Assembly (NCBI GenBank): GCA_020351835.1 | Contig: CP070669.1 | Coordinates: 1,286,378-1,350,377 of the forward strand | Reading direction: 5' to 3' | From: Nitrospirota bacterium | GTDB taxonomy: Bacteria > Nitrospirota > Thermodesulfovibrionia > Thermodesulfovibrionales > BMS3Bbin05 | DNA length: 64,000 nt | Shown here: positions 1-64,000 of the stretch, piece by piece | Layout of the letters: every line of letters starts with the position of its first letter | Position numbering within the stretch: position 1 is the stretch's first letter | Position numbers and translations under genes: made by a program | Notes under the pieces: model-generated | What the model was told of the DNA's origin: nothing | Databases searched by the model: none | What the model saw: only the letters and a program-made list of their open reading frames with translations

Positions 1-541
1 TTCTGGTCATCACGACCGCGTCCGCTCTTTTGACCTCCGACGACGGCTCCCTTAAAGTCCCGGCGGGGAAAAGCCTCCCGTTACCGAAAGGGTCTATACT
101 GTCCACAAGAAGAATGTCCTTGTCCCTGTGAAGGCTCCAGTGTTGATAACCGTCATCAATGATGAAAAGGTCTGCATTTTCTGAGAGAAGACTGCCTTCA
201 TACCTGTTTGCAGACTTGATTATCTCTACCCCTTTAAGCCTTTCGGCCATCAGAAAAGCCTCATCTCCGGCATCGAACGGGCTGCAGAGGGGACCATTGC
301 CCTTGCTCACGATCATGGGTTTCTTAACCTTGCCCTTGTACCCTCTTGTCAGCACACATGGCTTAAACCCTCTCTTAAGTGCCTCTTCGGCTATCGCTAT
401 CACAGCCGGGGTCTTTCCGGTTCCTCCGAGAGTGAGGTTGCCGACGCTTATAACAGGATGGTCCAGGCGTTTCTTCTTATAAGTCTTATACGCCCTGGAT
501 ATCCTGTAACCAATGTAGTATGCGGCTTCGATCGCTTTCAT
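1..541 (-). CDS. lpxK: Tetraacyldisaccharide 4'-kinase LpxK, N-terminal part (gene runs off the left edge)
   Basis: Not in the ORF track because there is no stop in the window. Reverse translation from ATG at 541-539 gives MKAIEAAYYIGYRISRAYKTYKKKRLDHPVISVGNLTLGGTGKTPAVIAIAEEALKRGFK..., which contains the LpxK P-loop GNLxxGGTGKTP. The start lies directly after the waaA stop. Confidence 0.8.
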   Translation of the reverse strand, partial: MKAIEAAYYIGYRISRAYKTYKKKRLDHPVISVGNLTLGGTGKTPAVIAIAEEALKRGFKPCVLTRGYKGKVKKPMIVSKGNGPLCSPFDAGDEAFLMAERLKGVEIIKSANRYEGSLLSENADLFIIDDGYQHWSLHRDKDILLVDSIDPFGNGRLFPAGTLREPSSEVKRADAVVMTR

Positions 542-542
542 A

Positions 543-1793
543 TTATATATTTTTCAGATATGGCTCCAGAATGTTAAGAGCCTTCTTAACGGCACCGCCG
601 TTTTCGGCAAAGACCTTATGGGCATTTTTACCAATAACTTCCCTCGATTCCTGCGAACCAAGAAGCTCAGTTAATATATCATACAAGCTGTCCCTATCAG
701 CAATCCTTATAGCTTGTTTATCCTCAAAATCCTTTGTAAGAGGAAAGTTGTTCATGTAAGGTCCACAGATTATCGGCTTCGACCAGTAAGCCGCCTCGAA
801 GAGATTGTGTCCTCCTATCGGCACGAAACTCCCACATATTATGCATATATCAGCCGCGGCGTACGATCCGGCCAGTTCGCCCAGAACATTAAGCAATATG
901 ATCTCACCTTTGATCTTTCCATTTTCCTTCCCGAGAGAGGCCCTAGTAACGAACCTGTGATCCCTTTCCTTTAATAGTTGTTCTACCGCACTGAACCTCT
1001 GAGGGTGGCGAGGAGCTATGATAAGGTTGATATCGTCGAACTTATTCTGCAGTCTTTCATACACATCAAGCATCATTGACTCTTCGCCCTCATGAGTGCT
1101 GCCGGCTACTATGGTCTTTCCTTCAAGCCTCTCGGTCCACTCCGGGGCTCTCAGAGACCCCTTAATATCAAACTTGAAATTACCCGTGATCTTTACTTTG
1201 TCACTTTGCATCCCCATACTGATCATCCTGCCACGGTCCTGTTCTGTCTGTACCCCGGCCATCTCGACCGTGCTGAAGAGCTTCTTTAGAAGGTACCGTA
1301 TCCTCATATACCTCGGAAAGGACCGGTCTGATATACGACCGTTGAATATGAATATAGGTATTCCCGCCCTGCTCATCGAGCTGAAAAGATTAGGCCATAG
1401 TTCCGTCTCCATGGTAAGGAAGATATCCGGGGCTATTGCCGAGATTGCCCTTTCTATGAAGGTCCGGAGGTCAAAAGGAAGGTATATAATATGTGTACCC
1501 ACCGGCATCCTCTCTTTTGCTATCTGACGGCCGGTATCCGTGACCGTTGAAAGTACAACAGAGCTGTACCCCTCCTTCTGCAGTCCCTCTATAAGGGGCA
1601 GGGCTGCCAGAACCTCTCCTACCGAAACCGCATGGACCCATATGCGAGGTCTGTCTGACCCGCCGATACCACTTATCCTTCCCCTTCTCTCCCTCGACCA
1701 TTGTGCTCTTAGCTCCGCAGGGCGTTTCAGATATTCAAAAGGATATATGACCGATAGTGCAGCCGCATATAATAATGAATATAGAATTATCAT
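543..1793 (-). CDS. waaA: 3-deoxy-D-manno-octulosonic acid (Kdo) transferase
   Basis: 416 aa. Has the N-terminal membrane anchor and the WVHAVSVGE motif typical of KdtA/WaaA. Sits between lpxB and lpxK. Confidence 0.9.
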   Translation of the reverse strand: MIILYSLLYAAALSVIYPFEYLKRPAELRAQWSRERRGRISGIGGSDRPRIWVHAVSVGEVLAALPLIEGLQKEGYSSVVLSTVTDTGRQIAKERMPVGTHIIYLPFDLRTFIERAISAIAPDIFLTMETELWPNLFSSMSRAGIPIFIFNGRISDRSFPRYMRIRYLLKKLFSTVEMAGVQTEQDRGRMISMGMQSDKVKITGNFKFDIKGSLRAPEWTERLEGKTIVAGSTHEGEESMMLDVYERLQNKFDDINLIIAPRHPQRFSAVEQLLKERDHRFVTRASLGKENGKIKGEIILLNVLGELAGSYAAADICIICGSFVPIGGHNLFEAAYWSKPIICGPYMNNFPLTKDFEDKQAIRIADRDSLYDILTELLGSQESREVIGKNAHKVFAENGGAVKKALNILEPYLKNI

Positions 1794-1833
1794 GCTTTAT
1801 GAACGTTTCTGATCAGAATCCAGATCTTAATTA

Positions 1834-2412
1834 TCACCTGCCCAAAATACCTTCTTTAAGCCCTTCATTAGGGGGATAAGGTCCAAGCCAGATGGAAAGG
1901 AGTGCCCTCTGGAACATCTCACCATTAATTACGGCCCTCTCCTCCTCATTAATTCTCACATACGTATCAGATCCTAAAATATCTATGACAATACTCTCAC
2001 CCTTTTTTATACTTCTCATCGCTGACTTAAATATATCGATTTCTTTTCTTATGCTCTGATGTTCCCTGAAATTCTTTGTGAAACCATCCTCCCATCCATT
2101 ATTAAGCTTTCCTTCGCCCACATTCCTCGAGAAGGTCATCAAGATCCTTTTGCTGCCTGTGGATGCAATTATCGATCCCGGATCGTTATCCTTTGTTTCA
2201 AGATAAAGCCCCATCACATATACTTTCACTTTAAAGGCAGTTGCCTCCCGGATGCCGACCCCGTTAAGCACAAGTGACCTGCCATCGATGTTCAAAGTAT
2301 CCGGCATCTCTACGCCACCGCGCTTAACGGCCTCAGACATACTCGTTATGCTCAGAATTATGAACAAGATTACAGTTAATTCCATGACCCGTCTTATTGA
2401 TGTTATGCTCAT
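1834..2412 (-). CDS. Chalcone-isomerase-like (Chalcone_3-type) secreted protein
   Basis: 192 aa with an N-terminal signal-like segment. The core LNGVGIREATAFKVKVYVMGLYL resembles the bacterial chalcone isomerase-like family. Its ATG overlaps the lpxB stop (ATGA at 2409-2412). Confidence 0.55.
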   Translation of the reverse strand: MSITSIRRVMELTVILFIILSITSMSEAVKRGGVEMPDTLNIDGRSLVLNGVGIREATAFKVKVYVMGLYLETKDNDPGSIIASTGSKRILMTFSRNVGEGKLNNGWEDGFTKNFREHQSIRKEIDIFKSAMRSIKKGESIVIDILGSDTYVRINEEERAVINGEMFQRALLSIWLGPYPPNEGLKEGILGR

Positions 2413-3545
2413 TCCCAGCCTCCCAGTTCTCCTATTATAATACTGACCCTTTCTGATGCATTCTTATTAGCAAAGAGCCCCCTGACCTTCCTGAAATTAT
2501 CTATCATCCACTGCCTGGTGTTGTCATCGCTTGCCGCCCTCTTTAGCTCGTTATAGATGTCTCCCGGGTTGGCCTTCCCCTGCAGCATCTCTTTAATGAT
2601 CTCCTCGTCCATCATTATGTTCACAAGGTTTATGAACTTTACGTCTATGATCATCTTACCCAGCCAGAAGGACAACGGGAACATCTTATACATAACGACG
2701 AGGGGTATCTCAAGCAGTGCTGCCTGAAGTGCTGCAGTTCCTGAAGCCACAAGGGCAAGGTCGGATGAAGATAGGACCTTAACAGCATCCCCCCGAACAA
2801 GTTTAACCCCTTTGTATGAAAGCCCGTTTAACTGCTTACTGTATTTATCTCTGTCGATACTAAGTGCGATCGGCATTATAAACTGATATCCGGAGTCATC
2901 CCTCCTGAAAAGGTCGACCACACCTTCAACTACGGGCAGGAGCCTCTTCATCTCTGAGTCCCTGCTGCCGGGGAGTAGTGCAAGACAGGGTGTATCCGGC
3001 CTCAGGCCGAGCTGTTCCTTTATAAATTCCTTGCTTCCCTTTATCATCTCAATCTCTTCAACTATAGGATGGCCAACGAACTCGCAGGGCATTTCTGTAT
3101 CCTTATAGTAATCGACCTCAAAGGGAAGAATGACAGCCATACGGTCTACGAGCTCAGCTATTGTATGAACACGTTTCCTTCTCCACGCCCATACCTGAGG
3201 ACTTACATAATACAAGATCTTTATGCCGGAATGTTTTACGGCCCTTGCTACCTTTATATTGAAGTCGGGAAAATCTACAAGTACAAGAACATCGGGCTTC
3301 TCGTTCAATAAATGGTTAACAACACTGTTAAAAGTATCCCTGATCTTCTGCAGTTTTGAGACAAGCTCGAACAATCCGAAGGCACCGCTTATCTCGGATA
3401 TAAGCTCTACGCCCTCGCGCTTCATCATCTCTCCACCTACACCAGCAATGCTGATGTTCTTCCACCGTTCCTTCAGCGCTCGCGCAAGAAGCGACCCATA
3501 TAGCTCTCCGGAGCTTTCTCCTGTCAGGATGAAGACCTTTTTCAT
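2409..3545 (-). CDS. lpxB: Lipid-A-disaccharide synthase
   Basis: The ORF extends to 3587, but the family-typical N-terminus MKKVFILTGESSGELYG starts at 3545. The body is LpxB-like (GT19) throughout. Confidence 0.9.
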   Translation of the reverse strand: MKKVFILTGESSGELYGSLLARALKERWKNISIAGVGGEMMKREGVELISEISGAFGLFELVSKLQKIRDTFNSVVNHLLNEKPDVLVLVDFPDFNIKVARAVKHSGIKILYYVSPQVWAWRRKRVHTIAELVDRMAVILPFEVDYYKDTEMPCEFVGHPIVEEIEMIKGSKEFIKEQLGLRPDTPCLALLPGSRDSEMKRLLPVVEGVVDLFRRDDSGYQFIMPIALSIDRDKYSKQLNGLSYKGVKLVRGDAVKVLSSSDLALVASGTAALQAALLEIPLVVMYKMFPLSFWLGKMIIDVKFINLVNIMMDEEIIKEMLQGKANPGDIYNELKRAASDDNTRQWMIDNFRKVRGLFANKNASERVSIIIGELGGWE

Positions 3546-3561
3546 TGTCCAATAAAGAGGC

Positions 3562-4662
3562 TCAGCATGAGGATTGCTTGATAACACTGCACACTTTTTC
3601 TATAGCATCTTTCTTCAGCTCAGGATACATCGGAAGTGACAGTACCTCTTTTGCTGCCTTCTCGGCCTCAGGGAAATCCCCTGCTTTATAACCAAGGAAC
3701 TTCACCGCCTTCTGGAGATGCATCGGGATCGGGTAGTAAACAACTGATGAGATCCCACCCTCATTCAGCCTCTCCTGCATGCTGTTCCTCTCCGGACATC
3801 TGATCGTATACTGATGGTAAACATGCCTGTAACCGTCCTCTTCAGACGGGCATTTCAGGTCTCCGGAAAGGAGGTCAGTGTATATAGAGGCATTATTCCT
3901 TCTTTTGTCATTGTAGTCGTCTATTTTCTTGAGCTTAACAAGAAGTATCGCCGCCTGTATCTCATCAAGCCTGCTGTTAACGCCTATGGTTTCATGAACG
4001 TATGTTGACGAAGATCCGTGGTTCCTCAGGGTTCTTACTTCAGAGACGAACGCGGGGTCTGAGGTAACGATCATACCGCCATCACCGTAACACCCCAGGT
4101 TCTTGCTCGGATAAAAACTGAAACACCCGGCCTGGCCATAGCTACCCGCCTTCTTGCCATTGATATCTGCTCCGAACGCCTGGGCGGCGTCCTCGACAAT
4201 AATAAGCCCTCGATCATCTGCGATCTTCTTTATCTCATCCATGTTACACGGATAACCGTACAGATGGACCGGTACTATTGCCTTGGTCCTTTCGGTAACC
4301 GCACTTTCTATCCTTGAGGGATCAATATTGAACGTACGTGGATCGATGTCAACGAACACAGGCCTGGCCCCGCAATAAAGTATGGCCTCTACCGTGGCGA
4401 AGAACGTAAAGGGCGTTGTTATGACCTCATCATCCTTGCCCACGCCGGAGGCACGCAGTGAAAGATATAAAGCATCAGTTCCGGAAGCTACTCCTATGCC
4501 GTAAGATGTCCCCGTATAATCCGCTATCTTCTCCTCCAGCTCCGTAACATGTGGGCCGAGCACATACCGTGTACTGCCAAGGACGGTCTCAGTAAGCCTC
4601 ATGACCTCTTCCTTTATCTCGTCAAACTGCTCTTTCAGGTCCACCATAGGTATCATGTTCAA
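3562..4662 (-). CDS. DegT/DnrJ/EryC1-family PLP aminotransferase, GnnB-like (UDP-3-keto-GlcNAc transaminase candidate)
   Basis: 366 aa with a sugar aminotransferase fold (GVASGTDALYLSL, FYPSKNLGCYGDGG). Lies immediately upstream of lpxB and downstream of a Gfo/Idh/MocA oxidoreductase. Confidence 0.75.
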   Translation of the reverse strand: MNMIPMVDLKEQFDEIKEEVMRLTETVLGSTRYVLGPHVTELEEKIADYTGTSYGIGVASGTDALYLSLRASGVGKDDEVITTPFTFFATVEAILYCGARPVFVDIDPRTFNIDPSRIESAVTERTKAIVPVHLYGYPCNMDEIKKIADDRGLIIVEDAAQAFGADINGKKAGSYGQAGCFSFYPSKNLGCYGDGGMIVTSDPAFVSEVRTLRNHGSSSTYVHETIGVNSRLDEIQAAILLVKLKKIDDYNDKRRNNASIYTDLLSGDLKCPSEEDGYRHVYHQYTIRCPERNSMQERLNEGGISSVVYYPIPMHLQKAVKFLGYKAGDFPEAEKAAKEVLSLPMYPELKKDAIEKVCSVIKQSSC

Positions 4663-5657
4663 TTACTCCCCTTTAACTGTTCTGTTATCTGAAGCGCTAC
4701 TTTAAGCGCATTACGTGCTTCTTCACCCGACACTACGGGTCTTTCGCGGGTCTCTATGCATTCCACAAAGCTTATAAGCTCCTCAAGAAGCGGTTCCCTG
4801 TCATCAGGCTTAATTACATCATGCATTATCTTGTTCGACCCGGTCTTATAATGCCTCTTGATCATTCCTTCCTGATAATCTATCACAAGGTGAGAATCCC
4901 GCTGAAAGATCTTCAGCTTTCTCGATTTTCCCTGGGATAACCTCCCTGCAGATATCAGCGCTGACACACCATTGTCAAAATCTATCCATGCCTTGGCAAC
5001 ATCTATATTGTCGCTCATTACCGATGTCCCCACCGCACTTACTCTCTTCGGTTCCGACCGTGCAAGTGAAAGGATTATATCTATGTCATGTATCATCAGG
5101 TCAAGTGTGACATCGATACCTGCGGCTCTCTCAAGAAAAGGAGAAAGCCTTTCGGACTCGAAGAACTGTGGTTCCGTAAGGTACTGATGCACCGCCAGTA
5201 CAGCCGGATTGAACCTTTCCAAGTGGCCAACCTGCAGGATCAGATCCCTTTTATGCGCCTCGGAAATTATGTGGTCGGCTTCCTCGACCGTTACCGTTAT
5301 GGGCTTTTCTACCAGTATGTCTTTTCCCTGCTCGATACATTCCATGGCTATATTATGATGGGCCTGTGTAGGGGCGACTATACTTAGAGCATCGCAATTG
5401 CTGATCAGTTCTGACATGTCAGTGAATGGCTTACAGCCATATTGCTCCGCTATTTCGTTGCACCTTCCCGTATCGGTATCGAACACACCGACCAGATCGG
5501 CGCTATCCATTCCGGAGTATATCCGGGCATGATGCTGCCCAAGATAGCCTACACCTATCACACCTGCTTTTACTGGCAACTCTTCTCCATTTTCTTCACA
5601 GTTTATTTGATACTTCTTTGACCTCTTCAAGCTTCTTTGCTGCTTTGCCGGAGTCAA
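4659..5657 (-). CDS. Gfo/Idh/MocA-family NAD-dependent oxidoreductase, GnnA-like
   Basis: Rossmann motif GVIGVGYLGQHH. The ORF-track start (5657) overlaps trpD by about 60 nt. A TTG at 5580 preceded by GGAGAAGAG is the more likely start. There is a 4-nt overlap with the downstream aminotransferase. Confidence 0.75.
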   Translation of the reverse strand: MTPAKQQRSLKRSKKYQINCEENGEELPVKAGVIGVGYLGQHHARIYSGMDSADLVGVFDTDTGRCNEIAEQYGCKPFTDMSELISNCDALSIVAPTQAHHNIAMECIEQGKDILVEKPITVTVEEADHIISEAHKRDLILQVGHLERFNPAVLAVHQYLTEPQFFESERLSPFLERAAGIDVTLDLMIHDIDIILSLARSEPKRVSAVGTSVMSDNIDVAKAWIDFDNGVSALISAGRLSQGKSRKLKIFQRDSHLVIDYQEGMIKRHYKTGSNKIMHDVIKPDDREPLLEELISFVECIETRERPVVSGEEARNALKVALQITEQLKGSN

Positions 5658-6606
5658 TAGAATCAGCGGCTATATTAGTCGCCTCCTTAAGATCGTCCGT
5701 TTTGCCCGCGACAACGATCGCGGCTGCGGCGTTCATGAGCACAATATCCCTCTTCGGCCCCTTCTCCCCGCCAAGGATATCAAGGGTTATCTTTGCATTG
5801 TCATCTCTTGACCCGCCTATTATGGTCTCTCTGGGCTGCCTCTCCATCCCGAAATCCTCAGGTGAGTAATATAAAGTATCAAGCTTGCCTTCCTTGAAAC
5901 GAGATATCCTCGTCCCATCCGTTATCGTGATCTCATCAAGACCGTCCTCTCCATGGACCACCATAACATCATCACAACCAAGATTACCCAATACCTCCGC
6001 AAGGGGCTCAGTGAACCTGTCAGTGAACACACCAACTATCTGCCTCCTTGCTCCCGCCGGGTTAGTTATCGGTCCGAGCACATTAAAGACGGTCCTTATT
6101 CCCATCTCCTTTCTCGGCCCAATGGCATACTTCATTGCAGGGTGGAACATAGGAGCGAAAAGAAAGCCGAATCCGGTCTCGAACAGGCATTTTTCCACCC
6201 CCGGCGGTTCAAGCTGAATGTTGATGCCCAGCGCCTCAAGCACATCGGCACTGCCCGACTGGCTGGACACCGACCTGTTACCGTGCTTGGCTACCGGTAT
6301 CCCGCAGGCCGCCGTAACAAGAGCCACTGTAGTTGATATGTTAAAGGTATGCGACATGTCGCCACCGGTACCACATGTATCCAGTACATCTTCAGGGGCA
6401 TTGATCCTGGACGCCTTTTCTCTCATTATTCTGGCGGCAGCAGTGATCTCCTCGACCGTCTCCCCTTTTATTCTAAGAGCGGTAAGGAACGATCCTATCT
6501 GTGCATCCGTCGCATTTCCCTCCATTATCTCATTCATACAATCGGACATCTCGCTGTCAGACAGGTTTATCCCCTGAACAAGCGAGTTAATAGCTTCCTT
6601 GATCAT
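5596..6606 (-). CDS. trpD: Anthranilate phosphoribosyltransferase
   Basis: 336 aa with CGTGGD and HGNRSVSS motifs. Follows trpG. Confidence 0.92.
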   Translation of the reverse strand: MIKEAINSLVQGINLSDSEMSDCMNEIMEGNATDAQIGSFLTALRIKGETVEEITAAARIMREKASRINAPEDVLDTCGTGGDMSHTFNISTTVALVTAACGIPVAKHGNRSVSSQSGSADVLEALGINIQLEPPGVEKCLFETGFGFLFAPMFHPAMKYAIGPRKEMGIRTVFNVLGPITNPAGARRQIVGVFTDRFTEPLAEVLGNLGCDDVMVVHGEDGLDEITITDGTRISRFKEGKLDTLYYSPEDFGMERQPRETIIGGSRDDNAKITLDILGGEKGPKRDIVLMNAAAAIVVAGKTDDLKEATNIAADSIDSGKAAKKLEEVKEVSNKL

Positions 6607-7178
6607 TATTTCCCTCCAAGTTCAATAAAGTTTCTCAGAATATCCTTACCCGGACTTGTAAGTATCGACTCCGGATGGAACTGCAGTCCCTCCATGATCA
6701 CCTCTTTATGCCTTATGCCCATGATCTCGCCATCAGCTGTCCATGCAGATACCTCATAACAGTCCGGCAGAGTATCTTTCTTGATAACCAGGGAATGGTA
6801 CCTTGTTGCTTCGAACGGGTTCTCAATTCCCCTGAAGACTGTCCTTCCATCATGCTCTATGATCGATGTCTTACCATGCATAAGCGTAGCAGCGTTTACT
6901 ATCACGGCACCGAACGCCGCGGCTATCGACTGATGCCCCAGACAGACACCAAGTATGGGCACCTTGCCAGCAAAATGCCTTGCAACCTCCATTGATATCC
7001 CTGCTTCATTAGGAGTACAAGGTCCAGGTGATATCACTATCCTGTCGGGCGAGAGCTTCTCTATCTCTTCTACAGTTATCCTGTCGTTCCTGAACACCCT
7101 GATGTCCTCACCTAGCTCACCGAGATACTGGACCAGATTATAAGTAAAGGAGTCATAGTTATCGATCATTAAAAGCAT
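6606..7178 (-). CDS. trpG: Anthranilate synthase component II (glutamine amidotransferase)
   Basis: 190 aa class-I GATase (GVCLGHQ, FHPES). Overlaps trpE and trpD by 1 nt each. Confidence 0.9.
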
Positions 7179-8659
7179 CAGTCTATACCCTCCTCTGCCA
7201 TCTCAACAGCTCTCATCATTCCCATTGCCTTGTTCACGGTCTCCTTATACTCAAGCTCAGGATCAGAGTCCGCAACGATACCGGCCCCCGCCTGAACATA
7301 TATTTTACCATCCTTATGGACAAGTGTCCTTATGGTGATACACATGTCCATATTACCCGAGAAACCGAAGTAGCCCACCGCTCCGGCATAGGGGCCTCTC
7401 CTTACCGGTTCAAGCTCCTCTATTATCTCCATTGCCCTTATCTTGGGAGCTCCGGTCACCGTTCCCGCGGGGAAGCATGCCGCTACCACGTCAAAGATAT
7501 CCTTGCCGCTCTCCAACTTACCTACCACATTTGAGACTATATGCATAACATGGCTGTATCTCTCAATGTACATCAGGTCCGTCACCTTGACCGATCCGGT
7601 CTCGGCTACCCTTCCGACATCATTCCTTCCAAGATCGACCAGCATTATATGCTCGGCCTTTTCCTTTGGGTCGCTCATGAGTTCCTCTTCCATATTGAGG
7701 TCTTCCTGCTCGGTCCTTCCTCTCCGCCTCGTCCCGGCTATTGGACGCAGTACGATATCACCGTCTTCCACCCTGACCAGTATCTCAGGCGATGAACCTA
7801 TTATCTCTGCGTCCCCTGTATTAATGAAGAACATGTACGGTGAGGGATTTATCAGCCTCAGCGCCCGGTATATGCTGAAAGGATCTGTCCTGCATTCTCT
7901 CTGGAACCTCTGCGAGATGACGACCTGTACGACATCCCCGGAAACAACATAGTCCTTTGACCTCTTTACAGCTTCCATGAACTCTTCCTTGCTCGAAAAG
8001 GATGATACGAACTCATCTTTTCCCTCTCCTGCGTCGGCAATATCGATGAAGGATGCTTTTCCTGACTTCAGCTTCTCTACTATATTTTCTATCTTCTTTA
8101 CAGCATCGTTATAAGCTTTTTCGATATCCTTGCCCTCTGTAAAAACGTTAGACACGACCTTTATCTTCTGTTTAAGACTGTCAAATATCAGTATCGTATC
8201 GGCCAGCATGAAATAGATATCGGACATATCCACGCCTTTCTTGCCATCATCAGGTATGTCCTCAAAATACCTTACGCAGTCGTACCCGAAGTACCCGACA
8301 AGACCCCCGCAGAACCTGGGCAGTTCCTTGATCACTACAGGATCGAACTTCTCGAGCTCGGACTTTAATACCCCGATGGGATCATCTGTCTCGATCACGG
8401 TCACTTTGCCATTCTCATCAGTGACCTTTACTTCCTTGTCCGAGCCGCTGATTATCTTAGACGGATGGAGTCCGATGAAGGAATATCTTGCCCATTTCTC
8501 GCCACCCTCAACGCTCTCAAGGAGAAACGACGGCGAAGAAGAAAGTTTAAGATATGCCGAAACGGGTGTCTCCGTATCAGCGAGCACCTCCCTGTAGACA
8601 GGGACAAGATTTCCTGTCTTGCAGAGCTCTTTGAACGTATTGATGTCAGGGGATATCAT
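7178..8659 (-). CDS. trpE: Anthranilate synthase component I
   Basis: 493 aa chorismate-binding enzyme ([27 protein letters not shown]). Confidence 0.92.
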
Positions 8660-8698
8660 GTTGACAAAATATTCGTCTTTTATTTACTATGACTTACG

Positions 8699-8707
8699 AT
8701 TATACCA
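8699..8707 (-). promoter_or_regulatory. Possible extended -10 element (TGGTATAAT) upstream of trpE
   Basis: The minus strand reads TGGTATAAT about 40 nt upstream of the trpE ATG. No convincing -35 was found. Confidence 0.3.
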
Positions 8708-8749
8708 TATCGGTTTAATTAAAACCTTTTGTTATGTTTAGCTTTTTTC

Positions 8750-8825
8750 GCGGGCGTAGCTCAGCTGGTAGAGCACAACCTTGCCAAGGTTGGGGTCGCG
8801 AGTTCGAATCTCGTCGCCCGCTCCA
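8750..8825 (+). tRNA. tRNA-Gly (anticodon GCC)
   Basis: Hand-folded cloverleaf: acceptor GCGGGCG/CGCCCGC, D arm GCTC-AGCTGGTA-GAGC, anticodon arm CAACC-TTGCCAA-GGTTG, T arm GCGAG-TTCGAAT-CTCGT, encoded CCA. Confidence 0.95.
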
Positions 8826-8916
8826 TAAAGAGTAGATCAGGGGTCAGTAGTCGGGCTTAAATTTGTATAAATATGAGCAACAACCGACATCTGGTTTCTG
8901 ATTTTTTTATCTATAA

Positions 8917-8992
8917 GGCGGCGTACCCAAGTGGCTAAGGGAGAGGTCTGCAAAACCTTTATGCGCCGGTTCAAATCCGGCCGCCGCCTCCA
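8917..8992 (+). tRNA. tRNA-Cys (anticodon GCA)
   Basis: 76 nt. Acceptor GGCGGCG/CGCCGCC, anticodon loop CTGCAAA with GCA at positions 34-36, T arm GCCGG-TTCAAAT-CCGGC, U73 discriminator, A13:A22 mismatch typical of tRNA-Cys, encoded CCA. Confidence 0.93.
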
Positions 8993-9125
8993 TCCTTTTC
9001 TTCTCTTAAATATCACCGGACCGGTATAATTTGGTCTTTTATCTCCCATTGACAGTCCCTGGTGCCAGGCATATAATCAAACAATAGCAGTCGTCATGAC
9101 TATTCTGAAAACTGGAGGCAACAAA

Positions 9126-9797
9126 ATGTCTAAGAAGAAGGATAACGAACAAAAACCCATGATAGCGGCGCTTCCGAACGGTCCATATTACTACTTCACA
9201 GATTTCGAACCCAAACCGATCGATGGTCTTACAAACTCAAAGGGAGAAACATTGAGCAACCTTAAGGGTACTGCCCTATGCCGTTGCGGGGCCTCTGACA
9301 ATAAACCCTTCTGCGTGGGTGCACATTCTAAGATTGGATTCAGCGACAGGAAAGAGACCGATGGCCATCTCGATAAACGGATCGACTATGTCGGTAACGA
9401 AGTGACGATCCATGACAACAGAGGCATCTGTTCACACGTAGGATACTGTACTGACAACCTCCCCTCTGTATTCAAGCTTGATGAAGAACCATGGATAGAC
9501 CCTAACGGCGCATCAAAAGATGAGATAATAGAGACTATCAAGAAGTGCCCCTCAGGCGCTTTAAGCTATTCCGTCAGCGGCAAGGAACACCGCGACCAGG
9601 ACCGCGATCCTCTTATAACGGCATCTAAGAACGGACCATATTTCGTAACAGGATGGGTAGTCATGACCGAAGCGAAGGAAAGGGCAGAGAAAGTATCTGA
9701 AGAGCATTTTACACTTTGCAGGTGCGGAAGCTCCAAGAACAAGCCCTTCTGCGACGGCACCCACTGGTCAATAGGATTTAAGGATGAGAAGAACTGA
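9126..9797 (+). CDS. CDGSH-type iron-sulfur protein with a central divergent 4Fe-4S mono-cluster domain
   Basis: Two CDGSH-like motifs (CRCGASDNKPFCVGAHS, CRCGSSKNKPFCDGTHW) flank a ferredoxin-like ICSHVGYC...CPSGAL segment. A GGAGG sits before the ATG at 9126; the ORF track starts at 9096. Confidence 0.8.
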   Translation: MSKKKDNEQKPMIAALPNGPYYYFTDFEPKPIDGLTNSKGETLSNLKGTALCRCGASDNKPFCVGAHSKIGFSDRKETDGHLDKRIDYVGNEVTIHDNRGICSHVGYCTDNLPSVFKLDEEPWIDPNGASKDEIIETIKKCPSGALSYSVSGKEHRDQDRDPLITASKNGPYFVTGWVVMTEAKERAEKVSEEHFTLCRCGSSKNKPFCDGTHWSIGFKDEKN

Positions 9798-9914
9798 AGC
9801 AGGTCTTGCTAAGGTCTATAATCTTGCAGAAGTGAGGTATTCTGGTTGAGTACTTCAATTTAATTTTCCACAGAATATCGTTTAATTCAGGAAGAATAGT
9901 TCTATTTAATGATC

Positions 9915-10217
9915 TTACTTCGAGTTGCTAAGTATGTAGTTAATGGCGTCTTTAAGTTCAGCATCAGTACAATCATTGCATCCACCTTTTGGCGGCATAA
10001 TGCCAACACCTTTTTTTACATGACTCAACATGTGACCTAAACCACTCTTCTTATGAGACTCCCAATCAGCCGCCTTTCCAAACCTTGGAGCTCCACCCAC
10101 ACCAGTCCCATGACATGAAGCACACTTAGATTCATATATTTGTTTTCCGGTCCGCTCCGCCATTGCTGGAACCGTAATAAATAGAATAAGCAATATTATT
10201 AGTATTATCGATTTCAT
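9915..10217 (-). CDS. Periplasmic mono-heme cytochrome c (class I, c5-like)
   Basis: 100 aa with a signal peptide ending VPAMA, heme motif CASCHG, distal MPPKGG, and a CNDC pair as in c5-type cytochromes. Confidence 0.85.
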   Translation of the reverse strand: MKSIILIILLILFITVPAMAERTGKQIYESKCASCHGTGVGGAPRFGKAADWESHKKSGLGHMLSHVKKGVGIMPPKGGCNDCTDAELKDAINYILSNSK

Positions 10218-10325
10218 ATGCTTAATGTTTCTACAAGAATCTAACGAAATTATATCACATCATAAACTGAACTATTCTGGTTTAAATATGGAATAAATGA
10301 TATTGCTTATCTTCATGACGATAGA

Positions 10326-12155
10326 CTATAAGGCACCTGTCGCTTCTACAAATATCTCTTCTGCTGAATTATAAGGAAGCCCCTTGTTCTTGAGGTACTT
10401 TATCTCGAGGTTCTCAACATAAAACCTGTCGAGGCCGCTGTTCTCAAGAAAGTCTGCGCGGATCTTAGGGTCTTTGCTCTTAACAACCTTGGGAAAGATA
10501 TGATTAATGTAATAGGCTTCTTTCTTAATATCAATTACAGCCTTTTCGAATATATCCTTTGGAACCTTCCGGAGCACGTTCTTGTTTGCAAGTTCGGTCT
10601 CGATCTCGCTCAATACTTCTTCTCTTCCGACCTTTGTTTCAAGGCGAGGATATATGTCCTTTATCTTCTCATTAAGCCCGATTAATATGATCCGATAAAG
10701 TTTCTCTTCATCCCCTATTTTTCTGAGACTCATTAAAAGGTCCTTAATAGAAGCGTCGCCACTTATTATGTTCTTAAGCCCCTTATAGACCGTGTCTACT
10801 CTCTTTTTACCAAAAGAGGTAAGATACTTATTGACTATCATCGGATTCACAAAGAGCTCCTTAAAAAGCCCGGCCTTAAGGCTGTCAAATTCTTTCTTGT
10901 TCCCAATCAGGCTTCGTATGGTCTCTTCCGTTATCTCGTACTTCTCTGTGAAAGCCACACTGCTAAGAAGAGAATAAGTATTGTCATAACGATCGAAGTA
11001 TGTCAGGATCTGGCTAAGTTCCTCAAATATCTTAAAGTCATTCGTCTCCCTTACGAGATCATCACACATCTTTCCGGCATCGAGCAGGATCTGCTCAAAA
11101 CCCATCTCACTCTTTTCATTGGCGGTGTGTTTAGCCATTAGCAGCCGAACGATATCTTCTTCAATAATATGCTTCTTGAGGTTCGGGTCTTTAAAGAACA
11201 GGTTCTCCAGTATCCCACGTGCATCCTTTAAGTAATCTGCCTCATGGCCCTCAATTATCTTCTTCCCTTTTAGCAACTGGTTATCGATAGTATCAAACAG
11301 GACCTCGGGTATATTGTTCCTTATACCGAGAGTACGAAGCCTCTTTAGTCTGACCATCTCAGTATGTTTAAGCTGTTCCCGTCCTGAAGCATCTATAAGA
11401 ATATCTCTGTATTCGTCGACAACCGTCTTATTATCAGGGTGCTTGTACATCGAGTCTATCTTTACCCGCTCGACCTGGTATTCTGGGATCTCCCTCTCAT
11501 CAACGAACTTATTGATGAATTCCTCCTTTTCCTTGTCCAGGCCTCGTTCCTCTAAGTAGAAATCCCTGTAGAATGAATACAGGTTAAAGTTATCCCTGTG
11601 AATAAGCTTAATGATAAATACGGTGGAGTCTTTCTCGTCGAGCGCTTCCATGAACGATCTCATAAGAGCAACATCATCCCACTCCGTTATGAGCGGAGTT
11701 CTTTTAAGGAACTTTCCCAGAACCTTGAGGATAGCCTTCTGGCGCTCCTTGTAGTCGCCCTTATAATCCGATGATACCAGGAAGAAATAGTTCTGAACTG
11801 CATGCCCTTTAAGCATCAGATTATAGAAGCTCTCAAATCCCTCCACTTTATCAGTAAATATCACCTGGTCATCGCTGATATAGGCACCGAACATGATCAG
11901 TCTGTTGATCACATCCTTCTTCAAAGTGTCGTCAATGGGCTTATCGACACCGAACATATATTCACAGAAGCTACCTCCGCACCCTTTATACCTGATCTCG
12001 TTCTCTGTTATCATGAACTCGTTGCCGCGCGAGAAGAACCTCACGAACTGGGGGGTCTCTTCGTAAAAAATGGTCTTGGATACATCAGAACCGGCGATAT
12101 TTGTGTAGTACTCGATCGGTCCGAACGTACCGTGGATTCGGAGTTCATCAATCAT
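10326..12155 (-). CDS. Hypothetical protein, 609 aa, no recognised domain
   Basis: Long uninterrupted ORF with host-like codon usage. K/E/D-rich, probably largely helical. I recognise no catalytic motif. Confidence 0.6.
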   Translation of the reverse strand: MIDELRIHGTFGPIEYYTNIAGSDVSKTIFYEETPQFVRFFSRGNEFMITENEIRYKGCGGSFCEYMFGVDKPIDDTLKKDVINRLIMFGAYISDDQVIFTDKVEGFESFYNLMLKGHAVQNYFFLVSSDYKGDYKERQKAILKVLGKFLKRTPLITEWDDVALMRSFMEALDEKDSTVFIIKLIHRDNFNLYSFYRDFYLEERGLDKEKEEFINKFVDEREIPEYQVERVKIDSMYKHPDNKTVVDEYRDILIDASGREQLKHTEMVRLKRLRTLGIRNNIPEVLFDTIDNQLLKGKKIIEGHEADYLKDARGILENLFFKDPNLKKHIIEEDIVRLLMAKHTANEKSEMGFEQILLDAGKMCDDLVRETNDFKIFEELSQILTYFDRYDNTYSLLSSVAFTEKYEITEETIRSLIGNKKEFDSLKAGLFKELFVNPMIVNKYLTSFGKKRVDTVYKGLKNIISGDASIKDLLMSLRKIGDEEKLYRIILIGLNEKIKDIYPRLETKVGREEVLSEIETELANKNVLRKVPKDIFEKAVIDIKKEAYYINHIFPKVVKSKDPKIRADFLENSGLDRFYVENLEIKYLKNKGLPYNSAEEIFVEATGAL

Positions 12156-12250
12156 GGATATGGAAAATATAACACAATTTCAAGCCATACGTCACTTAGA
12201 GAAGACAGCCTTGAACGACAGTAATTATTAAGGTATATTAAAGGTAAGCC

Positions 12251-14218
12251 ATGTTATTTTCAGTTAATAAGATATCGAGTAAGTACATCCTTATCTATCC
12301 GGTAATGATAGTGTTTACAGTGATGTTACTTGCTTATACAAATGTAATTCTTGCATCTACAACAGGTCCTGATCTCGAGGACACAAGGGTCGGGCTGGAA
12401 CTGATGTCCAGTGGTGAATATGAGGCCGCGGCAGATCATTTCGGCAAGATCATCTCCAATGACCATATTATTAAAGACTTCCTTCATCTATGGCGCGCCG
12501 AATCACTATTCTGGATAGGTGACAATGAGCAGGCCTTAAACGAGGTCAATTTCATAAAGGACAGATACAGTCAGACCTCCGCTTTTAAGGGGGCATCGAG
12601 GCTCGAGTTGGAGATAATGAAATATGACGGGTCTATAGTCGATCGATACCGGGAATATCTGTCGGTTTTCAGTTCCGATAATGAGATCCGCTACAGACTT
12701 GCCATTGCGCTTCGCGATGCAGATGATAAAAAGGAAGCCGAAGCTATCTTTAAGGACCTGCACATACAAGGCGGGGAGCTATCAGATGAAGCGGGTTTGG
12801 AGTTCGATTCGTCAGTGCTGACACTCGATGAGAGAATGACGCGAGCCAATAATTTCCTTGAGAGATGGAATTTCGTAGCTGCTGAAAAGGAATTGAACAA
12901 GGCTATTATAATAGCTCCGGATGAAGGCAAAGAAGAGATACTTGAAAAGATAGCCTATTGCAAATTCAGGCAGAAGGATTACGTCAGGTCTGCAGAGATA
13001 TATGGTGATCTGCACAATGAATATATGGAGGCTATATCATATTTAAGAACCAACCGCAAGAGGAAGTTCATCTCGTCCATAGATAAACTTCTCAAGATGA
13101 AGGACCCTCGAGCGGGCATTCTCCTTATCGCCCTGGCTAATGATAAAAGAAGGAGTGGAAATTTTGAAGATGCCATTGCCACCCTTAACAGGGCTATTGA
13201 GGGATCGCCTTTCCACGAGGATGCCACCTGGCAGATCGGATGGACCTATTATGTCCGGGGCGATTATAAAAAGGCATCTGACATATTCTCAGAGCTTCAG
13301 GAAAGGTACGACTCTGACAGATATTCTTACTGGGAGCTGAGAAGCAATGAAAAGCTGACGAAGGAAGTACCAGAAGGCTATGGGGACCTGTGCAACGGTA
13401 ACGGCTACTATGCGTTCCTCTCATGTCTGAGGTCAGGTACAGACATTAGGAAGGTCGAGGTAGGCGGATCCGAAAGTTCTCTGGACTCCCCTCTTCTGCA
13501 ACGTTTTACGGCACTTAAGAAGTTAGGCTTCAAGGAAGAAGCGCTTTTCGAGCTCAACAGGCTCATAAGATCTCTCAGGAAACCCTCGGAGATCGTTCTC
13601 TACAGCAAGAAACTGAAAGAGATAGGTGAGTATAAAAAGGCCATTTCGGTCGCCACAATGGTGCCTTATGGAGATGACGTTCACAACCTCTGGTATCCTG
13701 TAGCTTACTGGGACATTATAAAGGTAGCCTCGGACAGGTTCTCTATAGATCCGGTCTTCATTCTTTCTATAGCAAGGGAAGAGAGCAGGCTGGACCCGGA
13801 AGCACGATCAGTGGCCGGGGCAATGGGTCTTATGCAACTTATGCCCTCAACTGCAGACAGGTTATGCAGGAAGATAAAATGCGTTATGTCAGGGCAGGAC
13901 CCGTACTTCGATATAGAGACCAATATTGTACTTGGATCGTATTATCTGAAAAGCCTTCTCGACAGGTTCAAATCCATACCCGTAGCAACCGCCGCTTATA
14001 ATGCAGGGGAGAACGCGGTCCACAGGTGGATGGGCCTTTATTCGCACCTGGAACCAGACGAGTTCATAGAAGAGATACCGTACCCCGAGACGCGGGGATA
14101 CGTAAAGAAGGTGCTGACAACATTGTTCCAGTATTCACGGTCCATGGAGAGCGGCGAGATCAGTGATAAGTTTCGAAGAAGCGCCTCGCTAGGCCCGGCT
14201 CATTCCGATATTTATTGA
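12251..14218 (+). CDS. slt: Soluble lytic murein transglycosylase (Slt70-like, TPR/superhelical N-domain plus SLT domain)
   Basis: C-terminal SLT catalytic motifs: AREESRLDPEARSVAGAMGLMQLMPSTA and AAYNAGENAVHRW. Has an N-terminal signal/anchor. Confidence 0.85.
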   Translation: MLFSVNKISSKYILIYPVMIVFTVMLLAYTNVILASTTGPDLEDTRVGLELMSSGEYEAAADHFGKIISNDHIIKDFLHLWRAESLFWIGDNEQALNEVNFIKDRYSQTSAFKGASRLELEIMKYDGSIVDRYREYLSVFSSDNEIRYRLAIALRDADDKKEAEAIFKDLHIQGGELSDEAGLEFDSSVLTLDERMTRANNFLERWNFVAAEKELNKAIIIAPDEGKEEILEKIAYCKFRQKDYVRSAEIYGDLHNEYMEAISYLRTNRKRKFISSIDKLLKMKDPRAGILLIALANDKRRSGNFEDAIATLNRAIEGSPFHEDATWQIGWTYYVRGDYKKASDIFSELQERYDSDRYSYWELRSNEKLTKEVPEGYGDLCNGNGYYAFLSCLRSGTDIRKVEVGGSESSLDSPLLQRFTALKKLGFKEEALFELNRLIRSLRKPSEIVLYSKKLKEIGEYKKAISVATMVPYGDDVHNLWYPVAYWDIIKVASDRFSIDPVFILSIAREESRLDPEARSVAGAMGLMQLMPSTADRLCRKIKCVMSGQDPYFDIETNIVLGSYYLKSLLDRFKSIPVATAAYNAGENAVHRWMGLYSHLEPDEFIEEIPYPETRGYVKKVLTTLFQYSRSMESGEISDKFRRSASLGPAHSDIY

Positions 14219-14344
14219 CCCTGATATTACTTCATTCCATGTATATAGACATGTAAATATCTCTTCTGGTATCCTTTTAATATGGCGCACCGTGATCTGT
14301 TTGATGCTGACACATCCGGCAATTCACAAAAGGAGGTTACCCCT

Positions 14345-14563
14345 GTGGAAAAGATAAAGAACCTGGAGGAAAAGATCACATCTGCTATAGAGAAGGTTAA
14401 GGTCCTCAAGGACGAGAACAGCCATCTCTCAGAGAAACTTAAGGAGCTGGAGAAGATCATTGCGATGAAGGACGAGGAAATAAACGGCCTTTCCTCGGAG
14501 AAGCATTCCATCAAGAACCAGGTCGAAGAACTATTGGAAGAACTTGAGTCGCTCGAGATCTAA
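14345..14563 (+). CDS. Coiled-coil protein, ZapB-like
   Basis: Heptad-rich sequence (EKIKNLEEKITSAIEKVKVLKDEN...). A GTG at 14345 is preceded by AAGGAGG; the ORF-track ATG is at 14282. Lies directly upstream of zapA. Confidence 0.5.
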   Translation: MEKIKNLEEKITSAIEKVKVLKDENSHLSEKLKELEKIIAMKDEEINGLSSEKHSIKNQVEELLEELESLEI

Positions 14564-14828
14564 AATGGGCAGTATAGAAGTGGTCATACTGGGCCAGAGG
14601 TATACCATCAAAGGGGATGCCGATGAGGAATACATACGGAAACTTGCCGACTTTGTCGACAAGAAGATGAAAGAGGTCATTGAAGCGGCTCCAAATACGT
14701 CACCACTTAAAGCATCTATCCTTGCTGCACTTAATATAGCCGATGAGTTGCATAAAGCCGACCAGAGCAAAGTTGATCTCGGATCGCTCGAGGAAAAGGC
14801 GAACGTCCTTAGCGGTCTTTTTGATTAG
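14544..14828 (+). CDS. zapA: Cell division protein ZapA
   Basis: 94 aa. VEVVILGQRYTIKGDADEEYIRKLADFVDKKMKEV...LAALNIADELHKA matches the ZapA family pattern. An alternative start lies at 14565. Confidence 0.8.
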   Translation: MSRSRSKMGSIEVVILGQRYTIKGDADEEYIRKLADFVDKKMKEVIEAAPNTSPLKASILAALNIADELHKADQSKVDLGSLEEKANVLSGLFD

Positions 14829-14976
14829 TCCTGCTTTGCATCAACTCTTTAGAAAGCCTCGCGTTATCTATAGCAGTGCCGCAAACCTCAGCAAGTGATG
14901 ACGTAAAGCGTATCTCCTCGTCTGTGAACCTTCTTATATTGTCGGTAAGCAGCCTCATGACACCAATAAGATTACC
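14809..14976 (-). other. In-frame continuation of the upstream GAF domain, downstream of a TGA (55 codons to TAA at 14811-14809)
   Basis: Reading through TGA (14979-14977) gives ...LTLPIIA*GNLIGVMRLLTDNIRRFTDEEIRFTSSLAEVCGTAIDNARLSKELMQSRTNQKDR. This aligns residue for residue with the end of the first GAF domain of the same protein (SIPLRFHNEVMGVLRMYTEEPVKYTGEDMKFVAAIAEQAAIAINNARIFERT). Confidence 0.7.
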
Positions 14977-15993
14977 TCATGCAATTATAGGCAGGGTAAG
15001 CATGCTCTTTATTCCCTCTCTTTCGGCTTCTTTCCTGTAATGTATCCTCTTGTCCTGGGTCACATCATTAATGGCAACCGGCTTCATCTGCAAGGCCTCT
15101 TTGATATTTGCCTCTGAGTCAACAGGCCCACGTGACAGGTACTCATCGGACAGCCCGGAAGCAGCAACAAGTCTCAACTTACTGCCCTCCTCCTCAAGCA
15201 ATCTTATAGTAGCGGCCTTCAGTCCCATGACCTCCGGCAGTTTTCTTACGATAAGGTCCAGTACCTCATCAAGCTGAAGCGTTGAGCTAACCGCCTTTGT
15301 GACCTCCTTAAAGACCCTGAGGAACTCCTTTTCCCTGGATACGGTCCTCTCGAATATCCGGGCATTATTTATGGCTATAGCTGCCTGCTCAGCGATGGCG
15401 GCAACGAACTTCATATCCTCACCGGTATACTTTACGGGCTCTTCGGTATACATCCTTAATACCCCCATTACCTCGTTATGAAATCTAAGCGGTATGGAAA
15501 GGATACTGCGGATGCCTTCAGTTGACGCCTGTTTCCTGTAATGTGCATCGGGATCTGACTGGATGTCATAAACGGATACAGCCTTACCTGCCAGAGCATC
15601 CTCTATGCTGGCGTCAATGACGACCGGCCCCTTATTAACGTACTCCTCACTGAGGCCGTGATACGCGGCGACCTCCAGCTCATTGGTCTCCTTGTTTATC
15701 AACCTTACCATACTGGCCTTTACGTTCATAACGCTCACTACATTTGTAACAATAAGGTTTAGCACCTCTTCAAGTGACAGGCTTGGGCTTATGGCCTTGC
15801 ATATGTTCTGATAGCTCTCAAGGTAAACTCTCTTTTCGAATATTTTCTCGGCACAATCCGGGCACATGCTGTGAGTGAACACCCCGAAGCCGATATTCGT
15901 AAGATACTGGTCAATACTTTCCCACGATTGCTCCTCGAGCCTTATCTTTTTACACCATGAACAAATAGGGATAAGATCGTCTTTTTCTTTCAA
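14977..15993 (-). CDS. Double-GAF protein with an N-terminal Cys-rich (CxxC...CxxC) module; second GAF truncated by TGA
   Basis: 338 aa. N-terminus is CSWCKK...CPDCAEK, followed by two GAF-like repeats. See the continuation feature at 14809-14976. Confidence 0.75.
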   Translation of the reverse strand: MKEKDDLIPICSWCKKIRLEEQSWESIDQYLTNIGFGVFTHSMCPDCAEKIFEKRVYLESYQNICKAISPSLSLEEVLNLIVTNVVSVMNVKASMVRLINKETNELEVAAYHGLSEEYVNKGPVVIDASIEDALAGKAVSVYDIQSDPDAHYRKQASTEGIRSILSIPLRFHNEVMGVLRMYTEEPVKYTGEDMKFVAAIAEQAAIAINNARIFERTVSREKEFLRVFKEVTKAVSSTLQLDEVLDLIVRKLPEVMGLKAATIRLLEEEGSKLRLVAASGLSDEYLSRGPVDSEANIKEALQMKPVAINDVTQDKRIHYRKEAEREGIKSMLTLPIIA

Positions 15994-16271
15994 TTATTGT
16001 CGCCCTCGTTATTAAATGGATATATATGTGTTGACCGGGTTCGGTTATTATATCTCACTCATGCAGCGATGACATCCCCGAGATACGTTCATAAAAAAAC
16101 ATTATAATACCGCCAGCCTCTCCGCTTACTTAACTCTTTGTTATTAAAGCAATTTATGGCCTTTTCTTGTATGATATCTGCTTTTAATTATGATTGCAAA
16201 GGAGAAATAAAACAGCTACAATTTAAATAAAGGAAGCCTTCTAATAACCATCAAGCATCAAGGGGGTACAG

Positions 16272-16715
16272 ATGAAGAGAGTCATCATAGTTGCCGATAT
16301 GGGGCATTTCAAGGCTTTTAAGGTCACCAAAGAACCTATGGAGAGCGAAAGGATAGAGATGATCGAATGTTTTGAAAACGAAGAAGCACAGGGAAGGATG
16401 CGAGAGAAAGTATCAGACTCTGCTGGTAAGTTCGGACTCGGTGGAGGAAAGGGCGGGGTCAAGGGATACGGTGAGCCCCATAACATGCAGCTTGAGACAA
16501 AGAAGAGAACTGTTAAGTCGCTTGCTAAATGCATAAATGATATCATACATAAAGAGGATCTGCCATCATGGTATCTGGCGGCGGGTAAGAAGATCAATAA
16601 ACAGATAGTGGACAGCCTGAGCCCAAAGGTTAAGCTTAAGATGGCCAAGAACCTTGCTTCGGACCTGACCAAGGTCAGGAAATCTGAACTGCTTGACCAT
16701 TTTGAGAACGCCTAG
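16272..16715 (+). CDS. Host-attachment-protein-family (Host_attach / baeRF-like) protein
   Basis: 147 aa. The N-terminal VIIVADMGHFKAFKV and C-terminal ASDLTKVRKSELLDHF match my recollection of the PF10116 pattern. GGGGG lies before the ATG. Confidence 0.45.
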   Translation: MKRVIIVADMGHFKAFKVTKEPMESERIEMIECFENEEAQGRMREKVSDSAGKFGLGGGKGGVKGYGEPHNMQLETKKRTVKSLAKCINDIIHKEDLPSWYLAAGKKINKQIVDSLSPKVKLKMAKNLASDLTKVRKSELLDHFENA

Positions 16716-16722
16716 CTTAAAA

Positions 16723-17061
16723 ATGCATATAGACAGTTATTCCTTCGGCTCGATATCGGTAGGCAATAAGACGTATAAGAAGGATGTGATCATCTTCCCT
16801 GATAAGGTCCTTTCTCCGTGGTGGAGGGCCGAGGGACACCTGCTACAGATGGGGGACCTTGAAGAAGTAATAAATGCTCGGCCGACGGTACTGATCGTTG
16901 GTACCGGGGCTTCAGGGATCATGAAGGTCCCCGATCAGCTCATCAAGGCCCTCGGTGAGAAGGGTATAGAGGTAAGAGCACTACGCACACCTGAGGCCGT
17001 AGCGGCCTTCAATGATATTGGGGACGAGAAAGTTATCGCTGCGCTTCACCTCACCTGCTGA
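16723..17061 (+). CDS. Mth938-like (DUF498 / NDUFAF3-related) protein
   Basis: MHIDSYSFGSISVGNKTYKKDVIIFPD...VLIVGTGASG matches the family pattern. The ORF track begins at an upstream TTG (16693). Confidence 0.6.
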   Translation: MHIDSYSFGSISVGNKTYKKDVIIFPDKVLSPWWRAEGHLLQMGDLEEVINARPTVLIVGTGASGIMKVPDQLIKALGEKGIEVRALRTPEAVAAFNDIGDEKVIAALHLTC

Positions 17062-17068
17062 AAGCGAA

Positions 17069-18511
17069 CTACAGGATCAGAGATACTACTCTTGCAACGT
17101 CTATAAATGCCGATGGAAGGATACCCATCGCTATTACCATCACAAATGATATGATCAGCGACAGGCTGAGAGCAGGAGACAAAGACAGCTCCGGAACCTT
17201 CTCCTGGTCCTTCATATACATTAGAACGACAATGCGCAGATAAAAGTAGGCAGATATGGCGCTGAAGACAACTGATACCACCGCAAGCCATATATATCCT
17301 GCATCTATGATCGACATGAATATATAGAACTTGCCCATGAACCCACCGGTCGGCGGTATCCCTGTAAGAGAGAACATGAACACAAGCATCAGCGCAGCCG
17401 CGAGAGGGTTTGACTTGGCAAGCCCCTGGTAATCGCTGAGCTCGTCACCCTTGACGACATTTGACCTCAGCATTATCACTATAGCAAACGCACCTACGTT
17501 CATAAATGCATAGACAAGCAGATAGTTCATCATTGCCGCCAGGCCCATACGTGTGCCTGCAATGATACCGAGCATTGCATAGCCGGCGTGGGCTATCGAC
17601 GAGTAAGCCAGCATTCTCTTTATGTTCGTCTGGGCTATAGCCACTATATTTCCTACCGCCATAGTGAGTATAGCAACAGGGATGAGTATGGTCGTCCATT
17701 CCACTTTATAGGATGACAGTGATATAAGGAACACCCTTCCCATAACAGCGAAACCGGCGGCCTTCGGTCCTACCGACATGAAAGCGGTCACCGAGGTCGG
17801 TGCTCCTTCGTATACATCAGGTGCCCACATATGGAAAGGTGCGGCCGCTACCTTATACCCGAAAGCCACTATTATCATTACAACAGAAAGAAGCAGTGCC
17901 GGGGAAGAGTGGACATCTTCGGCGGCCACAAGGCCGGCGAGGCGGTATATGTTAGTTGTTCCTGTCAGGCCGTATAGTATAGATACACCATAAAGCAGAA
18001 TGGCAGAGGAGAACGCCCCTAAGAGGAAATACTTTATCGCAGCCTCGTTAGACCTTGTATTGTTCCTCATGAAGCCTGCAAGTATATAAGTGCTCATAGC
18101 CATGAGCTCGAGGCCAAGGTAAAGGACTATAAGGTCACCGGAAGATGCCATTATCATCATTCCGGAGGTTGAAAGCATAAGCAGGCTGAAGTACTCGCCC
18201 TTAAGTGAATCCTCAATCTTGAGATACTTAAGTGATATAAGTATGCTCATAAAGAGATTAACAAAGAAAATCACCTTGAAGAAAGCACTGTAACCGTCCG
18301 AGACGAACATGAACTCCTGAGGATTGGAGGCGCTTTGAAAAGTTGCCCCGAAGGACCCCTTCATGTAGAACATCGCCACTGCGATCCCGATTATCGCCAG
18401 GAAGCCTATAGCCTCTTTTCTCTTTATCACCAGCTCCAGCATGAGTACGACCAGGGCGGCCGCAATGAACGCTATCTCAGGCATTATAGGTCCTAAATCA
18501 GGATACTGCAT
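17069..18511 (-). CDS. nuoN: NADH-quinone oxidoreductase subunit N
   Basis: 480 aa polytopic ND2-like antiporter subunit. Last gene of the nuoA-N run. Confidence 0.9.
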   Translation of the reverse strand: MQYPDLGPIMPEIAFIAAALVVLMLELVIKRKEAIGFLAIIGIAVAMFYMKGSFGATFQSASNPQEFMFVSDGYSAFFKVIFFVNLFMSILISLKYLKIEDSLKGEYFSLLMLSTSGMMIMASSGDLIVLYLGLELMAMSTYILAGFMRNNTRSNEAAIKYFLLGAFSSAILLYGVSILYGLTGTTNIYRLAGLVAAEDVHSSPALLLSVVMIIVAFGYKVAAAPFHMWAPDVYEGAPTSVTAFMSVGPKAAGFAVMGRVFLISLSSYKVEWTTILIPVAILTMAVGNIVAIAQTNIKRMLAYSSIAHAGYAMLGIIAGTRMGLAAMMNYLLVYAFMNVGAFAIVIMLRSNVVKGDELSDYQGLAKSNPLAAALMLVFMFSLTGIPPTGGFMGKFYIFMSIIDAGYIWLAVVSVVFSAISAYFYLRIVVLMYMKDQEKVPELSLSPALSLSLIISFVMVIAMGILPSAFIDVARVVSLIL

Positions 18512-18523
18512 ATGTCCTCCAAT

Positions 18524-20047
18524 CTAACGTATCAGGTCTATGAAAATCTGAGCCAGGTTCATATCAGCCGACGCTCCGTAATTCACCTTTTCAAGTAAAT
18601 GGCTGACACTTACATGCATAAAGCTCAGAAAGCTGTTCGGATATACACCTATCCAGAACACGAGTATAAGCAAAGGAAGCAACGTAAGTATCTCCCTGCC
18701 GTTCATATCTTTAAGGTCCTTTACCTTGTCATTCACTTCCGTGAAAAAGACGTTCTGATACAACCACAGCATGTATGCGGCACCGATTATGACCCCGGTC
18801 GCTGCAAGTACCCCGACCAGCTTGCTGGCCTTGAAGCCTCCCAGGATTATCAGAAATTCCCCGATGAACCCGTTCATGCTAGGCAACCCTATCGAAGCAA
18901 GCGTGAACACCAGGAAGAAACCTGCATATACCGGCAATGGTGTCGCAAGGCCTCCGTAATCGGCAATGACCCTCGAGTGTGTTCTGTCGTATATTACACC
19001 CACACAAAGGAACAGTGCGCCGGTCACGATACCGTGGTTTATCATCTGTAATATCCCGCCCTCGACACCCTGCGAGTTAAAAGCAAATATGCCGAGCGTA
19101 ACAAATCCCATATGACTTACAGAGCTGTACGCTATCAATCTCTTCAGATCGGTTTGCGCAAGACAGATGATACCGCCGTATATTATCGCAACAACGCTCA
19201 ATCCCAGCATTACGGGCATCATGGCCTTTGCAGCGTCCGGGAACATCGGTATCGAGAAACGCAGAAAACCGTATGCTCCCATCTTGATCAGTATGGCCGC
19301 AAGGATCACACTGCCGGCCGTCGGGGCCTCTGTATGAGCATCAGGCAGCCAGGTGTGCACCGGGAACATAGGTACCTTGACGGCAAAAGCCGCAAAGAAC
19401 GCCCAGAAGAGCATTAGCTGTAGTTTATACGGATACGACCTTGACATCATTTCCAGGATATTGAACGTCTGTGCCTGTTTATAAAGAACGATGATCCCTA
19501 CAAGCATCAGCACACTGCCTACAAGTGTATAAAGGAAGAACTTGATAGCCGAATAGACACGTCTCGGGCCGCCCCAGACACCTATCAGAAGGAACATCGG
19601 TATCAGCATGGCCTCCCAGAATATATAGAAAAGGAAGAAATCCAAAGAACAGAAGACACCTATCATCGATCCCTCTATCATAAGAAGGGCAATATAGAAC
19701 TCTTTTACCTTGTCCTTTATAGAGTTCCATGAGATAAGGATGCAGAGTATCGTGATCAAAGTAGATAGCAGCACGAAAAGAACACTTATACCGTCCACGC
19801 CGACATAGTAATGAATGTTCCAGGCCGCTATCCATTTATGAGGGCCACCCTCAGTGAACTGCATAAGGTGTGTGGTCTTATCGAAATTAGTAAAAAGCGG
19901 AAGCGATACGACGAAAGTAACAATGCTGACAGCAAGCGCGCCCCACTTGATAACGGATTCGTTAGCTCTGCTTATAAGCAGCAACAGGAGACCGCCGATT
20001 ATCGGCAGAAAGATCACCGTACTAAGAATAGGATATCCAAGCTCCAT
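18524..20047 (-). CDS. nuoM: NADH-quinone oxidoreductase subunit M
   Basis: 507 aa ND4-like (WLPDAHTEAPTAGSV). Confidence 0.9.
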   Translation of the reverse strand: MELGYPILSTVIFLPIIGGLLLLLISRANESVIKWGALAVSIVTFVVSLPLFTNFDKTTHLMQFTEGGPHKWIAAWNIHYYVGVDGISVLFVLLSTLITILCILISWNSIKDKVKEFYIALLMIEGSMIGVFCSLDFFLFYIFWEAMLIPMFLLIGVWGGPRRVYSAIKFFLYTLVGSVLMLVGIIVLYKQAQTFNILEMMSRSYPYKLQLMLFWAFFAAFAVKVPMFPVHTWLPDAHTEAPTAGSVILAAILIKMGAYGFLRFSIPMFPDAAKAMMPVMLGLSVVAIIYGGIICLAQTDLKRLIAYSSVSHMGFVTLGIFAFNSQGVEGGILQMINHGIVTGALFLCVGVIYDRTHSRVIADYGGLATPLPVYAGFFLVFTLASIGLPSMNGFIGEFLIILGGFKASKLVGVLAATGVIIGAAYMLWLYQNVFFTEVNDKVKDLKDMNGREILTLLPLLILVFWIGVYPNSFLSFMHVSVSHLLEKVNYGASADMNLAQIFIDLIR

Positions 20048-20072
20048 GTATGTCTCTCCTTATCTCCTTTTA

Positions 20073-22019
20073 TCAGCTCCAAAGTTTTATGAACATCAGC
20101 ACAAATGCCAGGAACAATCCGGCGGCCATGATGGAAGCATATCTGTGCGTAACTCCGGTCTGCAGTTTACGCAGCTGTTCGGAGAACCATCCGATCGCCC
20201 TCGGCACACCGTTAACTATGCCCTCTATTATCTGAGAGTCGGTCAAACCGACCATTATATGCTTTGCCACTCCTTTTGAAGCCCTTACAATAATAACGTC
20301 GTACAGCTCATCAACATAGTACTTGTTCCATAATAACTTGTATATGAACGGATGCTCCTTGGCCAGTCTTCTCGGTATCCCCGGGTCCCTGAGGTAGAAC
20401 CATACGGCTACAAGCCACCCGGTAACGGCTATCGCGATCGACAGTGCCATTACAGCCCATTCCGTCGAGTGTGAGGCATGCACGTCGGGATGGCCCAGCA
20501 CAGGCTCCATGAAATGGGCAAACCAGTTGGAGTGATGAAGTCCGACAACATCACCAAGCAACTGCGGTATACCTATCCAGCCTGATGCGATGGCACCAAC
20601 GCAAAGGATGATAAGCGGAACTGTCATCACCTTAGGCGACTCATGGAGGTGATGCCTCTGCTCCTCAGTCCCGCGGAACTTGCCATGGAACGTAACATAT
20701 ATCAGCCTGAAAGAATAAAATGCAGTTAGCACGGCCGCCACGGCACCCATTCCCCACGCGACCTTACCTACAGAACCCCCGTTGAACGCAAGCCACAGGA
20801 TCTCGTCCTTACTGAAGAAACCCGCAAGCGGTGGAAAACCAGCTATGCTGAAAGAAGCTATAAGCATGGTCCAGTATGTTACAGGCAGATATTTTCTTAA
20901 TCCTCCCATCTTCTGCATATCAAGCTCACCGGCCATTGCGTGCATAACGCTTCCGGCAGCAAGGAAGAGAAGTGCCTTGAAGAACGCGTGCGTGTAGAGA
21001 TGGAAGATACCGGCACTGTATGCGCCGACACCGCATGCTATCATCATGTATCCGAGCTGGCTTACCGTCGAGTAAGCGACCACGCGTTTTATGTCGTTCT
21101 GTACCAGGGCTATCGTTGCAGCAAAGAGTGCCGTAATCCCTCCGACAATAGCAACAACCGCCATAGCAAAAGGAGAGAGATTGAATATTGGGTTAAGCCT
21201 TGCGACCATGAACACTCCCGCGGTAACCATCGTCGCGGCATGAATGAGTGCGCTGACAGGGGTCGGGCCTTCCATAGCGTCCGGCAACCAGACATGCAGT
21301 GGGACCTGTGCCGACTTTCCGACCGCGCCGCAGAACAGCAGCAGAGCTATAACCGTGATAAGGTCTACCTGAGCACCGAATATGTTCAACGTCTTCTCCT
21401 GCAGTCCGCCTATTCCTTCGAATACCGGCAGGTAATGTAAGGTCCCCAGAGTAAGGAAGACGATTATAACGCCCAGGCCGAAACCGAAGTCACCGAATCT
21501 GTTCACTACGAACGCCTTCTTACCGGCATCCGCAGCACTCTTCTTCTCGTAGTAGAAACCGATCAGGAAATACGAACAAAGTCCGACCGCCTCCCAGCCG
21601 AAGTACAGCTGAAGAAGATTGTTCGACATTATCAGCATCAGCATCGAGAACGTGAAGAGGCTCAGGAACGCAAAGAAGCGGTAATAGCCATCCTCACCAT
21701 GCATATAACCTATCGAATACACATGCACAAGGAAACTGACAGTAGTAACGACCACAAGCATTACCGCAGTAAGCTGGTCGATCAGAAAACCGACCGATAC
21801 CCTGAAATCACTTCCCGATGTGATCCACGTATACAGATCGGCGTTTATGGTATTGCCCTTGATAACACCCGCGACCGTAATATAGGCGATGACCATTGAA
21901 CCGAACACAGCCAGTGTCGAGATCCAATGGGACGCGGTCTTCAATATCTTCCTGCCCAGCAGTATGTTGATGAAGAACGCTGCCAGTGGCAAGAACGGTA
22001 TTAAAAGATAATATTCCAT
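20073..22019 (-). CDS. nuoL: NADH-quinone oxidoreductase subunit L
   Basis: 648 aa ND5-like (WLPDAMEGPTPVSALIHAATMV) with a long C-terminal extension. Confidence 0.9.
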   Translation of the reverse strand: MEYYLLIPFLPLAAFFINILLGRKILKTASHWISTLAVFGSMVIAYITVAGVIKGNTINADLYTWITSGSDFRVSVGFLIDQLTAVMLVVVTTVSFLVHVYSIGYMHGEDGYYRFFAFLSLFTFSMLMLIMSNNLLQLYFGWEAVGLCSYFLIGFYYEKKSAADAGKKAFVVNRFGDFGFGLGVIIVFLTLGTLHYLPVFEGIGGLQEKTLNIFGAQVDLITVIALLLFCGAVGKSAQVPLHVWLPDAMEGPTPVSALIHAATMVTAGVFMVARLNPIFNLSPFAMAVVAIVGGITALFAATIALVQNDIKRVVAYSTVSQLGYMMIACGVGAYSAGIFHLYTHAFFKALLFLAAGSVMHAMAGELDMQKMGGLRKYLPVTYWTMLIASFSIAGFPPLAGFFSKDEILWLAFNGGSVGKVAWGMGAVAAVLTAFYSFRLIYVTFHGKFRGTEEQRHHLHESPKVMTVPLIILCVGAIASGWIGIPQLLGDVVGLHHSNWFAHFMEPVLGHPDVHASHSTEWAVMALSIAIAVTGWLVAVWFYLRDPGIPRRLAKEHPFIYKLLWNKYYVDELYDVIIVRASKGVAKHIMVGLTDSQIIEGIVNGVPRAIGWFSEQLRKLQTGVTHRYASIMAAGLFLAFVLMFIKLWS

Positions 22020-22026
22020 AAGTACC

Positions 22027-22329
22027 CTATCCTCTCAACTCGCTCATCTCATCCACATGTACCGTGGGTTTGTTCCTGAAAAGGGCAACTATGATCGCAA
22101 GCCCTATGGCCGCCTCCGCGGCCGCTACCGCGATTATCATGAACACAAGCACCTGTCCACGCAGGTCCTGCATATAGTGACTGAAAGCCACGAGACTTAT
22201 ATTAACACCGTTGAGCATGAGCTCTACCGAGAGGAACATGATGATGATGTTCCTTCTCATAAGGAACCCGAGCATTCCCAGGACAAACACTATCGCGCTC
22301 AATACCAGATACCAGCTTAAAGGTACCAT
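22027..22329 (-). CDS. nuoK: NADH-quinone oxidoreductase subunit K
   Basis: 100 aa, three-TM ND4L-like, in operon position. Confidence 0.9.
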
Positions 22330-22332
22330 ATC

Positions 22333-22857
22333 CTACTGACCCTCCACTTTCTTCTTTTTCTTGGACAGTACAACCGCTCCTACTATTGCTACAAGAAGTA
22401 TCAGAGAGGCTAGCTCGAACGGCAACAGATAATCCGTATAAAGCACCTTTCCGAGAGCTACCGTATGTGTCTCGTCCTCGATGGCCTTTACTCCCCATTT
22501 ACCCATCATACCGACCTTTATCCCAGCCATCGGTATTAACATTAAAAGTCCTATAGAAAGGGCTATCGCAAGACCAACCGGCCATTCACCGACCCTCTGC
22601 TCATCACCTATCTCCTGCTTAAGGTTCAGGAGGAATATAACGAACACATAAAGCACCAGAATGGCCCCCGCATATACTATGATCTGTATAGCCGCAATGA
22701 ACTCTGCATTAAGGAACAGGTACAACGCGGCTACATGAAAGAACATTATCAGCATCCAGAGAACGCTGTGAACGGGATTCTTCCTGGTTACCACCAGCAA
22801 CGAGGTCAGGACTATCACAAATGCAAAGTATCCGAAAAATACCTGGTTAAGTGTCAT
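22333..22857 (-). CDS. nuoJ: NADH-quinone oxidoreductase subunit J
   Basis: 174 aa ND6-like membrane protein, in operon position. Confidence 0.85.
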   Translation of the reverse strand: MTLNQVFFGYFAFVIVLTSLLVVTRKNPVHSVLWMLIMFFHVAALYLFLNAEFIAAIQIIVYAGAILVLYVFVIFLLNLKQEIGDEQRVGEWPVGLAIALSIGLLMLIPMAGIKVGMMGKWGVKAIEDETHTVALGKVLYTDYLLPFELASLILLVAIVGAVVLSKKKKKVEGQ

Positions 22858-23417
22858 TGTTTATCATCCCCGCTCTTCTTTCCGCTGAACACGGCCTGGC
22901 CCTCGTATGATTCAAAGTCGACCGACTTCGGCCTCCAGAACCTTTCAAAATATTCTATTCCTTTCTCACCTGCCATGAACTTATCCCAGTTTGACAACAG
23001 TTTATCCTTCGTCATATAGAAATCGTCCCTGCTGTAGTTCGAATACTCGAAGTGTTCTGTAAGGGCTACAGCTCCGTAAGGACATGCCTCCACGCAAAAG
23101 GCGCAATATACACACCTAAGGACCTCTATCTCGTACCTCTCTACTATCTTCTCATGGTCCGGCCCGTCCACAGTATATATGTTTATACACCTTGATGGAC
23201 ATACAGCAGCACAAAGGCCGCATCCGACGCACTTTGCATCACCCGTTACAGGGTTCCTTACAAGTGCATGAAGCCCTCTGAACCCAGGCATCGAATATCT
23301 CTTCTCTTTAGGGTAGCGACGGGTTATCGGCTTTGAGAAGAACCTGCTCAAAGTAAGTGACAGTCCCTTGACTATCTCCCATAGAAAGATCTTCTTTATA
23401 AGTTCATTGACTGTCAT
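22854..23417 (-). CDS. nuoI: NADH-quinone oxidoreductase subunit I (2x[4Fe-4S])
   Basis: Motifs CVGCGLCAAVCP and CVYCAFCVEACP. The ATG at 23417 overlaps the nuoH stop (ATGA). The ORF-track start at 23483 lies inside nuoH. Confidence 0.9.
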   Translation of the reverse strand: MTVNELIKKIFLWEIVKGLSLTLSRFFSKPITRRYPKEKRYSMPGFRGLHALVRNPVTGDAKCVGCGLCAAVCPSRCINIYTVDGPDHEKIVERYEIEVLRCVYCAFCVEACPYGAVALTEHFEYSNYSRDDFYMTKDKLLSNWDKFMAGEKGIEYFERFWRPKSVDFESYEGQAVFSGKKSGDDKQ

Positions 23418-24457
23418 GCCAGTATCTTTATAACCCCTGTTATAAGAATGTTCAGCAACGCAAGAGGTATAAGAAGTTTCCATCCCAATGCCATTACCTG
23501 GTCATACCTGTACCTCGGAACCGTTGCTCTGATCCAGTAGTAGAAGAAGATACATACGTATAGTTTTGCAAGGAATATAAAAAGTCCTATAAAAGGAACG
23601 CTCTCCACAAATGGGACTATCTTTACTATGAAAGGCGGCAGCGTCCAGCCCCCGAGAAAGCACACGACCGCCATACATGCCATGACTATCATTCCCACAT
23701 ATTCACCAAGGAAGAAAAGTGCGAACCTTATACCGCTATATTCCGTAAAATATCCGGCGACCAGCTCATTCTCTGCCTCGGGCATATCAAATGGCGTTCT
23801 GTTCGTCTCCGCAAGAGCGGACACAACGAACACAAAGAACGCTATGATCTGAGGCACGACATACATGCCGGTAGGGTAAGCCGCCTGGGCTTTTACTATG
23901 TCCTGCAGGTTAAGTGAGCCGGCCATGATCATGACACCCACAAGGCTCAGCCCCATAGCAACCTCGTAGCTTATTACCTGGGCAGATGCCCTGAGGCCTC
24001 CGAGGAACGGATATTTCGAGTTCGATGACCATCCCGCAAGTACGATACCGTAAGCCCCGATCGATGACATGGCAAGGATGAAGAGCAGACCGATATTGAT
24101 ATTAGCAACGACAAAACCGTCAAAGAAAGGTATCACTGACAATGAAACGAGCGTTGACATCATTATTATGACCGGTGACACGTAGAAAACGGGCTTGTCA
24201 GCGTTAGCCGGAATAATGTCCTCTTTGAAGAACAGCTTAACGCCATCAGCTATCGGCTGAAGAAGACCATGGAACCCGACTTCCATCGGCCCCATCCTTA
24301 CCTGCATGCGACCTATTGATTTTCTTTCAGCCCACGTCGCGTACATGACATGAAGCATTGCGACACCGACAACAACCGCTATCTTAATTATGATAATGAC
24401 TATATCCAGGAACATATCGAAAAAACCCTCAGACATTATGAACTCGAATATCTTCAT
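23414..24457 (-). CDS. nuoH: NADH-quinone oxidoreductase subunit H
   Basis: 347 aa ND1-like (AERKSIGRMQVRMGP, EAENELVAGYFTEYSG). Confidence 0.9.
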   Translation of the reverse strand: MKIFEFIMSEGFFDMFLDIVIIIIKIAVVVGVAMLHVMYATWAERKSIGRMQVRMGPMEVGFHGLLQPIADGVKLFFKEDIIPANADKPVFYVSPVIIMMSTLVSLSVIPFFDGFVVANINIGLLFILAMSSIGAYGIVLAGWSSNSKYPFLGGLRASAQVISYEVAMGLSLVGVMIMAGSLNLQDIVKAQAAYPTGMYVVPQIIAFFVFVVSALAETNRTPFDMPEAENELVAGYFTEYSGIRFALFFLGEYVGMIVMACMAVVCFLGGWTLPPFIVKIVPFVESVPFIGLFIFLAKLYVCIFFYYWIRATVPRYRYDQVMALGWKLLIPLALLNILITGVIKILA

Positions 24458-27031
24458 CTATGCCTTCTCCACCTTTAATCCTGATGTCCTCTGAACGTTT
24501 ATTGCTGAACTGTCATCCGGTTCGTAGTCTATCAGGGACATCACGCATACGCCCTCAAAAACGTTCGGCACTCTCAGAGAGCCGTCCCTGATCTCATCAT
24601 TGATCATTGATACGAGTTCCAGTGAAGAATTCCCCGATGTTATCCTTACCTTGTCCCCGTCCTTTACTCCTATCCTGCCGGCAAGGTCAGAATGCATCAT
24701 AGCATATGGCTCTGACTGGATGCTGTTAAGTGCAGCAGAATATCTACTGAAAGATCCTGAATGGAACAGTGACCTGTCCGCATATACGACCACCTCAGGT
24801 GCCGTACCGTGGTCCTCTGGGACCTCAACGGCTGCCTCTCCGCTTCTAAGCGGTTCTCCCTTGTATGGCCAAAGGGCCTTATCGCTCTCAAGGTCTTCAT
24901 AGCTCAGAGAGCCGTAAAGGTGAGACGCCTTGCATATCTCTTCCCATATCTCTTTAGCAGAACCAAAGCTCATCTTGCTTCCCATCAGTCCTGCGATCTT
25001 TACTATTATCTTCCAGTCCTCAAGTCCTCCTACTGAGTTCTTTGCCTTATGAAGCCTTTGTATCCGCCTCTCCAGGTTAACGAACGTTCCATCCTTCTCG
25101 GACCAAATAGCGGCCGGAAGCACAACGTCAGCCATTTGAGCGGTCTCTGTCATAAATGCATCCTGGACGACAAGGAACTCAAGCGCTTTGAAGGCATTCC
25201 TAACTCTATGGGACGACGGCATATTAAAGACGGGATTATCTCCCATTACGTATGCTGCCTTGATGGATCCCTTTTCCATCGCCTCGACCATCTCGAACAG
25301 CCCCATTCCAGCTTTCTCAGGTACCGCATATCCCATTTCCTGTTCGTACTTTTCACGAAAGCTGCTAAGTTCAACAGGTCTCCCGCCGGCAAGCGTATCC
25401 GGAAGGCATCCCACGTCCGCTAAGCCCTGCTCGTTCGGCCTTTCGCTCAGCAGGTATACTCTTGCATCAGTAAGATAGATCATCGATGCCATAAGGAACA
25501 GTCCCCTCATCCCGTCACGTAACAGAACGTCAGGGCCCAAAACTATCGAAACGTTCTTAGCGCTCTTAAGCTCATCAACAGCCTTGCCTATATCGGCCAC
25601 ACTCACTCCCGTTCGGCTTTCAACGTCTTTATCCTTAGGAGCATCCAGTTTCTGCAGTGCTTCATCAAGTGCCTTGTTCTTACCTGGGACATCCGACCCT
25701 TCCATGAGCATCCTGACGACCGCCCCGTAAAGAATGTTCTCACTTCCCGCGGAAGATATCAGCTGGCTCGATCCGAACCTCTTTAATCCTTCGCTGTCGC
25801 TCAGAGAGATTACCCTGGCCCCTTTTCTTGCCGCTGCCCGTATCTGCAGTCCCAGGACCGGATTGATCTTCGTAGGGTCACCTCCGGCTATCACTACCGC
25901 ATCAGAGTTCCCTATACCGCTTATCAGGTTAGCGGTCACTCCCTGCCCGAAGATGCCCTCCAGATAGTTCTGCGCAGGTATATAGAAGCTACGGGCTATC
26001 GAATCTATATTATTGCTGAGAAGTGTCTCTCTGAAGAACCTCTGAAAGACATAGTTTGCCTCGTTAGTGCACCTTGCAGAAGCGATGCCGGCGATCAGAC
26101 CGCCGCCGTTCATTCCCTTTATGTCACCCAGCTTTTCGGCCACCGTGCCCAGCGCCTCGTCCCAGCTAACGGGTACAAGTTTTCCGTTCTTTCTGACAAG
26201 GGGGGCGGTAAGCCTCTTGCTGCTCTCAACTAGGTCATACCCAAACCTTCCTTTCGCGCAAAGAAGGCCCTTATTGATACCCAAGTCCATTCTTGGAATG
26301 GTCCTCAGTATTGTATTCTCTCTCATCTGCAATACCATCGAGCATCCCACGCCACAGAAGCCACAAAGGGACTCTATCTCTTTCTCTACGAACCATGGCC
26401 TGTAACTGTGTCTGTGTAACCGGGACATTATCGCACCGACAGGGCATACGGTCAGGCAGTTGCCGCAGTACTCGCAATCATATCTTCCACCCGAGAACGG
26501 TTCAATAAAAGAATGGCTTCCTCTCCCCGTAACCGTGATAGCAGAATCCCCCTGAACCCCTTCGCACATCCTTACACAGCGTTTGCAGTTCACGCACCGC
26601 TCCATGTTCCTGACAATTATCGGATCATCAAAGCTCTCGGGATGCTGCCTCTTGCCTTCTGCGAAGCGGCCCGAATCCGGGCCGTAAAGAGCAACGAGGT
26701 CCTGCAGATCACACTCACCCGCTTTATCGCAGTACGGGCAATCCAGAGGATGGTTTATAAGAAGGAACTCCAGCATGGCTCTTCGTGCCTTCACTATAGT
26801 ATCGGTCTCGGTCCTTACTACCATACCGTCGGTCACCATCACAGTGCATGCCGTCTGAAGCTTCGGCAATTTCTCAACTTCGACGAGGCATAGCCTGCAG
26901 CCTCCGAACTTTTCGAGGCCTTCGAAGTAGCAAAGGGTCGGTATCGTGATCCCTCCCTGCCTTGCTGCCTCAAGGATGGTTACCGGCTTTTCCAGCTCGA
27001 TGTCCTTTTCATTTATCGTTACTGTTATCAT
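24458..27031 (-). CDS. nuoG: NADH-quinone oxidoreductase subunit G (long form with MopB-like domain)
   Basis: 857 aa. N-terminal 2Fe-2S, HPLDCPYCDKAGEC, CVNCKRCVRMC, CEYCGNCLTVCP, then a molybdopterin-oxidoreductase-like domain that has no Cys/Sec-His at the ARSFY position. Confidence 0.9.
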   Translation of the reverse strand: MITVTINEKDIELEKPVTILEAARQGGITIPTLCYFEGLEKFGGCRLCLVEVEKLPKLQTACTVMVTDGMVVRTETDTIVKARRAMLEFLLINHPLDCPYCDKAGECDLQDLVALYGPDSGRFAEGKRQHPESFDDPIIVRNMERCVNCKRCVRMCEGVQGDSAITVTGRGSHSFIEPFSGGRYDCEYCGNCLTVCPVGAIMSRLHRHSYRPWFVEKEIESLCGFCGVGCSMVLQMRENTILRTIPRMDLGINKGLLCAKGRFGYDLVESSKRLTAPLVRKNGKLVPVSWDEALGTVAEKLGDIKGMNGGGLIAGIASARCTNEANYVFQRFFRETLLSNNIDSIARSFYIPAQNYLEGIFGQGVTANLISGIGNSDAVVIAGGDPTKINPVLGLQIRAAARKGARVISLSDSEGLKRFGSSQLISSAGSENILYGAVVRMLMEGSDVPGKNKALDEALQKLDAPKDKDVESRTGVSVADIGKAVDELKSAKNVSIVLGPDVLLRDGMRGLFLMASMIYLTDARVYLLSERPNEQGLADVGCLPDTLAGGRPVELSSFREKYEQEMGYAVPEKAGMGLFEMVEAMEKGSIKAAYVMGDNPVFNMPSSHRVRNAFKALEFLVVQDAFMTETAQMADVVLPAAIWSEKDGTFVNLERRIQRLHKAKNSVGGLEDWKIIVKIAGLMGSKMSFGSAKEIWEEICKASHLYGSLSYEDLESDKALWPYKGEPLRSGEAAVEVPEDHGTAPEVVVYADRSLFHSGSFSRYSAALNSIQSEPYAMMHSDLAGRIGVKDGDKVRITSGNSSLELVSMINDEIRDGSLRVPNVFEGVCVMSLIDYEPDDSSAINVQRTSGLKVEKA

Positions 27032-27045
27032 TTACTTTATATACG

Positions 27046-28305
27046 TCAGTTCACACTACACTTTTTATTCTCTATATGTTCATCAAACTCGTCACTGAAA
27101 TGCTTTATAAAGCTCAGTACCATTCCGGCTGCACCGTCTCCAAGCGGACAGAAGGTCTTACCGGATATATTTGAGGCAACCTCCAGGATAAGCTCAACAT
27201 CACCTCTCCTGCCGAGTCCGTTCTCTATTCTCTCCAGTATGTTCCTCAACCAACCTGTTCCCTCCCTGCATGGGGTACATTTGCCGCACGATTCATGCTC
27301 AAAGAAGTACATAGCCCTCGCGGCAACCTTTACCAGGCACACCGATTCGTCGAACACCATCACTGCACCGGACCCCAGCATACTGCCGCACTTCGGAAGG
27401 CTGACAAAATCCATCTGGCAGTCTATCTTGTCCGGCGGGAGTATAGGAGTAGAAATTCCTCCAGGAATAACAGCCTTAAGGTTCCCTCCGTTCTTGATCC
27501 CTCCGCAGTGATCATAGATTATATCTTTCAGTGATGTACCCATCGGCAGCTCATATACTCCGGGCTTGTTAACAAACCCACTAACACTGTACAGTTTGGG
27601 GCCCGGACAATCAGGGTTCCCTATCTTCGAATATGCATCAGCTCCTATTTCTATGATCAAAGGCAGGTTCGACAGTGTCTCAACGTTGTTCACTATCGTA
27701 GGCTTACCCCAAGCCCCTACGTTGACAGGAAAGGGCGGTTTCAATCTTGGCTGCCCTCTTTTTCCTTCTATAGATTCTATTAAGGCGGTCTCCTCACCGC
27801 AGATGTACGCGCCTGCTCCGCGATGGACCGCGAGGTCAAAGTTTGTTTTGCTTCCCATTATCCCTTCGCCTAATATTCCATCTTCATATGCCTGATCGAT
27901 CGCGTCCTCGAGGATCTTCTTTGCGGCAGGATACTCTGCCCTGAGGTATATATAACCCTGCTCTGCCTGAAGAGCATGTGCGGATATCGCCATCCCCTCG
28001 ATCAACAGATGAGGGTCCTTCTCAAGTATAGGCCTGTCCTTGAACGTCCCGGGCTCACCTTCGTCGGCATTGCAAAGAAGGTACTTGGGGAAGTTCTTGT
28101 CACGCGAAGCAAAATCCCATTTCATACCTGTAGGGAACCCTGCTCCCCCCCTTCCTCTCAGGCCGGCCCTCTTTACTTCGTCTATTATGTCCTCGGGTTT
28201 CATCTTCAGGGCCTTCTTAAGGCTCTTATATCCTCCGGACTTCTTATAGACGCTTATATCAGCGGAGCCAGGTGTATTTATGTTCTTCAGTAAGAAAGTA
28301 TCCAT
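27046..28305 (-). CDS. nuoF: NADH-quinone oxidoreductase subunit F
   Basis: 419 aa with GLRGRGGAGFPTGMKW and ESCGKCTPCREG. Confidence 0.92.
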   Translation of the reverse strand: MDTFLLKNINTPGSADISVYKKSGGYKSLKKALKMKPEDIIDEVKRAGLRGRGGAGFPTGMKWDFASRDKNFPKYLLCNADEGEPGTFKDRPILEKDPHLLIEGMAISAHALQAEQGYIYLRAEYPAAKKILEDAIDQAYEDGILGEGIMGSKTNFDLAVHRGAGAYICGEETALIESIEGKRGQPRLKPPFPVNVGAWGKPTIVNNVETLSNLPLIIEIGADAYSKIGNPDCPGPKLYSVSGFVNKPGVYELPMGTSLKDIIYDHCGGIKNGGNLKAVIPGGISTPILPPDKIDCQMDFVSLPKCGSMLGSGAVMVFDESVCLVKVAARAMYFFEHESCGKCTPCREGTGWLRNILERIENGLGRRGDVELILEVASNISGKTFCPLGDGAAGMVLSFIKHFSDEFDEHIENKKCSVN

Positions 28306-28306
28306 A

Positions 28307-28759
28307 TTATTTATAACCGTTCAGTATCTCGATGATGTTCTTCTCATCAAGGTTCTCATGAAAGTCATCGTTAACAAGCATGGCAGGCGCGGTACCGCAG
28401 GCACCGATACATTCCATTATCACAAGTGTGAACCTTTTATCATCGGTAGTTCCACCGGGCTCAAGACCATATTCTTTCTTAAGAAGGTCAACCAGTGACT
28501 CAGCCCCCATTATCATGCAGGCGACGTTCGTGCATATCTGTATCACGTTACGACCCATCGGCTCGTTATGATACATATGGTAGAAGGTCGCCACACCCTT
28601 AACAGCTGCCGCGGGGACATTGAGGTCGTCCGAGACAGCCTTTAATCCATCCTGAGACAGCCAGCCCTCATCATATTGCTTTGTATGCAGGGCGCCTAAG
28701 AGTTCCGATCTTGTGCTGGGATATCCCTCTTTACGTACCTTCCTGCTCATCTGTCGCAT
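28307..28759 (-). CDS. nuoE: NADH-quinone oxidoreductase subunit E
   Basis: 150 aa thioredoxin-like 2Fe-2S protein (CTNVAC...CIGACGTAP). Confidence 0.9.
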
Positions 28760-29943
28760 TCTCCAAGTACGATATCGATGGTACCGATGTTCGCTATCAC
28801 GTCAGCCAGCATGTGACCAACGGAAAGCCTCGGAAGAACTGATGCATGAACAAATGAAGGTGCCCTTACCCTCATTCTATAGGGCCTTCCGCTTCCGTCG
28901 CTTACGATATAGAAACCCAGTTCCCCCTTCGGTACCTCTGTCGCTACATATATTTCACCCTCGGGAGCGGCCATTTGCCCCTTGGTTATAAGTACAAAAT
29001 GATGTATCAATGATTCCATGTCAGAAAGTACCCTGTCCTTGGCGGGTAATGTGAACTTTGGAGCATCAGGGGCCATTATGGGTCCTTTGGGCATCTGCTC
29101 AATACATTGCTTGATTATCCTGTTCGCCTGCCTTAGCTCTATCATCCTGCAGCGGTACCTGTCATACACATCTCCCTTCTCACCGAGAGGGACTATGAAA
29201 TCGACCTTGTCATACGCATCATACGGGAACCGCTTTCTTATATCGTAATCAACACCGGAACCTCTCAGCGTAGCGCCGGAGAGTCCCCAGTTGATAGCCT
29301 CCTCAGCCGATATTACACCTATACCCTTCGTCCTTTTTAGCCATATCCTGTTCTTATCTATAAGTGTCTCGTATTCGTCCATCCTAGAATCGAACTCCTC
29401 GGTGAACTTATAAAGGCTGTCCAGGAAGTGCTGCGAAACATCGTTCCTTACCCCGCCTATCCTTGGGTAGCTTACCGTGAGCCTTGCACCGCAAAGTTCC
29501 TCGAACAGGTCCAGAAGCCACTCCCTCTCCCTGAAGCTGTAAAGGAACACCGTCATCGCTCCTATATCAAGGGCGTGCGTAGCGACCCAAATGATATGAC
29601 TGCTTATCCTCGTCATTTCAGATACGATCGTACGTATATACTTCGCCCTTTCAGGGGCCTCTATACCGAAGAGTTTCTCCACGGCAACGCAGTAACCAAC
29701 GTTGTTCGACATGGACGATATATAGTCCATCCTGTCCGTCAGGGGGATCGTAGAGTGATAGGTCATCGTTTCAGACAGTTTCTCTATTCCCCTGTGGAGG
29801 TAACCGACATAAGGCGTACATTTCTTTATCGTCTCACCGTCAAGCTCCAGCACCAGCCTCAGAACGCCATGCGTCGAAGGGTGCTGAGGCCCCATGCTCA
29901 GTACAAGTTCTTTAGTGTCGAGACTGTTCTTTATCTCTTCCAT
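28747..29943 (-). CDS. nuoD: NADH-quinone oxidoreductase subunit D
   Basis: 398 aa 49-kDa-like subunit ([14 protein letters not shown]). Confidence 0.92.
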
Positions 29944-30470
29944 TCGTACTTTTTGAACTCCTTGGATTTTTCAAGTACTTCCCTGAAACCCGGCCACTCC
30001 AGTTCATCGCTCGGGCCCTTTGCAGGGTAGTCCTTTCTTAGCGGATGTCCTTCCCAGTCCTCGGGCATAAGTATCCTTCGAAGGTCCGGATGCCCCTTGA
30101 ACTCTATGCCGAACATGTCGTAGCACTCTCTTTCATGCCAGTCGGCACCTATCCATACCGGCACAACAGAGTCTACCGCACAATCATCCTCGCTCACCGC
30201 CACCTTTATGCGTATCATATGTCTATGCTCCATCGAGTAGAGATGATAAACGACGGCAAAGCGGGAGTCCTTCTTTCCAAGGTTGTCAAGACCGCATAGG
30301 TCGCTCAGGTAATCGAATGAAAGCGAGGGATCATCATGGAGGAACCTGAAGATATCCAGTGCCTTTTCCTTTTTGATCGTGACCGATACCTGCCCCCTGA
30401 ACTCAGAGGTATCGATTATCTCATCGGGATATTTTTCCCGCAGTATTTCTGCTACCTGAAGGGGCTCCAT
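29931..30470 (-). CDS. nuoC: NADH-quinone oxidoreductase subunit C
   Basis: 179 aa 30-kDa-like subunit ([26 protein letters not shown]). Confidence 0.9.
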
Positions 30471-30973
30471 CTAATGCGCTCCTTTTTGATTTTTTCCTGC
30501 AGTTTAACTATACCGTTCATGAGTGCTTCAGGCCTCGGAGGGCAGCCCGGTACATAGACATCTACCGGCAAAAAGGAATCAACACCCTCAACAACGCTGT
30601 AAGACCTGAATATACCTCCCGAGCATGCACAGCTGCCCATCGATATCACATATCTGGGTTCCGGCATTTGATCGTAAACCTTCCGTACTATAGGAGCCAT
30701 CTTTTTTGTTACGGTTCCGGCAACTATCATGAAGTCGGCCTGCCTCGGAGACGCCCTGAATATTATCCCGAGACGGTCAAGATCATAGTGGCTGGATCCC
30801 GTCGTCATCATCTCGATTGCACAACACGCGAGCCCAAAGGTCATGGGCCATAAAGATGAGGACCTTCCCCAATTTATCAGCTTATCGAGCGTGGTGATCA
30901 ATGTATTTGCACCCGGTATTATCCTGATGCCTTCTTCTATCTCTACCAGCTCTTTTTGTGTGTCAACGGTCAT
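30452..30973 (-). CDS. nuoB: NADH-quinone oxidoreductase subunit B
   Basis: 173 aa PSST-like subunit ([25 protein letters not shown]). Confidence 0.92.
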
Positions 30974-30994
30974 AAGATATCCTTGTGTATCAGA

Positions 30995-31366
30995 TCATTC
31001 CCACCTGAACGCGTCTTTCCTCCATGCATAGACGTAGCCAACAAGCAGGATGACGATGAAGATCATCATTTCTATGAACGCATAAAGCCCTATCTTATCG
31101 AAAACTATTGCCCATGGATAAAGAAATATAGCCTCAACATCGAATACAACGAAAAGCATTGCTACAACAAAGAACTTTATTGAGAACCTTATCCTCGGTT
31201 CGCCTACAGGCGGTATCCCTGATTCATAAGGCGAAAGCTTTTCCGGATACGGTCTGCGCGGTCTGAAAAGCATTCCGACAAGGAGAGTGCCTATACCTAT
31301 TGCAAATGCTATTACCAGAAAGAACAGGATCGGAAGATAGCTTTCTGGCATATAAGTACCCGGCAT
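30995..31366 (-). CDS. nuoA: NADH-quinone oxidoreductase subunit A
   Basis: 123 aa ND3-like subunit (YESGIPP, FDVEAIFLYPWA). A second in-frame ATG lies 5 codons downstream. Confidence 0.9.
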   Translation of the reverse strand: MPGTYMPESYLPILFFLVIAFAIGIGTLLVGMLFRPRRPYPEKLSPYESGIPPVGEPRIRFSIKFFVVAMLFVVFDVEAIFLYPWAIVFDKIGLYAFIEMMIFIVILLVGYVYAWRKDAFRWE

Positions 31367-31374
31367 ACCTGTAA

Positions 31375-31404
31375 CTTATACACTAAATATTTTCTCTTTG
31401 TCAA
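31375..31404 (-). promoter_or_regulatory. Candidate sigma-70 promoter of the nuo operon (TTGACA-18 nt-TATAAG)
   Basis: The minus strand reads TTGACA (31404-31399), an 18-nt spacer, then TATAAG (31380-31375). The -10 ends only 8 nt before the first nuoA ATG. Confidence 0.4.
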
Positions 31405-31541
31405 TAAAAAAAATGATAATTGGAACTTTGCTTTATCTTATAACGACTATATGTATAAAAAACATATAATTGTCGAAATATTAATGGGTTGGAAATAAAT
31501 GTTGATTTATTGTAAAGTGATATGGGAGAGTTGAACCGGTT

Positions 31542-33218
31542 ATGTCAAATTTTCCTTTGAAGAACATCCTTATAGCTAAGAAATCGATCCATTCACTTAG
31601 CTTCAAGCTTATCTTTGCGATCGGGGGATTGATCCTGGTTGGAAGCCTTTCCTTCTGGTATTCGATCATCCATACAAGCAAGGAAGAGATGCTGAACACG
31701 ACAGCAAGCTTTGCGACCACCAATGTGAACCTGATACAAAAGAGCACGCACCAGTACATGCTGGCAAACAATCTCGAAGACGTCCAGAAAACGCTGGAGA
31801 CGATGGTCTCAGAAGATGCCATAAGCAACATAAGGGTATTCGATTGCAGGGGAAAGATAGCCTTTGCTTCGGACAGGGAAGAAGTGGGAAAGACACTTCA
31901 TGGAAAATCTGAGACATGCAATATCTGTCATGAGGATACCAGCAAGGCCATCGAAACATTGAAGTTCAGCGAATCTGCAATATCCGATCCAAAATGGACC
32001 GTAATTAACAGGGACGGCAAAAGGGTGCTCAGGAGTGTCGTTGCTATCTACAATGAAAAGTCATGTTATACCGCGGCGTGTCACTTCCACCCGGAGGAAA
32101 AGCAAAAACTTGGGATCCTTGAGGCAGATTATTCACTCGCTAATTTTGATCATAAGACCCAGCATCAGAACATAGCTATAGCTACGTTCGGGATAATCTT
32201 TACTGCGGTCCTCTCGGTCATTCTCTGCATAATACTGTGGAATATAGTAATAAGTCCTATTCTTACGATGACAGAGGGAATGGAGATCGCATCAAAGGGA
32301 GACCTTGATCATAAGGTTAACATCAATACCAAGGATGAGCTCGGAATGCTTGCAAAGACGTATAACTCAATGACAAGTGAACTAAAGCACTCCCGTGAAA
32401 AACTTGAGAACTGGGCAAAAGAGCTGGAAAAAGAGGTTGCTATCAAGACAGCCGAGATAAAAAGAGGACAGGAGCAGTATATCCACACCGAAAAACTCGC
32501 TTCCCTGGGAAGGATGGCCGCCGGTGTCGCACATGAACTGAACAGTCCTCTAACAGGCATTGTTACCTTTGCCCACCTGTTGATGGACAGGATACCCGAA
32601 GAGAACAAGATGGACAGGGAGGACCTCGAGGTCATCGTGGAGCAGGCAGAGAGATGCTCCAAGATCATTAAGGGATTGCTCGGTTTCTCGAGGGCAATGC
32701 CAGCTGAGAAGAACGTCGTTGATGTTAACGATATGATAGAGCATGCCATAAACATGATACAGAACCAGGCGAAGTTCCATAACGTAGAGTTTGACGCCGA
32801 CCTTCAAAAGGACCTGCCTGACATAGGCGGGGAATCTTCGCAGATCGAGCAGGTGTTCCTTAACCTTTTTATAAATGCCGCAGACGCGATGAACAATAAA
32901 GGATCGATCCACATCCAGACATCGCAGATAAAGGTAGACGGCAAGCCCTATGTTGAGATCGTTGTATCCGACACCGGGCCCGGCATCCCCGAAGAACACC
33001 TTTCAAGGCTGTTCGAACCGTTCTTTACCACTAAGCCGGTCGGAAAGGGGACCGGTCTCGGGCTGGCCGTAAGTCACGGTATCATCCGAAAGCATGGCGG
33101 CCACATAATCGTAAAAAGCCTCCCCGGCGAAGGTGCCTGTTTCTTTGTCAGGCTGCCGGTACCTAACCCGAACGAACAAGTAAACATTGACAGTGACGAC
33201 CAGCAACAGGAAAGCTGA
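31542..33218 (+). CDS. Membrane sensor histidine kinase with a heme-c-motif periplasmic domain, HAMP, HisKA and HATPase
   Basis: 558 aa. Two TM segments bracket a roughly 160-aa domain containing CNICH (CxxCH) and CYTAACH (Cx4CH). H-box is AHELNSPL. G-boxes are DTGPGI and GTGLGL. Confidence 0.85.
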   Translation: MSNFPLKNILIAKKSIHSLSFKLIFAIGGLILVGSLSFWYSIIHTSKEEMLNTTASFATTNVNLIQKSTHQYMLANNLEDVQKTLETMVSEDAISNIRVFDCRGKIAFASDREEVGKTLHGKSETCNICHEDTSKAIETLKFSESAISDPKWTVINRDGKRVLRSVVAIYNEKSCYTAACHFHPEEKQKLGILEADYSLANFDHKTQHQNIAIATFGIIFTAVLSVILCIILWNIVISPILTMTEGMEIASKGDLDHKVNINTKDELGMLAKTYNSMTSELKHSREKLENWAKELEKEVAIKTAEIKRGQEQYIHTEKLASLGRMAAGVAHELNSPLTGIVTFAHLLMDRIPEENKMDREDLEVIVEQAERCSKIIKGLLGFSRAMPAEKNVVDVNDMIEHAINMIQNQAKFHNVEFDADLQKDLPDIGGESSQIEQVFLNLFINAADAMNNKGSIHIQTSQIKVDGKPYVEIVVSDTGPGIPEEHLSRLFEPFFTTKPVGKGTGLGLAVSHGIIRKHGGHIIVKSLPGEGACFFVRLPVPNPNEQVNIDSDDQQQES

Positions 33219-34647
33219 GGATAAGGAGAGCCATCTGACACCGGCACATATCCTTGTTATTGATGATGAGGAGATCCTTCTGAAAAGCTGCCAGAGATCA
33301 CTCGAGCCTTTGGGGCATACTGTTGTCACTACAAGGTCCCCGGAGGAGGGATTAAAGATTCTGGAGGACCAGAGGTTCGACCTGGTACTTTCCGACCTCC
33401 GAATGCCGCATATGGACGGGCTGGACGTTCTAAGGAACGTAAAAGAGAACTGGCCCGACACAGAGGTAATAATAATAACAGGCCACGGGACGGTAAATAC
33501 TGCCGTATCTGCAATGAAGACAGGGGCTTTCGATTACATCGAAAAACCGTTCACGCCGGATACGCTGAACATAATAGTCGAGAGGGCGCTCAAAACAAGG
33601 CAGATATACATCGAGCACGCTCAGCTCAAAAAAGAAGTAAGGTCCTTCTATATAAAGAACATCATTGGTAAGTCTCCGGCCATGGAGAACGTCTACAAGC
33701 TCATAGATTCTGTAACTTCGACCGCAAGCACAGTTCTGATAACTGGAGAGAGCGGGACGGGAAAAGAGCTAGTTGCCCGTGCCATACATTTTAACAGCCC
33801 CCGGAGCGATGATTCGTTCATGGTACTTGACTGCGGAACACTTTCTGAGAACCTTATCGAGTCAGAGCTTTTCGGCCATATGAAGGGATCGTTCACGGGA
33901 GCTACCGAAAATAAGGTCGGCCTTCTGGAAGCAGCGGATAAGGGGACACTGTTCCTCGATGAGATAGGGAACCTGCCTATGCAGCTCCAGACGAAACTGC
34001 TCAGGGTATTGCAGGAGAAAGAGTTCAGGCCGATCGGTGCCAAGCGTTCGAACAAGGTCGATGTGAGGTTCATAGCCGCTACCAACAGGGACCTTAAGGA
34101 GATGGTAGATAACGGGGAGTTCAGAGAGGACCTCTACTACAGGCTGAACATATTTCCCATCCACGTTCCTTCCCTTAGTGAAAGAAGGGAGGATATCCCT
34201 CTGCTTTCATATCACTTTCTGGGAAAGTTCGAATCAGAGCTCGGACTGAAGGTAGACAATATAGATGCGGATGCCATGAACATTCTGATCAACTACGACT
34301 GGCCCGGCAATGTAAGGGAGCTGGAGAACGCTATACACAGGGCAATGTTATTGAGCGAGACCGGTATCATCACCCCCTCCCAGCTTATCTTTCTGGATGA
34401 AGCGGTCAGGGGAGGCATACCCGGCACGGCTGAAGAGTTAAAAGAGATAAAGAAGAGGTTAAGGTCAAGATCGATCGAGAGCGTCGAAAAGGCATTTGTC
34501 ATAAGTGCCCTGGAAAGGAACGATTGGAACGTGTCAAAGGCTGCCAGGAGCGTTGGTATGCAGAGAACTAACCTGCACGCACTGATCAGGAAGTATGACG
34601 TACCGATGAAGGAAAAGGATGCAGAGGAGCAAGGTGATGAAGCTTAA
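33187..34647 (+). CDS. Sigma-54-dependent response regulator (NtrC family: REC-AAA+-Fis HTH)
   Basis: 486 aa. REC (ILVIDDEE, SDLRMPHMDG, YIEKPF), AAA+ (GESGTGKE, GSFTGA loop, ESELFGH), and a C-terminal HTH (NVSKAARSVGMQRTNLHALIRKY). Confidence 0.9.
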   Translation: MTVTTSNRKAEDKESHLTPAHILVIDDEEILLKSCQRSLEPLGHTVVTTRSPEEGLKILEDQRFDLVLSDLRMPHMDGLDVLRNVKENWPDTEVIIITGHGTVNTAVSAMKTGAFDYIEKPFTPDTLNIIVERALKTRQIYIEHAQLKKEVRSFYIKNIIGKSPAMENVYKLIDSVTSTASTVLITGESGTGKELVARAIHFNSPRSDDSFMVLDCGTLSENLIESELFGHMKGSFTGATENKVGLLEAADKGTLFLDEIGNLPMQLQTKLLRVLQEKEFRPIGAKRSNKVDVRFIAATNRDLKEMVDNGEFREDLYYRLNIFPIHVPSLSERREDIPLLSYHFLGKFESELGLKVDNIDADAMNILINYDWPGNVRELENAIHRAMLLSETGIITPSQLIFLDEAVRGGIPGTAEELKEIKKRLRSRSIESVEKAFVISALERNDWNVSKAARSVGMQRTNLHALIRKYDVPMKEKDAEEQGDEA

Positions 34648-34993
34648 GAAGATTATAGAAATACTTGATGCAGTGGTACTGGATGAAACCAGAGATATTG
34701 ATATGGAGATCAACTGGGCATGTGCTACTGACCTGATGAGCGAGGTTCTTTATTACTCACAGAAGGACTCCATTCTGCTTACGGGACTTGCAAAGTCGCA
34801 GGCCGTCCGGACAGCCGAGATCGCGGACATAAGCGTGGTGGCCTTTACCAGGGGTAAAGAGCCCGATGCCGAGACGATCGAACTGGCAAAAAAGAAGAAC
34901 ATAGTGATACTGATCACCCCTATGTCCCTCTATCTCGCATCGGGAAAACTATATGCGGAAGGCCTCGAGTGCAGTCCGGTGACAAAGGACTGA
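34637..34993 (+). CDS. DRTGG-domain protein
   Basis: About 118 aa (KIIEILDAVVL...DLMSEVL...ILLTGLAKSQAVRTAEIADI). The ATG at 34637 has GGAG upstream and overlaps the end of the NtrC-type gene. Confidence 0.55.
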   Translation: MKLKKIIEILDAVVLDETRDIDMEINWACATDLMSEVLYYSQKDSILLTGLAKSQAVRTAEIADISVVAFTRGKEPDAETIELAKKKNIVILITPMSLYLASGKLYAEGLECSPVTKD

Positions 34994-34999
34994 TCTGAC

Positions 35000-35431
35000 A
35001 TGAAGAAGGAGGGATTCTTCAATATAGTCGGCGGCGACTTCTCAAGATCAGGAGAGGCATCTACCCAGCTTAAACAGATATTGCATTCCATGGGTATAAA
35101 TAACGATACGATCAGGAGGGCCTCGATATCGACCTTTGAGGCGGAGATGAATGTCATAATCTATACCCCTGCCGGCATGCTCAAGTATGAGATAGACGAT
35201 GATATTATAAAGATAATAGTCCAGGATATGGGGCCTGGGATAGAGGATATTGATCTTGCGATGAAGGAAGGATATTCTACCGCTCCTGACTGGGTAAGAG
35301 AAATGGGGTGGGGAGCAGGGATGGGCCTGCCTAACATGAAGAAGAACTCGGACGAATTTAAAATAGATTCGGTCCCGGGGGAAGGGACAACAGTGGAGAT
35401 GATCATTTACCCCAAAAAAGGGAGGGAATAA
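35000..35431 (+). CDS. RsbW/SpoIIAB-like anti-sigma-type kinase (HATPase_c only)
   Basis: 143 aa (EAEMNVIIY, VQDMGPGIEDIDLAMKEGYST, GMGLPNMKK). No HisKA/H-box. Confidence 0.65.
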   Translation: MKKEGFFNIVGGDFSRSGEASTQLKQILHSMGINNDTIRRASISTFEAEMNVIIYTPAGMLKYEIDDDIIKIIVQDMGPGIEDIDLAMKEGYSTAPDWVREMGWGAGMGLPNMKKNSDEFKIDSVPGEGTTVEMIIYPKKGRE

Positions 35432-35766
35432 TGAAGATCAGTGAGGTTATCTCGAAACTCCAGCTCACGGCATATACCAGGATGCCCGGGGGGGAGGAAC
35501 TAATCAATAACGTTTATGTCAGTGACCTTCTTTCGGATGTTATGGCAAATGCCCATGAGAAAGGGATATGGATAACCCTTCAGACCCATATCAATGTTGT
35601 AGCGGTCGCAGCAATGAAGAATATACCTGCAGTCATAATCGTTAACGGCCGCAAGCCTGATGATGATACCCTCAAAAAAGCAACCGATGAGGGTGTAGCA
35701 ATATTAGGCACTGATATGCATGCCTTTGAAGCGGCCGGCATATTGTACAATATGCTTAATGGCTGA
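35431..35766 (+). CDS. DRTGG-domain protein (second copy)
   Basis: 111 aa (VYVSDLLSDVMANA...ITLQTHINVVAVAAM). Its start overlaps the previous stop (TAATG). Confidence 0.55.
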   Translation: MKISEVISKLQLTAYTRMPGGEELINNVYVSDLLSDVMANAHEKGIWITLQTHINVVAVAAMKNIPAVIIVNGRKPDDDTLKKATDEGVAILGTDMHAFEAAGILYNMLNG

Positions 35767-36505
35767 TACCTTCAGAGCGGACCTTCATATCCATTCATGC
35801 CTTTCCCCATGCTCCGAGCTTGATATGACACCTCGCAATATCGTAAAGCGTGCGAAGGGACTCGGGCTGGACATAATAGCTGTCGCCGATCATAACACCG
35901 CGCAGAATGTTGATGTAACCGACAGGATAGCCAGTGCTGAGGGCATTATCGTTGTACCGGCAATGGAGATAACATCATCAGAAGAGGTACATCTGCTTGC
36001 CCTTTTCGGTGACCTTGACAGCGCATTGGGGATGCAGAAGATCGTACTTGACTCTATCGCTCCAATTGCAGCGTATAAACATGATGAGCAGTCACAACCC
36101 ATTGTCAACGAGAACGATGAGGTTCTCTCATTTAATCCACTGCCCCTTATCAATGCCACATCAATATCGCTTTCTGATCTGGTCAGGACCGTCCATGAAC
36201 GAGACGGTATCGCTATAGCCTGCCATATCGACAGGGAAGCATTCAGTATCATCTCGCAACTTGGGTTCGTTCCTGAAGAACTTGAGCTTGATGCTGTCGA
36301 GGTCTCTCCCCGGGTAGGGTCTCTGGATGAAGCCATATCATGTATGCCGGGAAAAAAGTTCCCTCTTGTATCATTTTCCGACTCTCATCATCCCTCGGAT
36401 ATCGGCAGGAGGATCACGGAGTTCACAATTGATAAACCGACTCCGGAACACATCATTAAGTGCCTCAGAAATTCTGACATGGATAAGATCCGTATCGTCT
36501 TCTGA
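35759..36505 (+). CDS. PHP-domain (polymerase/histidinol phosphatase-like) metallo-phosphoesterase
   Basis: RADLHIHSCLSPCS...AVADHNT is the PHP signature. The ATG at 35759 overlaps the upstream stop. The ORF track begins at 35720. Confidence 0.7.
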   Translation: MADTFRADLHIHSCLSPCSELDMTPRNIVKRAKGLGLDIIAVADHNTAQNVDVTDRIASAEGIIVVPAMEITSSEEVHLLALFGDLDSALGMQKIVLDSIAPIAAYKHDEQSQPIVNENDEVLSFNPLPLINATSISLSDLVRTVHERDGIAIACHIDREAFSIISQLGFVPEELELDAVEVSPRVGSLDEAISCMPGKKFPLVSFSDSHHPSDIGRRITEFTIDKPTPEHIIKCLRNSDMDKIRIVF

Positions 36506-36684
36506 GGCAATCCTAAAGTTATATTGTTTCTTAATCTATTAATTCAGAATTTATATTGTTTTTTTCCGTATTCTGTGATAGAATTTTCAGTAATACAGAT
36601 GTATATTTGGGGAAATGCTTGTTTTTCAATGAAAACTTACAGACTTCTCTTTCAGGGAAGGCCATAATCATCTAGGAGGATCTT

Positions 36685-38130
36685 ATGAGATCGAAGTCAT
36701 TATTTGTATTAATGGCACTCGCCCTTATCGTTTCGTTCCCGGCCATATCAAGCGCTACGAACGGAATGAACCTCGAGGGTTACGGTCCTATATCGCTTGG
36801 AATGGGCGGTGCAGGGCTTGCCTTTGACAACGGTACGGCCGCTGTAATGAACAACCCGGCCACACTCGGCCTGATGGACGATGGTCACAGATTTGATGTA
36901 GCTCTCGGTTTTCTCGGGCCTAATGTAACTGCTGAAATGACAGGTTTCCCAAAGGCCGATTCGTCAGCAAACGCATTCTTTATGCCGGCATTCGGCTGGG
37001 CATCGAAGAAGAACAACCTGACATACGGTATAGCGATGTTCGCTCAGGGTGGTATGGGTACAGAGTATTCTGATACATCTTTTCTTACTGCTGGCTCTGG
37101 AGAAGAAGTAAGGTCGGAGGTCGGCGTAGGGCGGCTTATGGTGCCTATTGCATACAATTTCTCTGACAAATTGACCGTTGGCGGTAGTGTGGATTTCGTC
37201 TGGGCAATGATGGACCTTAAAATGGCTTTAAGCGGTGCACAGTTGGGTGATATGGTAGCTGCATTGGGCGGAACTCAGTCTGCCGGTACTGCCAGTGGTA
37301 CCATGATAGATGGAATGGTCACAATGATCACCAATGGATGGTTAAATCCATTCTGGGCTCGTTTCGACTTCTCTGACGATAGTGCTTTTTTTGGAGAGGC
37401 AAAAGGATACGGAGTTGCCGGGAAGTTAGGTTTAGTATATGAAGTATCTCCCGAATTCACCGTAGGTGTTACTTATCATAGTAAAACTGCATTAAGTGAC
37501 CTGGAAACCAGTGGCGCTACAGTTACAATTAATGCAGATATGGATGATGGTATAGCAGCCGGCGGAGCCCCCTCCGGCACTTTCTCTAACTATACAGTGC
37601 CTGTTACAGGGACTATATCAGTAAAGGATTTCCAGTGGCCAGCTACGTATGGTATCGGTGTAGCGTATAAAGCAATGGAAAGCAGATTGTTGTTGGCAGC
37701 AGATATTAAATATATTGCATGGGAAGAAGTTATGAAGGACTTCAGCATGGGATTTGAGGCTGATACTTCACAGACCAATCCGCAGGCAATGGGTTTTGCC
37801 GGTGCTACTATGGATGCTTCATTATTTCAAGAATGGGACAATCAGACAGTAATTGCTGTCGGAGCGTCATACGCCGTTAATGATGCATTTACTGTGCGCG
37901 CTGGTTATAACCATTCCGCAAATCCGATCCCAAACACTTATCTAAATGCCTTGTTCCCTGCTATTGTGGAGTCACATGCTACTCTCGGTGGCGGTTATAA
38001 CTTTGGCTCATCAAGTTTAAATGCAGCATTGTCAATGGCTTTCGAGTCATCCGCGACAAACTCCATGATGCCTGTTGAATCAACTCACAGTCAGCTAAGC
38101 GGCCAGGTAATGTACTCGTACAAGTACTAG
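36685..38130 (+). CDS. FadL/OmpP1/TodX-family outer-membrane hydrophobic-compound channel
   Basis: 481 aa with a signal peptide (SSA-TNG), an N-terminal hatch GYGPISLGMGGAGLAFDNGTAAVMNNPATL, and a C-terminal aromatic residue (MYSYKY). Confidence 0.8.
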   Translation: MRSKSLFVLMALALIVSFPAISSATNGMNLEGYGPISLGMGGAGLAFDNGTAAVMNNPATLGLMDDGHRFDVALGFLGPNVTAEMTGFPKADSSANAFFMPAFGWASKKNNLTYGIAMFAQGGMGTEYSDTSFLTAGSGEEVRSEVGVGRLMVPIAYNFSDKLTVGGSVDFVWAMMDLKMALSGAQLGDMVAALGGTQSAGTASGTMIDGMVTMITNGWLNPFWARFDFSDDSAFFGEAKGYGVAGKLGLVYEVSPEFTVGVTYHSKTALSDLETSGATVTINADMDDGIAAGGAPSGTFSNYTVPVTGTISVKDFQWPATYGIGVAYKAMESRLLLAADIKYIAWEEVMKDFSMGFEADTSQTNPQAMGFAGATMDASLFQEWDNQTVIAVGASYAVNDAFTVRAGYNHSANPIPNTYLNALFPAIVESHATLGGGYNFGSSSLNAALSMAFESSATNSMMPVESTHSQLSGQVMYSYKY

Positions 38131-38145
38131 ACGATATTTTTTTAC

Positions 38146-38178
38146 GGGGGGCTTTTGCCCCCCCTTTTCTTCTTTTGG
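38146..38178 (+). terminator. Rho-independent terminator
   Basis: GGGGGGC-TTTT-GCCCCCC stem-loop followed by a T-rich tract. Confidence 0.8.
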
Positions 38179-38272
38179 ATGCGGTGAACATTAATCCTAT
38201 AATATCAAGCTCTTATGCGATTTAGAACATAGCACAAATAGAAACTTATATTCTCAATCAGTTTCTAAACTG

Positions 38273-38301
38273 TTGAAATATTCACTCGTTATATGTAATA
38301 A
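38273..38301 (+). promoter_or_regulatory. Candidate sigma-70 promoter for tusA-dsrE2-dsrE (TTGAAA-17 nt-TAATAA)
   Basis: Hexamers and spacing read directly from the sequence, about 60 nt upstream of the ATG at 38362. Confidence 0.3.
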
Positions 38302-38361
38302 TGATATATATAAGTAAGGTACGGTTAGGGGGACCTAGTTAACTACATAAAGGAGGACAGT

Positions 38362-38586
38362 ATGGCTAAGACAGAATTGGATTTCAGAGGAATGTCGTGC
38401 CCTATGCCTATCATGAAGACCGCTATGGCTTTCAAGAAAGCCACGTCAGGAGATGTGTTCACTATCATGTGTGATGACCCGGGCTTCGAACCTGATATAA
38501 AGGCATGGGCCAGTGAGACCGGTAATGTGCTTGACAGCATTGAGAAGAAGGACAAGGATATTATCGCTACCGTAACAAAGAAATAA
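38362..38586 (+). CDS. tusA: TusA/SirA-family sulfurtransferase
   Basis: 74 aa with the CPMP motif (LDFRGMSCPMPIMK). AAGGAGG lies before the ATG. Confidence 0.85.
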   Translation: MAKTELDFRGMSCPMPIMKTAMAFKKATSGDVFTIMCDDPGFEPDIKAWASETGNVLDSIEKKDKDIIATVTKK

Positions 38587-38604
38587 GTGCAAAAGGAGCA
38601 TACG

Positions 38605-39189
38605 ATGGCAAATGGTGAAGTATCAGAAAAGGTGAGTGACATCAAAGGAATGGCAGGCGATGGAGTTGCCGCAAAGGTGCAGGAGCTCGAAGAGCGCCTG
38701 GCAAAGCTAGAGGACAAGAACAACAACCTTACGATGATCCTTATGAGCGGTGAGTTCGATAAGGCTTTTGCAGCCTTTATCATCGCTAACGGTGCCCTGG
38801 CAATGGGTAAAGAGGTAACGATGTTCGTTACGTTCTGGGGCCTTGACGCTATCAAGAAACCATCATTCAGTACGGCAGGCCGCGGATTCCTCGAAAAGAT
38901 GGTTCTCTGGATGAGGCCTAAAGGACCGAACAAGCTTGCTACATCCAAGATGAACTTCGCCGGCATAGGCCCGAAGCTTTTCAGGTATATGATGAAGAAG
39001 AAGAAGGTCGAACAGCTGCACAACCTGATCGAGATGGCTACAGAGTTCGGTCTTAAGATCATAGGGTGCCAGATGTCGATGGATGTTATGGGGCTTAAAG
39101 CAGAGGACCTGATAGACGGTGTCGAGGTAGGCGGTGTTGCAACAATGCTCAACAGCTCTTACAAATCGAACTCTACACTGTTCATATAA
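38605..39189 (+). CDS. DsrE2-like protein (DsrE/DsrF/DrsH-like, DrsE_2 family) with an N-terminal coiled-coil
   Basis: LTMILMSGEFDKAFAAFIIANGALAMG...GCQMSMDVMG matches the family pattern. The ATG at 38605 follows AAGGAG. The track start at 38587 is a GTG. Confidence 0.6.
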   Translation: MANGEVSEKVSDIKGMAGDGVAAKVQELEERLAKLEDKNNNLTMILMSGEFDKAFAAFIIANGALAMGKEVTMFVTFWGLDAIKKPSFSTAGRGFLEKMVLWMRPKGPNKLATSKMNFAGIGPKLFRYMMKKKKVEQLHNLIEMATEFGLKIIGCQMSMDVMGLKAEDLIDGVEVGGVATMLNSSYKSNSTLFI

Positions 39190-39212
39190 CACATTATTAG
39201 AAGGAGAAGGAA

Positions 39213-39578
39213 ATGGCAAACAAGGTTGTGTATGTAATATCGGGAGACCCGAGAGAAAAAACAGAGAACGTATCCGCCGTATTTGCCCAGGCCCTTACTG
39301 CTATTTCGTTCGATTACGATTGCGAGATATTCCTGATGGATGAGGCGGTAAAGTCGGTGGTAAAGGGAGCCATTGACGATGTTAAGTTCAAGACGTTCGA
39401 GCCCATTGTCGAGATGATGTCCAACTATATGGATATGGGCGGCAAGTTGTATGTCTGTCACCCCTCAAGCGATGCGCGTGATATACACGAGGGTGACTGC
39501 ATAGAAGGTATCGAGTTCGTAAACGCGTCAAAATTGCTCGAAAGCGGAAAGAAAGCTGACGCTGTGTTCACTTTCTAA
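39213..39578 (+). CDS. DsrE-like small sulfur-relay protein (copy 1)
   Basis: 121 aa (VVYVISGDP...LYVCHPSSDAR...FVNASKL). GGAGAAGG lies before the ATG. It is a paralogue of 51836-52201. Confidence 0.55.
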   Translation: MANKVVYVISGDPREKTENVSAVFAQALTAISFDYDCEIFLMDEAVKSVVKGAIDDVKFKTFEPIVEMMSNYMDMGGKLYVCHPSSDARDIHEGDCIEGIEFVNASKLLESGKKADAVFTF

Positions 39579-39597
39579 GATTTGGTCTTTTTTACAA

Positions 39598-39630
39598 GGG
39601 CGGCTCATTAGAGTCCGCCCATTTTTTTTG
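39598..39630 (+). terminator. Rho-independent terminator
   Basis: GGGCGG...CCGCCC stem followed by a run of 8 T. Confidence 0.8.
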
Positions 39631-39659
39631 CCGGCACTCAGCCGGTAAAGGGAGGAATC

Positions 39660-40619
39660 ATGAAAAAGCTTTTGATAATCCTAATCGCATTATTTGCGAT
39701 CCTGCCTCTGTCGGTAGCATATGCAGAGAAATATGGTGTGTACGTTAAGGCGGTGGAGAAGGTCGAAGGCTCCTTCGAAGACACTATCAGCAGTGTAGAG
39801 GGGGCACTGAAGAAGAACGGGTGGGAGGTACTTGCATCTAACGGGAACTCCGTCCCGGAGGCTTGCGATCTCAGGGCACATACCATCGTTATAAAGTCTG
39901 ATGAGTATACGGAGGCCGTTATGGGCCACGGTCCGCTTTCATCTTTCGCGGTCCCGCTCAGAGTAGGGATCTACGAGGATGAGACAGGTCTTAACATAGC
40001 ATTTACCAACCCGGCATCCCTGAACAGGACGATACTCGGTGATAAGGTAGAAGCAGAGCTGTCAGTTAACACCATGAACAGCCTCTCCGACATACTTGCC
40101 GGAGCGGTCAAAGGAACCGCGGTTAAGGAACAGATAGGGCAGCTCAGGAAGAAAGGAAAGGTCGGCGGCATGGGAGGAGGAGACTTCAAGAACATGATGG
40201 TCGAGTTCTTCTCCGGTGAAGGAAAGACAGTCGCCGGGATCACAGAAAAGGTCAAAGAAGGTATTGAAGCGAACGAGAAGGGCTGGAAACTGGTGTATGA
40301 AATGGCTCTCGACAGCGGCAATATAATGGTACTCGGTGTTAACGAGGCAGAAATGGAAGCCCGCGCATACAGGATAGCAGGAGAAAAGAGAGAGTCTAAA
40401 GACAACAGCTGTCCAGGCATAGACCACGGCCCTGCTTTTCCGATAGAAGTAATGGTCTATGAGACCGATGAGGCTGTGAAGATAATTACCCTGGATGGCA
40501 TGTACAGGATGAAGGTATACTTTGAAGATGCAGGAATGTGGGCGTTCATGAAGAACATGGCGATGCCTGCCGGTATAATATCCGAGATAGAGGAGATGAG
40601 CATATCCAAGCTGAAGTAG
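39660..40619 (+). CDS. Secreted DUF302-like protein with a large insertion
   Basis: Signal peptide MKKLLIILIALFAILPLSVAYA. The N-terminal SFEDTISSVEGALKKNGWEVLA...PLRVGIYED and the C-terminal PIEVMVYETDE are reminiscent of DUF302. Confidence 0.45.
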   Translation: MKKLLIILIALFAILPLSVAYAEKYGVYVKAVEKVEGSFEDTISSVEGALKKNGWEVLASNGNSVPEACDLRAHTIVIKSDEYTEAVMGHGPLSSFAVPLRVGIYEDETGLNIAFTNPASLNRTILGDKVEAELSVNTMNSLSDILAGAVKGTAVKEQIGQLRKKGKVGGMGGGDFKNMMVEFFSGEGKTVAGITEKVKEGIEANEKGWKLVYEMALDSGNIMVLGVNEAEMEARAYRIAGEKRESKDNSCPGIDHGPAFPIEVMVYETDEAVKIITLDGMYRMKVYFEDAGMWAFMKNMAMPAGIISEIEEMSISKLK

Positions 40620-40650
40620 AACCTTACATGCAAGAACAGTCATTACAAAA

Positions 40651-40680
40651 GGCCGGGAGCACTCTCCGGCCTTTTTTTTA
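40651..40680 (+). terminator. Rho-independent terminator
   Basis: GGCCGG...CCGGCC stem followed by a run of 8 T. Confidence 0.75.
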
Positions 40681-40729
40681 TCGCCGGTCCACAATTAACC
40701 ATTAATATGCTTAAATAGTTCTTAGGAAG

Positions 40730-41272
40730 ATGGATGATATATCCCTTCATATAATGGACATTATCGAGAACTCCACCCGTGCGGAAGCATCAAGCATATT
40801 GCTCAACATTGTTGTCAATAAGAAAACTAACATGTTGTCCATTGACATAAAAGATAACGGAAGGGGAATGGACAATGAAGAGGTTATCCAGGCTCAGGAC
40901 CCTTTTTATACAACTAAGACCAAGAAGAAGTTCGGGCTTGGCATATCACTTTTGAAGCAGGCATCAGAAGAAGCGGCAGGCACTTTCGCTCTGATCTCCG
41001 ACAAGGGTTCCGGAACGCACATATCCGCAACATTCCAGTACGATCATATAGACAGAAAACCTCTGGGTGACATCGCAAAAACGTTCTATATACTTATAGC
41101 ATCATATCCCGAAGTAGATCTGCTTCTTAGCTATAAGATAGATAACAGGTCTTTCGATATCGATACGGCTGAGCTCAGGAAAGAGCTTGAGGATATTCCA
41201 ATTACGGCACCCAATGTGTTAAAAACCCTAAAGAACCATATAGCCGGCGGTGTCATGACGGTAGAAAGGTAG
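40730..41272 (+). CDS. Stand-alone histidine-kinase-like ATPase (HATPase_c, no H-box)
   Basis: 180 aa. N-box IIENSTRAEA, G1 DNGRGM, FYTTK, G2 GLGISL. Confidence 0.65.
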   Translation: MDDISLHIMDIIENSTRAEASSILLNIVVNKKTNMLSIDIKDNGRGMDNEEVIQAQDPFYTTKTKKKFGLGISLLKQASEEAAGTFALISDKGSGTHISATFQYDHIDRKPLGDIAKTFYILIASYPEVDLLLSYKIDNRSFDIDTAELRKELEDIPITAPNVLKTLKNHIAGGVMTVER

Positions 41273-41282
41273 GTGCTAAGAT

Positions 41283-41663
41283 ATGGCGGACAACAGGATA
41301 CTCGTAATAGACGATGAGGCCATTGTACGCGTAAGCTGCCAGAGGGTCCTGACCCCGGAGGGTTTCGATGTCATTGTTGTACCTTCGGGAAGGGAGGCCA
41401 TAGACAGGCTGGAGAAAGAGAAGTTCGACCTTGTGCTGACCGACCTGAAGATGCCGGATATGGACGGGCTAGAGGTCCTTAAGACCATCAAGTCGAGGTG
41501 GCCGGAGCTCATTGTTATAATCATAACCGGATACGGTACTATCTCAACCGCCGTTCAGGCTATTAAACTGGGCGCGTTCGAATATATCGAAAAGCCTTTC
41601 ACACCCGAGGATATACTTAATATCGTAAAGAAGGCAATCGCTTCTGCTGCAAATGATGCCTGA
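41283..41663 (+). CDS. Single-domain response regulator (REC only)
   Basis: 126 aa: ILVIDDEA, TDLKMPDMDG, IIITGYG, YIEKPF. Confidence 0.9.
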   Translation: MADNRILVIDDEAIVRVSCQRVLTPEGFDVIVVPSGREAIDRLEKEKFDLVLTDLKMPDMDGLEVLKTIKSRWPELIVIIITGYGTISTAVQAIKLGAFEYIEKPFTPEDILNIVKKAIASAANDA

Positions 41664-42837
41664 TCCTCTAAAGTCATCATCCGGACGCCTGTTGATCATA
41701 ATTATCGTTATCGTCCTGTACCTTATCGCGAACGCAGGCCTGTCACCTTCGAACCGGAAAACATTATCGAATGCCGGCCCTGCCCCTGTATCCGAGGTCC
41801 CGTCCGCGGAACCCAAGCCCATGTTCCGGGCATCCTTCATTAATGAACATATACCCGGCACTATATCCCACGTATCATCTATAGCTCCCGCAGGCAAGGA
41901 TAAAATGATAGCCGCATGGTATTCGGGTTCACGCGAAGGCGCAAGGGATGTTGCTATATATCACTCCTTCTATGATCTCATTACAAAAGAATGGTCATCT
42001 CCAGAGGTGCTTATCAACAGGGAGCAGGCCTCTGCCGAACTTGGAAGGTACGTAAAGAAACTTGGCAATCCCGTTGTTATCTCGGGGCCGAAAGGCAGGT
42101 TATGGCTGTTCTACTCGTCGGTAACATTAGGAGGATGGTCAGGCTCAACGATAAATTACAAGATATCAAAAGATCAGGGCAAGACCTGGTCAAAGAGCAG
42201 AAAACTCATACTCAGCCCGTTCCTCAACCTCACCAATAACGTAAAGAACGGTCATATCAGCCTTTCCGAGAGTTCATTTATACTCCCTGTATACCACGAG
42301 TTCATTCACAAATACTCCCAGGTCCTGCTAGTCAGCAACATCGATGAAGAGCCTTATTATGAGATATCCAGGATGACCCGCTCTATGAAGGCCATTCAGC
42401 CTTCTATACTGAAAGGTAGCGGGGAAAGACTTAAAGCGTTCTTCAGGAACATGGGTACGGGCCCCGATAGACCAATATTAAGGTCAGACAGTGATGCCCT
42501 CGGTCTTCGATGGTCCGACATATCGGCTACCTCGCTGCCAAACCCTAACTCCGGGTTCAGCATGACGGTCTCGGCTAACGGTTCCTTTGTCGGGATCATA
42601 AATTATTCTTCTCAAGACAGAAGTGATCTTTCAATTGTGATCTCCCGTGATGAAGGAGATAACTGGAAGAGGATAGCCATCCTTGAGAACAGTAAAGGCC
42701 AAGAGTACTCTTATCCTTTCATCGTTAAGGACCGTAACGGCCTTTACCACGTGACATATACCTATGAAAGAAAGAAGATCAGGCATGTGGTCTTCAATGA
42801 GAAATGGCTGATGGCCAAAGCAGGAGGCATTGATTAA
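41653..42837 (+). CDS. Membrane-anchored BNR/sialidase-like beta-propeller protein
   Basis: 394 aa with an N-terminal TM segment and BNR (SxDxGxTW-type) motifs SKDQGKTWS and SRDEGDNWK. Overlaps the REC gene by 11 nt. Confidence 0.65.
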   Translation: MMPDPLKSSSGRLLIIIIVIVLYLIANAGLSPSNRKTLSNAGPAPVSEVPSAEPKPMFRASFINEHIPGTISHVSSIAPAGKDKMIAAWYSGSREGARDVAIYHSFYDLITKEWSSPEVLINREQASAELGRYVKKLGNPVVISGPKGRLWLFYSSVTLGGWSGSTINYKISKDQGKTWSKSRKLILSPFLNLTNNVKNGHISLSESSFILPVYHEFIHKYSQVLLVSNIDEEPYYEISRMTRSMKAIQPSILKGSGERLKAFFRNMGTGPDRPILRSDSDALGLRWSDISATSLPNPNSGFSMTVSANGSFVGIINYSSQDRSDLSIVISRDEGDNWKRIAILENSKGQEYSYPFIVKDRNGLYHVTYTYERKKIRHVVFNEKWLMAKAGGID

Positions 42838-43441
42838 AGAGCTATTTGTATATATTGCACCGGTCCTGATAACGGCACTATGTCTGGATCTGGCGATATC
42901 CAGAACATCTATACGGGAACATGGCCGTTATATCAGATGCGCCGCAATGCTAATAGCCTCTATGGTAATTTCCCTGGTACCTGTTGGGGGGTTATCATTG
43001 TCACAATTGATACTATCTTTCAATCCGGTGTTCTCCATCGGCAGTATATCACTTCTCATGGCAATCCTTGCAGGAAGAGTAACGGGCAGGAGACTATTAG
43101 AAGATAAGGACCTTCTGCTCCTGTCGACATGGAACATCTGCTTAGCCCTGTTCCTTTATCTGTCCTATCTTAATTTTATTGATATCGATCTTTACTATAT
43201 GGGATACGGGTCCGCAATACCTGTAACCCTTACCTCACTGTTCACGGTCGTGCTCATCATTTTCAGAAGCCCTGTGTCATGGATATTCATCTCTTGTATA
43301 GCTGCATATGATCTCAGGCTCCTACCTTCCGGGAACTTTTTCGACTATATTGTGGATGTACCTCTGTTCGCGGCTTCTCTGGTAATAGTCTCAGTGTATA
43401 TTGTAAAATCATTAAATCCAAAACAGGCGATCCCGCAATAA
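42830..43441 (+). CDS. Polytopic membrane protein, unknown function
   Basis: 203 aa with about 6 hydrophobic segments. Overlaps the BNR gene by 8 nt. Confidence 0.55.
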   Translation: MIKELFVYIAPVLITALCLDLAISRTSIREHGRYIRCAAMLIASMVISLVPVGGLSLSQLILSFNPVFSIGSISLLMAILAGRVTGRRLLEDKDLLLLSTWNICLALFLYLSYLNFIDIDLYYMGYGSAIPVTLTSLFTVVLIIFRSPVSWIFISCIAAYDLRLLPSGNFFDYIVDVPLFAASLVIVSVYIVKSLNPKQAIPQ

Positions 43442-43477
43442 CAGTGATCCCTCATCCGGGCAGAGTGAAACATATCT

Positions 43478-45106
43478 ATGACAGACCTTAAAAAGAATGA
43501 CCTGAAGGACAGGATATTGATCTTCCTGTCGCTCAGTTTTATCGTGCTTTATTTCTTCAAGCTGGGCTTCCCGAGCATCTGGCACCCAAATGAGGGTTTC
43601 TACGCTGAGGTACCGCGTGAGATGATAGAGAGCGGGGACCTTTTGACGCCTTATTTCAATTATGAGTTCCGTTTCCAGAAGCCACCTCTTCTGTACTGGC
43701 TGATACTTCCATGGCAGCTGTTGCTCGGACAGAGCGAGATAGCGGTCAGGCTTCCGTCTGCCTTGATGGCCGCCGGAGGTGTGTTCCTTACGTTCTGGCT
43801 GGCAAGTACCGTATGGAATGATAAAAGGGCAGGCCTGATATCCGCGGCTATCATCGGCTCGGCATTCGATTACAATACTGCGGCACGCTATGGTTCACCC
43901 GAAATGCTCCTTACGGTCCTCATGACCGCAAGCCTTGTAGTGTTCTACAAGTGGCATATGGATAACGGAAAGCACAAGAAGTACTGGCTCCTCTTGTTCT
44001 ATGCCATCTGCGGCCTGTCCACCCTTGCCAAGGGCCCGATAGGAATAATACTGCCCTTCCTGGTGATAGTACCCTACTTTCTTTTAAAAAAGGATATTAA
44101 AGAACTCCTGAAGGTTTTCTCTGTTGGTGGTGCAGCCATATATCTGCTTGTATCTGTACCTTGGTATCTCTTAATGGTCCAGAAACACGGCGCTGATTTC
44201 TATAACGTCGTCCTCGGAGAGAATGTCGGAAGGTTCGTTTCGAAAAAGAGCGGCACTTCCAACTACCTGTTCTACTTCGGGGTCCTGCCCTGGAACTTCT
44301 TCCCGGGCTCGGTATTTATAGTTCCGGCCTTCATATGGTTGAGAAATATTGTGAAGCGCGATACCGCTGTTCTCTACCCTGTCGTATGGTTTGCATCAGT
44401 TTTTATCTTCTTTAGTTTTTCAAGGTCAAAACTTCCGACCTACATATACCCTCTGTTCTCTCCTCTTGAAGTAATAACAGGGGGATGGATAAGCTCGGCC
44501 CTGCGAGATAACGGCAGACAGGGTGCGGTACTATCCTGGGTTTCTCCTCTTATCCCGGTAACTGTTATTGCGGGTGTAATCTGGATAAGAAGCTACCTTC
44601 CCGGTATAAGCTCAGTGTATATAGGGATACTCATCTTTCTGCTATCATGGAGCATCTGGACCGTCAAGGAAAAGGACAGGTTCGGCTCATTTGCTGTCAG
44701 TATGTTCGCGATGACTGTGTTCATAGTAATATTCCTTCAGAGCATTATCCCTCAGATAGAGAACAGTGCCAGGCATTATAAAGAGATAGCGGCAAAAGTG
44801 GCCGGCGAAGACCCGAAGAAGGAGCTACCCTTCTACGGCTATAAGATATTCAAAGAGAACCTTCCTTTCTACCTGGAAAGGAAGATGAGATCGCTTTCGC
44901 TGGATGAGGATAAGATGAACAGGTTCTTTTCTGATAATGACGCATTGGTAATGATGAGGAGCGATCTGTACAGAGAGAAGTTCAGTGAAAGTGCAAAGAA
45001 GGTCATCTGGGAGGGACCCTTTTATCACAAGTCCGAGTCCAGGTTCATGCGTTATCTGATAGATATCAAGAACGACAGGATCGAGGACTTCGTCATAATA
45101 AGGTAA
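43478..45106 (+). CDS. Glycosyltransferase family 39 (ArnT/PMT_2-like, undecaprenyl-phosphate-sugar dependent)
   Basis: 542 aa polytopic protein (EGFYAEVPREMIESGD...FQKPPLLYWL, LAKGPIG). Confidence 0.8.
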   Translation: MTDLKKNDLKDRILIFLSLSFIVLYFFKLGFPSIWHPNEGFYAEVPREMIESGDLLTPYFNYEFRFQKPPLLYWLILPWQLLLGQSEIAVRLPSALMAAGGVFLTFWLASTVWNDKRAGLISAAIIGSAFDYNTAARYGSPEMLLTVLMTASLVVFYKWHMDNGKHKKYWLLLFYAICGLSTLAKGPIGIILPFLVIVPYFLLKKDIKELLKVFSVGGAAIYLLVSVPWYLLMVQKHGADFYNVVLGENVGRFVSKKSGTSNYLFYFGVLPWNFFPGSVFIVPAFIWLRNIVKRDTAVLYPVVWFASVFIFFSFSRSKLPTYIYPLFSPLEVITGGWISSALRDNGRQGAVLSWVSPLIPVTVIAGVIWIRSYLPGISSVYIGILIFLLSWSIWTVKEKDRFGSFAVSMFAMTVFIVIFLQSIIPQIENSARHYKEIAAKVAGEDPKKELPFYGYKIFKENLPFYLERKMRSLSLDEDKMNRFFSDNDALVMMRSDLYREKFSESAKKVIWEGPFYHKSESRFMRYLIDIKNDRIEDFVIIR

Positions 45107-45287
45107 TAGCGGCATGCCGCAATTTGAGTGTATATTATAAAATCCTATTGTTTTCAAAGCCTTACAGGACAGGAGATCAGGGGGAGTATATTTTCTTTAT
45201 ACTTGTCATTAATTTCGCAAATTTATGCTGGAAATTAAATCTTTTAAAAACAGGGCTTTATACATCCTGCTAAACCATGCCTTGACC

Positions 45288-45303
45288 TGGCATGCGCTTT
45301 GCT
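45288..45303 (+). promoter_or_regulatory. Sigma-54 (-24/-12) promoter
   Basis: TGGCATGCGCTTTGCT versus the consensus TGGCACG-N4-TTGCW. The GG-N10-GC spacing is exact, with a single mismatch. It lies 32 nt upstream of the ATG at 45335. Confidence 0.75.
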
Positions 45304-45334
45304 CTTAATATCTTAACTGGAAAGGAGGTTACCT

Positions 45335-46105
45335 ATGTCTAAAGAGAAGTCACGAATATTGGTTCTAGATGATGATCCGGTCGTTACACTGAGCTGCAAG
45401 CGTATCCTTGGTGCAGAAGGTTATGACATCACGACGGTCGATAAAGGTGAGGATGCTCTCAATAAGCTTTCCAAGGAGGAGTATGACCTCCTGATATCTG
45501 ACATTCGTCTGCCCGATATCAATGGAATCACGGTCCTAAAAGAGTCCAAGGTTATCCAGCCTAGCACTGATGTAGTAATAATTACCGGATACCCCACCCT
45601 TGAGGACGCTAAGGAATCGATAAGGCTTGGTGCGTTCGAATATATCGAGAAGCCCTTCACGCCCGATTTCATGATGAACGTCGCAAAGAAGATATTTGAT
45701 AAGAGAGGCTGGATACTTAGGCAGGCCTATATAGAGGAGTTCAAGGATTCGGTAGTCCCCCTTAGGGACCAGAAGAACCCGGTCATATTTTATAAAGAAG
45801 GTATATGGGCCCGCCCGGTGAAGAACGGAGTATGGGAGATGGGCTGTGATATAAGAGATGATATGGTAAGCGGTGAGATGCTTTACGTTGATTACATTAG
45901 AGACCTTGACGTGGTCAAAGCGGGAGAGCCTTTCGCTCGGCTCCTTACAGGATCGGGAAAGATCAGGGAGCTTAACTCTCCGATGACAGCTGAGATCAAG
46001 GAATTGAACCCGAAGGCAAATGATGTCATCATCTCATTGCAGAACGAACATGCATCTGAAGGCTGGCTGGTTTGGCTGGCACGGGTATTCCCACTGGAAT
46101 TATAG
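45335..46105 (+). CDS. Response-regulator receiver fused to a GcvH-like (lipoyl/biotinyl-type) domain
   Basis: REC: ILVLDDDP, SDIRLPDING, IITGYP, YIEKPF. The C-terminal part aligns by eye with glycine-cleavage H (FYKEGIWAR/YSKEHEWLR; GEMLYVDYI...VKAGEPFARLLTGSGKIRELNSPMTAEIKELN; EGWLVWL). Confidence 0.7.
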   Translation: MSKEKSRILVLDDDPVVTLSCKRILGAEGYDITTVDKGEDALNKLSKEEYDLLISDIRLPDINGITVLKESKVIQPSTDVVIITGYPTLEDAKESIRLGAFEYIEKPFTPDFMMNVAKKIFDKRGWILRQAYIEEFKDSVVPLRDQKNPVIFYKEGIWARPVKNGVWEMGCDIRDDMVSGEMLYVDYIRDLDVVKAGEPFARLLTGSGKIRELNSPMTAEIKELNPKANDVIISLQNEHASEGWLVWLARVFPLEL

Positions 46106-46150
46106 CTATAAAACTTTGAAAATTAATGATCAATATAAAGGAGGATAAGA

Positions 46151-47014
46151 ATGGCAGGCAACATACTTGTAGTGGATGATGAGCCTGTAGTCATAGTGAG
46201 TTGCGAGAGGATACTGACCCCTGAAGGATATTCCGTAAAGGGTGCTTCTTCCGTTGATGAGGCGATCGGCCATCTTCAGAACGGTGATTACGATCTTGTT
46301 ATCACGGACCTGAAGATGCCTAACAAAGGCGGGCTGGACCTCATCAAGTGGTTAAGGGATAACAACAGTAAGGCCGGCATAGTTGTGATCACCGGATATC
46401 CGTCACAGGAGACGATAAAGGATGCTCTACACATGGGCATCGTAGATTACCTTCCGAAACCTTTCTCGCCGGCACTCCTTATAGACGTAACCGCAAAGGC
46501 AATATCGTTCGTAAAGTCGAAAGGGATCGAAGAGGTCACTTCTGAGGAGCAGGAGATAACTGCCAAAGCCGAGGAGATAAAGAACGTTATCGTATCGAAC
46601 AAGGACAGGCCGGGAGGTCTTATTCCCGTGCTGCAGCAGGTCCAGGAGATACTTGGCTATCTTCCGCCGGCAGTTCTGAAACTTATAGCGCGCGGCCTTA
46701 ACTTACCCGTAAGCGAAGTTCATGGCGTAGTGTCGTTCTATTCTTTCTTCACTATGAAACCAAAGGGCAAGCACAATGTCCGTGTATGCATGGGTACTGC
46801 ATGCTACGTGAAGAGAGCTACCGAGATACTCGATAAGCTGAAAGATATCCTCGGCATAGAAGAGGAGGAAGTAACTGAGGACAAGCAGTTCTCACTTGAA
46901 ACGGTAAGGTGCCTGGGTGCCTGCGGTCTTGCACCGGTCGTGGTGGTCGATCATGATACTCATGGCTCGGTCGATCCGGTCAAAGTGTCTGGCCTGCTTG
47001 AGGAGTACAACTAA
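46151..47014 (+). CDS. Response-regulator receiver fused to a NuoE/HndA-type [2Fe-2S] subunit
   Basis: REC: ILVVDDEP, TDLKMPNKGG, VVITGYP, YLPKPF. A linker is followed by a NuoE fold: LIPVLQQVQEILGYLP, VSFYSFF, VRVCMGTACYV, RCLGACGLAPVVVVD. Confidence 0.85.
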   Translation: MAGNILVVDDEPVVIVSCERILTPEGYSVKGASSVDEAIGHLQNGDYDLVITDLKMPNKGGLDLIKWLRDNNSKAGIVVITGYPSQETIKDALHMGIVDYLPKPFSPALLIDVTAKAISFVKSKGIEEVTSEEQEITAKAEEIKNVIVSNKDRPGGLIPVLQQVQEILGYLPPAVLKLIARGLNLPVSEVHGVVSFYSFFTMKPKGKHNVRVCMGTACYVKRATEILDKLKDILGIEEEEVTEDKQFSLETVRCLGACGLAPVVVVDHDTHGSVDPVKVSGLLEEYN

Positions 47015-47026
47015 AAGGAGGATCTC

Positions 47027-47410
47027 ATGGCAAAACTGACAATAGATGAACTCAAAAAGCTGAAGGAACAATATAAGGACAAGACCCACCTGCGTGAGGG
47101 AGGGTCTACGGCAAAGGTAACGGTCCACATGGGAACATGCGGCCTGGCTGCTGGTTCGAGGGAGATAATGGATGCTCTCCTTGATGAGATCCAGAAGGCC
47201 AATGCATCGGAGGTTATGGTCACTACATCAGGATGTGCCGGTCTCTGCAGCAGGGAACCTATGGTCACTGTTGAAATGCTGGATGAGTCCCCTGTTAAGT
47301 ACGTAGACCTGACGGACGAGAAAATAAGAAAGATCTTTAAGGAACATATACGTGGTGGCAAGGTTGTGGAGGAATACGCTCTGGTAAGAGGATGCGAGAC
47401 ATCCTACTGA
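47027..47410 (+). CDS. HndB-type thioredoxin-like [2Fe-2S] ferredoxin
   Basis: 127 aa: VHMGTCGLAAGS...TSGCAGLCSREPMVTV. Confidence 0.75.
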   Translation: MAKLTIDELKKLKEQYKDKTHLREGGSTAKVTVHMGTCGLAAGSREIMDALLDEIQKANASEVMVTTSGCAGLCSREPMVTVEMLDESPVKYVDLTDEKIRKIFKEHIRGGKVVEEYALVRGCETSY

Positions 47411-47447
47411 TCAAAATGATAAATACCCATTGCTGGGAGGAGAATAA

Positions 47448-49283
47448 ATGGACAAAGTAAGATCAAATGTCATGCTCTGTGGCGGTACAGGATGCATAGC
47501 GACCGGTTCTCTTAAGGTAAAGGATGCCCTTGTTACAGAACTGAAGAAGCATAAGCTCTATGATCAGATAACCGTGACCCTCACGGGATGCAACGGTTTC
47601 TGCGCTCAGGGCCCGCTCGTCACGGTATTTCCCGAAGGTATCTTCTATGAAAAGCTGACCGCGGATGATATACCGTTCCTCGTCGAGGAGCATTTTCTGA
47701 AGGGAAGGCCCGTTGAGAAGTTCATGTACAAGGCACCTGAGGATAAATCGGCGGTACCCGCTATAAGCGAGATACCGTTCTTCAAGCACCAGGTGCTCAG
47801 AGCATTAAGGAACAAGGGAATAATCGATCCTGAAAAGATAGAGGAATACATTGCTCGGGACGGTTATATGGCCGCAGCCAAGGCACTGACCGAGATGAAG
47901 CCTGAAGATGTCGTGAAGGAGATGAAAGAGTCAGGCCTTAGAGGACGCGGCGGTGCCGGATTCCCCACCGGGCTTAAGTGGGAGCTCTGTGCGATGTCTA
48001 AGGGCGACCTTAAATATATCCTCTGTAACGGTGACGAGGGTGACCCTGGTGCATTCATGGACAGAAGTATAATGGAGGCCGACCCTCATGTCGTCCTTGA
48101 GGGAATGATAATAGCGGCCAAGGCCATAGGCGCCTCAAAGGGATATATCTATGTAAGGGCAGAATATCCTCTTGCAGTTGAAAGGCTTCAGAAGGCTATC
48201 GACCAGGCAAAGGACTATGGTCTCCTGGGTGAGAATATCCTTAACACAGGGTTCAATCTTGATATAGAGCTTTATCTTGGCGCTGGGGCTTTTGTCTGCG
48301 GTGAAGAAACAGCTCTGATGAGATCACTTGAGGGTAAGAGAGGTATGCCGATACCGCGTCCCCCGTTCCCGGCCCAGAAAGGTCTGTGGGGAAAGCCTAC
48401 GGTTCTAAATAATGTCGAGACCTACGCTAACATCCCACCTATTATCCTTAACGGCGGTGAATGGTATAAGAGTCTTGGTACCGAGAAATCCACAGGCACA
48501 AAGGTCTTCGCACTTACCGGTGCCGTTAATAATATCGGCCTCATCGAGGTTCCGATGGGTATACCTCTCAGGACCATTATCTACGATATCGGTGGCGGTA
48601 TACGAAAGGGCAGAAAGTTCAAAGCGGTTCAGCTCGGTGGCCCTTCGGGCGGATGTGTTCCCGAGCACCTTCTGGACACGCCTGTAACTTATGAGGATAT
48701 CGTACAGACCGGAGCCATCGTAGGTTCAGGCGGTATGGTCGTTATGGACGATTATAACTGTATGGTAAGCGTTGCACGTTTCTTTCTCGACTTCACGACT
48801 GAAGAGTCATGTGGTAAATGCCCGCCATGCAGGATCGGGACCAAGGTCATGAGGGACAAGCTGGCTGATATTACTGAGGGACGGGGGCAGGAAGGAGATG
48901 TCGAGCTTCTCCAGGACCTTGCAAAGGATATTATCAATACATCACTTTGCGGACTTGGCCAGACCGCACCTAACCCTATCCTTACAACGATAAAATATTT
49001 TAAGGACGAGTATGAATCACATATTCATGATAAATGGTGCAAGGCCGGTGTATGTACTGACCTTGCGACGTTCTACATCGACGAGGAAGCATGTAAGGGC
49101 TGCACGGTATGCGCAAAGAACTGTCCGCAGGAATGTATCGCCGGTGAAAAGAAGAAACCACATATCATCGATCAGGAAAAATGTGTCAAGTGCAGGACAT
49201 GCTACGAAAAGTGTAAGTTCAATGCCGTAAAGGTAGGGCCTGCGAACATGTTCGACAAGAAGGATGAGGAGGTGCAGGTATGA
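47448..49283 (+). CDS. HydB/HndC-type NuoF-like flavoprotein (2Fe-2S + FMN/NAD(P)H + N3 cluster + 2x[4Fe-4S])
   Basis: 611 aa: CGGTGC...GCNGFCAQGP; GLRGRGGAGFPTGLKW; SCGKCPPCRIG; CKGCTVCAKNCP and CVKCRTCYEKC. Confidence 0.85.
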   Translation: MDKVRSNVMLCGGTGCIATGSLKVKDALVTELKKHKLYDQITVTLTGCNGFCAQGPLVTVFPEGIFYEKLTADDIPFLVEEHFLKGRPVEKFMYKAPEDKSAVPAISEIPFFKHQVLRALRNKGIIDPEKIEEYIARDGYMAAAKALTEMKPEDVVKEMKESGLRGRGGAGFPTGLKWELCAMSKGDLKYILCNGDEGDPGAFMDRSIMEADPHVVLEGMIIAAKAIGASKGYIYVRAEYPLAVERLQKAIDQAKDYGLLGENILNTGFNLDIELYLGAGAFVCGEETALMRSLEGKRGMPIPRPPFPAQKGLWGKPTVLNNVETYANIPPIILNGGEWYKSLGTEKSTGTKVFALTGAVNNIGLIEVPMGIPLRTIIYDIGGGIRKGRKFKAVQLGGPSGGCVPEHLLDTPVTYEDIVQTGAIVGSGGMVVMDDYNCMVSVARFFLDFTTEESCGKCPPCRIGTKVMRDKLADITEGRGQEGDVELLQDLAKDIINTSLCGLGQTAPNPILTTIKYFKDEYESHIHDKWCKAGVCTDLATFYIDEEACKGCTVCAKNCPQECIAGEKKKPHIIDQEKCVKCRTCYEKCKFNAVKVGPANMFDKKDEEVQV

Positions 49284-51763
49284 TAGAGCTCACTATCGAC
49301 GGAAAAAAGGTTTCTGTACCTAAAGGCACAACAATAATAAATGCTGCAAGGGAGATCGGTATCTATATACCGAACCTCTGTTACGATAAGCGTCTTAAAC
49401 CATACGGCGGATGCAGGCTATGTGTTGTAGAGGTCGAGGGCCAGAGAAAACTGCTTGCCGCATGCTCTACCCCGGCCGAGAACGGCATGGTGGTGCAAAC
49501 GAACACACCTACCCTTCAGAAGGCAAGAAAGACCGTGCTGGAACTGCTTCTTATCCATCACCCGCTGGATTGCCCGGTGTGTGACAAGGCCGGTGAGTGC
49601 AAGCTCCAGGACCTTGCATATGAGTACGGTTCAACAGAAAGCCGCTTTGCCGGTGAAAGAAAGAATGATCCGGAGGCGACAGACAGTCCGCTTATAGTAA
49701 GGAATCCCAACAGATGTATTCTTTGCGGTAAATGCGTAAGGGTTTGCAGAGATCACCAGGGTGTCGGTGCGATAAATCTCATAGGCAGAGGGTTCAAGAC
49801 GAAGATCAGCCCCGCCTTTGAAGAGACCCTCGATTGCGAGTTCTGCGGACAGTGCATAGATGCATGCCCGGTAGGAGCTCTCGGAAGCAAGCCTTATGCT
49901 CATAGCGCAAGGGCATGGTTCCTTGAGGAACAGGACAACATCTGCCCGTACTGCTCTGTAGGTTGTACTGTCACTTATGACATAAGGGAAGAAAAGATAC
50001 TTCGCGCAAGAGGTGTGGAAGGGAAGGGGGTGAACAACGGAGACCTCTGCGGAAAGGGAAGGTTCGGTTTCGATTTTATTTATTCCGACAACAGGCTAAG
50101 GAAACCCCTTATGAAGAAGAACGGCGCACTCGAGGAAACATCATGGGAAGAGGCGCTGTATTTCGTATCTAACAAACTTAATGAAATAAAGGAGAGCAAG
50201 GGCGGTGATTCCATAGGAGCGATAGGATCACCTCGCGCAACGCTTGAGGATAATTACATCTTTCAGAAGTTCATGAGGGATGTAGTAGGAACGAACAACA
50301 TAGATTCTTCTGCGAGGTTAGGGTACGCAAAGGTCGTTAAGGGCATAGAGATGTCGTTCGGCATCAAATCTCAGCCGATCAAGCTGGATTCACCGATAGG
50401 CAAAGATTCCGTTCTTGTTGTCGAATCGGATATAACCTCTACACATCCTATATGGGGACTGCAGTTCCTTCAGGCAATGAGAGAGGGATCTAAACTGATC
50501 GTAGTTGAGCCGAGGGAAACAAAGCTTGCGCGGAATGCGTCAACATGGCTAAAGATGAGGCCTGGAACATCTGTAGCCTTCCTGAACGGCCTTGCAAAGC
50601 TCGCCATCACAGAGGGACTTGTTTACAATAACGAAACAATTATGTCAACGGAGGGCTATGACGAACTGGAAAAGACATTAAAGGACTATACTCCGGAGAA
50701 GGTTTCGGAGATCACGGGAATTGATAAGGAAGTGTTCGTTAAGAGCGCATTGGAGTTCCTCAAGTCTGAATCCAGAATGATCGCCCTGACCCTTACAAAC
50801 TCTGAGAACAGCAAGGGTCTTGATACTATCCTTGCCGCGGCCAATCTGGTAATGCTGACGGGGGACGGGCCAGCCGCTCTTCAGATACCGTCCGACTATT
50901 CGAATACGACCGGCATGTGGCAGATGGGGATATCCCCGGACCATGGTGCAGGACTGAAGGACATCGAGGGAGAAGCGGGCAAGAACGTTGCCGATATGCT
51001 TTATAGATCGGGCGAGCTGAGCGCCCTCTACATAATGGGCGAGGACCCGATCGTTACATTCCCCGATTCATCATCCATCAGTGACACCCTTGGTTCTCTC
51101 GACCTTCTTGTTGTTCAGGACATCAGGCTGACAGAAACGGCCAAGCTTGCTGATGTTGTCCTCCCGGCCGCCAGCTGGGGAGAGAAGGACGGCACCTTTA
51201 TTAACGGCAGCGGCCTGCCACAGCCGATAAAGAAGATGGTTCCTGTGACCGGGGACTCAATCCCCGACTGGCAGATAATGAGGAACCTTGCCCGTGTCAT
51301 GCAGGCGGATCTTGGTGCGGCCGATCTTCGCTCCATACAGAACGAGATAGCCGAGATCGGAGTTGAAGAGGGTGTGAAGAAATGGAAGTTCAATCCCGTT
51401 AAGCAGGAATTCGGAGAAAACGTCGATACGAGCTATCCTATCATGCTAGTCACCGGAAACGTAATGCAGCACTCGGGAGAGCTCTCGGTCATGTCAAAGA
51501 GCCTTAGCCACGTCCTTTCTGACGCGTTCATACAGATCAACCCGGCTGATGCCGAGAAAAGCAAAATTCATGACGGAGCATTTGTAAAGATCACGTCTTC
51601 AAGGGGTGAGGTGTTCATAAAGGCGAGGGTATCGGACGAGGTGCCAGAGGGAATGCTGTTCGTCCCGGTCCACTTCCCTCATGCGAGGGTTAACTCTCTG
51701 ACATATGTATCCGCTAACGGAAGTAACTCCCTGACCGCCGTAAAAGTGGAGCCCCAGAACTAG
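49280..51763 (+). CDS. NuoG-paralogous Fe-S / MopB-like subunit lacking the Mo-ligand Cys/Sec-His
   Basis: 827 aa, colinear with the nuoG in this window. Contains HPLDCPVCDKAGEC, CILCGKCVRVC, CEFCGQCIDACP and CPYCSVGC. The position of ARV(U/C)H in formate dehydrogenases reads ARLGY. Confidence 0.75.
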   Translation: MIELTIDGKKVSVPKGTTIINAAREIGIYIPNLCYDKRLKPYGGCRLCVVEVEGQRKLLAACSTPAENGMVVQTNTPTLQKARKTVLELLLIHHPLDCPVCDKAGECKLQDLAYEYGSTESRFAGERKNDPEATDSPLIVRNPNRCILCGKCVRVCRDHQGVGAINLIGRGFKTKISPAFEETLDCEFCGQCIDACPVGALGSKPYAHSARAWFLEEQDNICPYCSVGCTVTYDIREEKILRARGVEGKGVNNGDLCGKGRFGFDFIYSDNRLRKPLMKKNGALEETSWEEALYFVSNKLNEIKESKGGDSIGAIGSPRATLEDNYIFQKFMRDVVGTNNIDSSARLGYAKVVKGIEMSFGIKSQPIKLDSPIGKDSVLVVESDITSTHPIWGLQFLQAMREGSKLIVVEPRETKLARNASTWLKMRPGTSVAFLNGLAKLAITEGLVYNNETIMSTEGYDELEKTLKDYTPEKVSEITGIDKEVFVKSALEFLKSESRMIALTLTNSENSKGLDTILAAANLVMLTGDGPAALQIPSDYSNTTGMWQMGISPDHGAGLKDIEGEAGKNVADMLYRSGELSALYIMGEDPIVTFPDSSSISDTLGSLDLLVVQDIRLTETAKLADVVLPAASWGEKDGTFINGSGLPQPIKKMVPVTGDSIPDWQIMRNLARVMQADLGAADLRSIQNEIAEIGVEEGVKKWKFNPVKQEFGENVDTSYPIMLVTGNVMQHSGELSVMSKSLSHVLSDAFIQINPADAEKSKIHDGAFVKITSSRGEVFIKARVSDEVPEGMLFVPVHFPHARVNSLTYVSANGSNSLTAVKVEPQN

Positions 51764-51784
51764 GATATTCTAATTAGCACAAAA

Positions 51785-51817
51785 GCCCCGGTCCTAAAAA
51801 GGGCCGGGGCTTTCTTT
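51785..51817. terminator. Bidirectional hairpin terminator between convergent genes
   Basis: GCCCCGGTCC-TAAAAA-GGGCCGGGGC (10 bp with one G-U pair), with T-rich flanks on the plus strand and A-rich flanks upstream. Confidence 0.7.
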
Positions 51818-51835
51818 ATGTACAAAAAAGATCTA

Positions 51836-52201
51836 TCAGTAAGTTATAACAGCTCGTGCGTCTCCGGTAAGCGTTATAAGCTTGGAGGCATTAACGAACT
51901 CGTCAACCTCATCGATGCAGTTGTCCTTGTTCATTTTGCGGGCATCAGAAGAAGGATGGCATACATATACCTCTCCTCCCATTTCTTTGTAGTGACCAAG
52001 CATTATCTCAAGGCTCTCATATGTTTTGAACTTTACATCTTTAAGGTATCCCTTCTTTACAAAGTTAACGCCGTCATCAACAAAGAACATGCTGCAGCCG
52101 AAATCCATACTTAGAGCGGTCAGAGCCTGCGCAAAAGCACTTGATACCAGCTCGCATTTCTCCTTAGGGTCCGCAGATATGATGAATACATAAGATTCCA
52201 T
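51836..52201 (-). CDS. DsrE-like small sulfur-relay protein (copy 2)
   Basis: MESYVFIISADP...VYVCHPSSDAR...FVNASKL. Roughly half the positions are identical by eye to 39213-39578. The ATG at 52201 follows AAGGAGG. The track start at 52207 is a TTG. Confidence 0.55.
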   Translation of the reverse strand: MESYVFIISADPKEKCELVSSAFAQALTALSMDFGCSMFFVDDGVNFVKKGYLKDVKFKTYESLEIMLGHYKEMGGEVYVCHPSSDARKMNKDNCIDEVDEFVNASKLITLTGDARAVITY

Positions 52202-52272
52202 TTGCAAAGCCTCCTTGTTGCTTTTTTATATACAATTTAAAACCCCGCGCGATATAACGTCATTATATACGA

Positions 52273-52302
52273 TTGCTCAAAAAAAGTTAAATAGTTTATA
52301 AT
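52273..52302 (+). promoter_or_regulatory. Candidate sigma-70 promoter (TTGCTC-18 nt-TATAAT) for the HesB-like gene
   Basis: Hexamers read directly from the sequence, about 30 nt upstream of the ATG at 52335. Confidence 0.3.
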
Positions 52303-52334
52303 ATTAGAAACAAGTGCAATAAGACGGAGGAAGC

Positions 52335-52637
52335 ATGGTTACACTAACAGAAAGCGCAGTTAACAAGTTCAAGGACATAGTCGAACAGGAAGGAAGGTCC
52401 GGCGAGGGAATAAGAATATTTCTTGCTCCCGGCGGCTGAGGTCCATCTCTGGCTATGGACATAGCCAAAGAAGGCGTTGAGGGTGATTCTACCCTTGAGA
52501 AGGACGGGCTGAACGTATATCTCGACCCGCAGGCAAATGCGATGCTGACGAACTCGAAGATAGACTTCAATGATCGTCAGGGTTTTGCAATAACAGGGCT
52601 TGAGCAGAGCTCATCCTGTGGTTCTTGCAAGTGCTAA
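52335..52637 (+). CDS. HesB/IscA-type A-type Fe-S carrier with selenocysteine (TGA at 52437-52439) in place of the first ligand Cys
   Basis: GGAGG is followed by an ATG at 52335. Translation is MVTLTESAVNKFKDIVEQEGRSGEGIRIFLAPGG-U-GPSLAMDIAKEG...SSSCGSCKC. The TGA is codon 35, the position of IscA Cys35 (SGCSG). The reading frame is continuous with track ORF 52455-52637. Confidence 0.8.
52447..52470 (+). promoter_or_regulatory. Candidate bacterial SECIS hairpin
   Basis: CTCTGGCTAT-GGAC-ATAGCCAAAG: a 6-bp perfect core stem that is extendable, with an apical loop starting GG about 20 nt after the UGA. Confidence 0.5.
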
Positions 52638-52663
52638 GATAAGAAACCTTTAGCATTGTTCAG

Positions 52664-52699
52664 GCGCTGCCTCTATAGAAAGGGGCAGCGCTTTTTTTT
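52664..52699 (+). terminator. Rho-independent terminator
   Basis: GCGCTGCC...GGCAGCGC stem followed by a run of 8 T. Confidence 0.8.
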
Positions 52700-52787
52700 A
52701 TGCTCATTTCGTAGAAGAATCCCTTATTCTCATGTAAAATCTGATTAGGAGGGGTAGAGGGCGCAATAAGATGACCGGGGTGATCGA

Positions 52788-53528
52788 ATGCTCTCTGTTG
52801 AGAACCTTTCTGTAAGCGTCGAAGGCAGGCAGATCCTGCATGATCTTAACCTGCATGTCATGACCGGGGAAACAGTCGCTCTCTTCGGTCCTAACGGCTC
52901 CGGCAAGACCTCGCTTCTGAAGGCCATCATAGGGGTACCTTCATACAGTATTGAGTCCGGGAAGATCATCTTTAAAGGAAATGACTTAACCCGCCTCAGC
53001 ATGCATGAACGGGCAGTGCTCGGCATCGGGATGTCCTTTCAGAGACCGCCTGCCATAAGAGGGGTCAAGCTTAGAGACCTGCTTGTTACATGTGTTAAAA
53101 AGAGAGGCGGGGTAGATCCGGGCGATATTAACGACATGATAATGAGGCTTGGCCTCAGTGACCTTGCGGAGAGAGATATCAATAAGGGATTTTCTGGCGG
53201 GGAGATCAAGCGTTCAGAGCTTATACAGCTTCAGGCCCAGGGCCCCGACCTTCTGCTGCTTGACGAGCCGGATTCTGGAGTAGACCTGATAAGCATTGAG
53301 CTTGTAGGAAGCGTTATCAACGAGCTACTTCAAAAGGACAGAAAGAAGGACAGAAGGGAAAAAGCGGGGCTAATTATCAGCCATGCGGGGCATATCCTTG
53401 ACTATGTAAATGCCGACAGGGCATACGTTATGCTTAACGGCACTCTTCAATGCTCCGGAAATCCTCGTGAGCTCCTGGATGACATAATAGAAAAAGGCTA
53501 TGAAGGATGCACTGTATGCAAAGGGTAG
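52788..53528 (+). CDS. sufC: Fe-S cluster assembly ATPase SufC
   Basis: 246 aa: Walker A GPNGSGKTS, signature FSGGEIKR, Walker B LLLLDEPDSGVD. Confidence 0.88.
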   Translation: MLSVENLSVSVEGRQILHDLNLHVMTGETVALFGPNGSGKTSLLKAIIGVPSYSIESGKIIFKGNDLTRLSMHERAVLGIGMSFQRPPAIRGVKLRDLLVTCVKKRGGVDPGDINDMIMRLGLSDLAERDINKGFSGGEIKRSELIQLQAQGPDLLLLDEPDSGVDLISIELVGSVINELLQKDRKKDRREKAGLIISHAGHILDYVNADRAYVMLNGTLQCSGNPRELLDDIIEKGYEGCTVCKG

Positions 53529-54742
53529 ACCATGAAAAGAGGGCATTAAGGGCCGTAAGAAAGAGAGCCGATTTCGGGCCCGATCTCGACATCGGTTCCT
53601 ATGAGCACGAGACAAAAGAACTTGATAAGGTCAGGGCGCTCAACGACCTGCCGGGTGACATTGCCGGGGCATCCACAGATGTCGGTATTGAGACCGACGA
53701 AAGCTGCAGATCAGGCACTTTTTTTCAGATAAATCACTCGGTCGTACTGTCAACGGTATACCAGGATGGTCTGGAGATCATGAGCATAACAGAGGCGCTT
53801 CAGAAGTATGACTGGCTCTCCGGGTACCGGTGGCAAGCAATGAAGGAGGACGCAGACAAGTTCACAGCTGAAGCAGAGTTGCACCAGCACCAGGGATACT
53901 TTATAAGGGCATTACCTGGTTCGAAAGTTGAGCTCCCCCTCCAGGCCTGTCTTTTCATGGACCAGGACTCACTCATACAGAACGTTCACAATATAATTAT
54001 TGCCGAAGAGGGCTCCGAGCTTCATATAATTACGGGCTGCGCGGCGGCTGCAAGTGTGAACCGAGGGCTTCATATCGGCATATCTGAGTTCTACATCAAA
54101 AAGAACGCAAAAATGACCTTCACAATGATCCATAAATGGGCCGATAATATGGCCGTAAGACCAAGGTCAGCAGCCATTATAGATGAGAGCGGTCTTTTCC
54201 TGAGCAACTACGTATGCATCAAACCTGTCAGAACGCTTCAGATGTATCCTACGGTCTATTGCACAGGCAAGAACTCGACTGCTCGCTTCAATGCCGTTCT
54301 GGTCGCTCATGAAGGGTCCGATATGGATGTTGGTTCGAGAGTATACCTGAGAAAGGAAGGAAGCAGGGCAGAGGTCATCACCAGAGCTATATCCGAAGGA
54401 GGGAACATCTTCGCAAGAGGCCATCTTATTGGAGAGGTGCCTGACATCAAAGCCCATCTTGAGTGCCGCGGTCTGATCCTTTCAGAGAAGGGCTCTATTC
54501 ATGCAATACCCGAGCTCGAGGGGAAGGTGAGCAATGTAGATATGTCACATGAGGCCGCTGTAGGAAAGATCGCGGAGGAGGAGATACAGTACCTTATGGC
54601 CAGGGGCCTGAGCGAGGAGGAGGCAACGTCTGCCATAGTCAGAGGCTTCCTTGACATTGAGGTAAAAGGACTGCCTTCGCAACTTCAGGCAGAGATGAAA
54701 AAAGCCTTACATCCGAAAGAACTTAAGGACAGGGTATTGTGA
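53507..54742 (+). CDS. SufB/SufD-family Fe-S scaffold protein
   Basis: 411 aa with the family C-terminus: ECRGLILSEKGSIHAIPELEG...DMSHEAAVGKIAEEEIQYLMARGLSEEEATSAIVRGF. The start overlaps the end of sufC. Confidence 0.8.
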   Translation: MHCMQRVDHEKRALRAVRKRADFGPDLDIGSYEHETKELDKVRALNDLPGDIAGASTDVGIETDESCRSGTFFQINHSVVLSTVYQDGLEIMSITEALQKYDWLSGYRWQAMKEDADKFTAEAELHQHQGYFIRALPGSKVELPLQACLFMDQDSLIQNVHNIIIAEEGSELHIITGCAAAASVNRGLHIGISEFYIKKNAKMTFTMIHKWADNMAVRPRSAAIIDESGLFLSNYVCIKPVRTLQMYPTVYCTGKNSTARFNAVLVAHEGSDMDVGSRVYLRKEGSRAEVITRAISEGGNIFARGHLIGEVPDIKAHLECRGLILSEKGSIHAIPELEGKVSNVDMSHEAAVGKIAEEEIQYLMARGLSEEEATSAIVRGFLDIEVKGLPSQLQAEMKKALHPKELKDRVL

Positions 54743-55333
54743 TCATCCTTTTTTGAACCTTGGAAGTATCCTCCCGGTCCTTGCCGCGTATCTCTCATAA
54801 TCAGCGCCGAAGTGATCTATCATCATCTTTTCTTCTTTCGGTACTCTAATCAGGTACATCGGCAGAAATGATATCAGTCCTGCGGGTCCTATCACCCAGT
54901 TGTGAATGAGAAGCAGCTGGGCAAGACAGAGCAACCACATCGACGCATACATTGGATGACGCATGACACGGTATACACCTTCGGTCTTCAGTGAGTGTTC
55001 CTCCATCACCTGAAGTGTCGGTGACCAGCTTTTCCCCAGGTCACGATGAGATCTCCAGAAGAGCCACACAGACGCGGCTAAAGCTCCAGACCCGATGACC
55101 CCTGTCCACCCGGGCAGCCTGAGATCCGCAGATCCGAAGACGGGCTCAATGACATAAAGTACCGGCAGGAAAAGTGTACCCATAAAGGCTATGAAGAGCA
55201 GTATCTTCTCCGGCATAGTGAACAGGTCTACATTTACAGCGAGCTTCCTGTACTGCTTAACATAAGGGAACCTTATGATACCCTCGGCGATCACTCCTGC
55301 CAGAAATATGTACTTTAGCTGTAAGACGGGCAT
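54743..55333 (-). CDS. Isoprenylcysteine carboxyl methyltransferase (ICMT/PEMT-like) family membrane protein
   Basis: 196 aa polytopic protein (GVYRVMRHPMYASMWLL). Confidence 0.6.
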   Translation of the reverse strand: MPVLQLKYIFLAGVIAEGIIRFPYVKQYRKLAVNVDLFTMPEKILLFIAFMGTLFLPVLYVIEPVFGSADLRLPGWTGVIGSGALAASVWLFWRSHRDLGKSWSPTLQVMEEHSLKTEGVYRVMRHPMYASMWLLCLAQLLLIHNWVIGPAGLISFLPMYLIRVPKEEKMMIDHFGADYERYAARTGRILPRFKKG

Positions 55334-55396
55334 AAAGGGATCTCTCTGTGCAAATTATAGCAGATATGTTTTACAGGAACATCCAGATCACATGAC

Positions 55397-55432
55397 AAAA
55401 AAACGGCCGGTATCATTATAGTAATACCGGCC
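55397..55432 (-). terminator. Rho-independent terminator of the small Cys-rich gene
   Basis: GGCCGGTAT...ATACCGGCC stem. A T-run on the minus strand corresponds to A7 at 55397-55403. Confidence 0.75.
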
Positions 55433-55454
55433 TGAAAACAAAAAATGATATTAA

Positions 55455-55649
55455 CTAGAACTTGTGTGCGTATTCATTATAAAAATCACACGACCTGCAG
55501 AACTCCACCTTCTCTCCTATTGATGCTTTTTCAAGTCTTCCCTGGCCACACTTTGTTCCCGTAACCTTCCAGCAGTCAAGCCCCTTATCGGGATACGCGG
55601 GACACCCCTGATAAGTATCAGGCGGGCAGCTCTTGAATTCCCAACAGTT
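55455..55649 (-). CDS. Small Cys/Trp-rich protein (two CW motifs)
   Basis: MNCWEFKSCPPDTYQGCPAYPDKGLDCWKVTGTKCGQGRLEKASIGEKVEFCRSCDFYNEYAHKF. The internal ATG at 55649 was chosen. The ORF-track N-terminal extension looks non-coding. Confidence 0.55.
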   Translation of the reverse strand, partial: NCWEFKSCPPDTYQGCPAYPDKGLDCWKVTGTKCGQGRLEKASIGEKVEFCRSCDFYNEYAHKF

Positions 55650-55871
55650 CATTTCAACCCCCGTACAAAAAAATAGGAGGGCAAGGCCCCCCTCCTCGTT
55701 ACGGTCACTCACATATGGCTTCTTTCTTTGCGGATATATAATCACACAACATGACCTATTTCAACTTATATTTTAAATTTATAAAATATTATGTAATTGT
55801 AATTTTAGAGTGGCACTTTAGATCGTTTGACAACGATTTGATTATCTGATAGTTTAAAGGTGAGGTAAGCA

Positions 55872-56504
55872 ATGAAAATATCGGTTATCGGCTCAGGAAA
55901 TGTAGGGAGCGGTCTTGGTCGTATTTTCGCAGAGAAGGGCCATGAGGTCTTTATGAGCGCAAGCACCGCCGAAAAGGCTTCCGAGATATCCAAAACGATA
56001 GGGCTTGATTCTCAGGGAGGGACCGTTGAGGATGCCGTAAAGTTCGGCGATGTCATAATAGTCGCAACTCCATGGGAGAAAACCGCTGACGTAATACGGT
56101 CCGCAGGATCGTTCGAGGGCAAGATCATCATAGACTGCACCAATCCCATAAATCCGGATATGAGCGGTCTTGCGATCGGACATTCGACCTCGGCAGCCGA
56201 AGAGATAGCTAAGATAGCAACCGGGGCTTCGGTCATTAAAGCATTCAATACCGCGTTTGCTTCGCTCTATCAGTCACCATCCCGCCTTTTCGGGTCCCGC
56301 TCGTCGACCATGTTCTATTGCGGTGACGATAAAGAGGCAAAAGCAACAGCGAAGAAGCTTATCTTCGAGGCAGGCTTCGAAGCCATAGACGCAGGCCCAT
56401 TATCTTCAGCCCGTTACCTTGAACCAATGGCGATGCTGCTTATAACTCTTGGATACGGTCAGAAGATGGGAACGAATATCGCATTCAGTCTTATAAGGCG
56501 TTAG
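55872..56504 (+). CDS. NADPH-dependent F420 reductase-like (NpdG / F420_oxidored family) NAD(P)-binding protein
   Basis: 210 aa (MKISVIGSGNVGSGLG). GGTGAGG lies before the ATG. Confidence 0.6.
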   Translation: MKISVIGSGNVGSGLGRIFAEKGHEVFMSASTAEKASEISKTIGLDSQGGTVEDAVKFGDVIIVATPWEKTADVIRSAGSFEGKIIIDCTNPINPDMSGLAIGHSTSAAEEIAKIATGASVIKAFNTAFASLYQSPSRLFGSRSSTMFYCGDDKEAKATAKKLIFEAGFEAIDAGPLSSARYLEPMAMLLITLGYGQKMGTNIAFSLIRR

Positions 56505-56532
56505 GAATTCACGCTTATGATCAGGTCTCTAT

Positions 56533-57342
56533 CTACTTACCTAGTAACTTCTTGATAGAGCCCTTAACATCATCAGGCTGGTCCTTTAAACCCTTCTCCA
56601 GTTCCTCCTGAACTTTTTCTTTTGCCTGTTTTTCGATCTTCTTCTTCATCTCCTCAAGGTCCTTTCCAAGATACTGTTCCACCCCCTTACCTGCAACGGC
56701 GGGCCCCACTTTGTTTATAAGGGCCATGATTATCTTCTCTGCAACCTCTCTCGGGGGTGCGCCTCCCTTGCCGATATCCTTAAGCTCTATCCTTGGGAGC
56801 TCCGCTGACCTCTCTATTCCCAGTGCCGGTATCTTTATCCCTATATTCCCCTTCTCTACTATAAGTGACCTTATGTGAATGCCGATGTCCCTGCCCTTCT
56901 TTTTTTCCGGAACAGCATCCTTCTCCTTCTTTTCCCCGCTGCCAAGAACGTTCTTCTTGAGGGCATCGATGTTAGATCTGCCATCCTTATTTATCTCGAA
57001 CATGACCTCCGGTGCCGATACCATTATCTCATCTATCACGACCGTGTCCTTTGTTATAGAACCTGTATCAATTTTTGTGCTTATACTCCCCAGCTTGAAT
57101 GCATGTTTAGATTCGAACCCCTGTGGGTTACTTATGCTGAGGCCGTTTATGGCCCCTTCTCCGGAAAAGACCTTGATATCTACCGATGATACGCCTACGT
57201 TGGTCTTGGATACCTCACCACCATACTTTTCTATCGCGGCCTTAACGATCGGATTTATGTTCTCCCAGGCAAAGTAGAGCACACCTGCAATGATCACTAT
57301 TACTGCTATGAAGACATATAATATTATCCGTGTTTTTTTCAT
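56533..57342 (-). CDS. Membrane-anchored hypothetical protein with a K/E-rich tail
   Basis: The ATG at 57342 is preceded by GGAGGGAG. The N-terminus MKKTRIILYVFIAVIVIIAGVL contains one TM segment. The ORF track starts at 57411. Confidence 0.55.
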   Translation of the reverse strand: MKKTRIILYVFIAVIVIIAGVLYFAWENINPIVKAAIEKYGGEVSKTNVGVSSVDIKVFSGEGAINGLSISNPQGFESKHAFKLGSISTKIDTGSITKDTVVIDEIMVSAPEVMFEINKDGRSNIDALKKNVLGSGEKKEKDAVPEKKKGRDIGIHIRSLIVEKGNIGIKIPALGIERSAELPRIELKDIGKGGAPPREVAEKIIMALINKVGPAVAGKGVEQYLGKDLEEMKKKIEKQAKEKVQEELEKGLKDQPDDVKGSIKKLLGK

Positions 57343-57473
57343 ACTCCCTCCGTAATATTCAGTAAGCTCTGTTAATAGATATATCTTATTCCATTGAGCG
57401 ACGGTTTTCAATATCTCCCCTTCTGGATGTCTAACTATGGATATGATACTATGGTTACGAAGGGATACATAGA

Positions 57474-58271
57474 ATGAAAGAGCTCAGGCAAAAACTATAC
57501 GAGATAATATTCGAGGCCGATACCCCGGCAGGCAAGTTGTTCGATGTTGTTCTCATCATCAGTATCCTATTGAGTGTTCTGGCGGTAATGCTAGACAGTG
57601 TCTCCTCTATACGTGTCCGGCATGGAGATCTTCTTTATGCTGTGGAATGGTTCTTCACCATCCTCTTTACTATTGAATACCTGCTGCGGATATTTTGCTT
57701 CAGAAGGCCCGCCGTATACATGAAGAGCTTTTTCGGCGTGATCGATCTGCTTTCAATTTTACCAACTTACCTGAACGTTCTTATGCCGGGCAGCAGGTAT
57801 CTCCTCGTCATCAGGGTGCTGAGGATATTAAGGGTATTCCGTGTCCTGAAATTGGCCAGATATGTGAAAGAGGCTAACCATCTTATGCAAGCACTGAGGG
57901 CCAGCAGGAGAAAGATTACAGTATTCCTCTTTGTTGTTTTGACTCTAGTGATAGTGTTCGGGTCGCTTATGTACCTCATCGAGGGAGAGAAGAACGGATT
58001 TACAAGTATTCCTCGCAGTGTCTACTGGGCGGTAGTTACCCTTACCACTGTCGGATATGGTGACATATCGCCTCAGACAGGCATCGGCCAGTTCCTGGCC
58101 GCTATCATCATGGTGCTCGGCTATGGCATAATCGCCGTGCCTACCGGTATAGTGACCGTAGAGATGTCACGGGTAAACCAGAAGATCACCACAAAGGTAT
58201 GCCAGGAATGCAGTGCCGAAGGCCATGACTTTGACGCTGACTACTGCAAAGCCTGTGGCGAAAAGCTCTGA
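57474..58271 (+). CDS. Voltage-gated-type K+ channel (6TM, TVGYGD filter) with a C-terminal zinc-ribbon
   Basis: S4-like segment RVLRILRVFRVLKLARY, selectivity filter TTVGYGD, C-terminus CQECSAEGHDFDADYCKACGEKL. Confidence 0.85.
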   Translation: MKELRQKLYEIIFEADTPAGKLFDVVLIISILLSVLAVMLDSVSSIRVRHGDLLYAVEWFFTILFTIEYLLRIFCFRRPAVYMKSFFGVIDLLSILPTYLNVLMPGSRYLLVIRVLRILRVFRVLKLARYVKEANHLMQALRASRRKITVFLFVVLTLVIVFGSLMYLIEGEKNGFTSIPRSVYWAVVTLTTVGYGDISPQTGIGQFLAAIIMVLGYGIIAVPTGIVTVEMSRVNQKITTKVCQECSAEGHDFDADYCKACGEKL

Positions 58272-58523
58272 CCAGCGCGTTCAAAATCGTATCTTGCATA
58301 TATCAATAATTCTACTTGAATAACTCACTTTTCTGAACTAGTCAACACTCTCTATTTGTAGATAAATCATGCAAGATCCAAGCACTGAACACCGGTATTA
58401 ATATGACAAACATATATATACTTTATTGAAATTTTTGATTCCTGACATGGTATTATGAGCAGAGAGTGCTGGTGATATTTATTGATAATTTTCTTCACAC
58501 TTAATAACTAGGAGGAGAACACG

Positions 58524-58964
58524 ATGAGAAGGTCATTACTGATAGTCTTTATAGCCGTATTGGCACTTGGCGGATGCAAGACGGCAGCAGAACACCATGA
58601 CTCACTTCCATCAACAAAAGAAAAGGAGATGACCGTTGGTACTGTTCAGCGTGAGATCAGGCAGGGGATGACGCAGACGCAGGTTGCCGAGGTAATGGGC
58701 TCGCCTAACATAGTTACAAGCGACGGCCCTGGACAAGAGACCTGGATATACGACAAAGTCAGCACAGATACGGCTTACTCAAAAAGTTCCGGCGGCGTAC
58801 AGAGCCTTTTTCTTGCCCAGGGCGGTGATGTCGGCGGCGGACTGGCACCAAGCTATAAGGAGAGCAGTGGTGCAGCAACAAGGACACAAAGAACACTAAC
58901 AGTAATAATAAAATTCGAGGGAGGCAAGGTTTATGATTTCTCGTATCATTCAAGCAAGTTCTAG
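58524..58964 (+). CDS. Lipoprotein, SmpA/OmlA (BamE)-like
   Basis: Lipobox LALGGC and GMTQTQVAEVMGSPN...ETWIYD. AGGAGG lies before the ATG. Confidence 0.5.
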   Translation: MRRSLLIVFIAVLALGGCKTAAEHHDSLPSTKEKEMTVGTVQREIRQGMTQTQVAEVMGSPNIVTSDGPGQETWIYDKVSTDTAYSKSSGGVQSLFLAQGGDVGGGLAPSYKESSGAATRTQRTLTVIIKFEGGKVYDFSYHSSKF

Positions 58965-59463
58965 TCTCCTTGCAGCTATACTGTTATCTATTATTCCTAT
59001 GAGCCTTATCTCGTGCGGCTCAAGCCCTCCCCGTGCTCCGGAAATGACACAGCTTGAGGTCAGGCAGTTGCAGTCCAGGGAATATAGCGGCGCTGACGAA
59101 AAGACCGTATTAAAAGCGGTGATTGCGGCCCTGCAGGACGAGGGCTTCATCATATCTGCTGCCGATCCTGGACTGGGGCTTGTCACCGCAGCCATGGAGG
59201 TTCGTGATGAGGACAAGCTCTCAAAAGCATGGTCCAAGATGGCATACGGTATGGGATCATACCAGACTACAAGAAGATTCGAGGCCTCGGCAACAGTACA
59301 GACACTTGAAAGATCGGTGAGGGTGAGGATCAATATCATCGTTAAGGCACTTGCGAACACCGGCGGTATATTATGGTCGCAGCCCGTATATGAGGCGGAC
59401 GTTTACCAGAATATATTCGCTAAAGTTAATAAGTCCGTTTTCCTGGCAAAAGAAAAGTTATAG
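58933..59463 (+). CDS. Lipoprotein, unknown function
   Basis: Lipobox SLISCGS. 176 aa. Overlaps the upstream gene by 32 nt. Confidence 0.5.
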   Translation: MISRIIQASSSLLAAILLSIIPMSLISCGSSPPRAPEMTQLEVRQLQSREYSGADEKTVLKAVIAALQDEGFIISAADPGLGLVTAAMEVRDEDKLSKAWSKMAYGMGSYQTTRRFEASATVQTLERSVRVRINIIVKALANTGGILWSQPVYEADVYQNIFAKVNKSVFLAKEKL

Positions 59464-59502
59464 AACTGTACAGTCTGCAGGCCTTATGAAGGTAACATAT
59501 AG

Positions 59503-59682
59503 ATGACACGCATATCAGAAGAGATACGCATAAGGTATAAGTACCGAGACCTCATATTAAGGGGCAGGGTTCGACTACCCCTTGATGCGGCTAAGAAGAT
59601 CGTAGGTCCCGACTGTGCATATCATCTTTATTCCGTTTTGGAGCTTACAAAGACACAAAGCACTTCAAAGAAAAAGAAGTAA
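59503..59682 (+). CDS. Possible small basic protein (59 aa), below the ORF-track cutoff
   Basis: MTRISEEIRIRYKYRDLILRGRVRLPLDAAKKIVGPDCAYHLYSVLELTKTQSTSKKKK, from ATG at 59503 to TAA at 59680-59682. No clear SD was found. Confidence 0.25.
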   Translation: MTRISEEIRIRYKYRDLILRGRVRLPLDAAKKIVGPDCAYHLYSVLELTKTQSTSKKKK

Positions 59683-59745
59683 ACACTGCCGGGCCTCCAA
59701 TCTGTTCATTATGTTTCATCAATTTCGATGTGATATACTCTTTTT

Positions 59746-60507
59746 ATGAGATACATCAGACCTGCTCTGCTAATGATCTTGCTTATGCTGTTCGTCATGT
59801 CTTTTGCATATTCCGAAGAGCTCCCTGATATAGAGGAGATAATTGAAAGGGTCGACCGCCTGTACCGGAGCTCTACAAGCCAGGGTGTTATCGAGATGAC
59901 GATCGTTACTGAGAACTGGAGCAGAAATCTTTCTATGGATATCTGGTCTGAGGGCATGGACAAGACCTTTATTCATATAACATTCCCCAAGAAGGACGCG
60001 GGGATAAGCACCCTCAGGCTCGATGATGAGATGTGGAACTTCTTCCCGAAGATAAACAAAGTAATGAAAGTACCGCCATCGATGATGATGAGCTCCTGGA
60101 TGGGGTCCGATTTCACCAACGATGACCTCGTTAAGGAAAGTTCGATGCTGGATGATTATTCTCACAAGCTGCTCGAGCCGGAAGATAACGACCCGGACCA
60201 TTACTATGTAGAGCTATTACCAAAAAAGGATATACCGACCGTATGGGGAAGGATAGTTATAAAGGTTAGAAAAGAGGATTTCATTCCTGTAAGGGAAGAT
60301 TACTATGATGAGAAGGGAAAGAAGATGCGGGTAATGACCCTTAAGGAGATAACTATGTTCGGTGATAAGAAGATACCGGCCGTTATCGAGCTGATCCCTC
60401 TCAACAAAGAGAACCAGAAGACGGTCGTACGATACAAAGACCTGAAGTTCGACGAAAAGCTTGACGAAGGCATATTTACCCTCAGAAACCTCCAGAAGAG
60501 AAGATAG
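59746..60507 (+). CDS. LolA-like outer-membrane lipoprotein-sorting family protein
   Basis: 253 aa with a signal peptide. The pattern (RNLSMDIWSEGMDKTFIHITFPKKDAGISTLRLDDEMWNFFPKINKVMKVP...SWMGSDFTNDDL) is typical of this family and sits next to FtsX-type permeases. Confidence 0.65.
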   Translation: MRYIRPALLMILLMLFVMSFAYSEELPDIEEIIERVDRLYRSSTSQGVIEMTIVTENWSRNLSMDIWSEGMDKTFIHITFPKKDAGISTLRLDDEMWNFFPKINKVMKVPPSMMMSSWMGSDFTNDDLVKESSMLDDYSHKLLEPEDNDPDHYYVELLPKKDIPTVWGRIVIKVRKEDFIPVREDYYDEKGKKMRVMTLKEITMFGDKKIPAVIELIPLNKENQKTVVRYKDLKFDEKLDEGIFTLRNLQKRR

Positions 60508-60519
60508 CTCATTAACCGC

Positions 60520-61737
60520 ATGATCATATCCAAAATAGCCTTTCGTAATATATTCCGGCACAAAAGGCGCTCTCTACTTACCGGGCTTATGATGGCAGGG
60601 GGATGCTTTCTTTTTGCGATCTTCATAGGGATGATGGATGGTAGTTACGGATTGCTCATAGATATGTTCACGCGGGACCATACCGGTCACATTCAGGTCC
60701 ATAGGAATGGCTATCTTGATAAGCCTACCATTTATAAGATAATAGATGATCCCGTTGCTCTCGGAAATGAGATACAGGCCGTAGAGAACGTCAGATCATG
60801 GGCACCACGTATAAAAACACCGGCGCTCTCCTTTGCCGGGATAAAGACAAGCGGGGTACAGGTTATTGGAATAGACCCGGTCCTTGAAGCGAGAACGACA
60901 AGGATAAAGAACAAGATAGATAAGGGCAGGTTCCTCTCCGATGAGCCCCTTAACGAGATCATTATAGGTGAGCGTCTTGCCCGTGTTCTAAGGGTAGATA
61001 TCGGTGATAAGATAGCCTTGATCGCTCAGGGAGTAGATGGATCGATAGCCAACGACCTTTTCAGCGTGGCAGGTATCACAGGCAGCAAGGAGGCATCATA
61101 CGGGGCCACCAGCAGCTATGTCCATATCCAGAAAGCGAGAGAATTCCTTTCCATTCGAAACGGGGTGCATGAGATTGTTATCATCCTTAAGGACCACGAA
61201 AGGAACATACACACAGCCAGCCTTATAGATAAACGTTTGAACAACGAGTCTATTTCTGTAGATCCCTGGCAGACGGTAGAGGCGCAGTTCTACCGCGCAA
61301 TGCAGGCCGATATAAAAGGGAACTGGATATCAATATTCATATTCACCGTGATAATCGCAATAGGGGTACTTAATGCTGTCCTTATGGTCATACTGGAAAG
61401 GACAAATGAGTTCGGCGTGTTGCGGGCTATAGGGACCCGGCCTCTGCAGATCTTCACAATGATCGTTCTTGAAACGGTATATCTGTCACTTATAAGTATA
61501 GTTGTCGGCCTTATCGGCGGCGTTATCGCCAACTGGCTTTTATCGGTATACGGTATAACTCTGAACGAGCCGATCGAATGGGGAGGGTTCCTGTACGATA
61601 CGATAACAGCAAAGATAACATTGCGATCGCTGTATATTCCAGCGGCCGTTATAATAAGTACTGCCATACTGGTAAGCATACCGCCCGGCATAAGGGCCGC
61701 AAAGATAACGCCCGTCAAGGCATTGAGGTCAGCGTAG
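60520..61737 (+). CDS. ABC transporter permease, FtsX/MacB-LolCE type
   Basis: 405 aa: TM1, a large periplasmic domain, then three TM segments (ERTNEFGVLRAIGTRP). Confidence 0.85.
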   Translation: MIISKIAFRNIFRHKRRSLLTGLMMAGGCFLFAIFIGMMDGSYGLLIDMFTRDHTGHIQVHRNGYLDKPTIYKIIDDPVALGNEIQAVENVRSWAPRIKTPALSFAGIKTSGVQVIGIDPVLEARTTRIKNKIDKGRFLSDEPLNEIIIGERLARVLRVDIGDKIALIAQGVDGSIANDLFSVAGITGSKEASYGATSSYVHIQKAREFLSIRNGVHEIVIILKDHERNIHTASLIDKRLNNESISVDPWQTVEAQFYRAMQADIKGNWISIFIFTVIIAIGVLNAVLMVILERTNEFGVLRAIGTRPLQIFTMIVLETVYLSLISIVVGLIGGVIANWLLSVYGITLNEPIEWGGFLYDTITAKITLRSLYIPAAVIISTAILVSIPPGIRAAKITPVKALRSA

Positions 61738-61740
61738 ACC

Positions 61741-62967
61741 ATGAAGATGCTTATTAAACTGGCCTGGAGGAACATACTCAGGAACAAAAGGAGAACATTC
61801 CTCTCTGGTCTTGCCGTCGGCATAAGTATGGCCTCGATGATGTTCGTGGACGGACTGTTCACCGGGATGCTGGACAGCATGATAAGGACGGCGACCGACA
61901 CTTTTCTTGGGCAGGGACAGATACACGCCGAAGGATTTACGGACACCCTTGAGGTCGAAAAGACTATTAACGGTTCGGACAAGGTCATCAAGGACCTTGC
62001 CGGGGAGAATATCGTCACCTTATACTCACCGCGGACGGCATCATTTAGTATGCTGAGCTCAGCCGGCGGGGTACAGTCCGTTATGCTGTACGGAATAGAT
62101 CCCGCTACCGAAAAGGACCTCTCTATGGTAGATGAGTCGGTAAGGATCGGAGAATACCTTGGCCAGGATAATAAGGGCATGATACTTATCGGATCAAAAA
62201 CAGCAGAGACCCTTGAAGTGGAGGTGGGAGACAGAATAGTGGTCACTGTAGCCCAGGCGCATACCGGTGAGCTGTCACAGGAGATGTTCAGGGTGGGAGG
62301 TATATTCCATATGGGTATAAGAGAGGCCGACTCGGGGCTTGCCTTCATACACCTTGACCGTGCCCAGACATTGCTCGGGCTTAAGGGTGAGTTCCATGAA
62401 ATAGCGCTTTCTTTTGTAACACTTGAGATGGCCGGTGACAGGTCATTGCCTTTCTGGGGCAAGTATTCCGTTAACGGCAACGATGCCATCGGATGGAAGG
62501 AGATGGTCCCGCAGCTTGAAAGCGTTATTGAGATGTCATATATCTCGACTGCGATAACGCTTTTCCTTGTGTTCGGCATAGTTGGCCTGACCATAATGAA
62601 CTCCCTTTTTATGTCACTTTATGAAAGGATGTTCGAGTTCGGTGTTCTGAGGGCTATAGGTACCAGGCCGTTGAGAATGGCAGGCATAATCCTTCTTGAG
62701 GCACTATCTCTCTCGATCATAAGTATGGTGATAGGCCTTGTTATAGGGCTCGGTTTCCTTAAATATTTCTCTGTTCATGGTATAGATTACACCGGGATAG
62801 AGTTTGCCGGGGTAACGATAACAGAACTGATCTTCCCGGTATTCACAATGGAGCAGTATACTCTATATCCGTTATTAACTATAATATTCTCATTGGTAGC
62901 CGCTCTTTATCCGGCACTGTACGCTGCAAGGCTTACGCCTGCAAAGGCAATGAGGCGAAGCTTGTAA
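61741..62967 (+). CDS. ABC transporter permease, FtsX/MacB-LolCE type (second)
   Basis: 408 aa with the same architecture (ERMFEFGVLRAIGTRP). Confidence 0.85.
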   Translation: MKMLIKLAWRNILRNKRRTFLSGLAVGISMASMMFVDGLFTGMLDSMIRTATDTFLGQGQIHAEGFTDTLEVEKTINGSDKVIKDLAGENIVTLYSPRTASFSMLSSAGGVQSVMLYGIDPATEKDLSMVDESVRIGEYLGQDNKGMILIGSKTAETLEVEVGDRIVVTVAQAHTGELSQEMFRVGGIFHMGIREADSGLAFIHLDRAQTLLGLKGEFHEIALSFVTLEMAGDRSLPFWGKYSVNGNDAIGWKEMVPQLESVIEMSYISTAITLFLVFGIVGLTIMNSLFMSLYERMFEFGVLRAIGTRPLRMAGIILLEALSLSIISMVIGLVIGLGFLKYFSVHGIDYTGIEFAGVTITELIFPVFTMEQYTLYPLLTIIFSLVAALYPALYAARLTPAKAMRRSL

Positions 62968-62978
62968 AGGAGAGCTGT

Positions 62979-63671
62979 ATGTCTAACACACTTATTAAGG
63001 TCGAGAAAGTATCGAAGGTCTACGGAATGGACGGTGTAGAGGTACATGCTCTCAGGTCTCTTGATCTTGATATTAAAAAGGGTGAGTTCACGGCTATCGC
63101 CGGCCCGTCAGGGTCTGGTAAAACAACATTGCTTAATATCATGAGCGGTCTCGATGCGCCGAGCGAGGGACGAGTGATGCTTTCGGGAAAACTGATCAGC
63201 GAGATGAAAGGCGGTGAGCTCTCTGACTTCAGAAGGGACCATATTGGTTTCATTTTTCAATCATATAACCTTATACCGGTGCTCTCTGCCCGTGAGAACA
63301 TAGAGTACATTATGCTGTTACAGGGAGTTGGGGAGAATGAAAGACGCACGAGGGTATCGGAGATACTTAATGATGTCGGGCTTGAGGGAATGGAGGACAG
63401 GAGGCCCGCACAACTTTCGGGGGGACAGCAGCAGAGGGTAGCTATAGCACGCGCTATGGTCTCCAAACCTGATATCATACTTGCCGACGAACCCACCGCA
63501 AATCTTGACTCGTCCACCGGGGCTTCTCTGCTAGATATTATGAGAGAACTGAACGAAAAGCGAGGCATGACGTTCCTGTTCTCTACACATGATTCCATGA
63601 TAATGGAAAGGGCAAAGAGGCTTGTGCTCCTTAAGGACGGTTCAGTGGACAGTGACGAGGAAAGGGCCTGA
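62979..63671 (+). CDS. ABC transporter ATP-binding protein (LolD/MacB-type)
   Basis: Walker A GPSGSGKTT, signature LSGGQQQRVAIARA, Walker B IILADEPTANLD. Confidence 0.9.
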   Translation: MSNTLIKVEKVSKVYGMDGVEVHALRSLDLDIKKGEFTAIAGPSGSGKTTLLNIMSGLDAPSEGRVMLSGKLISEMKGGELSDFRRDHIGFIFQSYNLIPVLSARENIEYIMLLQGVGENERRTRVSEILNDVGLEGMEDRRPAQLSGGQQQRVAIARAMVSKPDIILADEPTANLDSSTGASLLDIMRELNEKRGMTFLFSTHDSMIMERAKRLVLLKDGSVDSDEERA

Positions 63672-63677
63672 TAACCA

Positions 63678-64000
63678 TTGAAGCGTTATGTTCTGACACC
63701 GGCCTGGATCATGCTGCTAACGTTAATTCTATGTGTTAGCACATACGCCGCATCACCCGAATACAGGTTCACAGGCAGCTCCAGGAATTTCTTTATTGCT
63801 ACCGATACAATGTCCGGGACCGACTACGAACTGCTGTCAAGATTGCGCCTTAAGCTTGATATCATAGGTTCAGAGAAATTATCGGCCGAGATCGCCTATG
63901 AGATAATGCCCCGCTATATAGATCATTCGGGTTCTGCTGTCTCCGCGTTAAGTTCAGGCCCTATACAATACAGGATCACAGACCTTAATGAGACAATATA
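63678..64000 (+). CDS. Secreted protein, N-terminal part (runs off the right edge); possibly an outer-membrane component of the exporter cluster
   Basis: The frame is open from TTG at 63678 (or ATG at 63711) to the window end. The N-terminus (M)KRYVLTPAWIMLLTLILCVSTYAAS is signal-peptide-like. Not in the ORF track because there is no stop. Confidence 0.45.
   Translation, partial: MKRYVLTPAWIMLLTLILCVSTYAASPEYRFTGSSRNFFIATDTMSGTDYELLSRLRLKLDIIGSEKLSAEIAYEIMPRYIDHSGSAVSALSSGPIQYRITDLNETI

Follow-up and report, generated by a model that had tools for sequence, protein, structure and literature searches.

A Bfu-type flavin/iron–sulfur module with a receiver-bearing NuoE subunit in a Nitrospirota bacterium: a possible alternative N-module of complex I under two-component control

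Why a genome with a complete complex I should carry an additional set of NuoE-, NuoF- and NuoG-like genes, and why the NuoE-like subunit of that set should be fused to a response-regulator receiver, are the questions raised by the locus described here. The window analysed, a 64,000-nucleotide stretch of DNA from a sulfate-reducer-like Nitrospirota bacterium, contains the complete nuoA–N operon on the minus strand (17069–31366; identified by ORF order and, for nuoE, nuoF and nuoG, by Pfam) and, on the plus strand, five tightly spaced genes (45335–51763) encoding, in this order, a REC-GcvH-like protein (RECX), a REC-NuoE fusion, an HndB-like protein, a HydB-type long NuoF and a NuoG paralogue. 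The answer that we favour, with a probability of about 0.5, is that these genes encode a Bfu-type alternative N-module for complex I, which would be controlled at two levels by a single two-component pathway.

The operon is bounded by a sigma-54-type −24/−12 promoter element read directly from the sequence (TGGCATgcgctTTGCT, 45288–45303, plus strand) and by a strong intrinsic-terminator-like hairpin (51782–51813, plus strand; 14-bp stem with nine GC pairs, 19 nt past the stop codon). All five starts are preceded by Shine–Dalgarno sequences of the AGGAGG type, and the last two genes share an ATGA overlap (49280–49283). The promoter element is the sole match to at least 10 of the 11 specified positions of TGGCAC-N5-TTGCW on either strand of the window; a similar element precedes the orthologous gene by 34–80 nt in nine related loci, its GG and GC being invariant in an alignment of eight upstream regions. 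The sequence-only reading of a compact plus-strand operon behind a near-consensus sigma-54 promoter, in the same window as a complete nuoA–N operon, therefore stands in all these particulars. The palindrome GTATA-N7-TATAC (45186–45202, plus strand), 86 nt upstream of the −24 GG, occurs three times in the window against 0.21 expected, and nine other receiver-clade loci have it as well, 100–200 nt before the REC-GcvH-like gene. It is a candidate upstream activator site, to which a sigma-54 activator would bind.

The REC-NuoE protein (BfuC; 287 aa, 46151–47014, plus strand) is encoded by a single ORF and comprises a receiver (Response_reg, residues 5–112, 95 bits), a short flexible linker and a NuoE/HydC-type 2Fe–2S subunit (2Fe-2S_thioredx, residues 144–286, 165 bits). 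The fusion is genuine rather than an assembly artefact, the refutation that had been envisaged: both domains occur together in more than 120 full-length homologues or independent protein clusters and in about 15 species-level genomes, every one of them Nitrospirota/Thermodesulfovibrionia, and the recurrence of fusion, gene order and promoter element across many independent assemblies is beyond chance. Our literature search found no published description of a receiver–NuoE/BfuC fusion, in line with the novelty first supposed; the architecture is nevertheless not unique to this organism, being present in many Thermodesulfovibrionia and in other Bfu enzymes. As had been noted from the one sequence, the residues of both domains are intact: D9, D10, D53, T81 and K103 of the receiver and cysteines C213, C218, C254 and C258 of the 2Fe–2S domain are invariant in 76 sequences, with identity down to 59%. 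Judged by this conservation, the receiver is intact and under strong purifying selection.

A second receiver is found in RECX (256 aa, 45335–46105, plus strand; Response_reg, 92 bits). The C-terminal GCV_H match is weak in this protein (E=0.0095, under the Pfam cut-off), but the GcvH-like identity originally given to it is backed by precomputed PF01597 matches in many orthologues and by Foldseek matches to the H-protein fold (probability 1.0, TM about 0.64 on target). D13, D14, D56, T84 and K106 are invariant among 24 sequences, and the lipoyl-lysine position is variable (K/A/Q/R/H); RECX is probably a phospho-dependent regulator or adaptor. The HndB/HydD-like small thioredoxin-like ferredoxin subunit (127 aa, 47027–47410, plus strand) just exceeds the Pfam 2Fe-2S_thioredx cut-off (25.3 vs 24.8 bits). 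Its C38, C70 and C74 are conserved, with H34 present in 45 of 57 sequences, and it was found in 50 or more related loci.

The long NuoF, or BfuB (611 aa, 47448–49283, plus strand), contains an N-terminal 2Fe-2S_thioredx domain, Complex1_51K, SLBB, NADH_4Fe-4S and two C-terminal Fer4 domains. It aligns end to end with the solved bifurcating HydB (7q4v_B, 863 bits, residues 4–594, 591 residues) and scores 828 bits against NiFe-HydB (7t2r_B). The corresponding sites are an N-terminal 2Fe–2S cluster, FMN/NAD(H), an N3-type 4Fe–4S cluster, a His/Cys site and two C-terminal 4Fe–4S clusters. Indeed, the published ligands of the B2 site are matched in the alignment by C438, T476, H525, C531 and C536, so that BfuB has the His/Cys site which, according to the Bfu family paper, is missing from non-bifurcating homologues. 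By contrast, the window's canonical NuoF (27046–28305, 419 aa) is 47% identical to BfuB in the core only and, as previously noticed, lacks both the N- and the C-terminal extensions. By the published definition, and going by its subunit set and the BfuB alignment, the module is the BfuABC core of a Bfu (HydABC-type) enzyme, the family already proposed for it. The operon (45288–51813) would thus specify a flavin/iron–sulfur module handling NAD(H) and ferredoxin, composed of REC-BfuC, the HndB-like subunit, BfuB and BfuA, with RECX as a co-encoded accessory, and its chemistry may be bifurcating or confurcating.

BfuA (827 aa, 49280–51763, plus strand) has five Fe–S cluster motifs and a molybdopterin-like domain (Fer2_4, NADH-G_4Fe-4S_3, Fer4_Nqo3, Molybdop_Fe4S4, Molybdopterin and Molydop_binding). 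Among solved structures its best relative is FdsA, from NAD-dependent formate dehydrogenases (scores of 462 and 446 bits). However, FdsA Cys386 is replaced by Gly348, invariant in 119 of 119 homologues, His387 by Tyr/Phe and Arg587 by Ala/Ser, while every Fe–S ligand is retained. With the formate dehydrogenase active site lost, BfuA is by its residues catalytically dead and NuoG-like, and it passes the NCBIfam NuoG equivalog (479.6 vs a cut-off of 470). Since BfuA lacks its own active site, the third redox partner would have to be another complex.

In a neighbour-joining tree of BfuB, from which descent was read, the receiver clade is monophyletic, and it groups with a cluster of nuo-embedded Nitrospirota loci together with a few loci without nuo genes nearby. 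The nuo-embedded loci have the order nuoABCD–DRTGG–HATPase–DRTGG–PHP–HATPase–NuoE–HndB–BfuB–NuoG–nuoH, which is the predicted Nuo-Bfu arrangement of PMC9304861. The closest receiver-less relatives are thus N-modules embedded in nuo operons, and the present module may have derived from the N-module of such a Nuo-Bfu complex I of other Nitrospirota. Among the 13 informative loci it adjoins nuoA in seven, one of them the window, with divergent as well as tandem arrangements; in one (L011) BfuA and nuoA are just 84 nt apart, and in another (L009) the nuo operon, in which nuoD is followed by a cNMP-binding gene and then nuoH, has no nuoEFG of its own. The most likely partner would be the neighbouring NuoA–D/H–N chassis (Q and P modules), to which the module, acting as an alternative N-module, would deliver electrons from NADH and reduced ferredoxin for transfer to menaquinone. 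BfuA is 35% identical to the window's own NuoG and only 35–40% identical to the genome's own NuoG and likewise to the Nuo-Bfu NuoG, so that the docking interface cannot be assumed.

Alternatively, and in our judgement rather doubtfully, the five proteins might form a stand-alone cytoplasmic NADH/ferredoxin oxidoreductase with activity tuned by the receivers, either lacking a third substrate or using the NuoG-like subunit to transfer electrons to some partner that is not complex I, such as proteins of the Hdr/Qmo type or of sulfate reduction. Transmembrane segments are absent from all five proteins, and the five-gene core is self-contained, with its own promoter and terminator. Most module-bearing genomes also have a canonical nuoEFG, so that complex I does not need the module, and nuo adjacency was not found in six loci that each have 8 kb or more of flanking sequence; four of these (L004, L013, L083 and L085) have unrelated neighbours and one (L084) has sat/aprAB. 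Adjacency could therefore reflect ancestry and carry no functional meaning. In addition, rare and distant REC-BfuC fusions occur in soluble-type Bfu operons, linked to [FeFe]-hydrogenase or Hdr-like proteins. On the other hand, with BfuA dead and no conserved third-substrate gene downstream of the module across the loci compared, a purely soluble bifurcating enzyme would miss its third reaction. Together with the nuo-embedded relatives, the repeated nuoA adjacency in two arrangements and the L009 operon, this tells against the earlier description of the module as apparently soluble; a membrane complex is no less likely as its partner.

Regarding control of the proposed alternative N-module, the window encodes a signalling layer, several components of which had not been noted before: a kinase with haem motifs, the DRTGG/HATPase/PHP set and a further, third receiver. 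Divergent from the nuoA–N operon lies a gene for a membrane HAMP-HisKA-HATPase histidine kinase (31542–33218, plus strand; transmembrane segments at about 18–43 and 209–245), with periplasmic CxxCH and Cx4CH haem-c motifs that are strictly conserved in 10 orthologues of 41–52% identity; its periplasmic domain is likely to bind two c-type haems. The kinase gene directly adjoins the module in nine loci, which makes it a candidate cognate kinase. The next gene encodes a sigma-54-dependent, NtrC-type REC-AAA+-HTH_8 regulator (33187–34647, plus strand; Sigma54_activat, 241 bits), found directly upstream of the module in three loci and a candidate activator of the 45288 promoter. The sigma-54 control proposed earlier thus gains cognate-looking activator and kinase genes linked to a conserved promoter. 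There follow DRTGG, anti-sigma-like HATPase, DRTGG and PHP genes (34619–36505, plus strand; Pfam) and, further on, genes identified by Pfam as a HATPase_c-only protein (40730–41272, plus strand) and a stand-alone receiver, REC1 (41283–41663, plus strand). The latter pair lies directly upstream of RECX in one locus (L003) and inside the cluster in seven others. The DRTGG/HATPase/DRTGG/PHP and HATPase_c-only genes accompany NuoE, HndB and BfuB in Nitrospirota Nuo-Bfu operons, and the same set occurs in many other Bfu loci. In the window, about 10.6 kb with two unrelated gene blocks separate the kinase and activator genes from the operon. The receivers of REC1, the activator, BfuC and RECX are paralogues sharing an unusual S-C-x-R motif in alpha1. 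We propose that the kinase phosphorylates all four: the activator would then fire the 45288 promoter, and BfuC, RECX and REC1 would act post-translationally, affecting assembly, the oligomeric state or the mobile cluster domain of BfuC. Direct phospho-control of BfuC is a reasonable inference from the conserved residues and the kinase linkage.

It seems improbable that the receiver on NuoE merely docks or stabilizes and is never phosphorylated once assembled, regulation being transcriptional only. Such a role has a precedent in the mycobacterial complex I subunit MSMEG_2064, whose Asp63 is occluded (PMC10068793), and receivers are degenerate in some of the distant REC-BfuC fusions, where the acidic pocket or the acceptor Asp is gone, an indication that loss of phosphorylation need not entail loss of the domain. 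Furthermore, the AF2 model of REC-NuoE (pLDDT 77, pTM 0.43, linker 125–130 disordered) does not place REC against NuoE with confidence, so that a structural, phospho-dependent mechanism is not visible in it. Nevertheless, the invariance of the five phosphorylation residues in both BfuC and RECX, the co-inheritance of kinase and stand-alone receiver with the module and the alpha1 features common to all four receivers argue against a purely structural role.

Several database entries annotate BfuA or its homologues as a formate dehydrogenase alpha subunit. That the operon encodes a formate dehydrogenase, either bifurcating or NAD-dependent and FdsABG-like, with BfuA as catalytic molybdo-/tungstopterin subunit, is extremely improbable despite these names and the FdsA similarity, given the replaced Cys/Sec, His and Arg, an NCBIfam Fdh-alpha score of 466 against a cut-off of 666, and the absence of fdhD/fdsC/moa-type maturation genes from the operon.

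The published Bfu mechanism depends on movement of the BfuC cluster domain, the very subunit that carries a receiver here. A precedent for a response regulator as structural subunit exists in mycobacterial complex I, where the acceptor aspartate is buried (PMC10068793); the Nitrospirota module, with its conserved phosphorylation residues, suggests a redox enzyme that may be switched directly by two-component signalling as well as through its promoter.

The five genes of the module lie on the plus strand, and since the checks of its ORFs, domains, Shine-Dalgarno sequences, ATGA overlap, sigma-54 element and separate nuoA-N operon all agree, what the sequence-only reading had observed here is confirmed in every particular. 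ORF1 (45335-46105, 256 aa) encodes RECX, in which Pfam recognizes a receiver; ORF2 (46151-47014, 287 aa) joins, in a single reading frame, a receiver (residues 5-112) to a NuoE-type thioredoxin-like 2Fe-2S domain (residues 144-286). These are followed by ORF3 (47027-47410, 127 aa), a small thioredoxin-like ferredoxin of the HndB type, ORF4 (47448-49283, 611 aa), a NuoF extended by an additional 2Fe-2S domain at the N-terminus and by two 4Fe-4S motifs at the C-terminus, and ORF5 (49280-51763, 827 aa), a NuoG/formate dehydrogenase-like protein. An AGGAGG-type ribosome-binding site precedes all five starts, and ORF4 and ORF5 overlap by ATGA. Upstream, the -24/-12 element TGGCATgcgctTTGCT (45288-45303) matches the sigma-54 consensus TGGCAC-N5-TTGCW, with GG-N10-GC, at 10 of 11 positions, a score reached by no other site on the two strands of the 64-kb window, while a 14-bp terminator-like hairpin (51782-51813) ends the unit. 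A scan for sigma-70 promoters gave no more promoter-like matches than the shuffled expectation, and only the terminator at 51782 stood out in the accompanying terminator scan. The complete canonical nuoA-N operon lies on the opposite strand (17069-31366, minus); its NuoE (150 aa), NuoF (419 aa) and NuoG (857 aa) are without the extra domains of the module subunits. DsrE/DsrF-like genes occur on either side of the module region (39213-39578, plus; 51836-52207, minus), the second just beyond the operon terminator and followed by SufC/SufBD genes (52788-54742); no link between them and the module was seen in related loci.

The fusion of a receiver to the NuoE-type subunit (BfuC) is the most distinctive feature of the operon. 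The receiver matches PF00072 with 95 bits and the NuoE part, residues 144-286, matches PF01257 with 165 bits; across 76 sequences the acidic pair D9 and D10, the phospho-acceptor D53, T81 and K103 of the receiver are invariant, as are the NuoE cysteines C213, C218, C254 and C258. An AlphaFold2 model (pLDDT 77, pTM 0.43) shows the (beta-alpha)5 topology of the receiver and a short disordered linker joining it to the first NuoE helix, a model that confirms the folds and carries no inter-domain geometry. A search over 5.8 billion proteins lists at least 120 full-length homologues (59-100% identity), which, where named, belong to Nitrospirota/Thermodesulfovibrionia. An assembly or frameshift artefact, the refutation envisaged for the fusion, is ruled out by the continuous ORF with its strong Shine-Dalgarno sequence and by the presence of both domains in more than 120 independent clusters. 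The only listed protein without both PF00072 and PF01257 is P0054, which is the product of ORF2 itself as annotated at NCBI, cut to 193 aa and named 'NAD(P)H-dependent oxidoreductase subunit E'; its deposited start is at Met95, so that the receiver is invisible in the NCBI record. Judged by its homologues, the 287-aa ORF2, with its strong Shine-Dalgarno sequence, is the conserved form. Among 185,579 species, each represented by one genome, the fusion was found at 15 loci, 14 of them full-length and one cut by a contig end, and all are labelled Nitrospirota.

The names given to these proteins in databases are automatic, for example 'NADH:ubiquinone oxidoreductase subunit E/CheY-like chemotaxis protein', or, in some sources, 'NADP-reducing hydrogenase subunit HndA'. 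No description of the fusion was found in the literature searched; the sole mention of CheY in a complex I phylogenomics paper is an entry in a pathway table. Outside the Nitrospirota clade, a scan of 1.84 billion representatives retrieved about 14 more REC-NuoE clusters at 30-46% identity. Both domains were present in all 10 distant clusters examined, with degenerate receivers in some distant clusters. At one such locus (L087, GCA_964437495.1, 2577-7327) a REC-BfuC of about 32% identity is encoded in a true HydABC operon of an [FeFe] hydrogenase, with genes for a Cache/HAMP kinase, Rex and a stand-alone receiver as neighbours; at another (L086, JGI 3300056889, 8001-14752) a REC-BfuC, likewise of about 32% identity, belongs to a Bfu operon, and HdrA-, MvhD- and HdrBC-like genes come after it. 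Receiver-fused BfuC is thus rare but recurrent across Bfu enzymes.

The gene preceding the fusion also encodes a receiver protein. The C-terminal half of RECX has the fold of the glycine-cleavage H-protein, but the position aligned with the lipoyl-lysine is K, A, Q, R, H or P among 24 orthologues, and a lipoylated GcvH is ruled out since the lysine is not conserved. Most simply, this half would be a protein-protein interaction domain carried on a canonical receiver. The AlphaFold2 model of RECX (pLDDT 67), in which the receiver half is poorly modelled from a shallow alignment, confirms the fold and conveys no inter-domain geometry. One metagenomic protein (P0361, 578 aa) holds two receivers and a NuoE domain in one chain and looks like either a RECX-like protein fused to REC-NuoE or the product of a missed stop codon.

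The Bfu family is defined by the domains of BfuB, BfuC and BfuA (PMC9304861). BfuB should combine Nuo51 FMN-binding, SLBB, NuoF 4Fe-4S and 4Fe-4S ferredoxin-type domains (IPR011538, IPR019554, IPR019575 and IPR017896; PMC9304861). ORF4 contains PF01512 (165 bits), PF10589 (109 bits) and two PF00037/Fer4 domains; its SLBB match, at 24.2 bits, falls below the cut-off of 27, and the region nonetheless lies within the full-length alignment to HydB 7q4v_B. Residues 4-594 (591 residues) align with solved bifurcating HydB subunits, at 863 bits for 7q4v_B and 828 bits for 7t2r_B of the NiFe enzyme. Nearly all BfuB conserve an extra His/Cys site, which homologues that do not bifurcate lack (PMC9304861). 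In the alignment to 7t2r_B, ORF4 has C438, T476, H525, C531 and C536 at the published positions of this site (the numbering of H525 is that of NiFe-HydB), with Thr at 476 as in FeFe enzymes, and the canonical NuoF of the window stops before this region. BfuC is a NuoE-like protein (IPR002023) with a 2Fe-2S cluster (PMC9304861), to which the PF01257 match of 165 bits and the four invariant cysteines of ORF2 correspond, and BfuA has at least 2Fe-2S and 4Fe-4S ferredoxin-type domains (PMC9304861), represented in ORF5 by Fer2_4, NADH-G_4Fe-4S_3 and Fer4_Nqo3. All five Fe-S ligand sets (Cys/His) of BfuA are kept among 119 homologues. On predicted domain content, BfuB, BfuC and BfuA all qualify as Bfu subunits. 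The HndB-like subunit (47027-47410) has three cysteines only (C38, C70 and C74), with the mostly conserved His34 where the thioredoxin-like 2Fe-2S motif would have its first cysteine; its cluster, if present, may have His ligation.

Comparison of active-site residues identified no third-substrate site in the operon. By sequence, ORF5 is nearest to FdsA of NAD-dependent formate dehydrogenases, but the catalytic Cys/Sec, His and Arg of these enzymes are replaced by Gly348, Tyr349 and Ser538, and Gly occupies the Cys/Sec position in 119 of 119 homologues. ORF5 scores above the NCBI NuoG equivalog threshold and below the Fdh-alpha cut-off (TIGR01591). The replaced active-site residues rule out a formate dehydrogenase alpha subunit, and the 827-aa protein is, on this residue comparison, a NuoG paralogue and not an enzyme active site.

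Window proteins were mapped by tblastn onto 82 related loci, where the conserved core order is RECX, REC-NuoE, HndB, BfuB, BfuA, the RECX or HndB-like gene going undetected at a few loci. Database annotation also places homologues in Dissulfurispira and in magnetotactic Nitrospirota. The closest relatives without a receiver (NuoE 54-59% and BfuB 68-71% identity) are found at eleven Nitrospirota loci, in the order nuoA-B-C-D, DRTGG, HATPase, DRTGG, PHP, HATPase, NuoE, HndB, BfuB and NuoG-like; nuoH comes next in nine of the eleven, those that reach far enough. An arrangement of nuoA-D, Bfu-type genes and nuoH like this is what Schut et al. (PMC9304861) predict to encode 'Nuo-Bfu', a form of complex I. 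The arrangement occurs in receiver-less loci of other genomes (L017, L022, L026, L028-L031, L033, L036 and L058) and not in the window, where about 14 kb separate nuoA from the module, which forms an operon to itself, and where the nuo operon includes a nuoEFG as well. The receiver clade is monophyletic in the neighbour-joining BfuB tree, built without bootstrap, and groups with a cluster that holds the Nuo-Bfu loci and a few loci without nuo genes nearby.

Linkage to nuoA is seen in 7 of the 13 informative loci of the receiver clade (L001, L009, L011, L014, L015, L019 and the window). Module and nuoA are divergent in most of these, and in tandem at L011, with 84 nt between BfuA and nuoA. No third-substrate gene is conserved downstream of BfuA, the downstream genes differing at every locus compared. 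Given that the module has no third-substrate active site, nothing conserved downstream and a link to nuo, the best candidate for its partner complex would be the NuoA-D/H-N chassis, as linkage and ancestry suggest. The nuo operon of L009 runs from nuoD through a cNMP-binding gene to nuoH, with no nuoEFG; at the place where nuoEFG would sit, this Thermodesulfovibrionales MAG encodes a 150-aa cyclic-nucleotide-binding-domain protein (1796-2248, minus). A stand-alone soluble complex is a serious rival reading. The remaining six loci, each with 8 kb or more of flank, show no nuo gene nearby, and one of them lies beside sat/aprAB; canonical NuoEFG is kept in the nuo operon of the window, L001, L011, L014 and L015.

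The module appears to be under two-component control. Divergent from nuoA lie a HAMP-HisKA-HATPase kinase (31542-33218), an NtrC-type sigma-54 activator with REC-Sigma54_activat-HTH_8 architecture (33187-34647) and DRTGG/HATPase/DRTGG/PHP genes (34619-36505); a HATPase-only gene and a stand-alone receiver (40730-41663) come beyond an insertion of unrelated genes. In relatives, the regulatory genes are contiguous with the module, as at L001, where kinase, activator, REC, RECX, REC-NuoE and so on follow one another, and the activator gene adjoins the module in L001 and L020; in the window, therefore, this system is interrupted by two insertions (36685-40619 and 41653-45106). The first insertion encodes a FadL-type outer-membrane protein, an unknown ORF, a DsrE-like protein and an uncharacterized membrane protein of 319 aa; in the second are genes for a BNR-repeat protein, an uncharacterized protein of 203 aa and a PMT/ArnT-type glycosyltransferase. 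A -24/-12 element lies 34-80 nt upstream of RECX in nine related loci, and when eight upstream regions are aligned its GG and GC do not vary. Further upstream, at 100-200 nt from RECX, the palindrome GTATA-N6-9-TATAC recurs in ten loci, including the window (45186-45202), where three matches were observed against 0.21 expected, and represents a candidate upstream activator site.

At 34-41% identity, the window's four receivers are paralogues with a common unusual S-C-x-R motif in helix alpha1, the helix that carries kinase specificity in receivers, and we infer that one kinase may feed all four. In this kinase two predicted membrane helices flank a periplasmic domain of about 165 residues (roughly 44-208), which contains the haem-c-type motifs CxxCH (residues 126-130) and Cx4CH (175-181), both strictly kept in ten orthologues of 41-52% identity, and which weakly matches a chemoreceptor (class 40H) sensor-domain family. 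The conservation of these motifs in a periplasmic domain makes a haem-based, possibly di-haem, redox sensor likely. The five-gene set of DRTGG, anti-sigma-like HATPase, DRTGG, PHP phosphoesterase and HATPase_c-only genes accompanies NuoE/HndB/BfuB across phyla (related loci L017, L022, L026, L047, L063, L065, L076, L077, L082 and others). It occurs in Nitrospirota nuo operons and beside Bacillota- and Bacteroidota-labelled loci whose BfuA, matching over the N-terminal ~200 residues only, is probably of the hydrogenase type; no paper on the set was found in the literature searched.

From the observed parts list, family assignments and conservation, we infer how redox reporting, phosphorylation and control of the operon and the enzyme might be arranged. 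The kinase would report the periplasmic redox state by phosphorylating the receivers; the phosphorylated activator would drive sigma-54 transcription of the operon, and the BfuC receiver and RECX, once phosphorylated, would act on the finished enzyme. In the Bfu mechanism, the cluster domain of BfuC moves between the flavin and the His/Cys site (PMC9304861), and it is plausible that the receiver controls this movement, oligomerization or docking. Mycobacterial complex I, with a response regulator as a bound subunit, demonstrates that associations of this kind occur; by the same precedent, the BfuC receiver might be structural only. Taken together with phospho-control, a complex I with two interchangeable input heads, chosen by the kinase through transcription and receiver phosphorylation, is a tentative reading to which we give roughly one chance in five. 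One head would be the constitutive NADH-only NuoEFG, the other the sigma-54-induced Bfu-type module, confurcating NADH and reduced ferredoxin onto menaquinone; the haem-based sensor kinase would select, via the activator, which head is made, and phosphorylation of the NuoE-fused receiver and of the REC-GcvH-like adaptor would set its docking or activity. If true, the two-head arrangement would amount to direct two-component control of a respiratory/bifurcating enzyme, and the same control would apply to HydC in those [FeFe] hydrogenases where it is fused to a receiver.

Enzymes of the Bfu/HydABC type are central to anaerobic energy metabolism, and their bifurcation mechanism is still debated. 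No post-translational regulation of Bfu enzymes was described in the literature searched. A receiver covalently attached to BfuC, together with a co-inherited kinase, offers a concrete experimental handle on whether signalling gates electron bifurcation, and the haem-c motifs of the kinase suggest a link between the periplasmic redox state and the cytoplasmic NADH/ferredoxin balance. The nuo linkage makes the hypothetical Nuo-Bfu and exchangeable N-modules experimentally approachable in Thermodesulfovibrionia. Even if the receivers were inert, the locus would still illustrate clearly a Nuo-Bfu-derived module that has become detached and is controlled by sigma-54. The system is best described as a Bfu/Nuo-Bfu-derived module with a built-in two-component layer, with phospho-control, partner complex and chemistry as its predicted properties, and as a testable way into how electron bifurcation is regulated and into the hypothetical Nuo-Bfu complex.

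Response regulators with enzymatic outputs and branched pathways, in which one kinase serves several receivers, exist, and the module resembles them in having a canonical receiver N-terminal to a non-DNA-binding output and several receivers linked to one kinase. To our knowledge, an output consisting of an iron-sulfur subunit from a multi-subunit, flavin-based redox complex has not been described, and none of this type was found in the literature searched. The NADP-reducing/bifurcating hydrogenase HndABCD of Desulfovibrio fructosivorans has the same subunit order, with HndA (NuoE-like), HndB (small thioredoxin-like ferredoxin) and HndC (long NuoF); however, HndD is an [FeFe] hydrogenase where the module has a NuoG paralogue, and HndA is without a receiver.

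With the Bfu/HydABC examples compared, those of Thermoanaerobacter kivui and Acetobacterium woodii (7q4v, 8a5e), NiFe-HydABCSL (7t2r) and Thermotoga (7p5h), the module shares the full BfuB domains with the His/Cys site, a four-Cys NuoE-like BfuC and the N-terminal 2Fe-2S/4Fe-4S part of BfuA, as well as an HndB/HydD-like small subunit and DRTGG/HATPase/PHP accessory genes. Contrary to these enzymes, it is devoid of a catalytic domain for a third substrate, be it hydrogenase, formate dehydrogenase or another, and it has the N-terminal receiver on BfuC, the co-transcribed REC-GcvH-like gene and sigma-54/two-component control. None of these traits is described in the paper on the Bfu family (PMC9304861), from which the words 'response regulator', 'receiver' and 'CheY' are absent. 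Nuo-Bfu is a predicted 14-subunit complex I whose N-module is of the Bfu type, with BfuB of clades 38 and 39, from Geobacter, Planctomycetes and Nitrospirae (PMC9304861). The module is akin to it in its NuoG-like and non-catalytic BfuA, the same accessory genes and frequent physical linkage to nuoA, but differs from Nuo-Bfu, itself a prediction only, in being a separate operon with its own promoter and a receiver on BfuC.

For the receiver, a close counterpart is mycobacterial complex I, which has as a subunit an orphan response regulator whose gene accompanies the nuo genes, MSMEG_2064/Rv3143 (PMC10068793, PMC9274095). This regulator binds as a separate protein close to NuoB, where the peripheral and membrane arms meet, its Asp is buried and it has no known kinase, whereas the receiver of the module is covalently attached to NuoE, at the distal tip, its kinase is co-inherited and the enzyme is of the Bfu type.

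Follow-up and report, generated by a model that had tools for sequence, protein, structure and literature searches.

The closest described counterpart of the locus analysed here is itself a prediction. Schut et al. (2022) proposed a 'Nuo-Bfu' complex I in which BfuABC replaces NuoEFG in nuo operons, and found such operons in Deferribacteres, Proteobacteria, Planctomycetes and Nitrospirae (PMC9304861). Nuo-Bfu is a genomic prediction and biochemically uncharacterised (PMC9304861); our literature search found no further paper on it. A second point of comparison is given by the Nfn-Bfu transhydrogenases NfnABC and StnABC (9bov, 8oh5). Their A subunits, NfnA and StnC, include an Fdh/NuoG-like domain whose pterin site is incomplete. 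The NfnA of Csac shows no pterin density, and the authors call the domain an evolutionary remnant (PMC11829005). A cofactor-free domain of the Fdh/NuoG type thus has a precedent among Bfu enzymes.

We analysed a stretch of 64,000 nucleotides from a Nitrospirota bacterium (the window). It contains a set of genes on the forward strand that is best read as a four-subunit Bfu-type flavin/iron-sulfur module. BfuC (46151..47014, 287 aa) consists of a response-regulator receiver domain and a NuoE-type 2Fe-2S subunit. It is followed by an HndB-like small thioredoxin-like 2Fe-2S protein (47027..47410, 127 aa), by BfuB (47448..49283, 611 aa), which is NuoF/HydB-like, and by the NuoG-like BfuA (49280..51763, 827 aa), whose start overlaps the BfuB stop by 4 nt. 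The first gene of the operon (45335..46105, 256 aa) encodes a receiver domain and a GcvH-like domain without the conserved lipoyl-lysine. A sigma54-type promoter-like site, TGGCATGCGCTTTGCT (45288..45303, forward strand), ends 31 nt before the ATG at 45335. The receiver domains on BfuC and on the protein encoded ahead of it, together with the sigma54-like motif 5' of the operon, suggest that the module is regulated.

The window also carries a canonical 14-gene nuo operon on the reverse strand (17069..31366, nuoA at 30995-31366 through nuoN at 17069-18511), including its own nuoE, nuoF (27046-28305) and nuoG (24458..27031). This operon is divergent from a block of kinase and module genes on the forward strand. 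A HAMP histidine kinase (31542-33218) and a sigma54-dependent response regulator (33187-34647) stand between nuo and the module, in the window as in relatives. Genes for a HATPase_c protein (40730-41272) and a stand-alone receiver (41283-41663), again on the forward strand, recur beside the module in relatives.

BfuB carries the complete cofactor-binding architecture and the motifs of electron-bifurcating HydB and NfnB, and is a full-length subunit of this type. An N-terminal 2Fe-2S domain precedes the FMN/NADH domain, and two [4Fe-4S] clusters are encoded at the C-terminus. The FMN/NADH domain carries the Bfu motifs CNGDEGDPGAFMDR and GAGAFVCGEETALM. BfuB reads DEGDPGAFMDR and GAGAFVCGE, whereas the NuoF of the window has the non-bifurcating versions DEGEPGTFKDR and GAGAYICGE. 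BfuB matches T. kivui HydB over its full length (E 1e-258), and the two have identical architectures over nearly the full length; NiFe-Bfu B, StnB and NfnB subunits are matched as well. The [FeFe]-hydrogenases HndABCD and HydABC share the gene order of NuoE-like, HndB-like, NuoF-like and large Fe-S subunit. However, their large subunit contains an H-cluster domain, and BfuA has a MopB domain instead.

We characterised BfuA with the ORF call, Pfam, NCBIfam, an alignment, an AF2 model and Foldseek. Pfam finds Fer2_4 (residues 1-76), NADH-G_4Fe-4S_3 (83-122), Fer4_Nqo3 (137-201), Molybdop_Fe4S4 (219-269), Molybdopterin (272-672, 182 bits) and Molydop_binding (723-808, 62 bits). Five Fe-S sites are complete: a 2Fe-2S site (Cys34/45/48/62), a His-ligated 4Fe-4S site (His94, Cys98/101/107), two ferredoxin-type 4Fe-4S sites (Cys146/149/152/196 and Cys156/186/189/192) and the MopB 4Fe-4S site (Cys222/225/229/257). 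All 19 cysteines of the protein are Fe-S ligands, and the cofactor ligands for the full electron path are strictly conserved in the family alignment. Pfam detects neither an [FeFe]-hydrogenase H-cluster domain nor an NfnL/GltD domain in the protein. The initial annotation had described a full N-terminal Fe-S set, a MopB-type domain and the absence of an H-cluster, all of which hold. The missing NfnL/GltD-like FAD/NADPH domain sets BfuA apart from NfnA and StnC, where it lies at the N-terminus and provides the third substrate site.

The MopB part of BfuA lacks the residues with which formate dehydrogenases work. At the motif NIDSSARLGYAKVV (50297-50338, forward strand), Gly348-Tyr349 (nt 50321-50326) occupy the positions of the Mo ligand (Sec/Cys) and the His. 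E. coli FdhF (MG1655, translated) reads NNVDCCARVUHGPSV there, and its U140-H141 align to Gly348-Tyr349, as do Cys386-His387 of R. capsulatus FdsA, whose motif NNTDTCARVCHSPTG is paired with that of BfuA by phmmer. Cys386 is the Mo ligand and His387 the active-site His of FdsA (PMC7171172). The window's own nuoG reads NNIDSIARSFYIPAQ at the aligned position. At ALQIPSDYSNTTGM (50876..50917, forward strand), Ser538 (nt 50891-50893) stands at the position of the catalytic Arg (FdhF R333, FdsA R587), where the formate dehydrogenase consensus is PLRGQNNVQG. The change is shared by the family. In a set of about 120 homologues (57-100% identity, all Nitrospirota/Thermodesulfovibrionia), the motif search matched 104, and all 104 have Gly at the ligand position; a family alignment of 58 sequences has Gly348 throughout and Tyr349 in 49 of them. 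The alignment places no Cys or Sec elsewhere in register: there is no alternative conserved Cys ligand and no Cys beyond residue 257. The open reading frame contains no in-frame stop codon and therefore no Sec. The loss of the Mo-ligating Cys/Sec and of the His, proposed earlier, is thus confirmed and extends to the Arg. In this, BfuA resembles the NuoG subunits of complex I and the Fdh/NuoG-like domain of NfnA. That the site is dead for formate is a well-supported prediction from these residues.

The 827-aa protein is not a formate dehydrogenase and is best read as a NuoG-type iron-sulfur 'wire'. It is 35% identical to the window's nuoG over the full length, and it scores above the NCBIfam cutoff for NuoG (TIGR01973) and below that for the formate dehydrogenase alpha subunit (TIGR01591, 466 against a cutoff of 666). 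These values agree with the NuoG paralogy originally proposed. With NuoG/Nqo3 it shares the domain order, the N1b/N5/N4/N7-type ligands and a MopB-like domain without a Mo ligand. Unlike NuoG/Nqo3, BfuA is encoded outside the nuo operon, its partner is a bifurcating-type F subunit, and in both fold and score its MopB domain comes nearer to formate dehydrogenases than that of E. coli or Thermus NuoG does. Outside the family, its nearest relatives take the place of NuoG in Bfu-type complex I operons and are not canonical nuoG; the deep nodes of the neighbor-joining tree are unsupported (bootstrap values 1-8). The exact protein carries the NCBI name NuoG, and other family members are called 'putative formate dehydrogenase', 'formate dehydrogenase alpha subunit', 'molybdopterin-dependent oxidoreductase' or 'NuoG'. 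The anticipated risk of misannotation is hence real.

Gene context ties the module to complex I. The loci L087 and L091, which hold the nearest relatives of the module subunits, have precisely the Nuo-Bfu arrangement. L087 has the gene order NuoE-BfuB-NuoG-NuoA..M, with the HndB-like protein fused to BfuB. Its NuoG-position gene (P0124) is 40-42% identical to BfuA, and all three of its subunits are closer to the Bfu module than to the window's NuoEFG. In L091 the BfuA relative (P0129) sits between nuoD and nuoH, and DRTGG, HATPase and PHP genes, NuoE and an HndB-like gene are present as well. The module is divergent from nuoA in L019, L020, L025, L077, L086, L092, L093, L103, L112, L114 and L141, and also in the window, with insertions between. 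The nuo operons of the metagenomic relatives L141 and L114 read nuoA-B-C-D-[cNMP-binding]-nuoH-I and contain no nuoEFG at the locus; the two layouts are near-identical and count as about one lineage. In L021, nuoD and nuoI lie directly 5' of the module on the same strand. All the synteny between module and nuo comes from a single bacterial class, in which the gene order may simply have been inherited.

We compared the module with Nuo-Bfu directly. In each, the B subunit is of the Bfu type and has the extra Fe-S domains, the C subunit is of the NuoE type, and the A subunit, of the NuoG type, holds five clusters and a MopB domain that is not catalytic. The window departs from this pattern: the module forms an operon of its own that diverges from nuo instead of lying inside it, a receiver domain is attached to BfuC, the operon starts with a REC-GcvH-like gene, and the nuo operon of the source genome retains canonical NuoEFG. 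We favor, with a probability of roughly 60%, the reading that the module is a Bfu-type NADH and ferredoxin input module, that BfuA is its non-catalytic wire and that complex I is the sink.

Other readings have to be weighed against this one, beginning with catalysis by BfuA. The best sequence and structure matches of BfuA, including the top PDB hits, are FdsA-type formate dehydrogenases (R. capsulatus 6tg9, M. extorquens 7vw6) and Type 1 Fdh-Bfu alpha subunits. They share its five-cluster N-terminus and four-domain MopB fold, true Fdh-Bfu operons have the same gene order at 33-40% identity, and some sources name homologues formate dehydrogenase. Yet the true-FDH relatives strictly keep ARL(C/U)H and PLRGQNNVQG, while in BfuA Cys386/His387/Arg587 of FdsA have become Gly/Tyr/Ser, several pterin-side motifs are replaced and an FdsD/FdhD partner is not conserved nearby. 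With the family-wide Gly and the TIGR01591 score, the sequence contradicts a formate dehydrogenase identity, and a genuine alpha subunit of a Type 1 Fdh-Bfu enzyme is extremely improbable. It is also very improbable, if slightly less so, that the MopB domain binds a pterin or other dinucleotide without a protein metal ligand and catalyses an unknown reaction. In arsenite oxidase the pterin metal has no protein ligand. The fold of BfuA is intact (50093..51703, forward strand): the AF2 model predicts four MopB domains including the cap at pLDDT > 90, and by Foldseek it superposes on FdhF with an rmsd of 3.4 A and is nearer to formate dehydrogenases than to E. coli or Thermus NuoG, so BfuA might still bind a cofactor. 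Lys259, which bridges cluster and pterin in formate dehydrogenases, is conserved with the proximal 4Fe-4S site, and in L004 FdhD lies two genes downstream. Against this, FdhD occurs in only 2 of 26 loci, and the scanned ORFs of the window include no moa, moe or mob gene. Conservation of 90% or more across 22 true formate dehydrogenases defines 89 alignment columns. BfuA keeps 54 of them, yet the window nuoG keeps a similar 48 (E. coli NuoG 32), and the positions that BfuA has lost cluster at active-site and pterin motifs (FdhF G174, N176, T300, H302, 328-339, R460, R581 and K679). The PF00384/PF01568 bits of BfuA, 182/62, lie in the range of NuoG (163/41 for the window nuoG, 167/39 and 138/53 for two nuo-operon NuoGs) and well below the 277/105 of a true formate dehydrogenase of the same architecture. 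Because conserved positions are lost and the scores are NuoG-like, we infer that BfuA has no catalytic Mo/W-pterin. The 'dead molybdopterin site' of the initial annotation thus stands for catalysis, where the triad is gone; for pterin binding it is an indirect reading of positions and scores.

If BfuA is a wire, then the electrons may still go elsewhere. The module could be a stand-alone soluble Bfu enzyme, near nuo by inherited gene order, that passes electrons to an Hdr/DsrC-, thioredoxin-, rubredoxin-type or other partner encoded elsewhere, or that, tightly regulated, only brings NADH and ferredoxin into equilibrium. We consider this unlikely. At many family loci no nuo gene lies within 10 kb, the operon has no conserved catalytic partner and regulators alone (REC, HATPase_c, HATPase_c_2, DRTGG, PHP) make up the conserved neighbourhood, and Bfu enzymes with third-substrate subunits encoded separately or unknown have been described (PMC9304861). 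Since the window's nuo operon carries its own nuoEFG, a second N-module is not required. We know of no case of two interchangeable N-modules. However, for all three subunits the closest relatives come from complex I operons, the divergent pairing with nuo is repeated and includes nuoEFG-less operons, and an exchange between NADH and ferredoxin alone would be endergonic or waste ferredoxin potential. The same regulators, together with the histidine kinase, the sigma54 regulator, the fused receiver domains and the absent third site, could instead indicate a complex that senses the NADH/ferredoxin redox state and passes it on through its receiver domains and the associated kinase- and phosphatase-like proteins. 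We find such a signalling role improbable: the cofactor ligands of the electron path and the Bfu catalytic motifs are strictly conserved, the same regulators occur within the complete complex I operon of L091, whose subunits are evidently enzymatic, and receiver domains more simply mark the enzyme as a regulated target.

Under the complex I reading, the BfuBC core would oxidise NADH and reduced ferredoxin together, or run in reverse. Mid-potential electrons would pass from BfuBC along the clusters of BfuA, which would serve as electron wire and docking scaffold, not as catalyst. Comparative genomics points to the Q-module and membrane arm of complex I as the sink. The module would then be a detached 'Nuo-Bfu' N-module, coexisting in the source genome with canonical NuoEFG as an alternative input module. 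The substrate of the module had been called open. Given the gene context of the relatives this is too pessimistic: if complex I is the sink, then the third substrate is likely menaquinone.

BfuA, the 827-aa NuoG-like protein encoded by the ORF at 49280..51763 (+), is very probably (about 0.9) a non-catalytic NuoG-type wire and not a formate dehydrogenase (FDH). According to Pfam it carries a 2Fe-2S domain, the His-ligated NADH-G 4Fe-4S motif, an Nqo3 ferredoxin-like domain and the 4Fe-4S domain of the MopB (molybdopterin) type, together with a pterin part made up of a Molybdopterin domain (PF00384, 182 bits) and a Molydop_binding domain (PF01568, 62 bits). The ligands of the N1b/N5/N4(/N7) clusters are present. 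All 19 cysteines of the protein are Fe-S ligands, and each of them, like His94, is conserved in 58 of 58 aligned sequences.

The catalytic residues are gone. The initial annotation quoted NIDSSARLGYAKVV at the position of the metal ligand, and the translation of window:50297-50338 gives exactly this motif. The equivalent place reads NNVDCCARVUHGPSV in E. coli FdhF (MG1655 translation) and NNIDSIARSFYIPAQ in the window's own nuoG, the canonical complex I gene at 24458..27031 (minus strand). In a phmmer search of PDB sequences the top matches are FdsA-type NAD-dependent formate dehydrogenases (E 1e-137 to 1e-132). Cys386, His387 and Arg587 of FdsA are the Mo ligand, the active-site His and the catalytic Arg (PMC7171172). 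The phmmer alignment of R. capsulatus NNTDTCARVCHSPTG to the BfuA motif pairs Cys386 and His387 with Gly348 and Tyr349, so that the Sec/Cys ligand and the His of the AR(V/L)(U/C)H motif of FDH alpha subunits (FdhF/FdsA/FdhA) are both replaced. The third catalytic residue, R333 in FdhF and R587 in FdsA (motif PLRGQNNVQG), is Ser538 in ALQIPSDYSNTTGM.

The same holds across the family of close homologues. Among the 120 closest homologues listed (57-100% identity), 104 matched a motif search, and in 104 of 104 the ligand position is Gly, nearly always within the motif AR[FL]G[YF]; in the 58-sequence alignment Gly348 is invariant. BfuA has no Cys past residue 257 and no in-frame stop codon that might encode Sec. 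Hence, as all 19 Cys are Fe-S ligands, no other thiolate in register could take the place of the metal ligand. The initial annotation had stated that the Mo-ligating Cys/Sec and the catalytic His are absent. This stands, and the loss extends to the Arg; a Cys/Sec ligand elsewhere in register, which it had named as counter-evidence, did not appear in the alignment. BfuA has thus lost formate dehydrogenase chemistry.

Whether the domain could still hold a pterin is a separate matter. As a reference, 22 bona fide FDH alpha subunits (K-C-H-R signature) served to define 89 alignment columns with a conservation of at least 90% among them. BfuA keeps 54 of these 89 columns, against 48 in the window nuoG and 32 in E. 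coli NuoG. The 35 positions lost in BfuA are concentrated in motifs of the active site and of the pterin side (in FdhF numbering C136, U140, H141, G174, N176, T300, H302, 328-339, R460, R581 and K679). The pterin-domain Pfam scores of BfuA are within the NuoG range: PF00384 / PF01568 reach 163 / 41 bits in the window nuoG, 167 / 39 and 138 / 53 bits in the NuoG proteins of two related nuo operons (L087 and L091, the latter protein P0129) and 64 / 31 bits in E. coli NuoG, compared with 277 / 105 bits in a true FDH of the same architecture (P0137). Of the NCBIfam models, BfuA passes that for NuoG (TIGR01973, 479.6 bits; cutoff 470.05) and fails that for Fdh-alpha (TIGR01591, 466.5 bits; cutoff 666.25). 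What BfuA retains are the MopB 4Fe-4S ligands, Lys259 (the Lys that links cluster and pterin in FDHs) and, in the predicted structure, an intact four-domain MopB fold with pLDDT >90 in that region. The predicted structure superposes best on FdsA and FdhF (TM 0.68-0.79; rmsd 3.4 A to FdhF), above mycobacterial NuoG, and with so intact a predicted fold an unexpected ligand might still be accommodated. No moa, moe or mob genes occur among the window ORFs scanned. FdhD, considered as a sign of a live pterin site, carries no weight because it is found in just 2 of 26 loci. Judged by sequence, BfuA probably holds no pterin of any kind, a conclusion we consider well supported. To our knowledge, every complex I carries a dead MopB domain in NuoG; such a domain is ordinary.

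Pfam finds no Fe_hyd (H-cluster) domain in BfuA, as [FeFe]-hydrogenases of the HydA/HndD type would have, and hydrogenase matches are restricted to residues 1-205. Nor does it find a Pyr_redox or Fer4_20 domain (NfnL/GltD-like, FAD/NADPH) of the kind expected in an Nfn-Bfu enzyme; the PDB chains 9bov_A and 8oh5_C align only to residues 95-671 of BfuA, with their C-terminal part from residue 562/563. Across the four module subunits Pfam shows no third-substrate domain. On both the missing H-cluster domain and the missing third site the initial annotation was therefore right. The best cluster representative, P0121 (1405 aa), was considered as a possible fusion to a third-substrate domain and turned out to be a head-to-tail tandem of two NuoG-like proteins. 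In the product of the operon's first gene (45335-46105, +) a receiver domain is joined to a GcvH-like domain, which raised the idea of a lipoyl-protein as third substrate. The resemblance to GcvH is weak (E 0.024 with the E. coli protein; orthologues match Pfam GCV_H as 'weak'), and we dropped the idea because 10 orthologues show no conservation at the position of the lipoyl-lysine; the product is probably not a lipoyl carrier. A DsrE-like gene (51836-52207, -) was rejected as a partner since it is not among the conserved neighbours in the 26 loci clustered. Convergently oriented at the operon's end, it is followed by the Fe-S assembly genes SufC and SufB/D (52788-54742, +). Elsewhere in the window (9096-9797, +) lies a gene for a protein that joins a divergent 4Fe-4S mono-cluster domain (Fer4_19) to two CDGSH iron-sulfur domains.

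A structural precedent for a cofactor-less Fdh/NuoG-like domain in the A subunit of a Bfu enzyme (the electron-bifurcating flavin/Fe-S family) is NfnA of C. saccharolyticus. Its structure shows an incomplete pterin site with no density for a pterin, and the A2-A4-A5 branch was termed an 'evolutionary remnant' (PMC11829005). Unlike BfuA, however, NfnA has an extra NfnL-like NADPH domain.

The remaining subunits place the module within this family. The BfuB gene (47448..49283) runs 4 nt into that of BfuA. Over its full length BfuB is homologous to the B subunit of electron-bifurcating enzymes (T. kivui HydB, E 1e-258, residues 4-594), and it also matches the B subunits NiFe-Bfu B, StnB and NfnB. 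It has the N-terminal 2Fe-2S domain and the C-terminal 2x[4Fe-4S] domain of the Bfu family. Two motifs distinguish bifurcating BfuB from non-bifurcating NuoF/FdsB/HoxF according to Schut et al. (PMC9304861). BfuB reads CNGDEGDPGAFMDR and GAGAFVCGEETALM at these motifs (bifurcating forms DEGDPGAFMDR and GAGAFVCGE), whereas the canonical NuoF of the window reads DEGEPGTFKDR and GAGAYICGE. Beside BfuB are encoded, as in other Bfu enzymes, a NuoE-type 2Fe-2S subunit and a NuoG/HydA-type Fe-S subunit, here BfuC (46151..47014), which carries an N-terminal receiver domain, and BfuA. A small HndB-like 2Fe-2S protein (47027..47410) is encoded between BfuC and BfuB. At the level of sequence, then, we find a complete Fe-S path in BfuA, a BfuBC core with bifurcating-type hallmarks, and no catalytic residues in BfuA. 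Judged by its subunits, the module is a BfuABC enzyme within the framework of PMC9304861. By domain content alone BfuA would be filed under 'Type 1 Fdh-Bfu', yet the FDH site is missing.

The relatives of BfuA lead to complex I. We searched 1.84 billion cluster representatives and examined the 150 nearest, only 22 of which have the Cys-His-Arg signature. A neighbour-joining tree (100 bootstraps), of the kind the initial annotation had proposed, recovers the BfuA family as a clade with bootstrap 100 among Cys-less NuoG-like sequences, but its deeper nodes are unsupported (bootstrap 1-8), and we set it aside as a means of choosing between a NuoG paralogue and a degenerate FdhA. For this reason we examined which genes surround the nearest relatives outside the family; this was more informative than the tree. 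The closest of these sit inside nuo operons. P0124 (40% identity to BfuA, BLASTP) is the NuoG-like gene of L087, where the order is NuoE - BfuB (HndB-like domain fused) - NuoG-like - NuoA-B-CD-H-I-J-K-L-M; its first three subunits are 48%, 60% and 40% identical to those of the module, compared with 34%, 49% and 34% for the canonical NuoE/F/G of the window. In L091 (1-18294) the position between nuoD and nuoH is that of P0129 (42%), which is preceded from nuoD onwards by DRTGG, HATPase_c_2, DRTGG, PHP, HATPase_c, NuoE, HndB-like and a 1016-aa NuoF-GltD-like fusion. The accessory set of L091 is also found beside family modules in L004, L005 and L141. P0128 belongs to a NuoE-BfuB-NuoG-like operon on a short contig, and P0123 (43%) and P0125 (42%) are orphan NuoG-like genes with no NuoE/F among the called neighbours. 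Two further arrangements turned up among the loci. Two consecutive BfuB-BfuA pairs, or a second BfuA-like gene (50%) just upstream of REC-NuoE, are seen in L124 (1075-10996), L123 and L126, which suggests that the module was duplicated in tandem. In Deltaproteobacteria-type MAGs (L030, ~5600-16900; L037; L038), complex I-like operons have in the nuoG slot a selenocysteine FDH alpha with an intact active site (CARL*HSS, PLRGQNNVQG) and at the place of nuoE/F a 638-aa gene, suggesting a formate-linked complex I-like enzyme.

Family modules themselves are repeatedly paired with nuo operons. The module is divergent from nuoA in L019, L020, L025, L077, L086, L092, L093, L103, L112, L114 and L141, and a HAMP histidine kinase usually lies between the two, joined in some loci by a sigma54 response regulator. 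The most telling case, as far as gene order goes, is L141 (739-5145) and L114 (66-4538). Their nuo operon reads nuoA-B-C-D-[150-aa cNMP-binding protein]-nuoH-I-J with gaps of 100-160 bp; it contains no nuoE, nuoF or nuoG, and the divergent family module is the sole NuoEFG-like set in view. These two loci are one lineage, seen as metagenome contigs. This cNMP-binding gene also occurs in L092 (Ca. Magnetoovum), there between nuoD and nuoE. In L021 (4699-12457) nuoD, a nuoI-like 2x[4Fe-4S] gene and a 149-aa ORF precede REC-NuoE, BfuB and BfuA on the same strand, with no matches to nuoB/C on the locus. In many family loci nuo genes are absent within 10 kb, and the synteny, which is confined to one class, could partly reflect inheritance. 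No catalytic partner is conserved beside the module: the recurrent neighbours across 26 loci are regulators only.

The order in the window matches the nuo/kinase/module layout of the relatives, plus two insertions. The nuo operon (nuoN..A, 17069-31366, -) is followed by the HAMP histidine kinase (starting at 31542) and the sigma54-dependent response regulator (33187-34647), which together span 31542-34647. Beyond the first insertion come a HATPase_c gene (40730) and a REC gene (41283); the second insertion, with BNR, membrane and PMT genes, separates REC from the module operon (45335-51763). The BfuA gene is thus ~18 kb from nuoA in a separate operon, and not inside a nuo operon between nuoF and nuoH as TIGR01973-type NuoG placement expects; the nuo operon has its own nuoG. 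It also retains canonical EFG, so the arrangement differs from that of Nuo-Bfu (Type 3 Bfu), in which BfuABC replaces NuoEFG inside a 14-gene nuo cluster. A sigma54-type promoter-like site, TGGCATGCGCTTTGCT (45288-45303, +), ends 31 nt before the first ATG of the module operon. It is the sole match to the strict sigma54 motif in the 64-kb window, no match being found upstream of nuoA, and it recurs at the equivalent place in L004 (6003) and L005 (3816). Together with the receiver domains on BfuC and on the first gene product and the extra REC/HATPase genes, this site suggests that the module is regulated. A literature search on the DRTGG/PHP/HATPase accessory genes and on NuoEFG of Thermodesulfovibrionia found nothing specific.

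We propose that the BfuBC core would co-oxidise NADH and reduced ferredoxin, or co-produce them in reverse, and that electrons would pass along the clusters of BfuA. The MopB-like domain may serve as a structural or docking domain, as in NuoG, and its 4Fe-4S cluster may be off-path or a reservoir. From gene context, the likely acceptor would be the NuoI/NuoB/NuoCD Q-module and membrane arm of complex I, in which case the 'third substrate' would be menaquinone. The module would then represent the Nuo-Bfu complex I, a genomic prediction (PMC9304861) on which our literature search found no further publication, with the N-module in a separate, divergent operon. As canonical NuoEFG is also present, it would be an alternative input module in this genome. 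We give the link to complex I roughly even odds. A more specific version is tentative and on balance rather doubtful: in Thermodesulfovibrionia a phospho-regulated, exchangeable second N-module (of the NADH+ferredoxin Bfu type, with REC-fused NuoE and sigma54-like motif) might dock on the same NuoBCDI/membrane arm and be the sole N-module in some lineages. Complex I could then be switchable between NADH-only operation and NADH+ferredoxin confurcation, and in reverse pmf and menaquinol could yield reduced ferredoxin for autotrophy.

Three things are new here: a Bfu module that is conserved throughout Thermodesulfovibrionia and lacks a third-substrate site in its A subunit, the fusion of a NuoE-type subunit to a receiver domain, and the recurrent divergent pairing of the module with complex I operons, with nuoEFG present or absent. 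There is also a warning for annotation. The ~120 close homologues listed (those named are all Nitrospirota/Thermodesulfovibrionia, and a Dissulfurispira sp., P0101, belongs to the family) are variously labelled formate dehydrogenase, molybdopterin oxidoreductase or NuoG; the first of these labels is the error that the initial annotation had thought likely for BfuA. In metabolic reconstructions that treat the family as FDH, these sulfur-cycling bacteria would be credited in error with formate metabolism. If the module feeds complex I, it would lend independent genomic support to the predicted ferredoxin+NADH-confurcating Nuo-Bfu and would be a detachable input module, controlled by receiver domains, alongside the canonical one. 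This would bear on the driving force for proton pumping in menaquinone-based anaerobes and on how lithoautotrophs obtain reduced ferredoxin via reverse electron flow. The scientific interest lies in the testable possibility that complex I has an input module for ferredoxin+NADH that is both regulated and exchangeable.

What the first reader, a model, noticed from the sequence alone, without database searches (positions are those of the whole stretch)
52335..52637. HesB/IscA-type Fe-S carrier with selenocysteine at the Cys35 ligand position
The ORF track reports only the C-terminal 60 aa (52455-52637). Upstream, a GGAGG-ATG at 52335 opens the same frame, and the only interruption is TGA at 52437-52439. 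The flanks read FLAPGG-TGA-GPSLAM. This is the G-C-S-G region of A-type carriers, and the TGA is codon 35, the position of IscA Cys35. The C-terminus keeps the Cys cluster SCGSCKC. A hairpin (52447-52470, loop GGAC about 20 nt after UGA) fits the bacterial SECIS geometry. HesB-like proteins are a reported bacterial selenoprotein family, so this is probably not a new family. It does establish that this genome decodes Sec, and it places a Sec-containing carrier directly upstream of sufC-sufB/D.
Basis: partly seen in the sequence, partly recalled or inferred. Interest (0 to 1): 0.7.

Follow-up and report, generated by a model that had tools for sequence, protein, structure and literature searches.

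The report
Selenocysteine-containing HesB/IscA-like carrier gene
A small iron-sulfur-carrier-like gene in this Nitrospirota genome is read through an internal UGA as selenocysteine; the kind of selenoprotein is already known, but this lineage is annotated only as a 60-residue fragment in every database entry found here.

Summary
ATG 52335 and TGA 52437 (codon 35) lie in one frame that ends at TAA 52635. The read-through product is a 100-aa Fe-S_biosyn (HesB/IscA) domain, and the TGA aligns with IscA Cys35.

Comparative data make recoding the only reasonable reading:
- All 24 species-level genomes found by protein patterns, and more than 120 metagenome contigs, keep the in-frame TGA.
- The 34 upstream codons evolve like coding sequence.
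- A 7-bp hairpin with a GGNN loop starts 10 nt after the UGA. Its synonymous sites are frozen and every stem change keeps pairing.
- A Cys (TGC) homologue encodes the same residues with other codons and no hairpin.
- TGA is an ordinary stop elsewhere in the window.

It belongs to the kind "HesB-like selenoprotein", known since 2004-2006. It is a separate, mostly Nitrospirota subfamily (G-[GC]-U-[SGR]-P-S, Cys-rich tail) that falls below both curated NCBIfam cut-offs.

sufC-sufB lies downstream here and in about half of the relatives. Many relatives also carry arsenic-resistance genes upstream.

Not shown: selABCD/tRNA-Sec in this genome, Sec rather than Cys insertion, and Fe-S binding.

Verdict: real, and a new member of a known kind.

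The parts
52326..52330 (+). Shine-Dalgarno GGAGG, 4 nt before the true start codon
   Evidence: Read directly. AGGAGGAAG occurs in 57 of 117 distinct upstream regions of relatives. No comparable site precedes the mis-called start at 52455.
52335..52637 (+). Full selenoprotein CDS: 100 codons including UGA35, then stop TAA 52635-52637. It is a HesB/IscA (A-type carrier-like) domain.
   Evidence: Translation. PF01521 8.6e-11 over residues 2-87. TIGR00049 56.4 bits. ATG sits 34 codons before the TGA in 134 of 139 complete relatives.
52437..52439 (+). In-frame UGA, codon 35, read as selenocysteine. It replaces the first conserved cluster-ligand Cys (E. coli IscA Cys35).
   Evidence: TGA in 27 of 27 orthologues collected without reference to the codon. 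It aligns to the conserved Cys of solved A-type carriers and to the U of published HesB-like selenoproteins. The Cys homologue has TGC here.
52450..52467 (+). Apical SECIS hairpin: 7-bp stem (52450-56 / 52461-67) and tetraloop GGAC (52457-60). The stem starts 10 nt after UGA.
   Evidence: Fold. Consensus fold. Third-position entropy 0.12 in codons 39-45 against 1.3-1.4 elsewhere. 139 of 140 cells paired, with G-C>A-U (3), G-C>G.U (2), U-A>U.G (3). Loop GG invariant, positions 3-4 variable.
52438..52478 (+). Possible lower extension of the SECIS stem. It is interrupted and is not conserved among relatives.
   Evidence: Seen only in the MFE fold of the window sequence. It is absent from the consensus fold.
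52455..52457 (+). Met41 codon, taken as the start by gene callers. It lies inside the SECIS hairpin (last two stem bases plus the first loop base).
   Evidence: ORF list. Database fragments of 47-66 aa that start MDI/MGI/MVI form about 22 clusters at 50% identity.
52617..52634 (+). C-terminal Cys cluster C95-G-S-C98-K-C100. C98-x-C100 aligns with the CxC ligand pair of A-type carriers.
   Evidence: Read directly. Alignment to Aq_1857 'gscgc'. 100 of 117 distinct relatives have 3 Cys in the last 12 residues.
52662..52701 (+). Intrinsic-terminator-like hairpin (13 bp, 8 G-C) followed by a T run. It ends the hesB transcript before sufC.
   Evidence: Pattern scan; sequence.
52788..53528 (+). sufC-like ABC ATPase
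   Evidence: TIGR01978 189.7 bits, below the 212.8 cut-off. PF00005. A SufC homologue lies on the same strand within 2.5 kb downstream in 26 of 51 relatives with enough flank.
53507..54742 (+). sufB/sufD-core (SmsB-like) scaffold gene
   Evidence: PF01458 3.4e-41. NF052511 SmsB 197.8 bits and TIGR01980 sufB 182 bits, both below their cut-offs. No sufS/D/E/U in the neighbouring genes.
51836..52207 (-). DsrE/TusC-like sulfur-relay gene, divergent from hesB. The same arrangement occurs in the closest relatives L091 and L097.
   Evidence: PF02635 7.9e-14. tblastn context.

Best explanation
The gene at 52335-52637 encodes a 100-residue selenoprotein of the HesB/IscA (A-type Fe-S carrier) fold.

Decoding (inferred from strong comparative evidence): while the mRNA is translated, the hairpin at 52450-52467 acts as a bacterial SECIS. 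It recruits SelB.GTP.Sec-tRNA(Sec) to the ribosome paused at UGA35, so selenocysteine is inserted instead of termination.

Function (inferred from homology and context, not shown): Sec35 takes the place of the invariant first ligand cysteine. Together with the C-terminal C98-x-C100 (plus C95) it forms a Se/S site that holds a transient Fe-S cluster at a dimer interface. The protein passes the cluster between the adjacent two-gene SufC-SufB scaffold and apo-proteins.

The gene is its own transcription unit, with terminator-like hairpins on both sides.
For: **Recoding**
- TGA is in frame at the same codon in 4 database orthologues and in all 24 genomes recovered with protein patterns that do not involve the TGA or the hairpin.
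- Codons 2-34 have position entropies 0.57 / 0.27 / 1.41, the signature of purifying selection on a protein.
- An RBS precedes ATG 52335 and none precedes Met41.
- The PF01521 match spans the TGA, residues 2-87.
- TGA ends 21 of 48 long ORFs in the window, so there is no code reassignment.

**SECIS**
- A 7-bp stem with a GG-first tetraloop starts 10 nt after UGA.
- Synonymous sites are frozen only in codons 39-45.
- 99.3% of cells are paired, against 14-45% when the partners are slid. One compensatory G-C>A-U change costs two amino-acid changes (A40T, A44V). All other stem changes are wobble-compatible.
- A TGC (Cys) homologue encodes the same SLAMD with other codons and has no hairpin.
- All 80 listed metagenome matches to TGA plus the hairpin lie in this gene family, in frame with the conserved N-terminus (L078 is a truncated remnant).

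**Family and ligand position**
- Alignments to solved A-type carriers and to published HesB-like selenoproteins place U35 in the ligand column.
- HesB-like selenoproteins are established, with 75Se labelling in M. maripaludis (PMC11097638, PMC1794560).

**SUF link**
- sufC-sufB lies downstream here and in 26 of 51 relatives.

**Sec trait in the lineage**
- selB/selC are reported in Nitrospirae, and full selABCD in Thermodesulfovibrio (PMC8124441, PMC5389517).
Against: - No selA, selB, selD or tRNA-Sec lies in the window or in 874 kb of related loci, so the machinery of this genome is unverified.
- No Rfam family, SECIS families included, matches 52300-52700 even at E<=10.
- Covariation is thin because the hairpin hardly varies: one pair with double changes.
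- The single-sequence fold is only moderately unusual, z = -2.48.
- For function, the protein misses the curated cut-offs of all specific carrier models: IscA, SufA, ErpA, TIGR01911, NF038090.
- Its C-terminal motif is non-canonical.
- In this window a terminator separates it from sufC.
- About half of the relatives are next to arsenic-resistance genes rather than, or in addition to, suf genes.
Confidence: 0.85

Rival explanations
1. The protein is made as a selenoprotein, but its job is not Fe-S delivery. It is a thiophilic-metalloid binder: an As(III) chaperone or buffer, or an arsenic-stress-specific partner of SufBC. It uses the Sec/Cys site plus the Cys-rich tail as a soft-ligand site, as ArsD uses vicinal cysteines.
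For: - Relatives sit in a conserved same-strand cluster: arsR-acr3-(trx)-arsC(LMWPc)-hesB(Sec)-(Trx-membrane protein)-sufC-sufB.
- LMWPc lies within 1.1 kb upstream in 43 of 97 loci. Some ars gene lies within 3 kb upstream in 25 of 43.
- ACR3 scores 455 bits against a cut-off of 283. LMWPc scores 158.8 on the arsC_pI258 model, cut-off 174.
- The Cys form P0015 and the Sec form in L163 lie directly after arsD.
- Cys forms carry vicinal pairs: G-C-C-G-P-S and a C-terminal SCC.
- HesB-like genes inside ars operons are reported in Bacillus sp. CDB3 (PMC4562236) and Exiguobacterium (PMC8779447).
Against: - The window itself has no ars gene. Its neighbours are DsrE-like and sufCB.
- The ligand geometry (Cys35 column plus CxC) is that of Fe-S carriers.
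- sufCB linkage is as frequent as ars linkage.
- No experiment links any HesB-like protein to arsenic binding. The Bacillus orf7 is uncharacterised.
Confidence: 0.2
2. UGA35 is recoded through the same hairpin and SelB, but cysteine is inserted rather than selenocysteine. A tRNA(Sec)-like selC* tRNA(Cys) delivers it, at least when selenium is scarce.
For: selC* tRNA(Cys) genes that can decode UGA were reported in Thermodesulfovibrio and in contigs probably from Nitrospirae (PMC5389517). The sequence evidence here cannot tell Sec from Cys insertion.
Against: - All genomes with selC* also had the complete selABCD set (PMC5389517).
- No selC* or any tRNA(Sec)-like gene lies in the window or the loci.
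- Keeping a costly UGA plus SECIS in more than 100 lineages while TGC forms exist argues that Sec itself is selected.
Confidence: 0.05
3. The TGA is a genuine stop. The locus is either a pseudogene or a split gene that gives a 34-aa peptide and a separately initiated 60-aa protein from ATG 52455, as in the public annotation.
For: Gene callers and the NCBI record annotate only the 60-aa ORF. A 34-aa ORF is called upstream in several relatives.
Against: - The TGA is kept at one codon in every orthologue, while the flanking codons drift synonymously.
- ATG 52455 has no RBS and is buried in the hairpin.
- The Pfam domain spans the stop, and contiguous Cys homologues exist.
- A pseudogene would not show coding constraint on both sides in more than 100 distinct sequences.
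Confidence: 0.03

Closest known systems
HesB-like selenoprotein family (Kryukov & Gladyshev 2004; Zhang et al. 2006, PMC1794560; NCBIfam TIGR01911, motif UxGP, PMC13188914; 75Se-verified in Methanococcus maripaludis, PMC11097638)
   Same: - A small (about 90-105 aa) HesB/IscA-fold protein.
- Sec sits in the column of the first conserved ligand Cys, preceded by G-G or G-F-G.
- It has a Cys-rich, often CC- or CxxC-containing C-terminal tail instead of CGCGxSF.
- A bacterial SECIS lies just downstream, and Cys homologues exist.
   Different: - One residue shorter after Sec: U-[SGR]-P-S rather than U-x-G-P.
- TIGR01911 scores only 20-32 bits against a cut-off of 66.35.
- blastp gives 0-53 bits to the 10 published members aligned, no better than to E. 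coli IscA, against 69-130 bits within this clade.
- The clade is centred on Nitrospirota, a phylum not among the 2006 members.
- The SECIS is nearly invariant in sequence.
NCBIfam NF038090 'IscA_HesB_Se' (IscA/HesB family protein subfamily)
   Same: It gives the third-best NCBIfam match for the window protein (second-best for several relatives) and aligns end to end, 1-99 of 101 positions.
   Different: Scores are 28-58 bits against a cut-off of 85 for the window protein, its Sec relatives and the Cys forms. By the curators' criterion it is not a member.
A-type Fe-S carriers IscA / SufA / ErpA (E. coli IscA, PDB 1S98/1R94; HI1723 2APN; Aq_1857 1NWB)
   Same: PF01521 domain. The three-ligand layout is kept: the Cys35 column is Sec here, and C-x-C lies near the C-terminus. 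It lies next to suf scaffold genes.
   Different: - Sec replaces Cys at ligand 1.
- An extra Cys95 is present, and the protein ends right after the CxC with no GxSF.
- It is below all equivalog cut-offs; TIGR00049 gives 56.4 against 58.8.
E. coli fdhF SECIS (minimal upper stem-loop 11 nt after UGA, apical loop GGUC; own knowledge of Liu et al. 1998 and Huttenhofer/Bock work, not checked here)
   Same: The stem starts 10 nt after UGA. The loop begins 17 nt after the UGA codon. The tetraloop starts with GG, and one relative (L163) has exactly GGUC.
   Different: The 5' arm has no bulged U. The sequence is different. No Rfam model matches. SelB binding is untested.
HesB-like orf7 of the Bacillus sp. 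CDB3 ars1 operon (arsRYCDAT-orf7-orf8, PMC4562236) and hesB in Exiguobacterium ars operons (PMC8779447)
   Same: A HesB-like gene is embedded among arsR, arsD, arsC and arsenite-efflux genes, as in about half of the relatives of the window gene.
   Different: Those are Firmicutes genes whose sequences were not compared here. Neither paper calls them selenoproteins. The window gene itself has no ars neighbour.

Membership tests
A-type Fe-S carrier / HesB-IscA superfamily (Pfam PF01521 Fe-S_biosyn) | Match to the domain model above the gathering score | tested here: met
   42.5 bits against 26.3, residues 2-87, with U35 entered as C.
A-type Fe-S carrier / HesB-IscA superfamily (Pfam PF01521 Fe-S_biosyn) | Three conserved ligand cysteines (E. 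coli IscA C35, C99, C101) | tested here: met
   U35 is in the Cys35 column. C98-K-C100 aligns with the CxC of Aq_1857. The first ligand is Sec, not Cys. Some relatives have CC or CSCS instead of CxC.
A-type Fe-S carrier / HesB-IscA superfamily (Pfam PF01521 Fe-S_biosyn) | Binds and transfers a [2Fe-2S] or [4Fe-4S] cluster | not testable with these tools
   This needs purified protein and reconstitution.
IscA, SufA, ErpA equivalogs (TIGR02011, TIGR01997, NF010147) and TIGR00049 | Score at or above the curated NCBIfam cut-off | tested here: not met
   IscA 29.3 against 150.6. SufA 47.6 against 136.2. ErpA 39.4 against 117. TIGR00049 56.4 against 58.8.
HesB-like selenoprotein (TIGR01911 HesB_rel_seleno) | Score at or above the curated cut-off | tested here: not met
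   20.0 against 66.35 for the window protein. At most 31.6 for relatives and Cys forms.
HesB-like selenoprotein (TIGR01911 HesB_rel_seleno) | Sec (TGA) aligned with the conserved Cys of the HesB domain | tested here: met
   MAFFT with 10 of the published members and IscA; phmmer to PDB chains.
HesB-like selenoprotein (TIGR01911 HesB_rel_seleno) | Motif U-x-G-P (PMC13188914, Table 1) | tested here: not met
   The window has U-G-P-S. Relatives have U-S-P-S (98), U-R-P-S (7), U-G-P-S (7). All are one residue shorter.
NF038090 IscA_HesB_Se | Score at or above the curated cut-off (85 bits) | tested here: not met
   46.3 bits for the window protein; 28-58 bits for relatives and Cys forms.
Bacterial selenoprotein gene (UGA + SECIS recoding) | In-frame UGA conserved among orthologues, with Cys (TGC/TGT) in homologues at the same column | tested here: met
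   TGA in 27 of 27 independently collected orthologues. TGC in P0015. Cys in 12 full-length homologues.
Bacterial selenoprotein gene (UGA + SECIS recoding) | Stem-loop just downstream of UGA with a small apical loop that contains G (PMC1088965) | tested here: met
   7-bp stem starting 10 nt after UGA. The tetraloop is GGAC/GGGU/GGUC/GGAU with GG invariant.
Bacterial selenoprotein gene (UGA + SECIS recoding) | Evolutionary signature of RNA structure: suppressed synonymous change and pair-preserving substitutions | tested here: met
   Third-position entropy 0.12 against about 1.35. 139 of 140 cells paired. One compensatory pair and five wobble-compatible single changes. The hairpin is absent in the Cys form.
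Bacterial selenoprotein gene (UGA + SECIS recoding) | selA, selB, selC and selD present in the same genome | not testable with these tools
   None lies in the 64-kb window or in 874 kb of related loci. The remaining 2.2 Mb of the contig could not be fetched. Only phylum-level literature support exists (PMC8124441, PMC5389517).
Bacterial selenoprotein gene (UGA + SECIS recoding) | Selenium in the protein | not testable with these tools
   This needs 75Se labelling or MS.
Rfam SECIS families | Covariance-model match | tested here: not met
   No SECIS family matched 52300-52700 at E<=10, and none matched the whole window at gathering score.

The most novel reading that the evidence does not exclude
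This subfamily (Sec forms G-[GC]-U-x-P-S, Cys forms G-C-C-G-P-S, with an SCC or CxxCxC tail) may not be a housekeeping Fe-S carrier. It may be the selenium/thiol centre of an arsenic-stress module. Such a module would be a conserved arsR-acr3-arsC-hesB(Sec)-sufC-sufB supra-operon. In it, a Sec-bearing HesB-fold protein would either capture As(III) through an As-Se/S3 site or keep a dedicated minimal SufBC machine working when arsenite poisons thiol-based carriers. That would tie selenium use, arsenic resistance and Fe-S biogenesis together in anaerobic Nitrospirota.
Probability: 0.2. Interest if true: 0.7.

Novelty: new member of a known kind. Interest (0 to 1): 0.35.

Why it matters
**Annotation.** Every close relative found in a 5.8-billion-protein database is recorded only as a 55-66-residue "hypothetical protein" that starts at a methionine inside the SECIS. 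The curated NCBIfam models that would trigger selenoprotein annotation do not reach this clade. A model for this subfamily would correct more than a hundred records. It would also give a quick marker of the Sec-decoding trait in Nitrospirota MAGs.

**Biology.** This is a further case of selenium replacing the first ligand sulfur of an A-type carrier. The function of HesB-like selenoproteins is still called unclear (PMC11097638). The recurrent sufCB and ars neighbourhoods give concrete hypotheses that can be tested.

**RNA.** The nearly invariant hairpin with a GGNN loop offers a clean natural series for studying SelB recognition in this phylum.

Tried and rejected
- Rfam at gathering score on the whole window, and at E<=10 on 52300-52700: tRNAs and chance sRNA hits only, no SECIS family.
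- ARAGORN on the window and 26 loci: no tRNA-Sec.
- tblastn with E. coli SelA (C-terminal part), SelB and SelD against the window and all 160 loci: nothing. The refutation test "absence of selABCD" could therefore not be run. The window is 64 kb of a 2.29-Mb contig, and no tool fetches the rest.
- Scan of the window for other single-TGA read-through ORFs: 81 candidates. All but hesB are spurious overlaps with weak folds, so there is no second selenoprotein gene.
- The upstream 827-aa molybdopterin protein was considered as a Sec/Cys formate dehydrogenase. It passes the NuoG model (479.6 against 470) and has no internal stop.
The C-terminal 60-aa profile was used instead.
It was replaced by a DNA pattern scan. 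That scan selects for the hairpin, so those 120 loci were not used as evidence of hairpin conservation.
- Global UGA reassignment was rejected: TGA ends 21 of 48 long ORFs.
- The link to the upstream NuoEFG-like operon was rejected. It is shared only with the near-identical BMS3 genomes and is absent from the other relatives.
- The search for arsenic binding by ISCA proteins found nothing usable.
- Structure prediction was not attempted.
Full report
**1. The observation**

The sequence is as described.
- GGAGG (52326-52330) lies 4 nt before ATG 52335.
- That frame runs to TAA 52635-52637. Its only interruption is TGA 52437-52439, which is codon 35.
- The flanks read ...IRIFLAPGG-TGA-GPSLAMDIAK..., and the protein ends SSSCGSCKC.
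- The mechanical ORF list holds only 52455-52637 (60 aa).
- That fragment is also the only product on record for this locus: P0001, 100% identical, 'hypothetical protein JSV21_07240', a Nitrospirota MAG with a 2.29-Mb contig.
- With U entered as C, the 100-aa product matches Pfam Fe-S_biosyn (PF01521) over residues 2-87, so the match runs across the stop.
- phmmer against solved structures aligns position 35 with the conserved ligand cysteine of HI1723, Aq_1857 and E. coli IscA. It aligns C98-x-C100 with the C-terminal CxC.

**2. Whether the TGA is read through**

Every relative says yes.
- The only database relatives were three further clusters of 61-aa fragments. On their contigs each is preceded, in frame, by a 34-codon ORF that ends in TGA and has a conserved N-terminus.
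- The species-representative genome collection was scanned with two peptide patterns. Neither pattern covers the TGA or the hairpin. The scan gave 26 loci.
- 24 of these carry TGA at the same codon. They are Nitrospirota or Thermodesulfovibrionales MAGs, plus one labelled Betaproteobacteria.
- The other two are distant ordinary Cys carriers.
- Across 27 sequences the upstream codons 2-34 have per-position entropies of 0.57 / 0.27 / 1.41. Codons 46-90 have 0.66 / 0.53 / 1.34. Both halves are therefore under protein-coding selection in one frame, and the TGA is invariant.
- TGA is an ordinary stop in this organism: it ends 21 of 48 long ORFs in the window. The recoding must therefore be local.
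- ATG 52455 has no ribosome-binding site and lies inside the hairpin. The true start has an AGGAGG-type site in most relatives.

**3. The hairpin**

- UGA is followed after 10 nt by a 7-bp stem (52450-56 / 52461-67) that closes a tetraloop GGAC.
- On its own the fold is only moderately unusual (z = -2.48). It is nevertheless the most stable among 81 read-through candidates in the window.
- The comparative signal is strong. Third-position entropy falls to 0.12 in codons 39-45 and is zero in codons 39-44. Those codons are always YTG GCT ATG GAC ATA GCC. The adjacent Pro37 and Ser38 codons use all four synonymous codons.
- L011, L032 and L033 carry a compensatory G-C to A-U change. It costs two amino-acid replacements, A40T and A44V.
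- More divergent Sec forms were found through the protein profile. They have loops GGGU, GGUC or GGAU, and their stem changes are all wobble-compatible.
- In a 20-sequence alignment 139 of 140 cells pair, against 14-45% when the partners are slid by 1-3 columns. The first two loop bases are GG in all 20.
- A natural control exists. The Cys homologue P0015 has TGC at the Sec position and encodes the same S-L-A-M-D with different codons (GCC ATG GAT GTT GCA). It has no hairpin.
- The frozen codons are therefore an RNA constraint and not a protein constraint.
- The geometry fits the published description of bacterial SECIS elements, a small apical loop containing G just downstream of UGA (PMC1088965). 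It also fits, from my own knowledge, the E. coli fdhF element: upper stem 11 nt after UGA, loop GGUC.
- No Rfam family matches.

**4. Extent of the family**

- All 80 listed matches are this gene, in frame with the conserved N-terminus (L078 is a truncated remnant).
- This set was selected for the hairpin. It is used here only for counts and gene context.
- In all there are 155 loci, 139 complete genes and 117 distinct proteins of 94-105 aa.
- The motif around Sec is GGUSPS (98), GGURPS (7), GGUGPS (7, the window type), GGUSPT (2) or GCU (3).
- 100 of the 117 have three cysteines in the last 12 residues.
- An exhaustive profile search with the C-terminal 60 aa found 73 representatives.
- About 22 of them are fragments of 47-66 aa that begin at the SECIS methionine.
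- The full-length ones are Cys forms with G-C-C-G-P-S and a C-terminal SCC(G/S).
- Cys and Sec forms interleave by similarity. The CC form P0015 scores 118 bits with the CU form L030, more than L030 scores with the window protein. This suggests switches along CC, CU and GU.

**5. Relation to what is known**

- HesB-like selenoproteins were described in 2004-2006. There were 11 bacterial members in PMC1794560.
- The family is listed with motif UxGP under TIGR01911 in PMC13188914. It was confirmed by 75Se labelling in M. maripaludis, with function 'not clear' (PMC11097638).
- I aligned 10 of the 11 published sequences with this clade and with E. coli IscA. The Sec residues and IscA Cys35 share one column, and both groups have Cys-rich tails.
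- This clade is nevertheless one residue shorter after Sec.
- It scores 0-53 bits against the published members, about the same as against IscA (23-39).
- It fails the curated cut-offs of TIGR01911 (20 against 66.35) and NF038090 (46.3 against 85). So do its relatives and Cys forms.
- It is therefore a further lineage of a known kind, not a member of the curated families. Whether Sec arose once or independently is open.

**6. Context and function**

- In the window the gene stands alone between two terminator-like hairpins (51782-51813 and 52662-52693).
- A divergent DsrE/TusC-like gene (51836-52207) lies upstream.
- sufC (52788) and a sufB/D-core gene (53507) lie downstream. Both are below the equivalog cut-offs. 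The best hit of the second is the 'SUF-like minimal system' SmsB model.
- No sufS, sufD, sufE or sufU is nearby.
- The NuoE/F/G-like operon upstream is shared only with the near-identical BMS3 genomes.
- Across relatives the recurrent, same-strand neighbourhood is [arsR-acr3-(trx)] or [unknown-apbE], then LMWPc-type arsC, hesB(Sec), optionally a Trx-fused membrane protein, then sufC-sufB.
- SufC lies within 2.5 kb downstream in 26 of 51 loci with enough flank.
- LMWPc lies within 1.1 kb upstream in 43 of 97.
- Some ars gene lies within 3 kb upstream in 25 of 43.
- 23 of 27 loci with 3 kb on both sides have one or the other.
- A Cys form and a divergent Sec form follow arsD directly.
- HesB-like genes inside ars operons are on record in Firmicutes: Bacillus sp. 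CDB3 orf7 (PMC4562236) and Exiguobacterium (PMC8779447). They are uncharacterised.
- The window has no ars gene.

For the window gene, the best-supported function is therefore a Sec-liganded A-type carrier that serves the adjacent minimal SufCB scaffold. This is inferred from homology, ligand layout and synteny. A role in metalloid (arsenic) handling is a live alternative for the subfamily, at about 0.2.

**7. What remains unproven**

- The Sec machinery of this genome could not be examined. No sel gene or tRNA-Sec lies in the window or in 874 kb of related loci.
- Support is at phylum level only: selB/selC in Nitrospirae (PMC8124441) and complete selABCD in Thermodesulfovibrio (PMC5389517).
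- PMC5389517 also reports selC* tRNA(Cys) species that can read UGA as Cys in this group. Sequence alone cannot exclude Cys insertion.
- Selenium content, SelB binding and Fe-S or As binding all need experiments.

**8. Verdict**

- The gene is a genuine, systematically mis-annotated selenoprotein gene: a new, mostly Nitrospirota subfamily of the known HesB-like selenoprotein kind.
- Confidence that UGA35 is recoded through the hairpin is about 0.85-0.9.
- Confidence in the Fe-S carrier role is about 0.55.
- Interest is modest (0.35). The phenomenon is well established. The useful additions are the annotation gap, the unusually clean SECIS evidence and the suf/ars gene context.

Noticed in passing
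L012, L017, L019, L021, L023, L030, L044, L074, L081, L096, L098, L163 and others (relatives; not in the window): The Sec-hesB gene of relatives sits in a recurrent same-strand cluster with arsenic-resistance genes: arsR, ACR3 arsenite efflux, thioredoxin, LMWPc-type arsC, arsP, and arsD in some. These usually lie upstream, with sufC-sufB downstream. Some ars gene lies within 3 kb upstream in 25 of 43 loci.
   Followed up: partly
window 51836-52207 (-) and 39228-39575 (+): A DsrE/TusC-like sulfur-relay gene is transcribed divergently from hesB. The same pairing occurs in the closest relatives L091 and L097. A 53%-identical paralogue lies 12 kb upstream in the window. DsrE-like proteins are themselves a reported selenoprotein family, but these two have no internal stop.
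   Followed up: partly
window 52788-54742: The suf locus is only two genes: sufC and a 411-aa SufBD-core protein. The best NCBIfam hit of the second is the 'SUF-like minimal system protein SmsB' model (197.8 bits, far below its 650 cut-off). No sufS/D/E/U lies in the flanking genes. Relatives carry either this type (about 60% identical) or a shorter one (316 aa, about 25% identical).
   Followed up: partly
Relatives, about 75-95 nt upstream of the hesB start (e.g. L012, L022, L027, L044, L059, L063): A conserved promoter-like block AAAAAACAGTTGCGAAT...TGAATATATTGGTAATATA is followed by a CTGAG...CTCAG hairpin in the 5' leader. The block has an A-tract, a TTGCGA -35 and an extended -10. The window and its closest relatives lack this leader. 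It may be a regulator-binding site, and which regulator is unknown.
   Followed up: no
L014, L017, L018, L028, L032, L033, L055 and others, between hesB and sufC: A protein of about 490-540 aa has an N-terminal thioredoxin-like CPHC segment and a multi-pass membrane domain. It has no Pfam or NCBIfam match. It lies directly downstream of Sec-hesB in 18 of 72 loci.
   Followed up: no
window 46151-51763 (+): This is a NuoE/NuoF/NuoG-like module. It comprises a response-regulator receiver fused to a thioredoxin-like [2Fe-2S] ferredoxin (287 aa), a second NuoE-like ORF (127 aa), a 611-aa NuoF-like protein with extra ferredoxin domains, and an 827-aa NuoG/formate-dehydrogenase-like molybdopterin protein. 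It ends in a strong terminator at 51782-51813. The same order occurs in the BMS3Abin07/BMS3Bbin05 genomes. There an ISL3 transposase has replaced the sufCB side.
   Followed up: partly
Database-wide (P0005-P0045): About 22 clusters at 50% identity consist of 47-66-aa 'proteins' that begin MDI/MGI/MVI/MDV. They are C-terminal fragments of Sec-hesB genes, called from the methionine codon inside the SECIS hairpin. Every one of the five looked up (P0010, P0011, P0016, P0018, P0020) had the in-frame TGA and the conserved N-terminus upstream.
   Followed up: yes
L078 (metagenome contig Ga0124853_1501624): One match to the TGA-plus-hairpin pattern is a short remnant (WSKIFLVPGG-U-SPSLAMDIAKAAQRVI) next to a sufC-like gene. 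It is probably a decayed or mis-assembled copy.
   Followed up: no
window 8750-8992 (+): tRNA-Gly(GCC) and tRNA-Cys(GCA) are the only tRNA genes in the window. There is no tRNA-Sec.
   Followed up: yes
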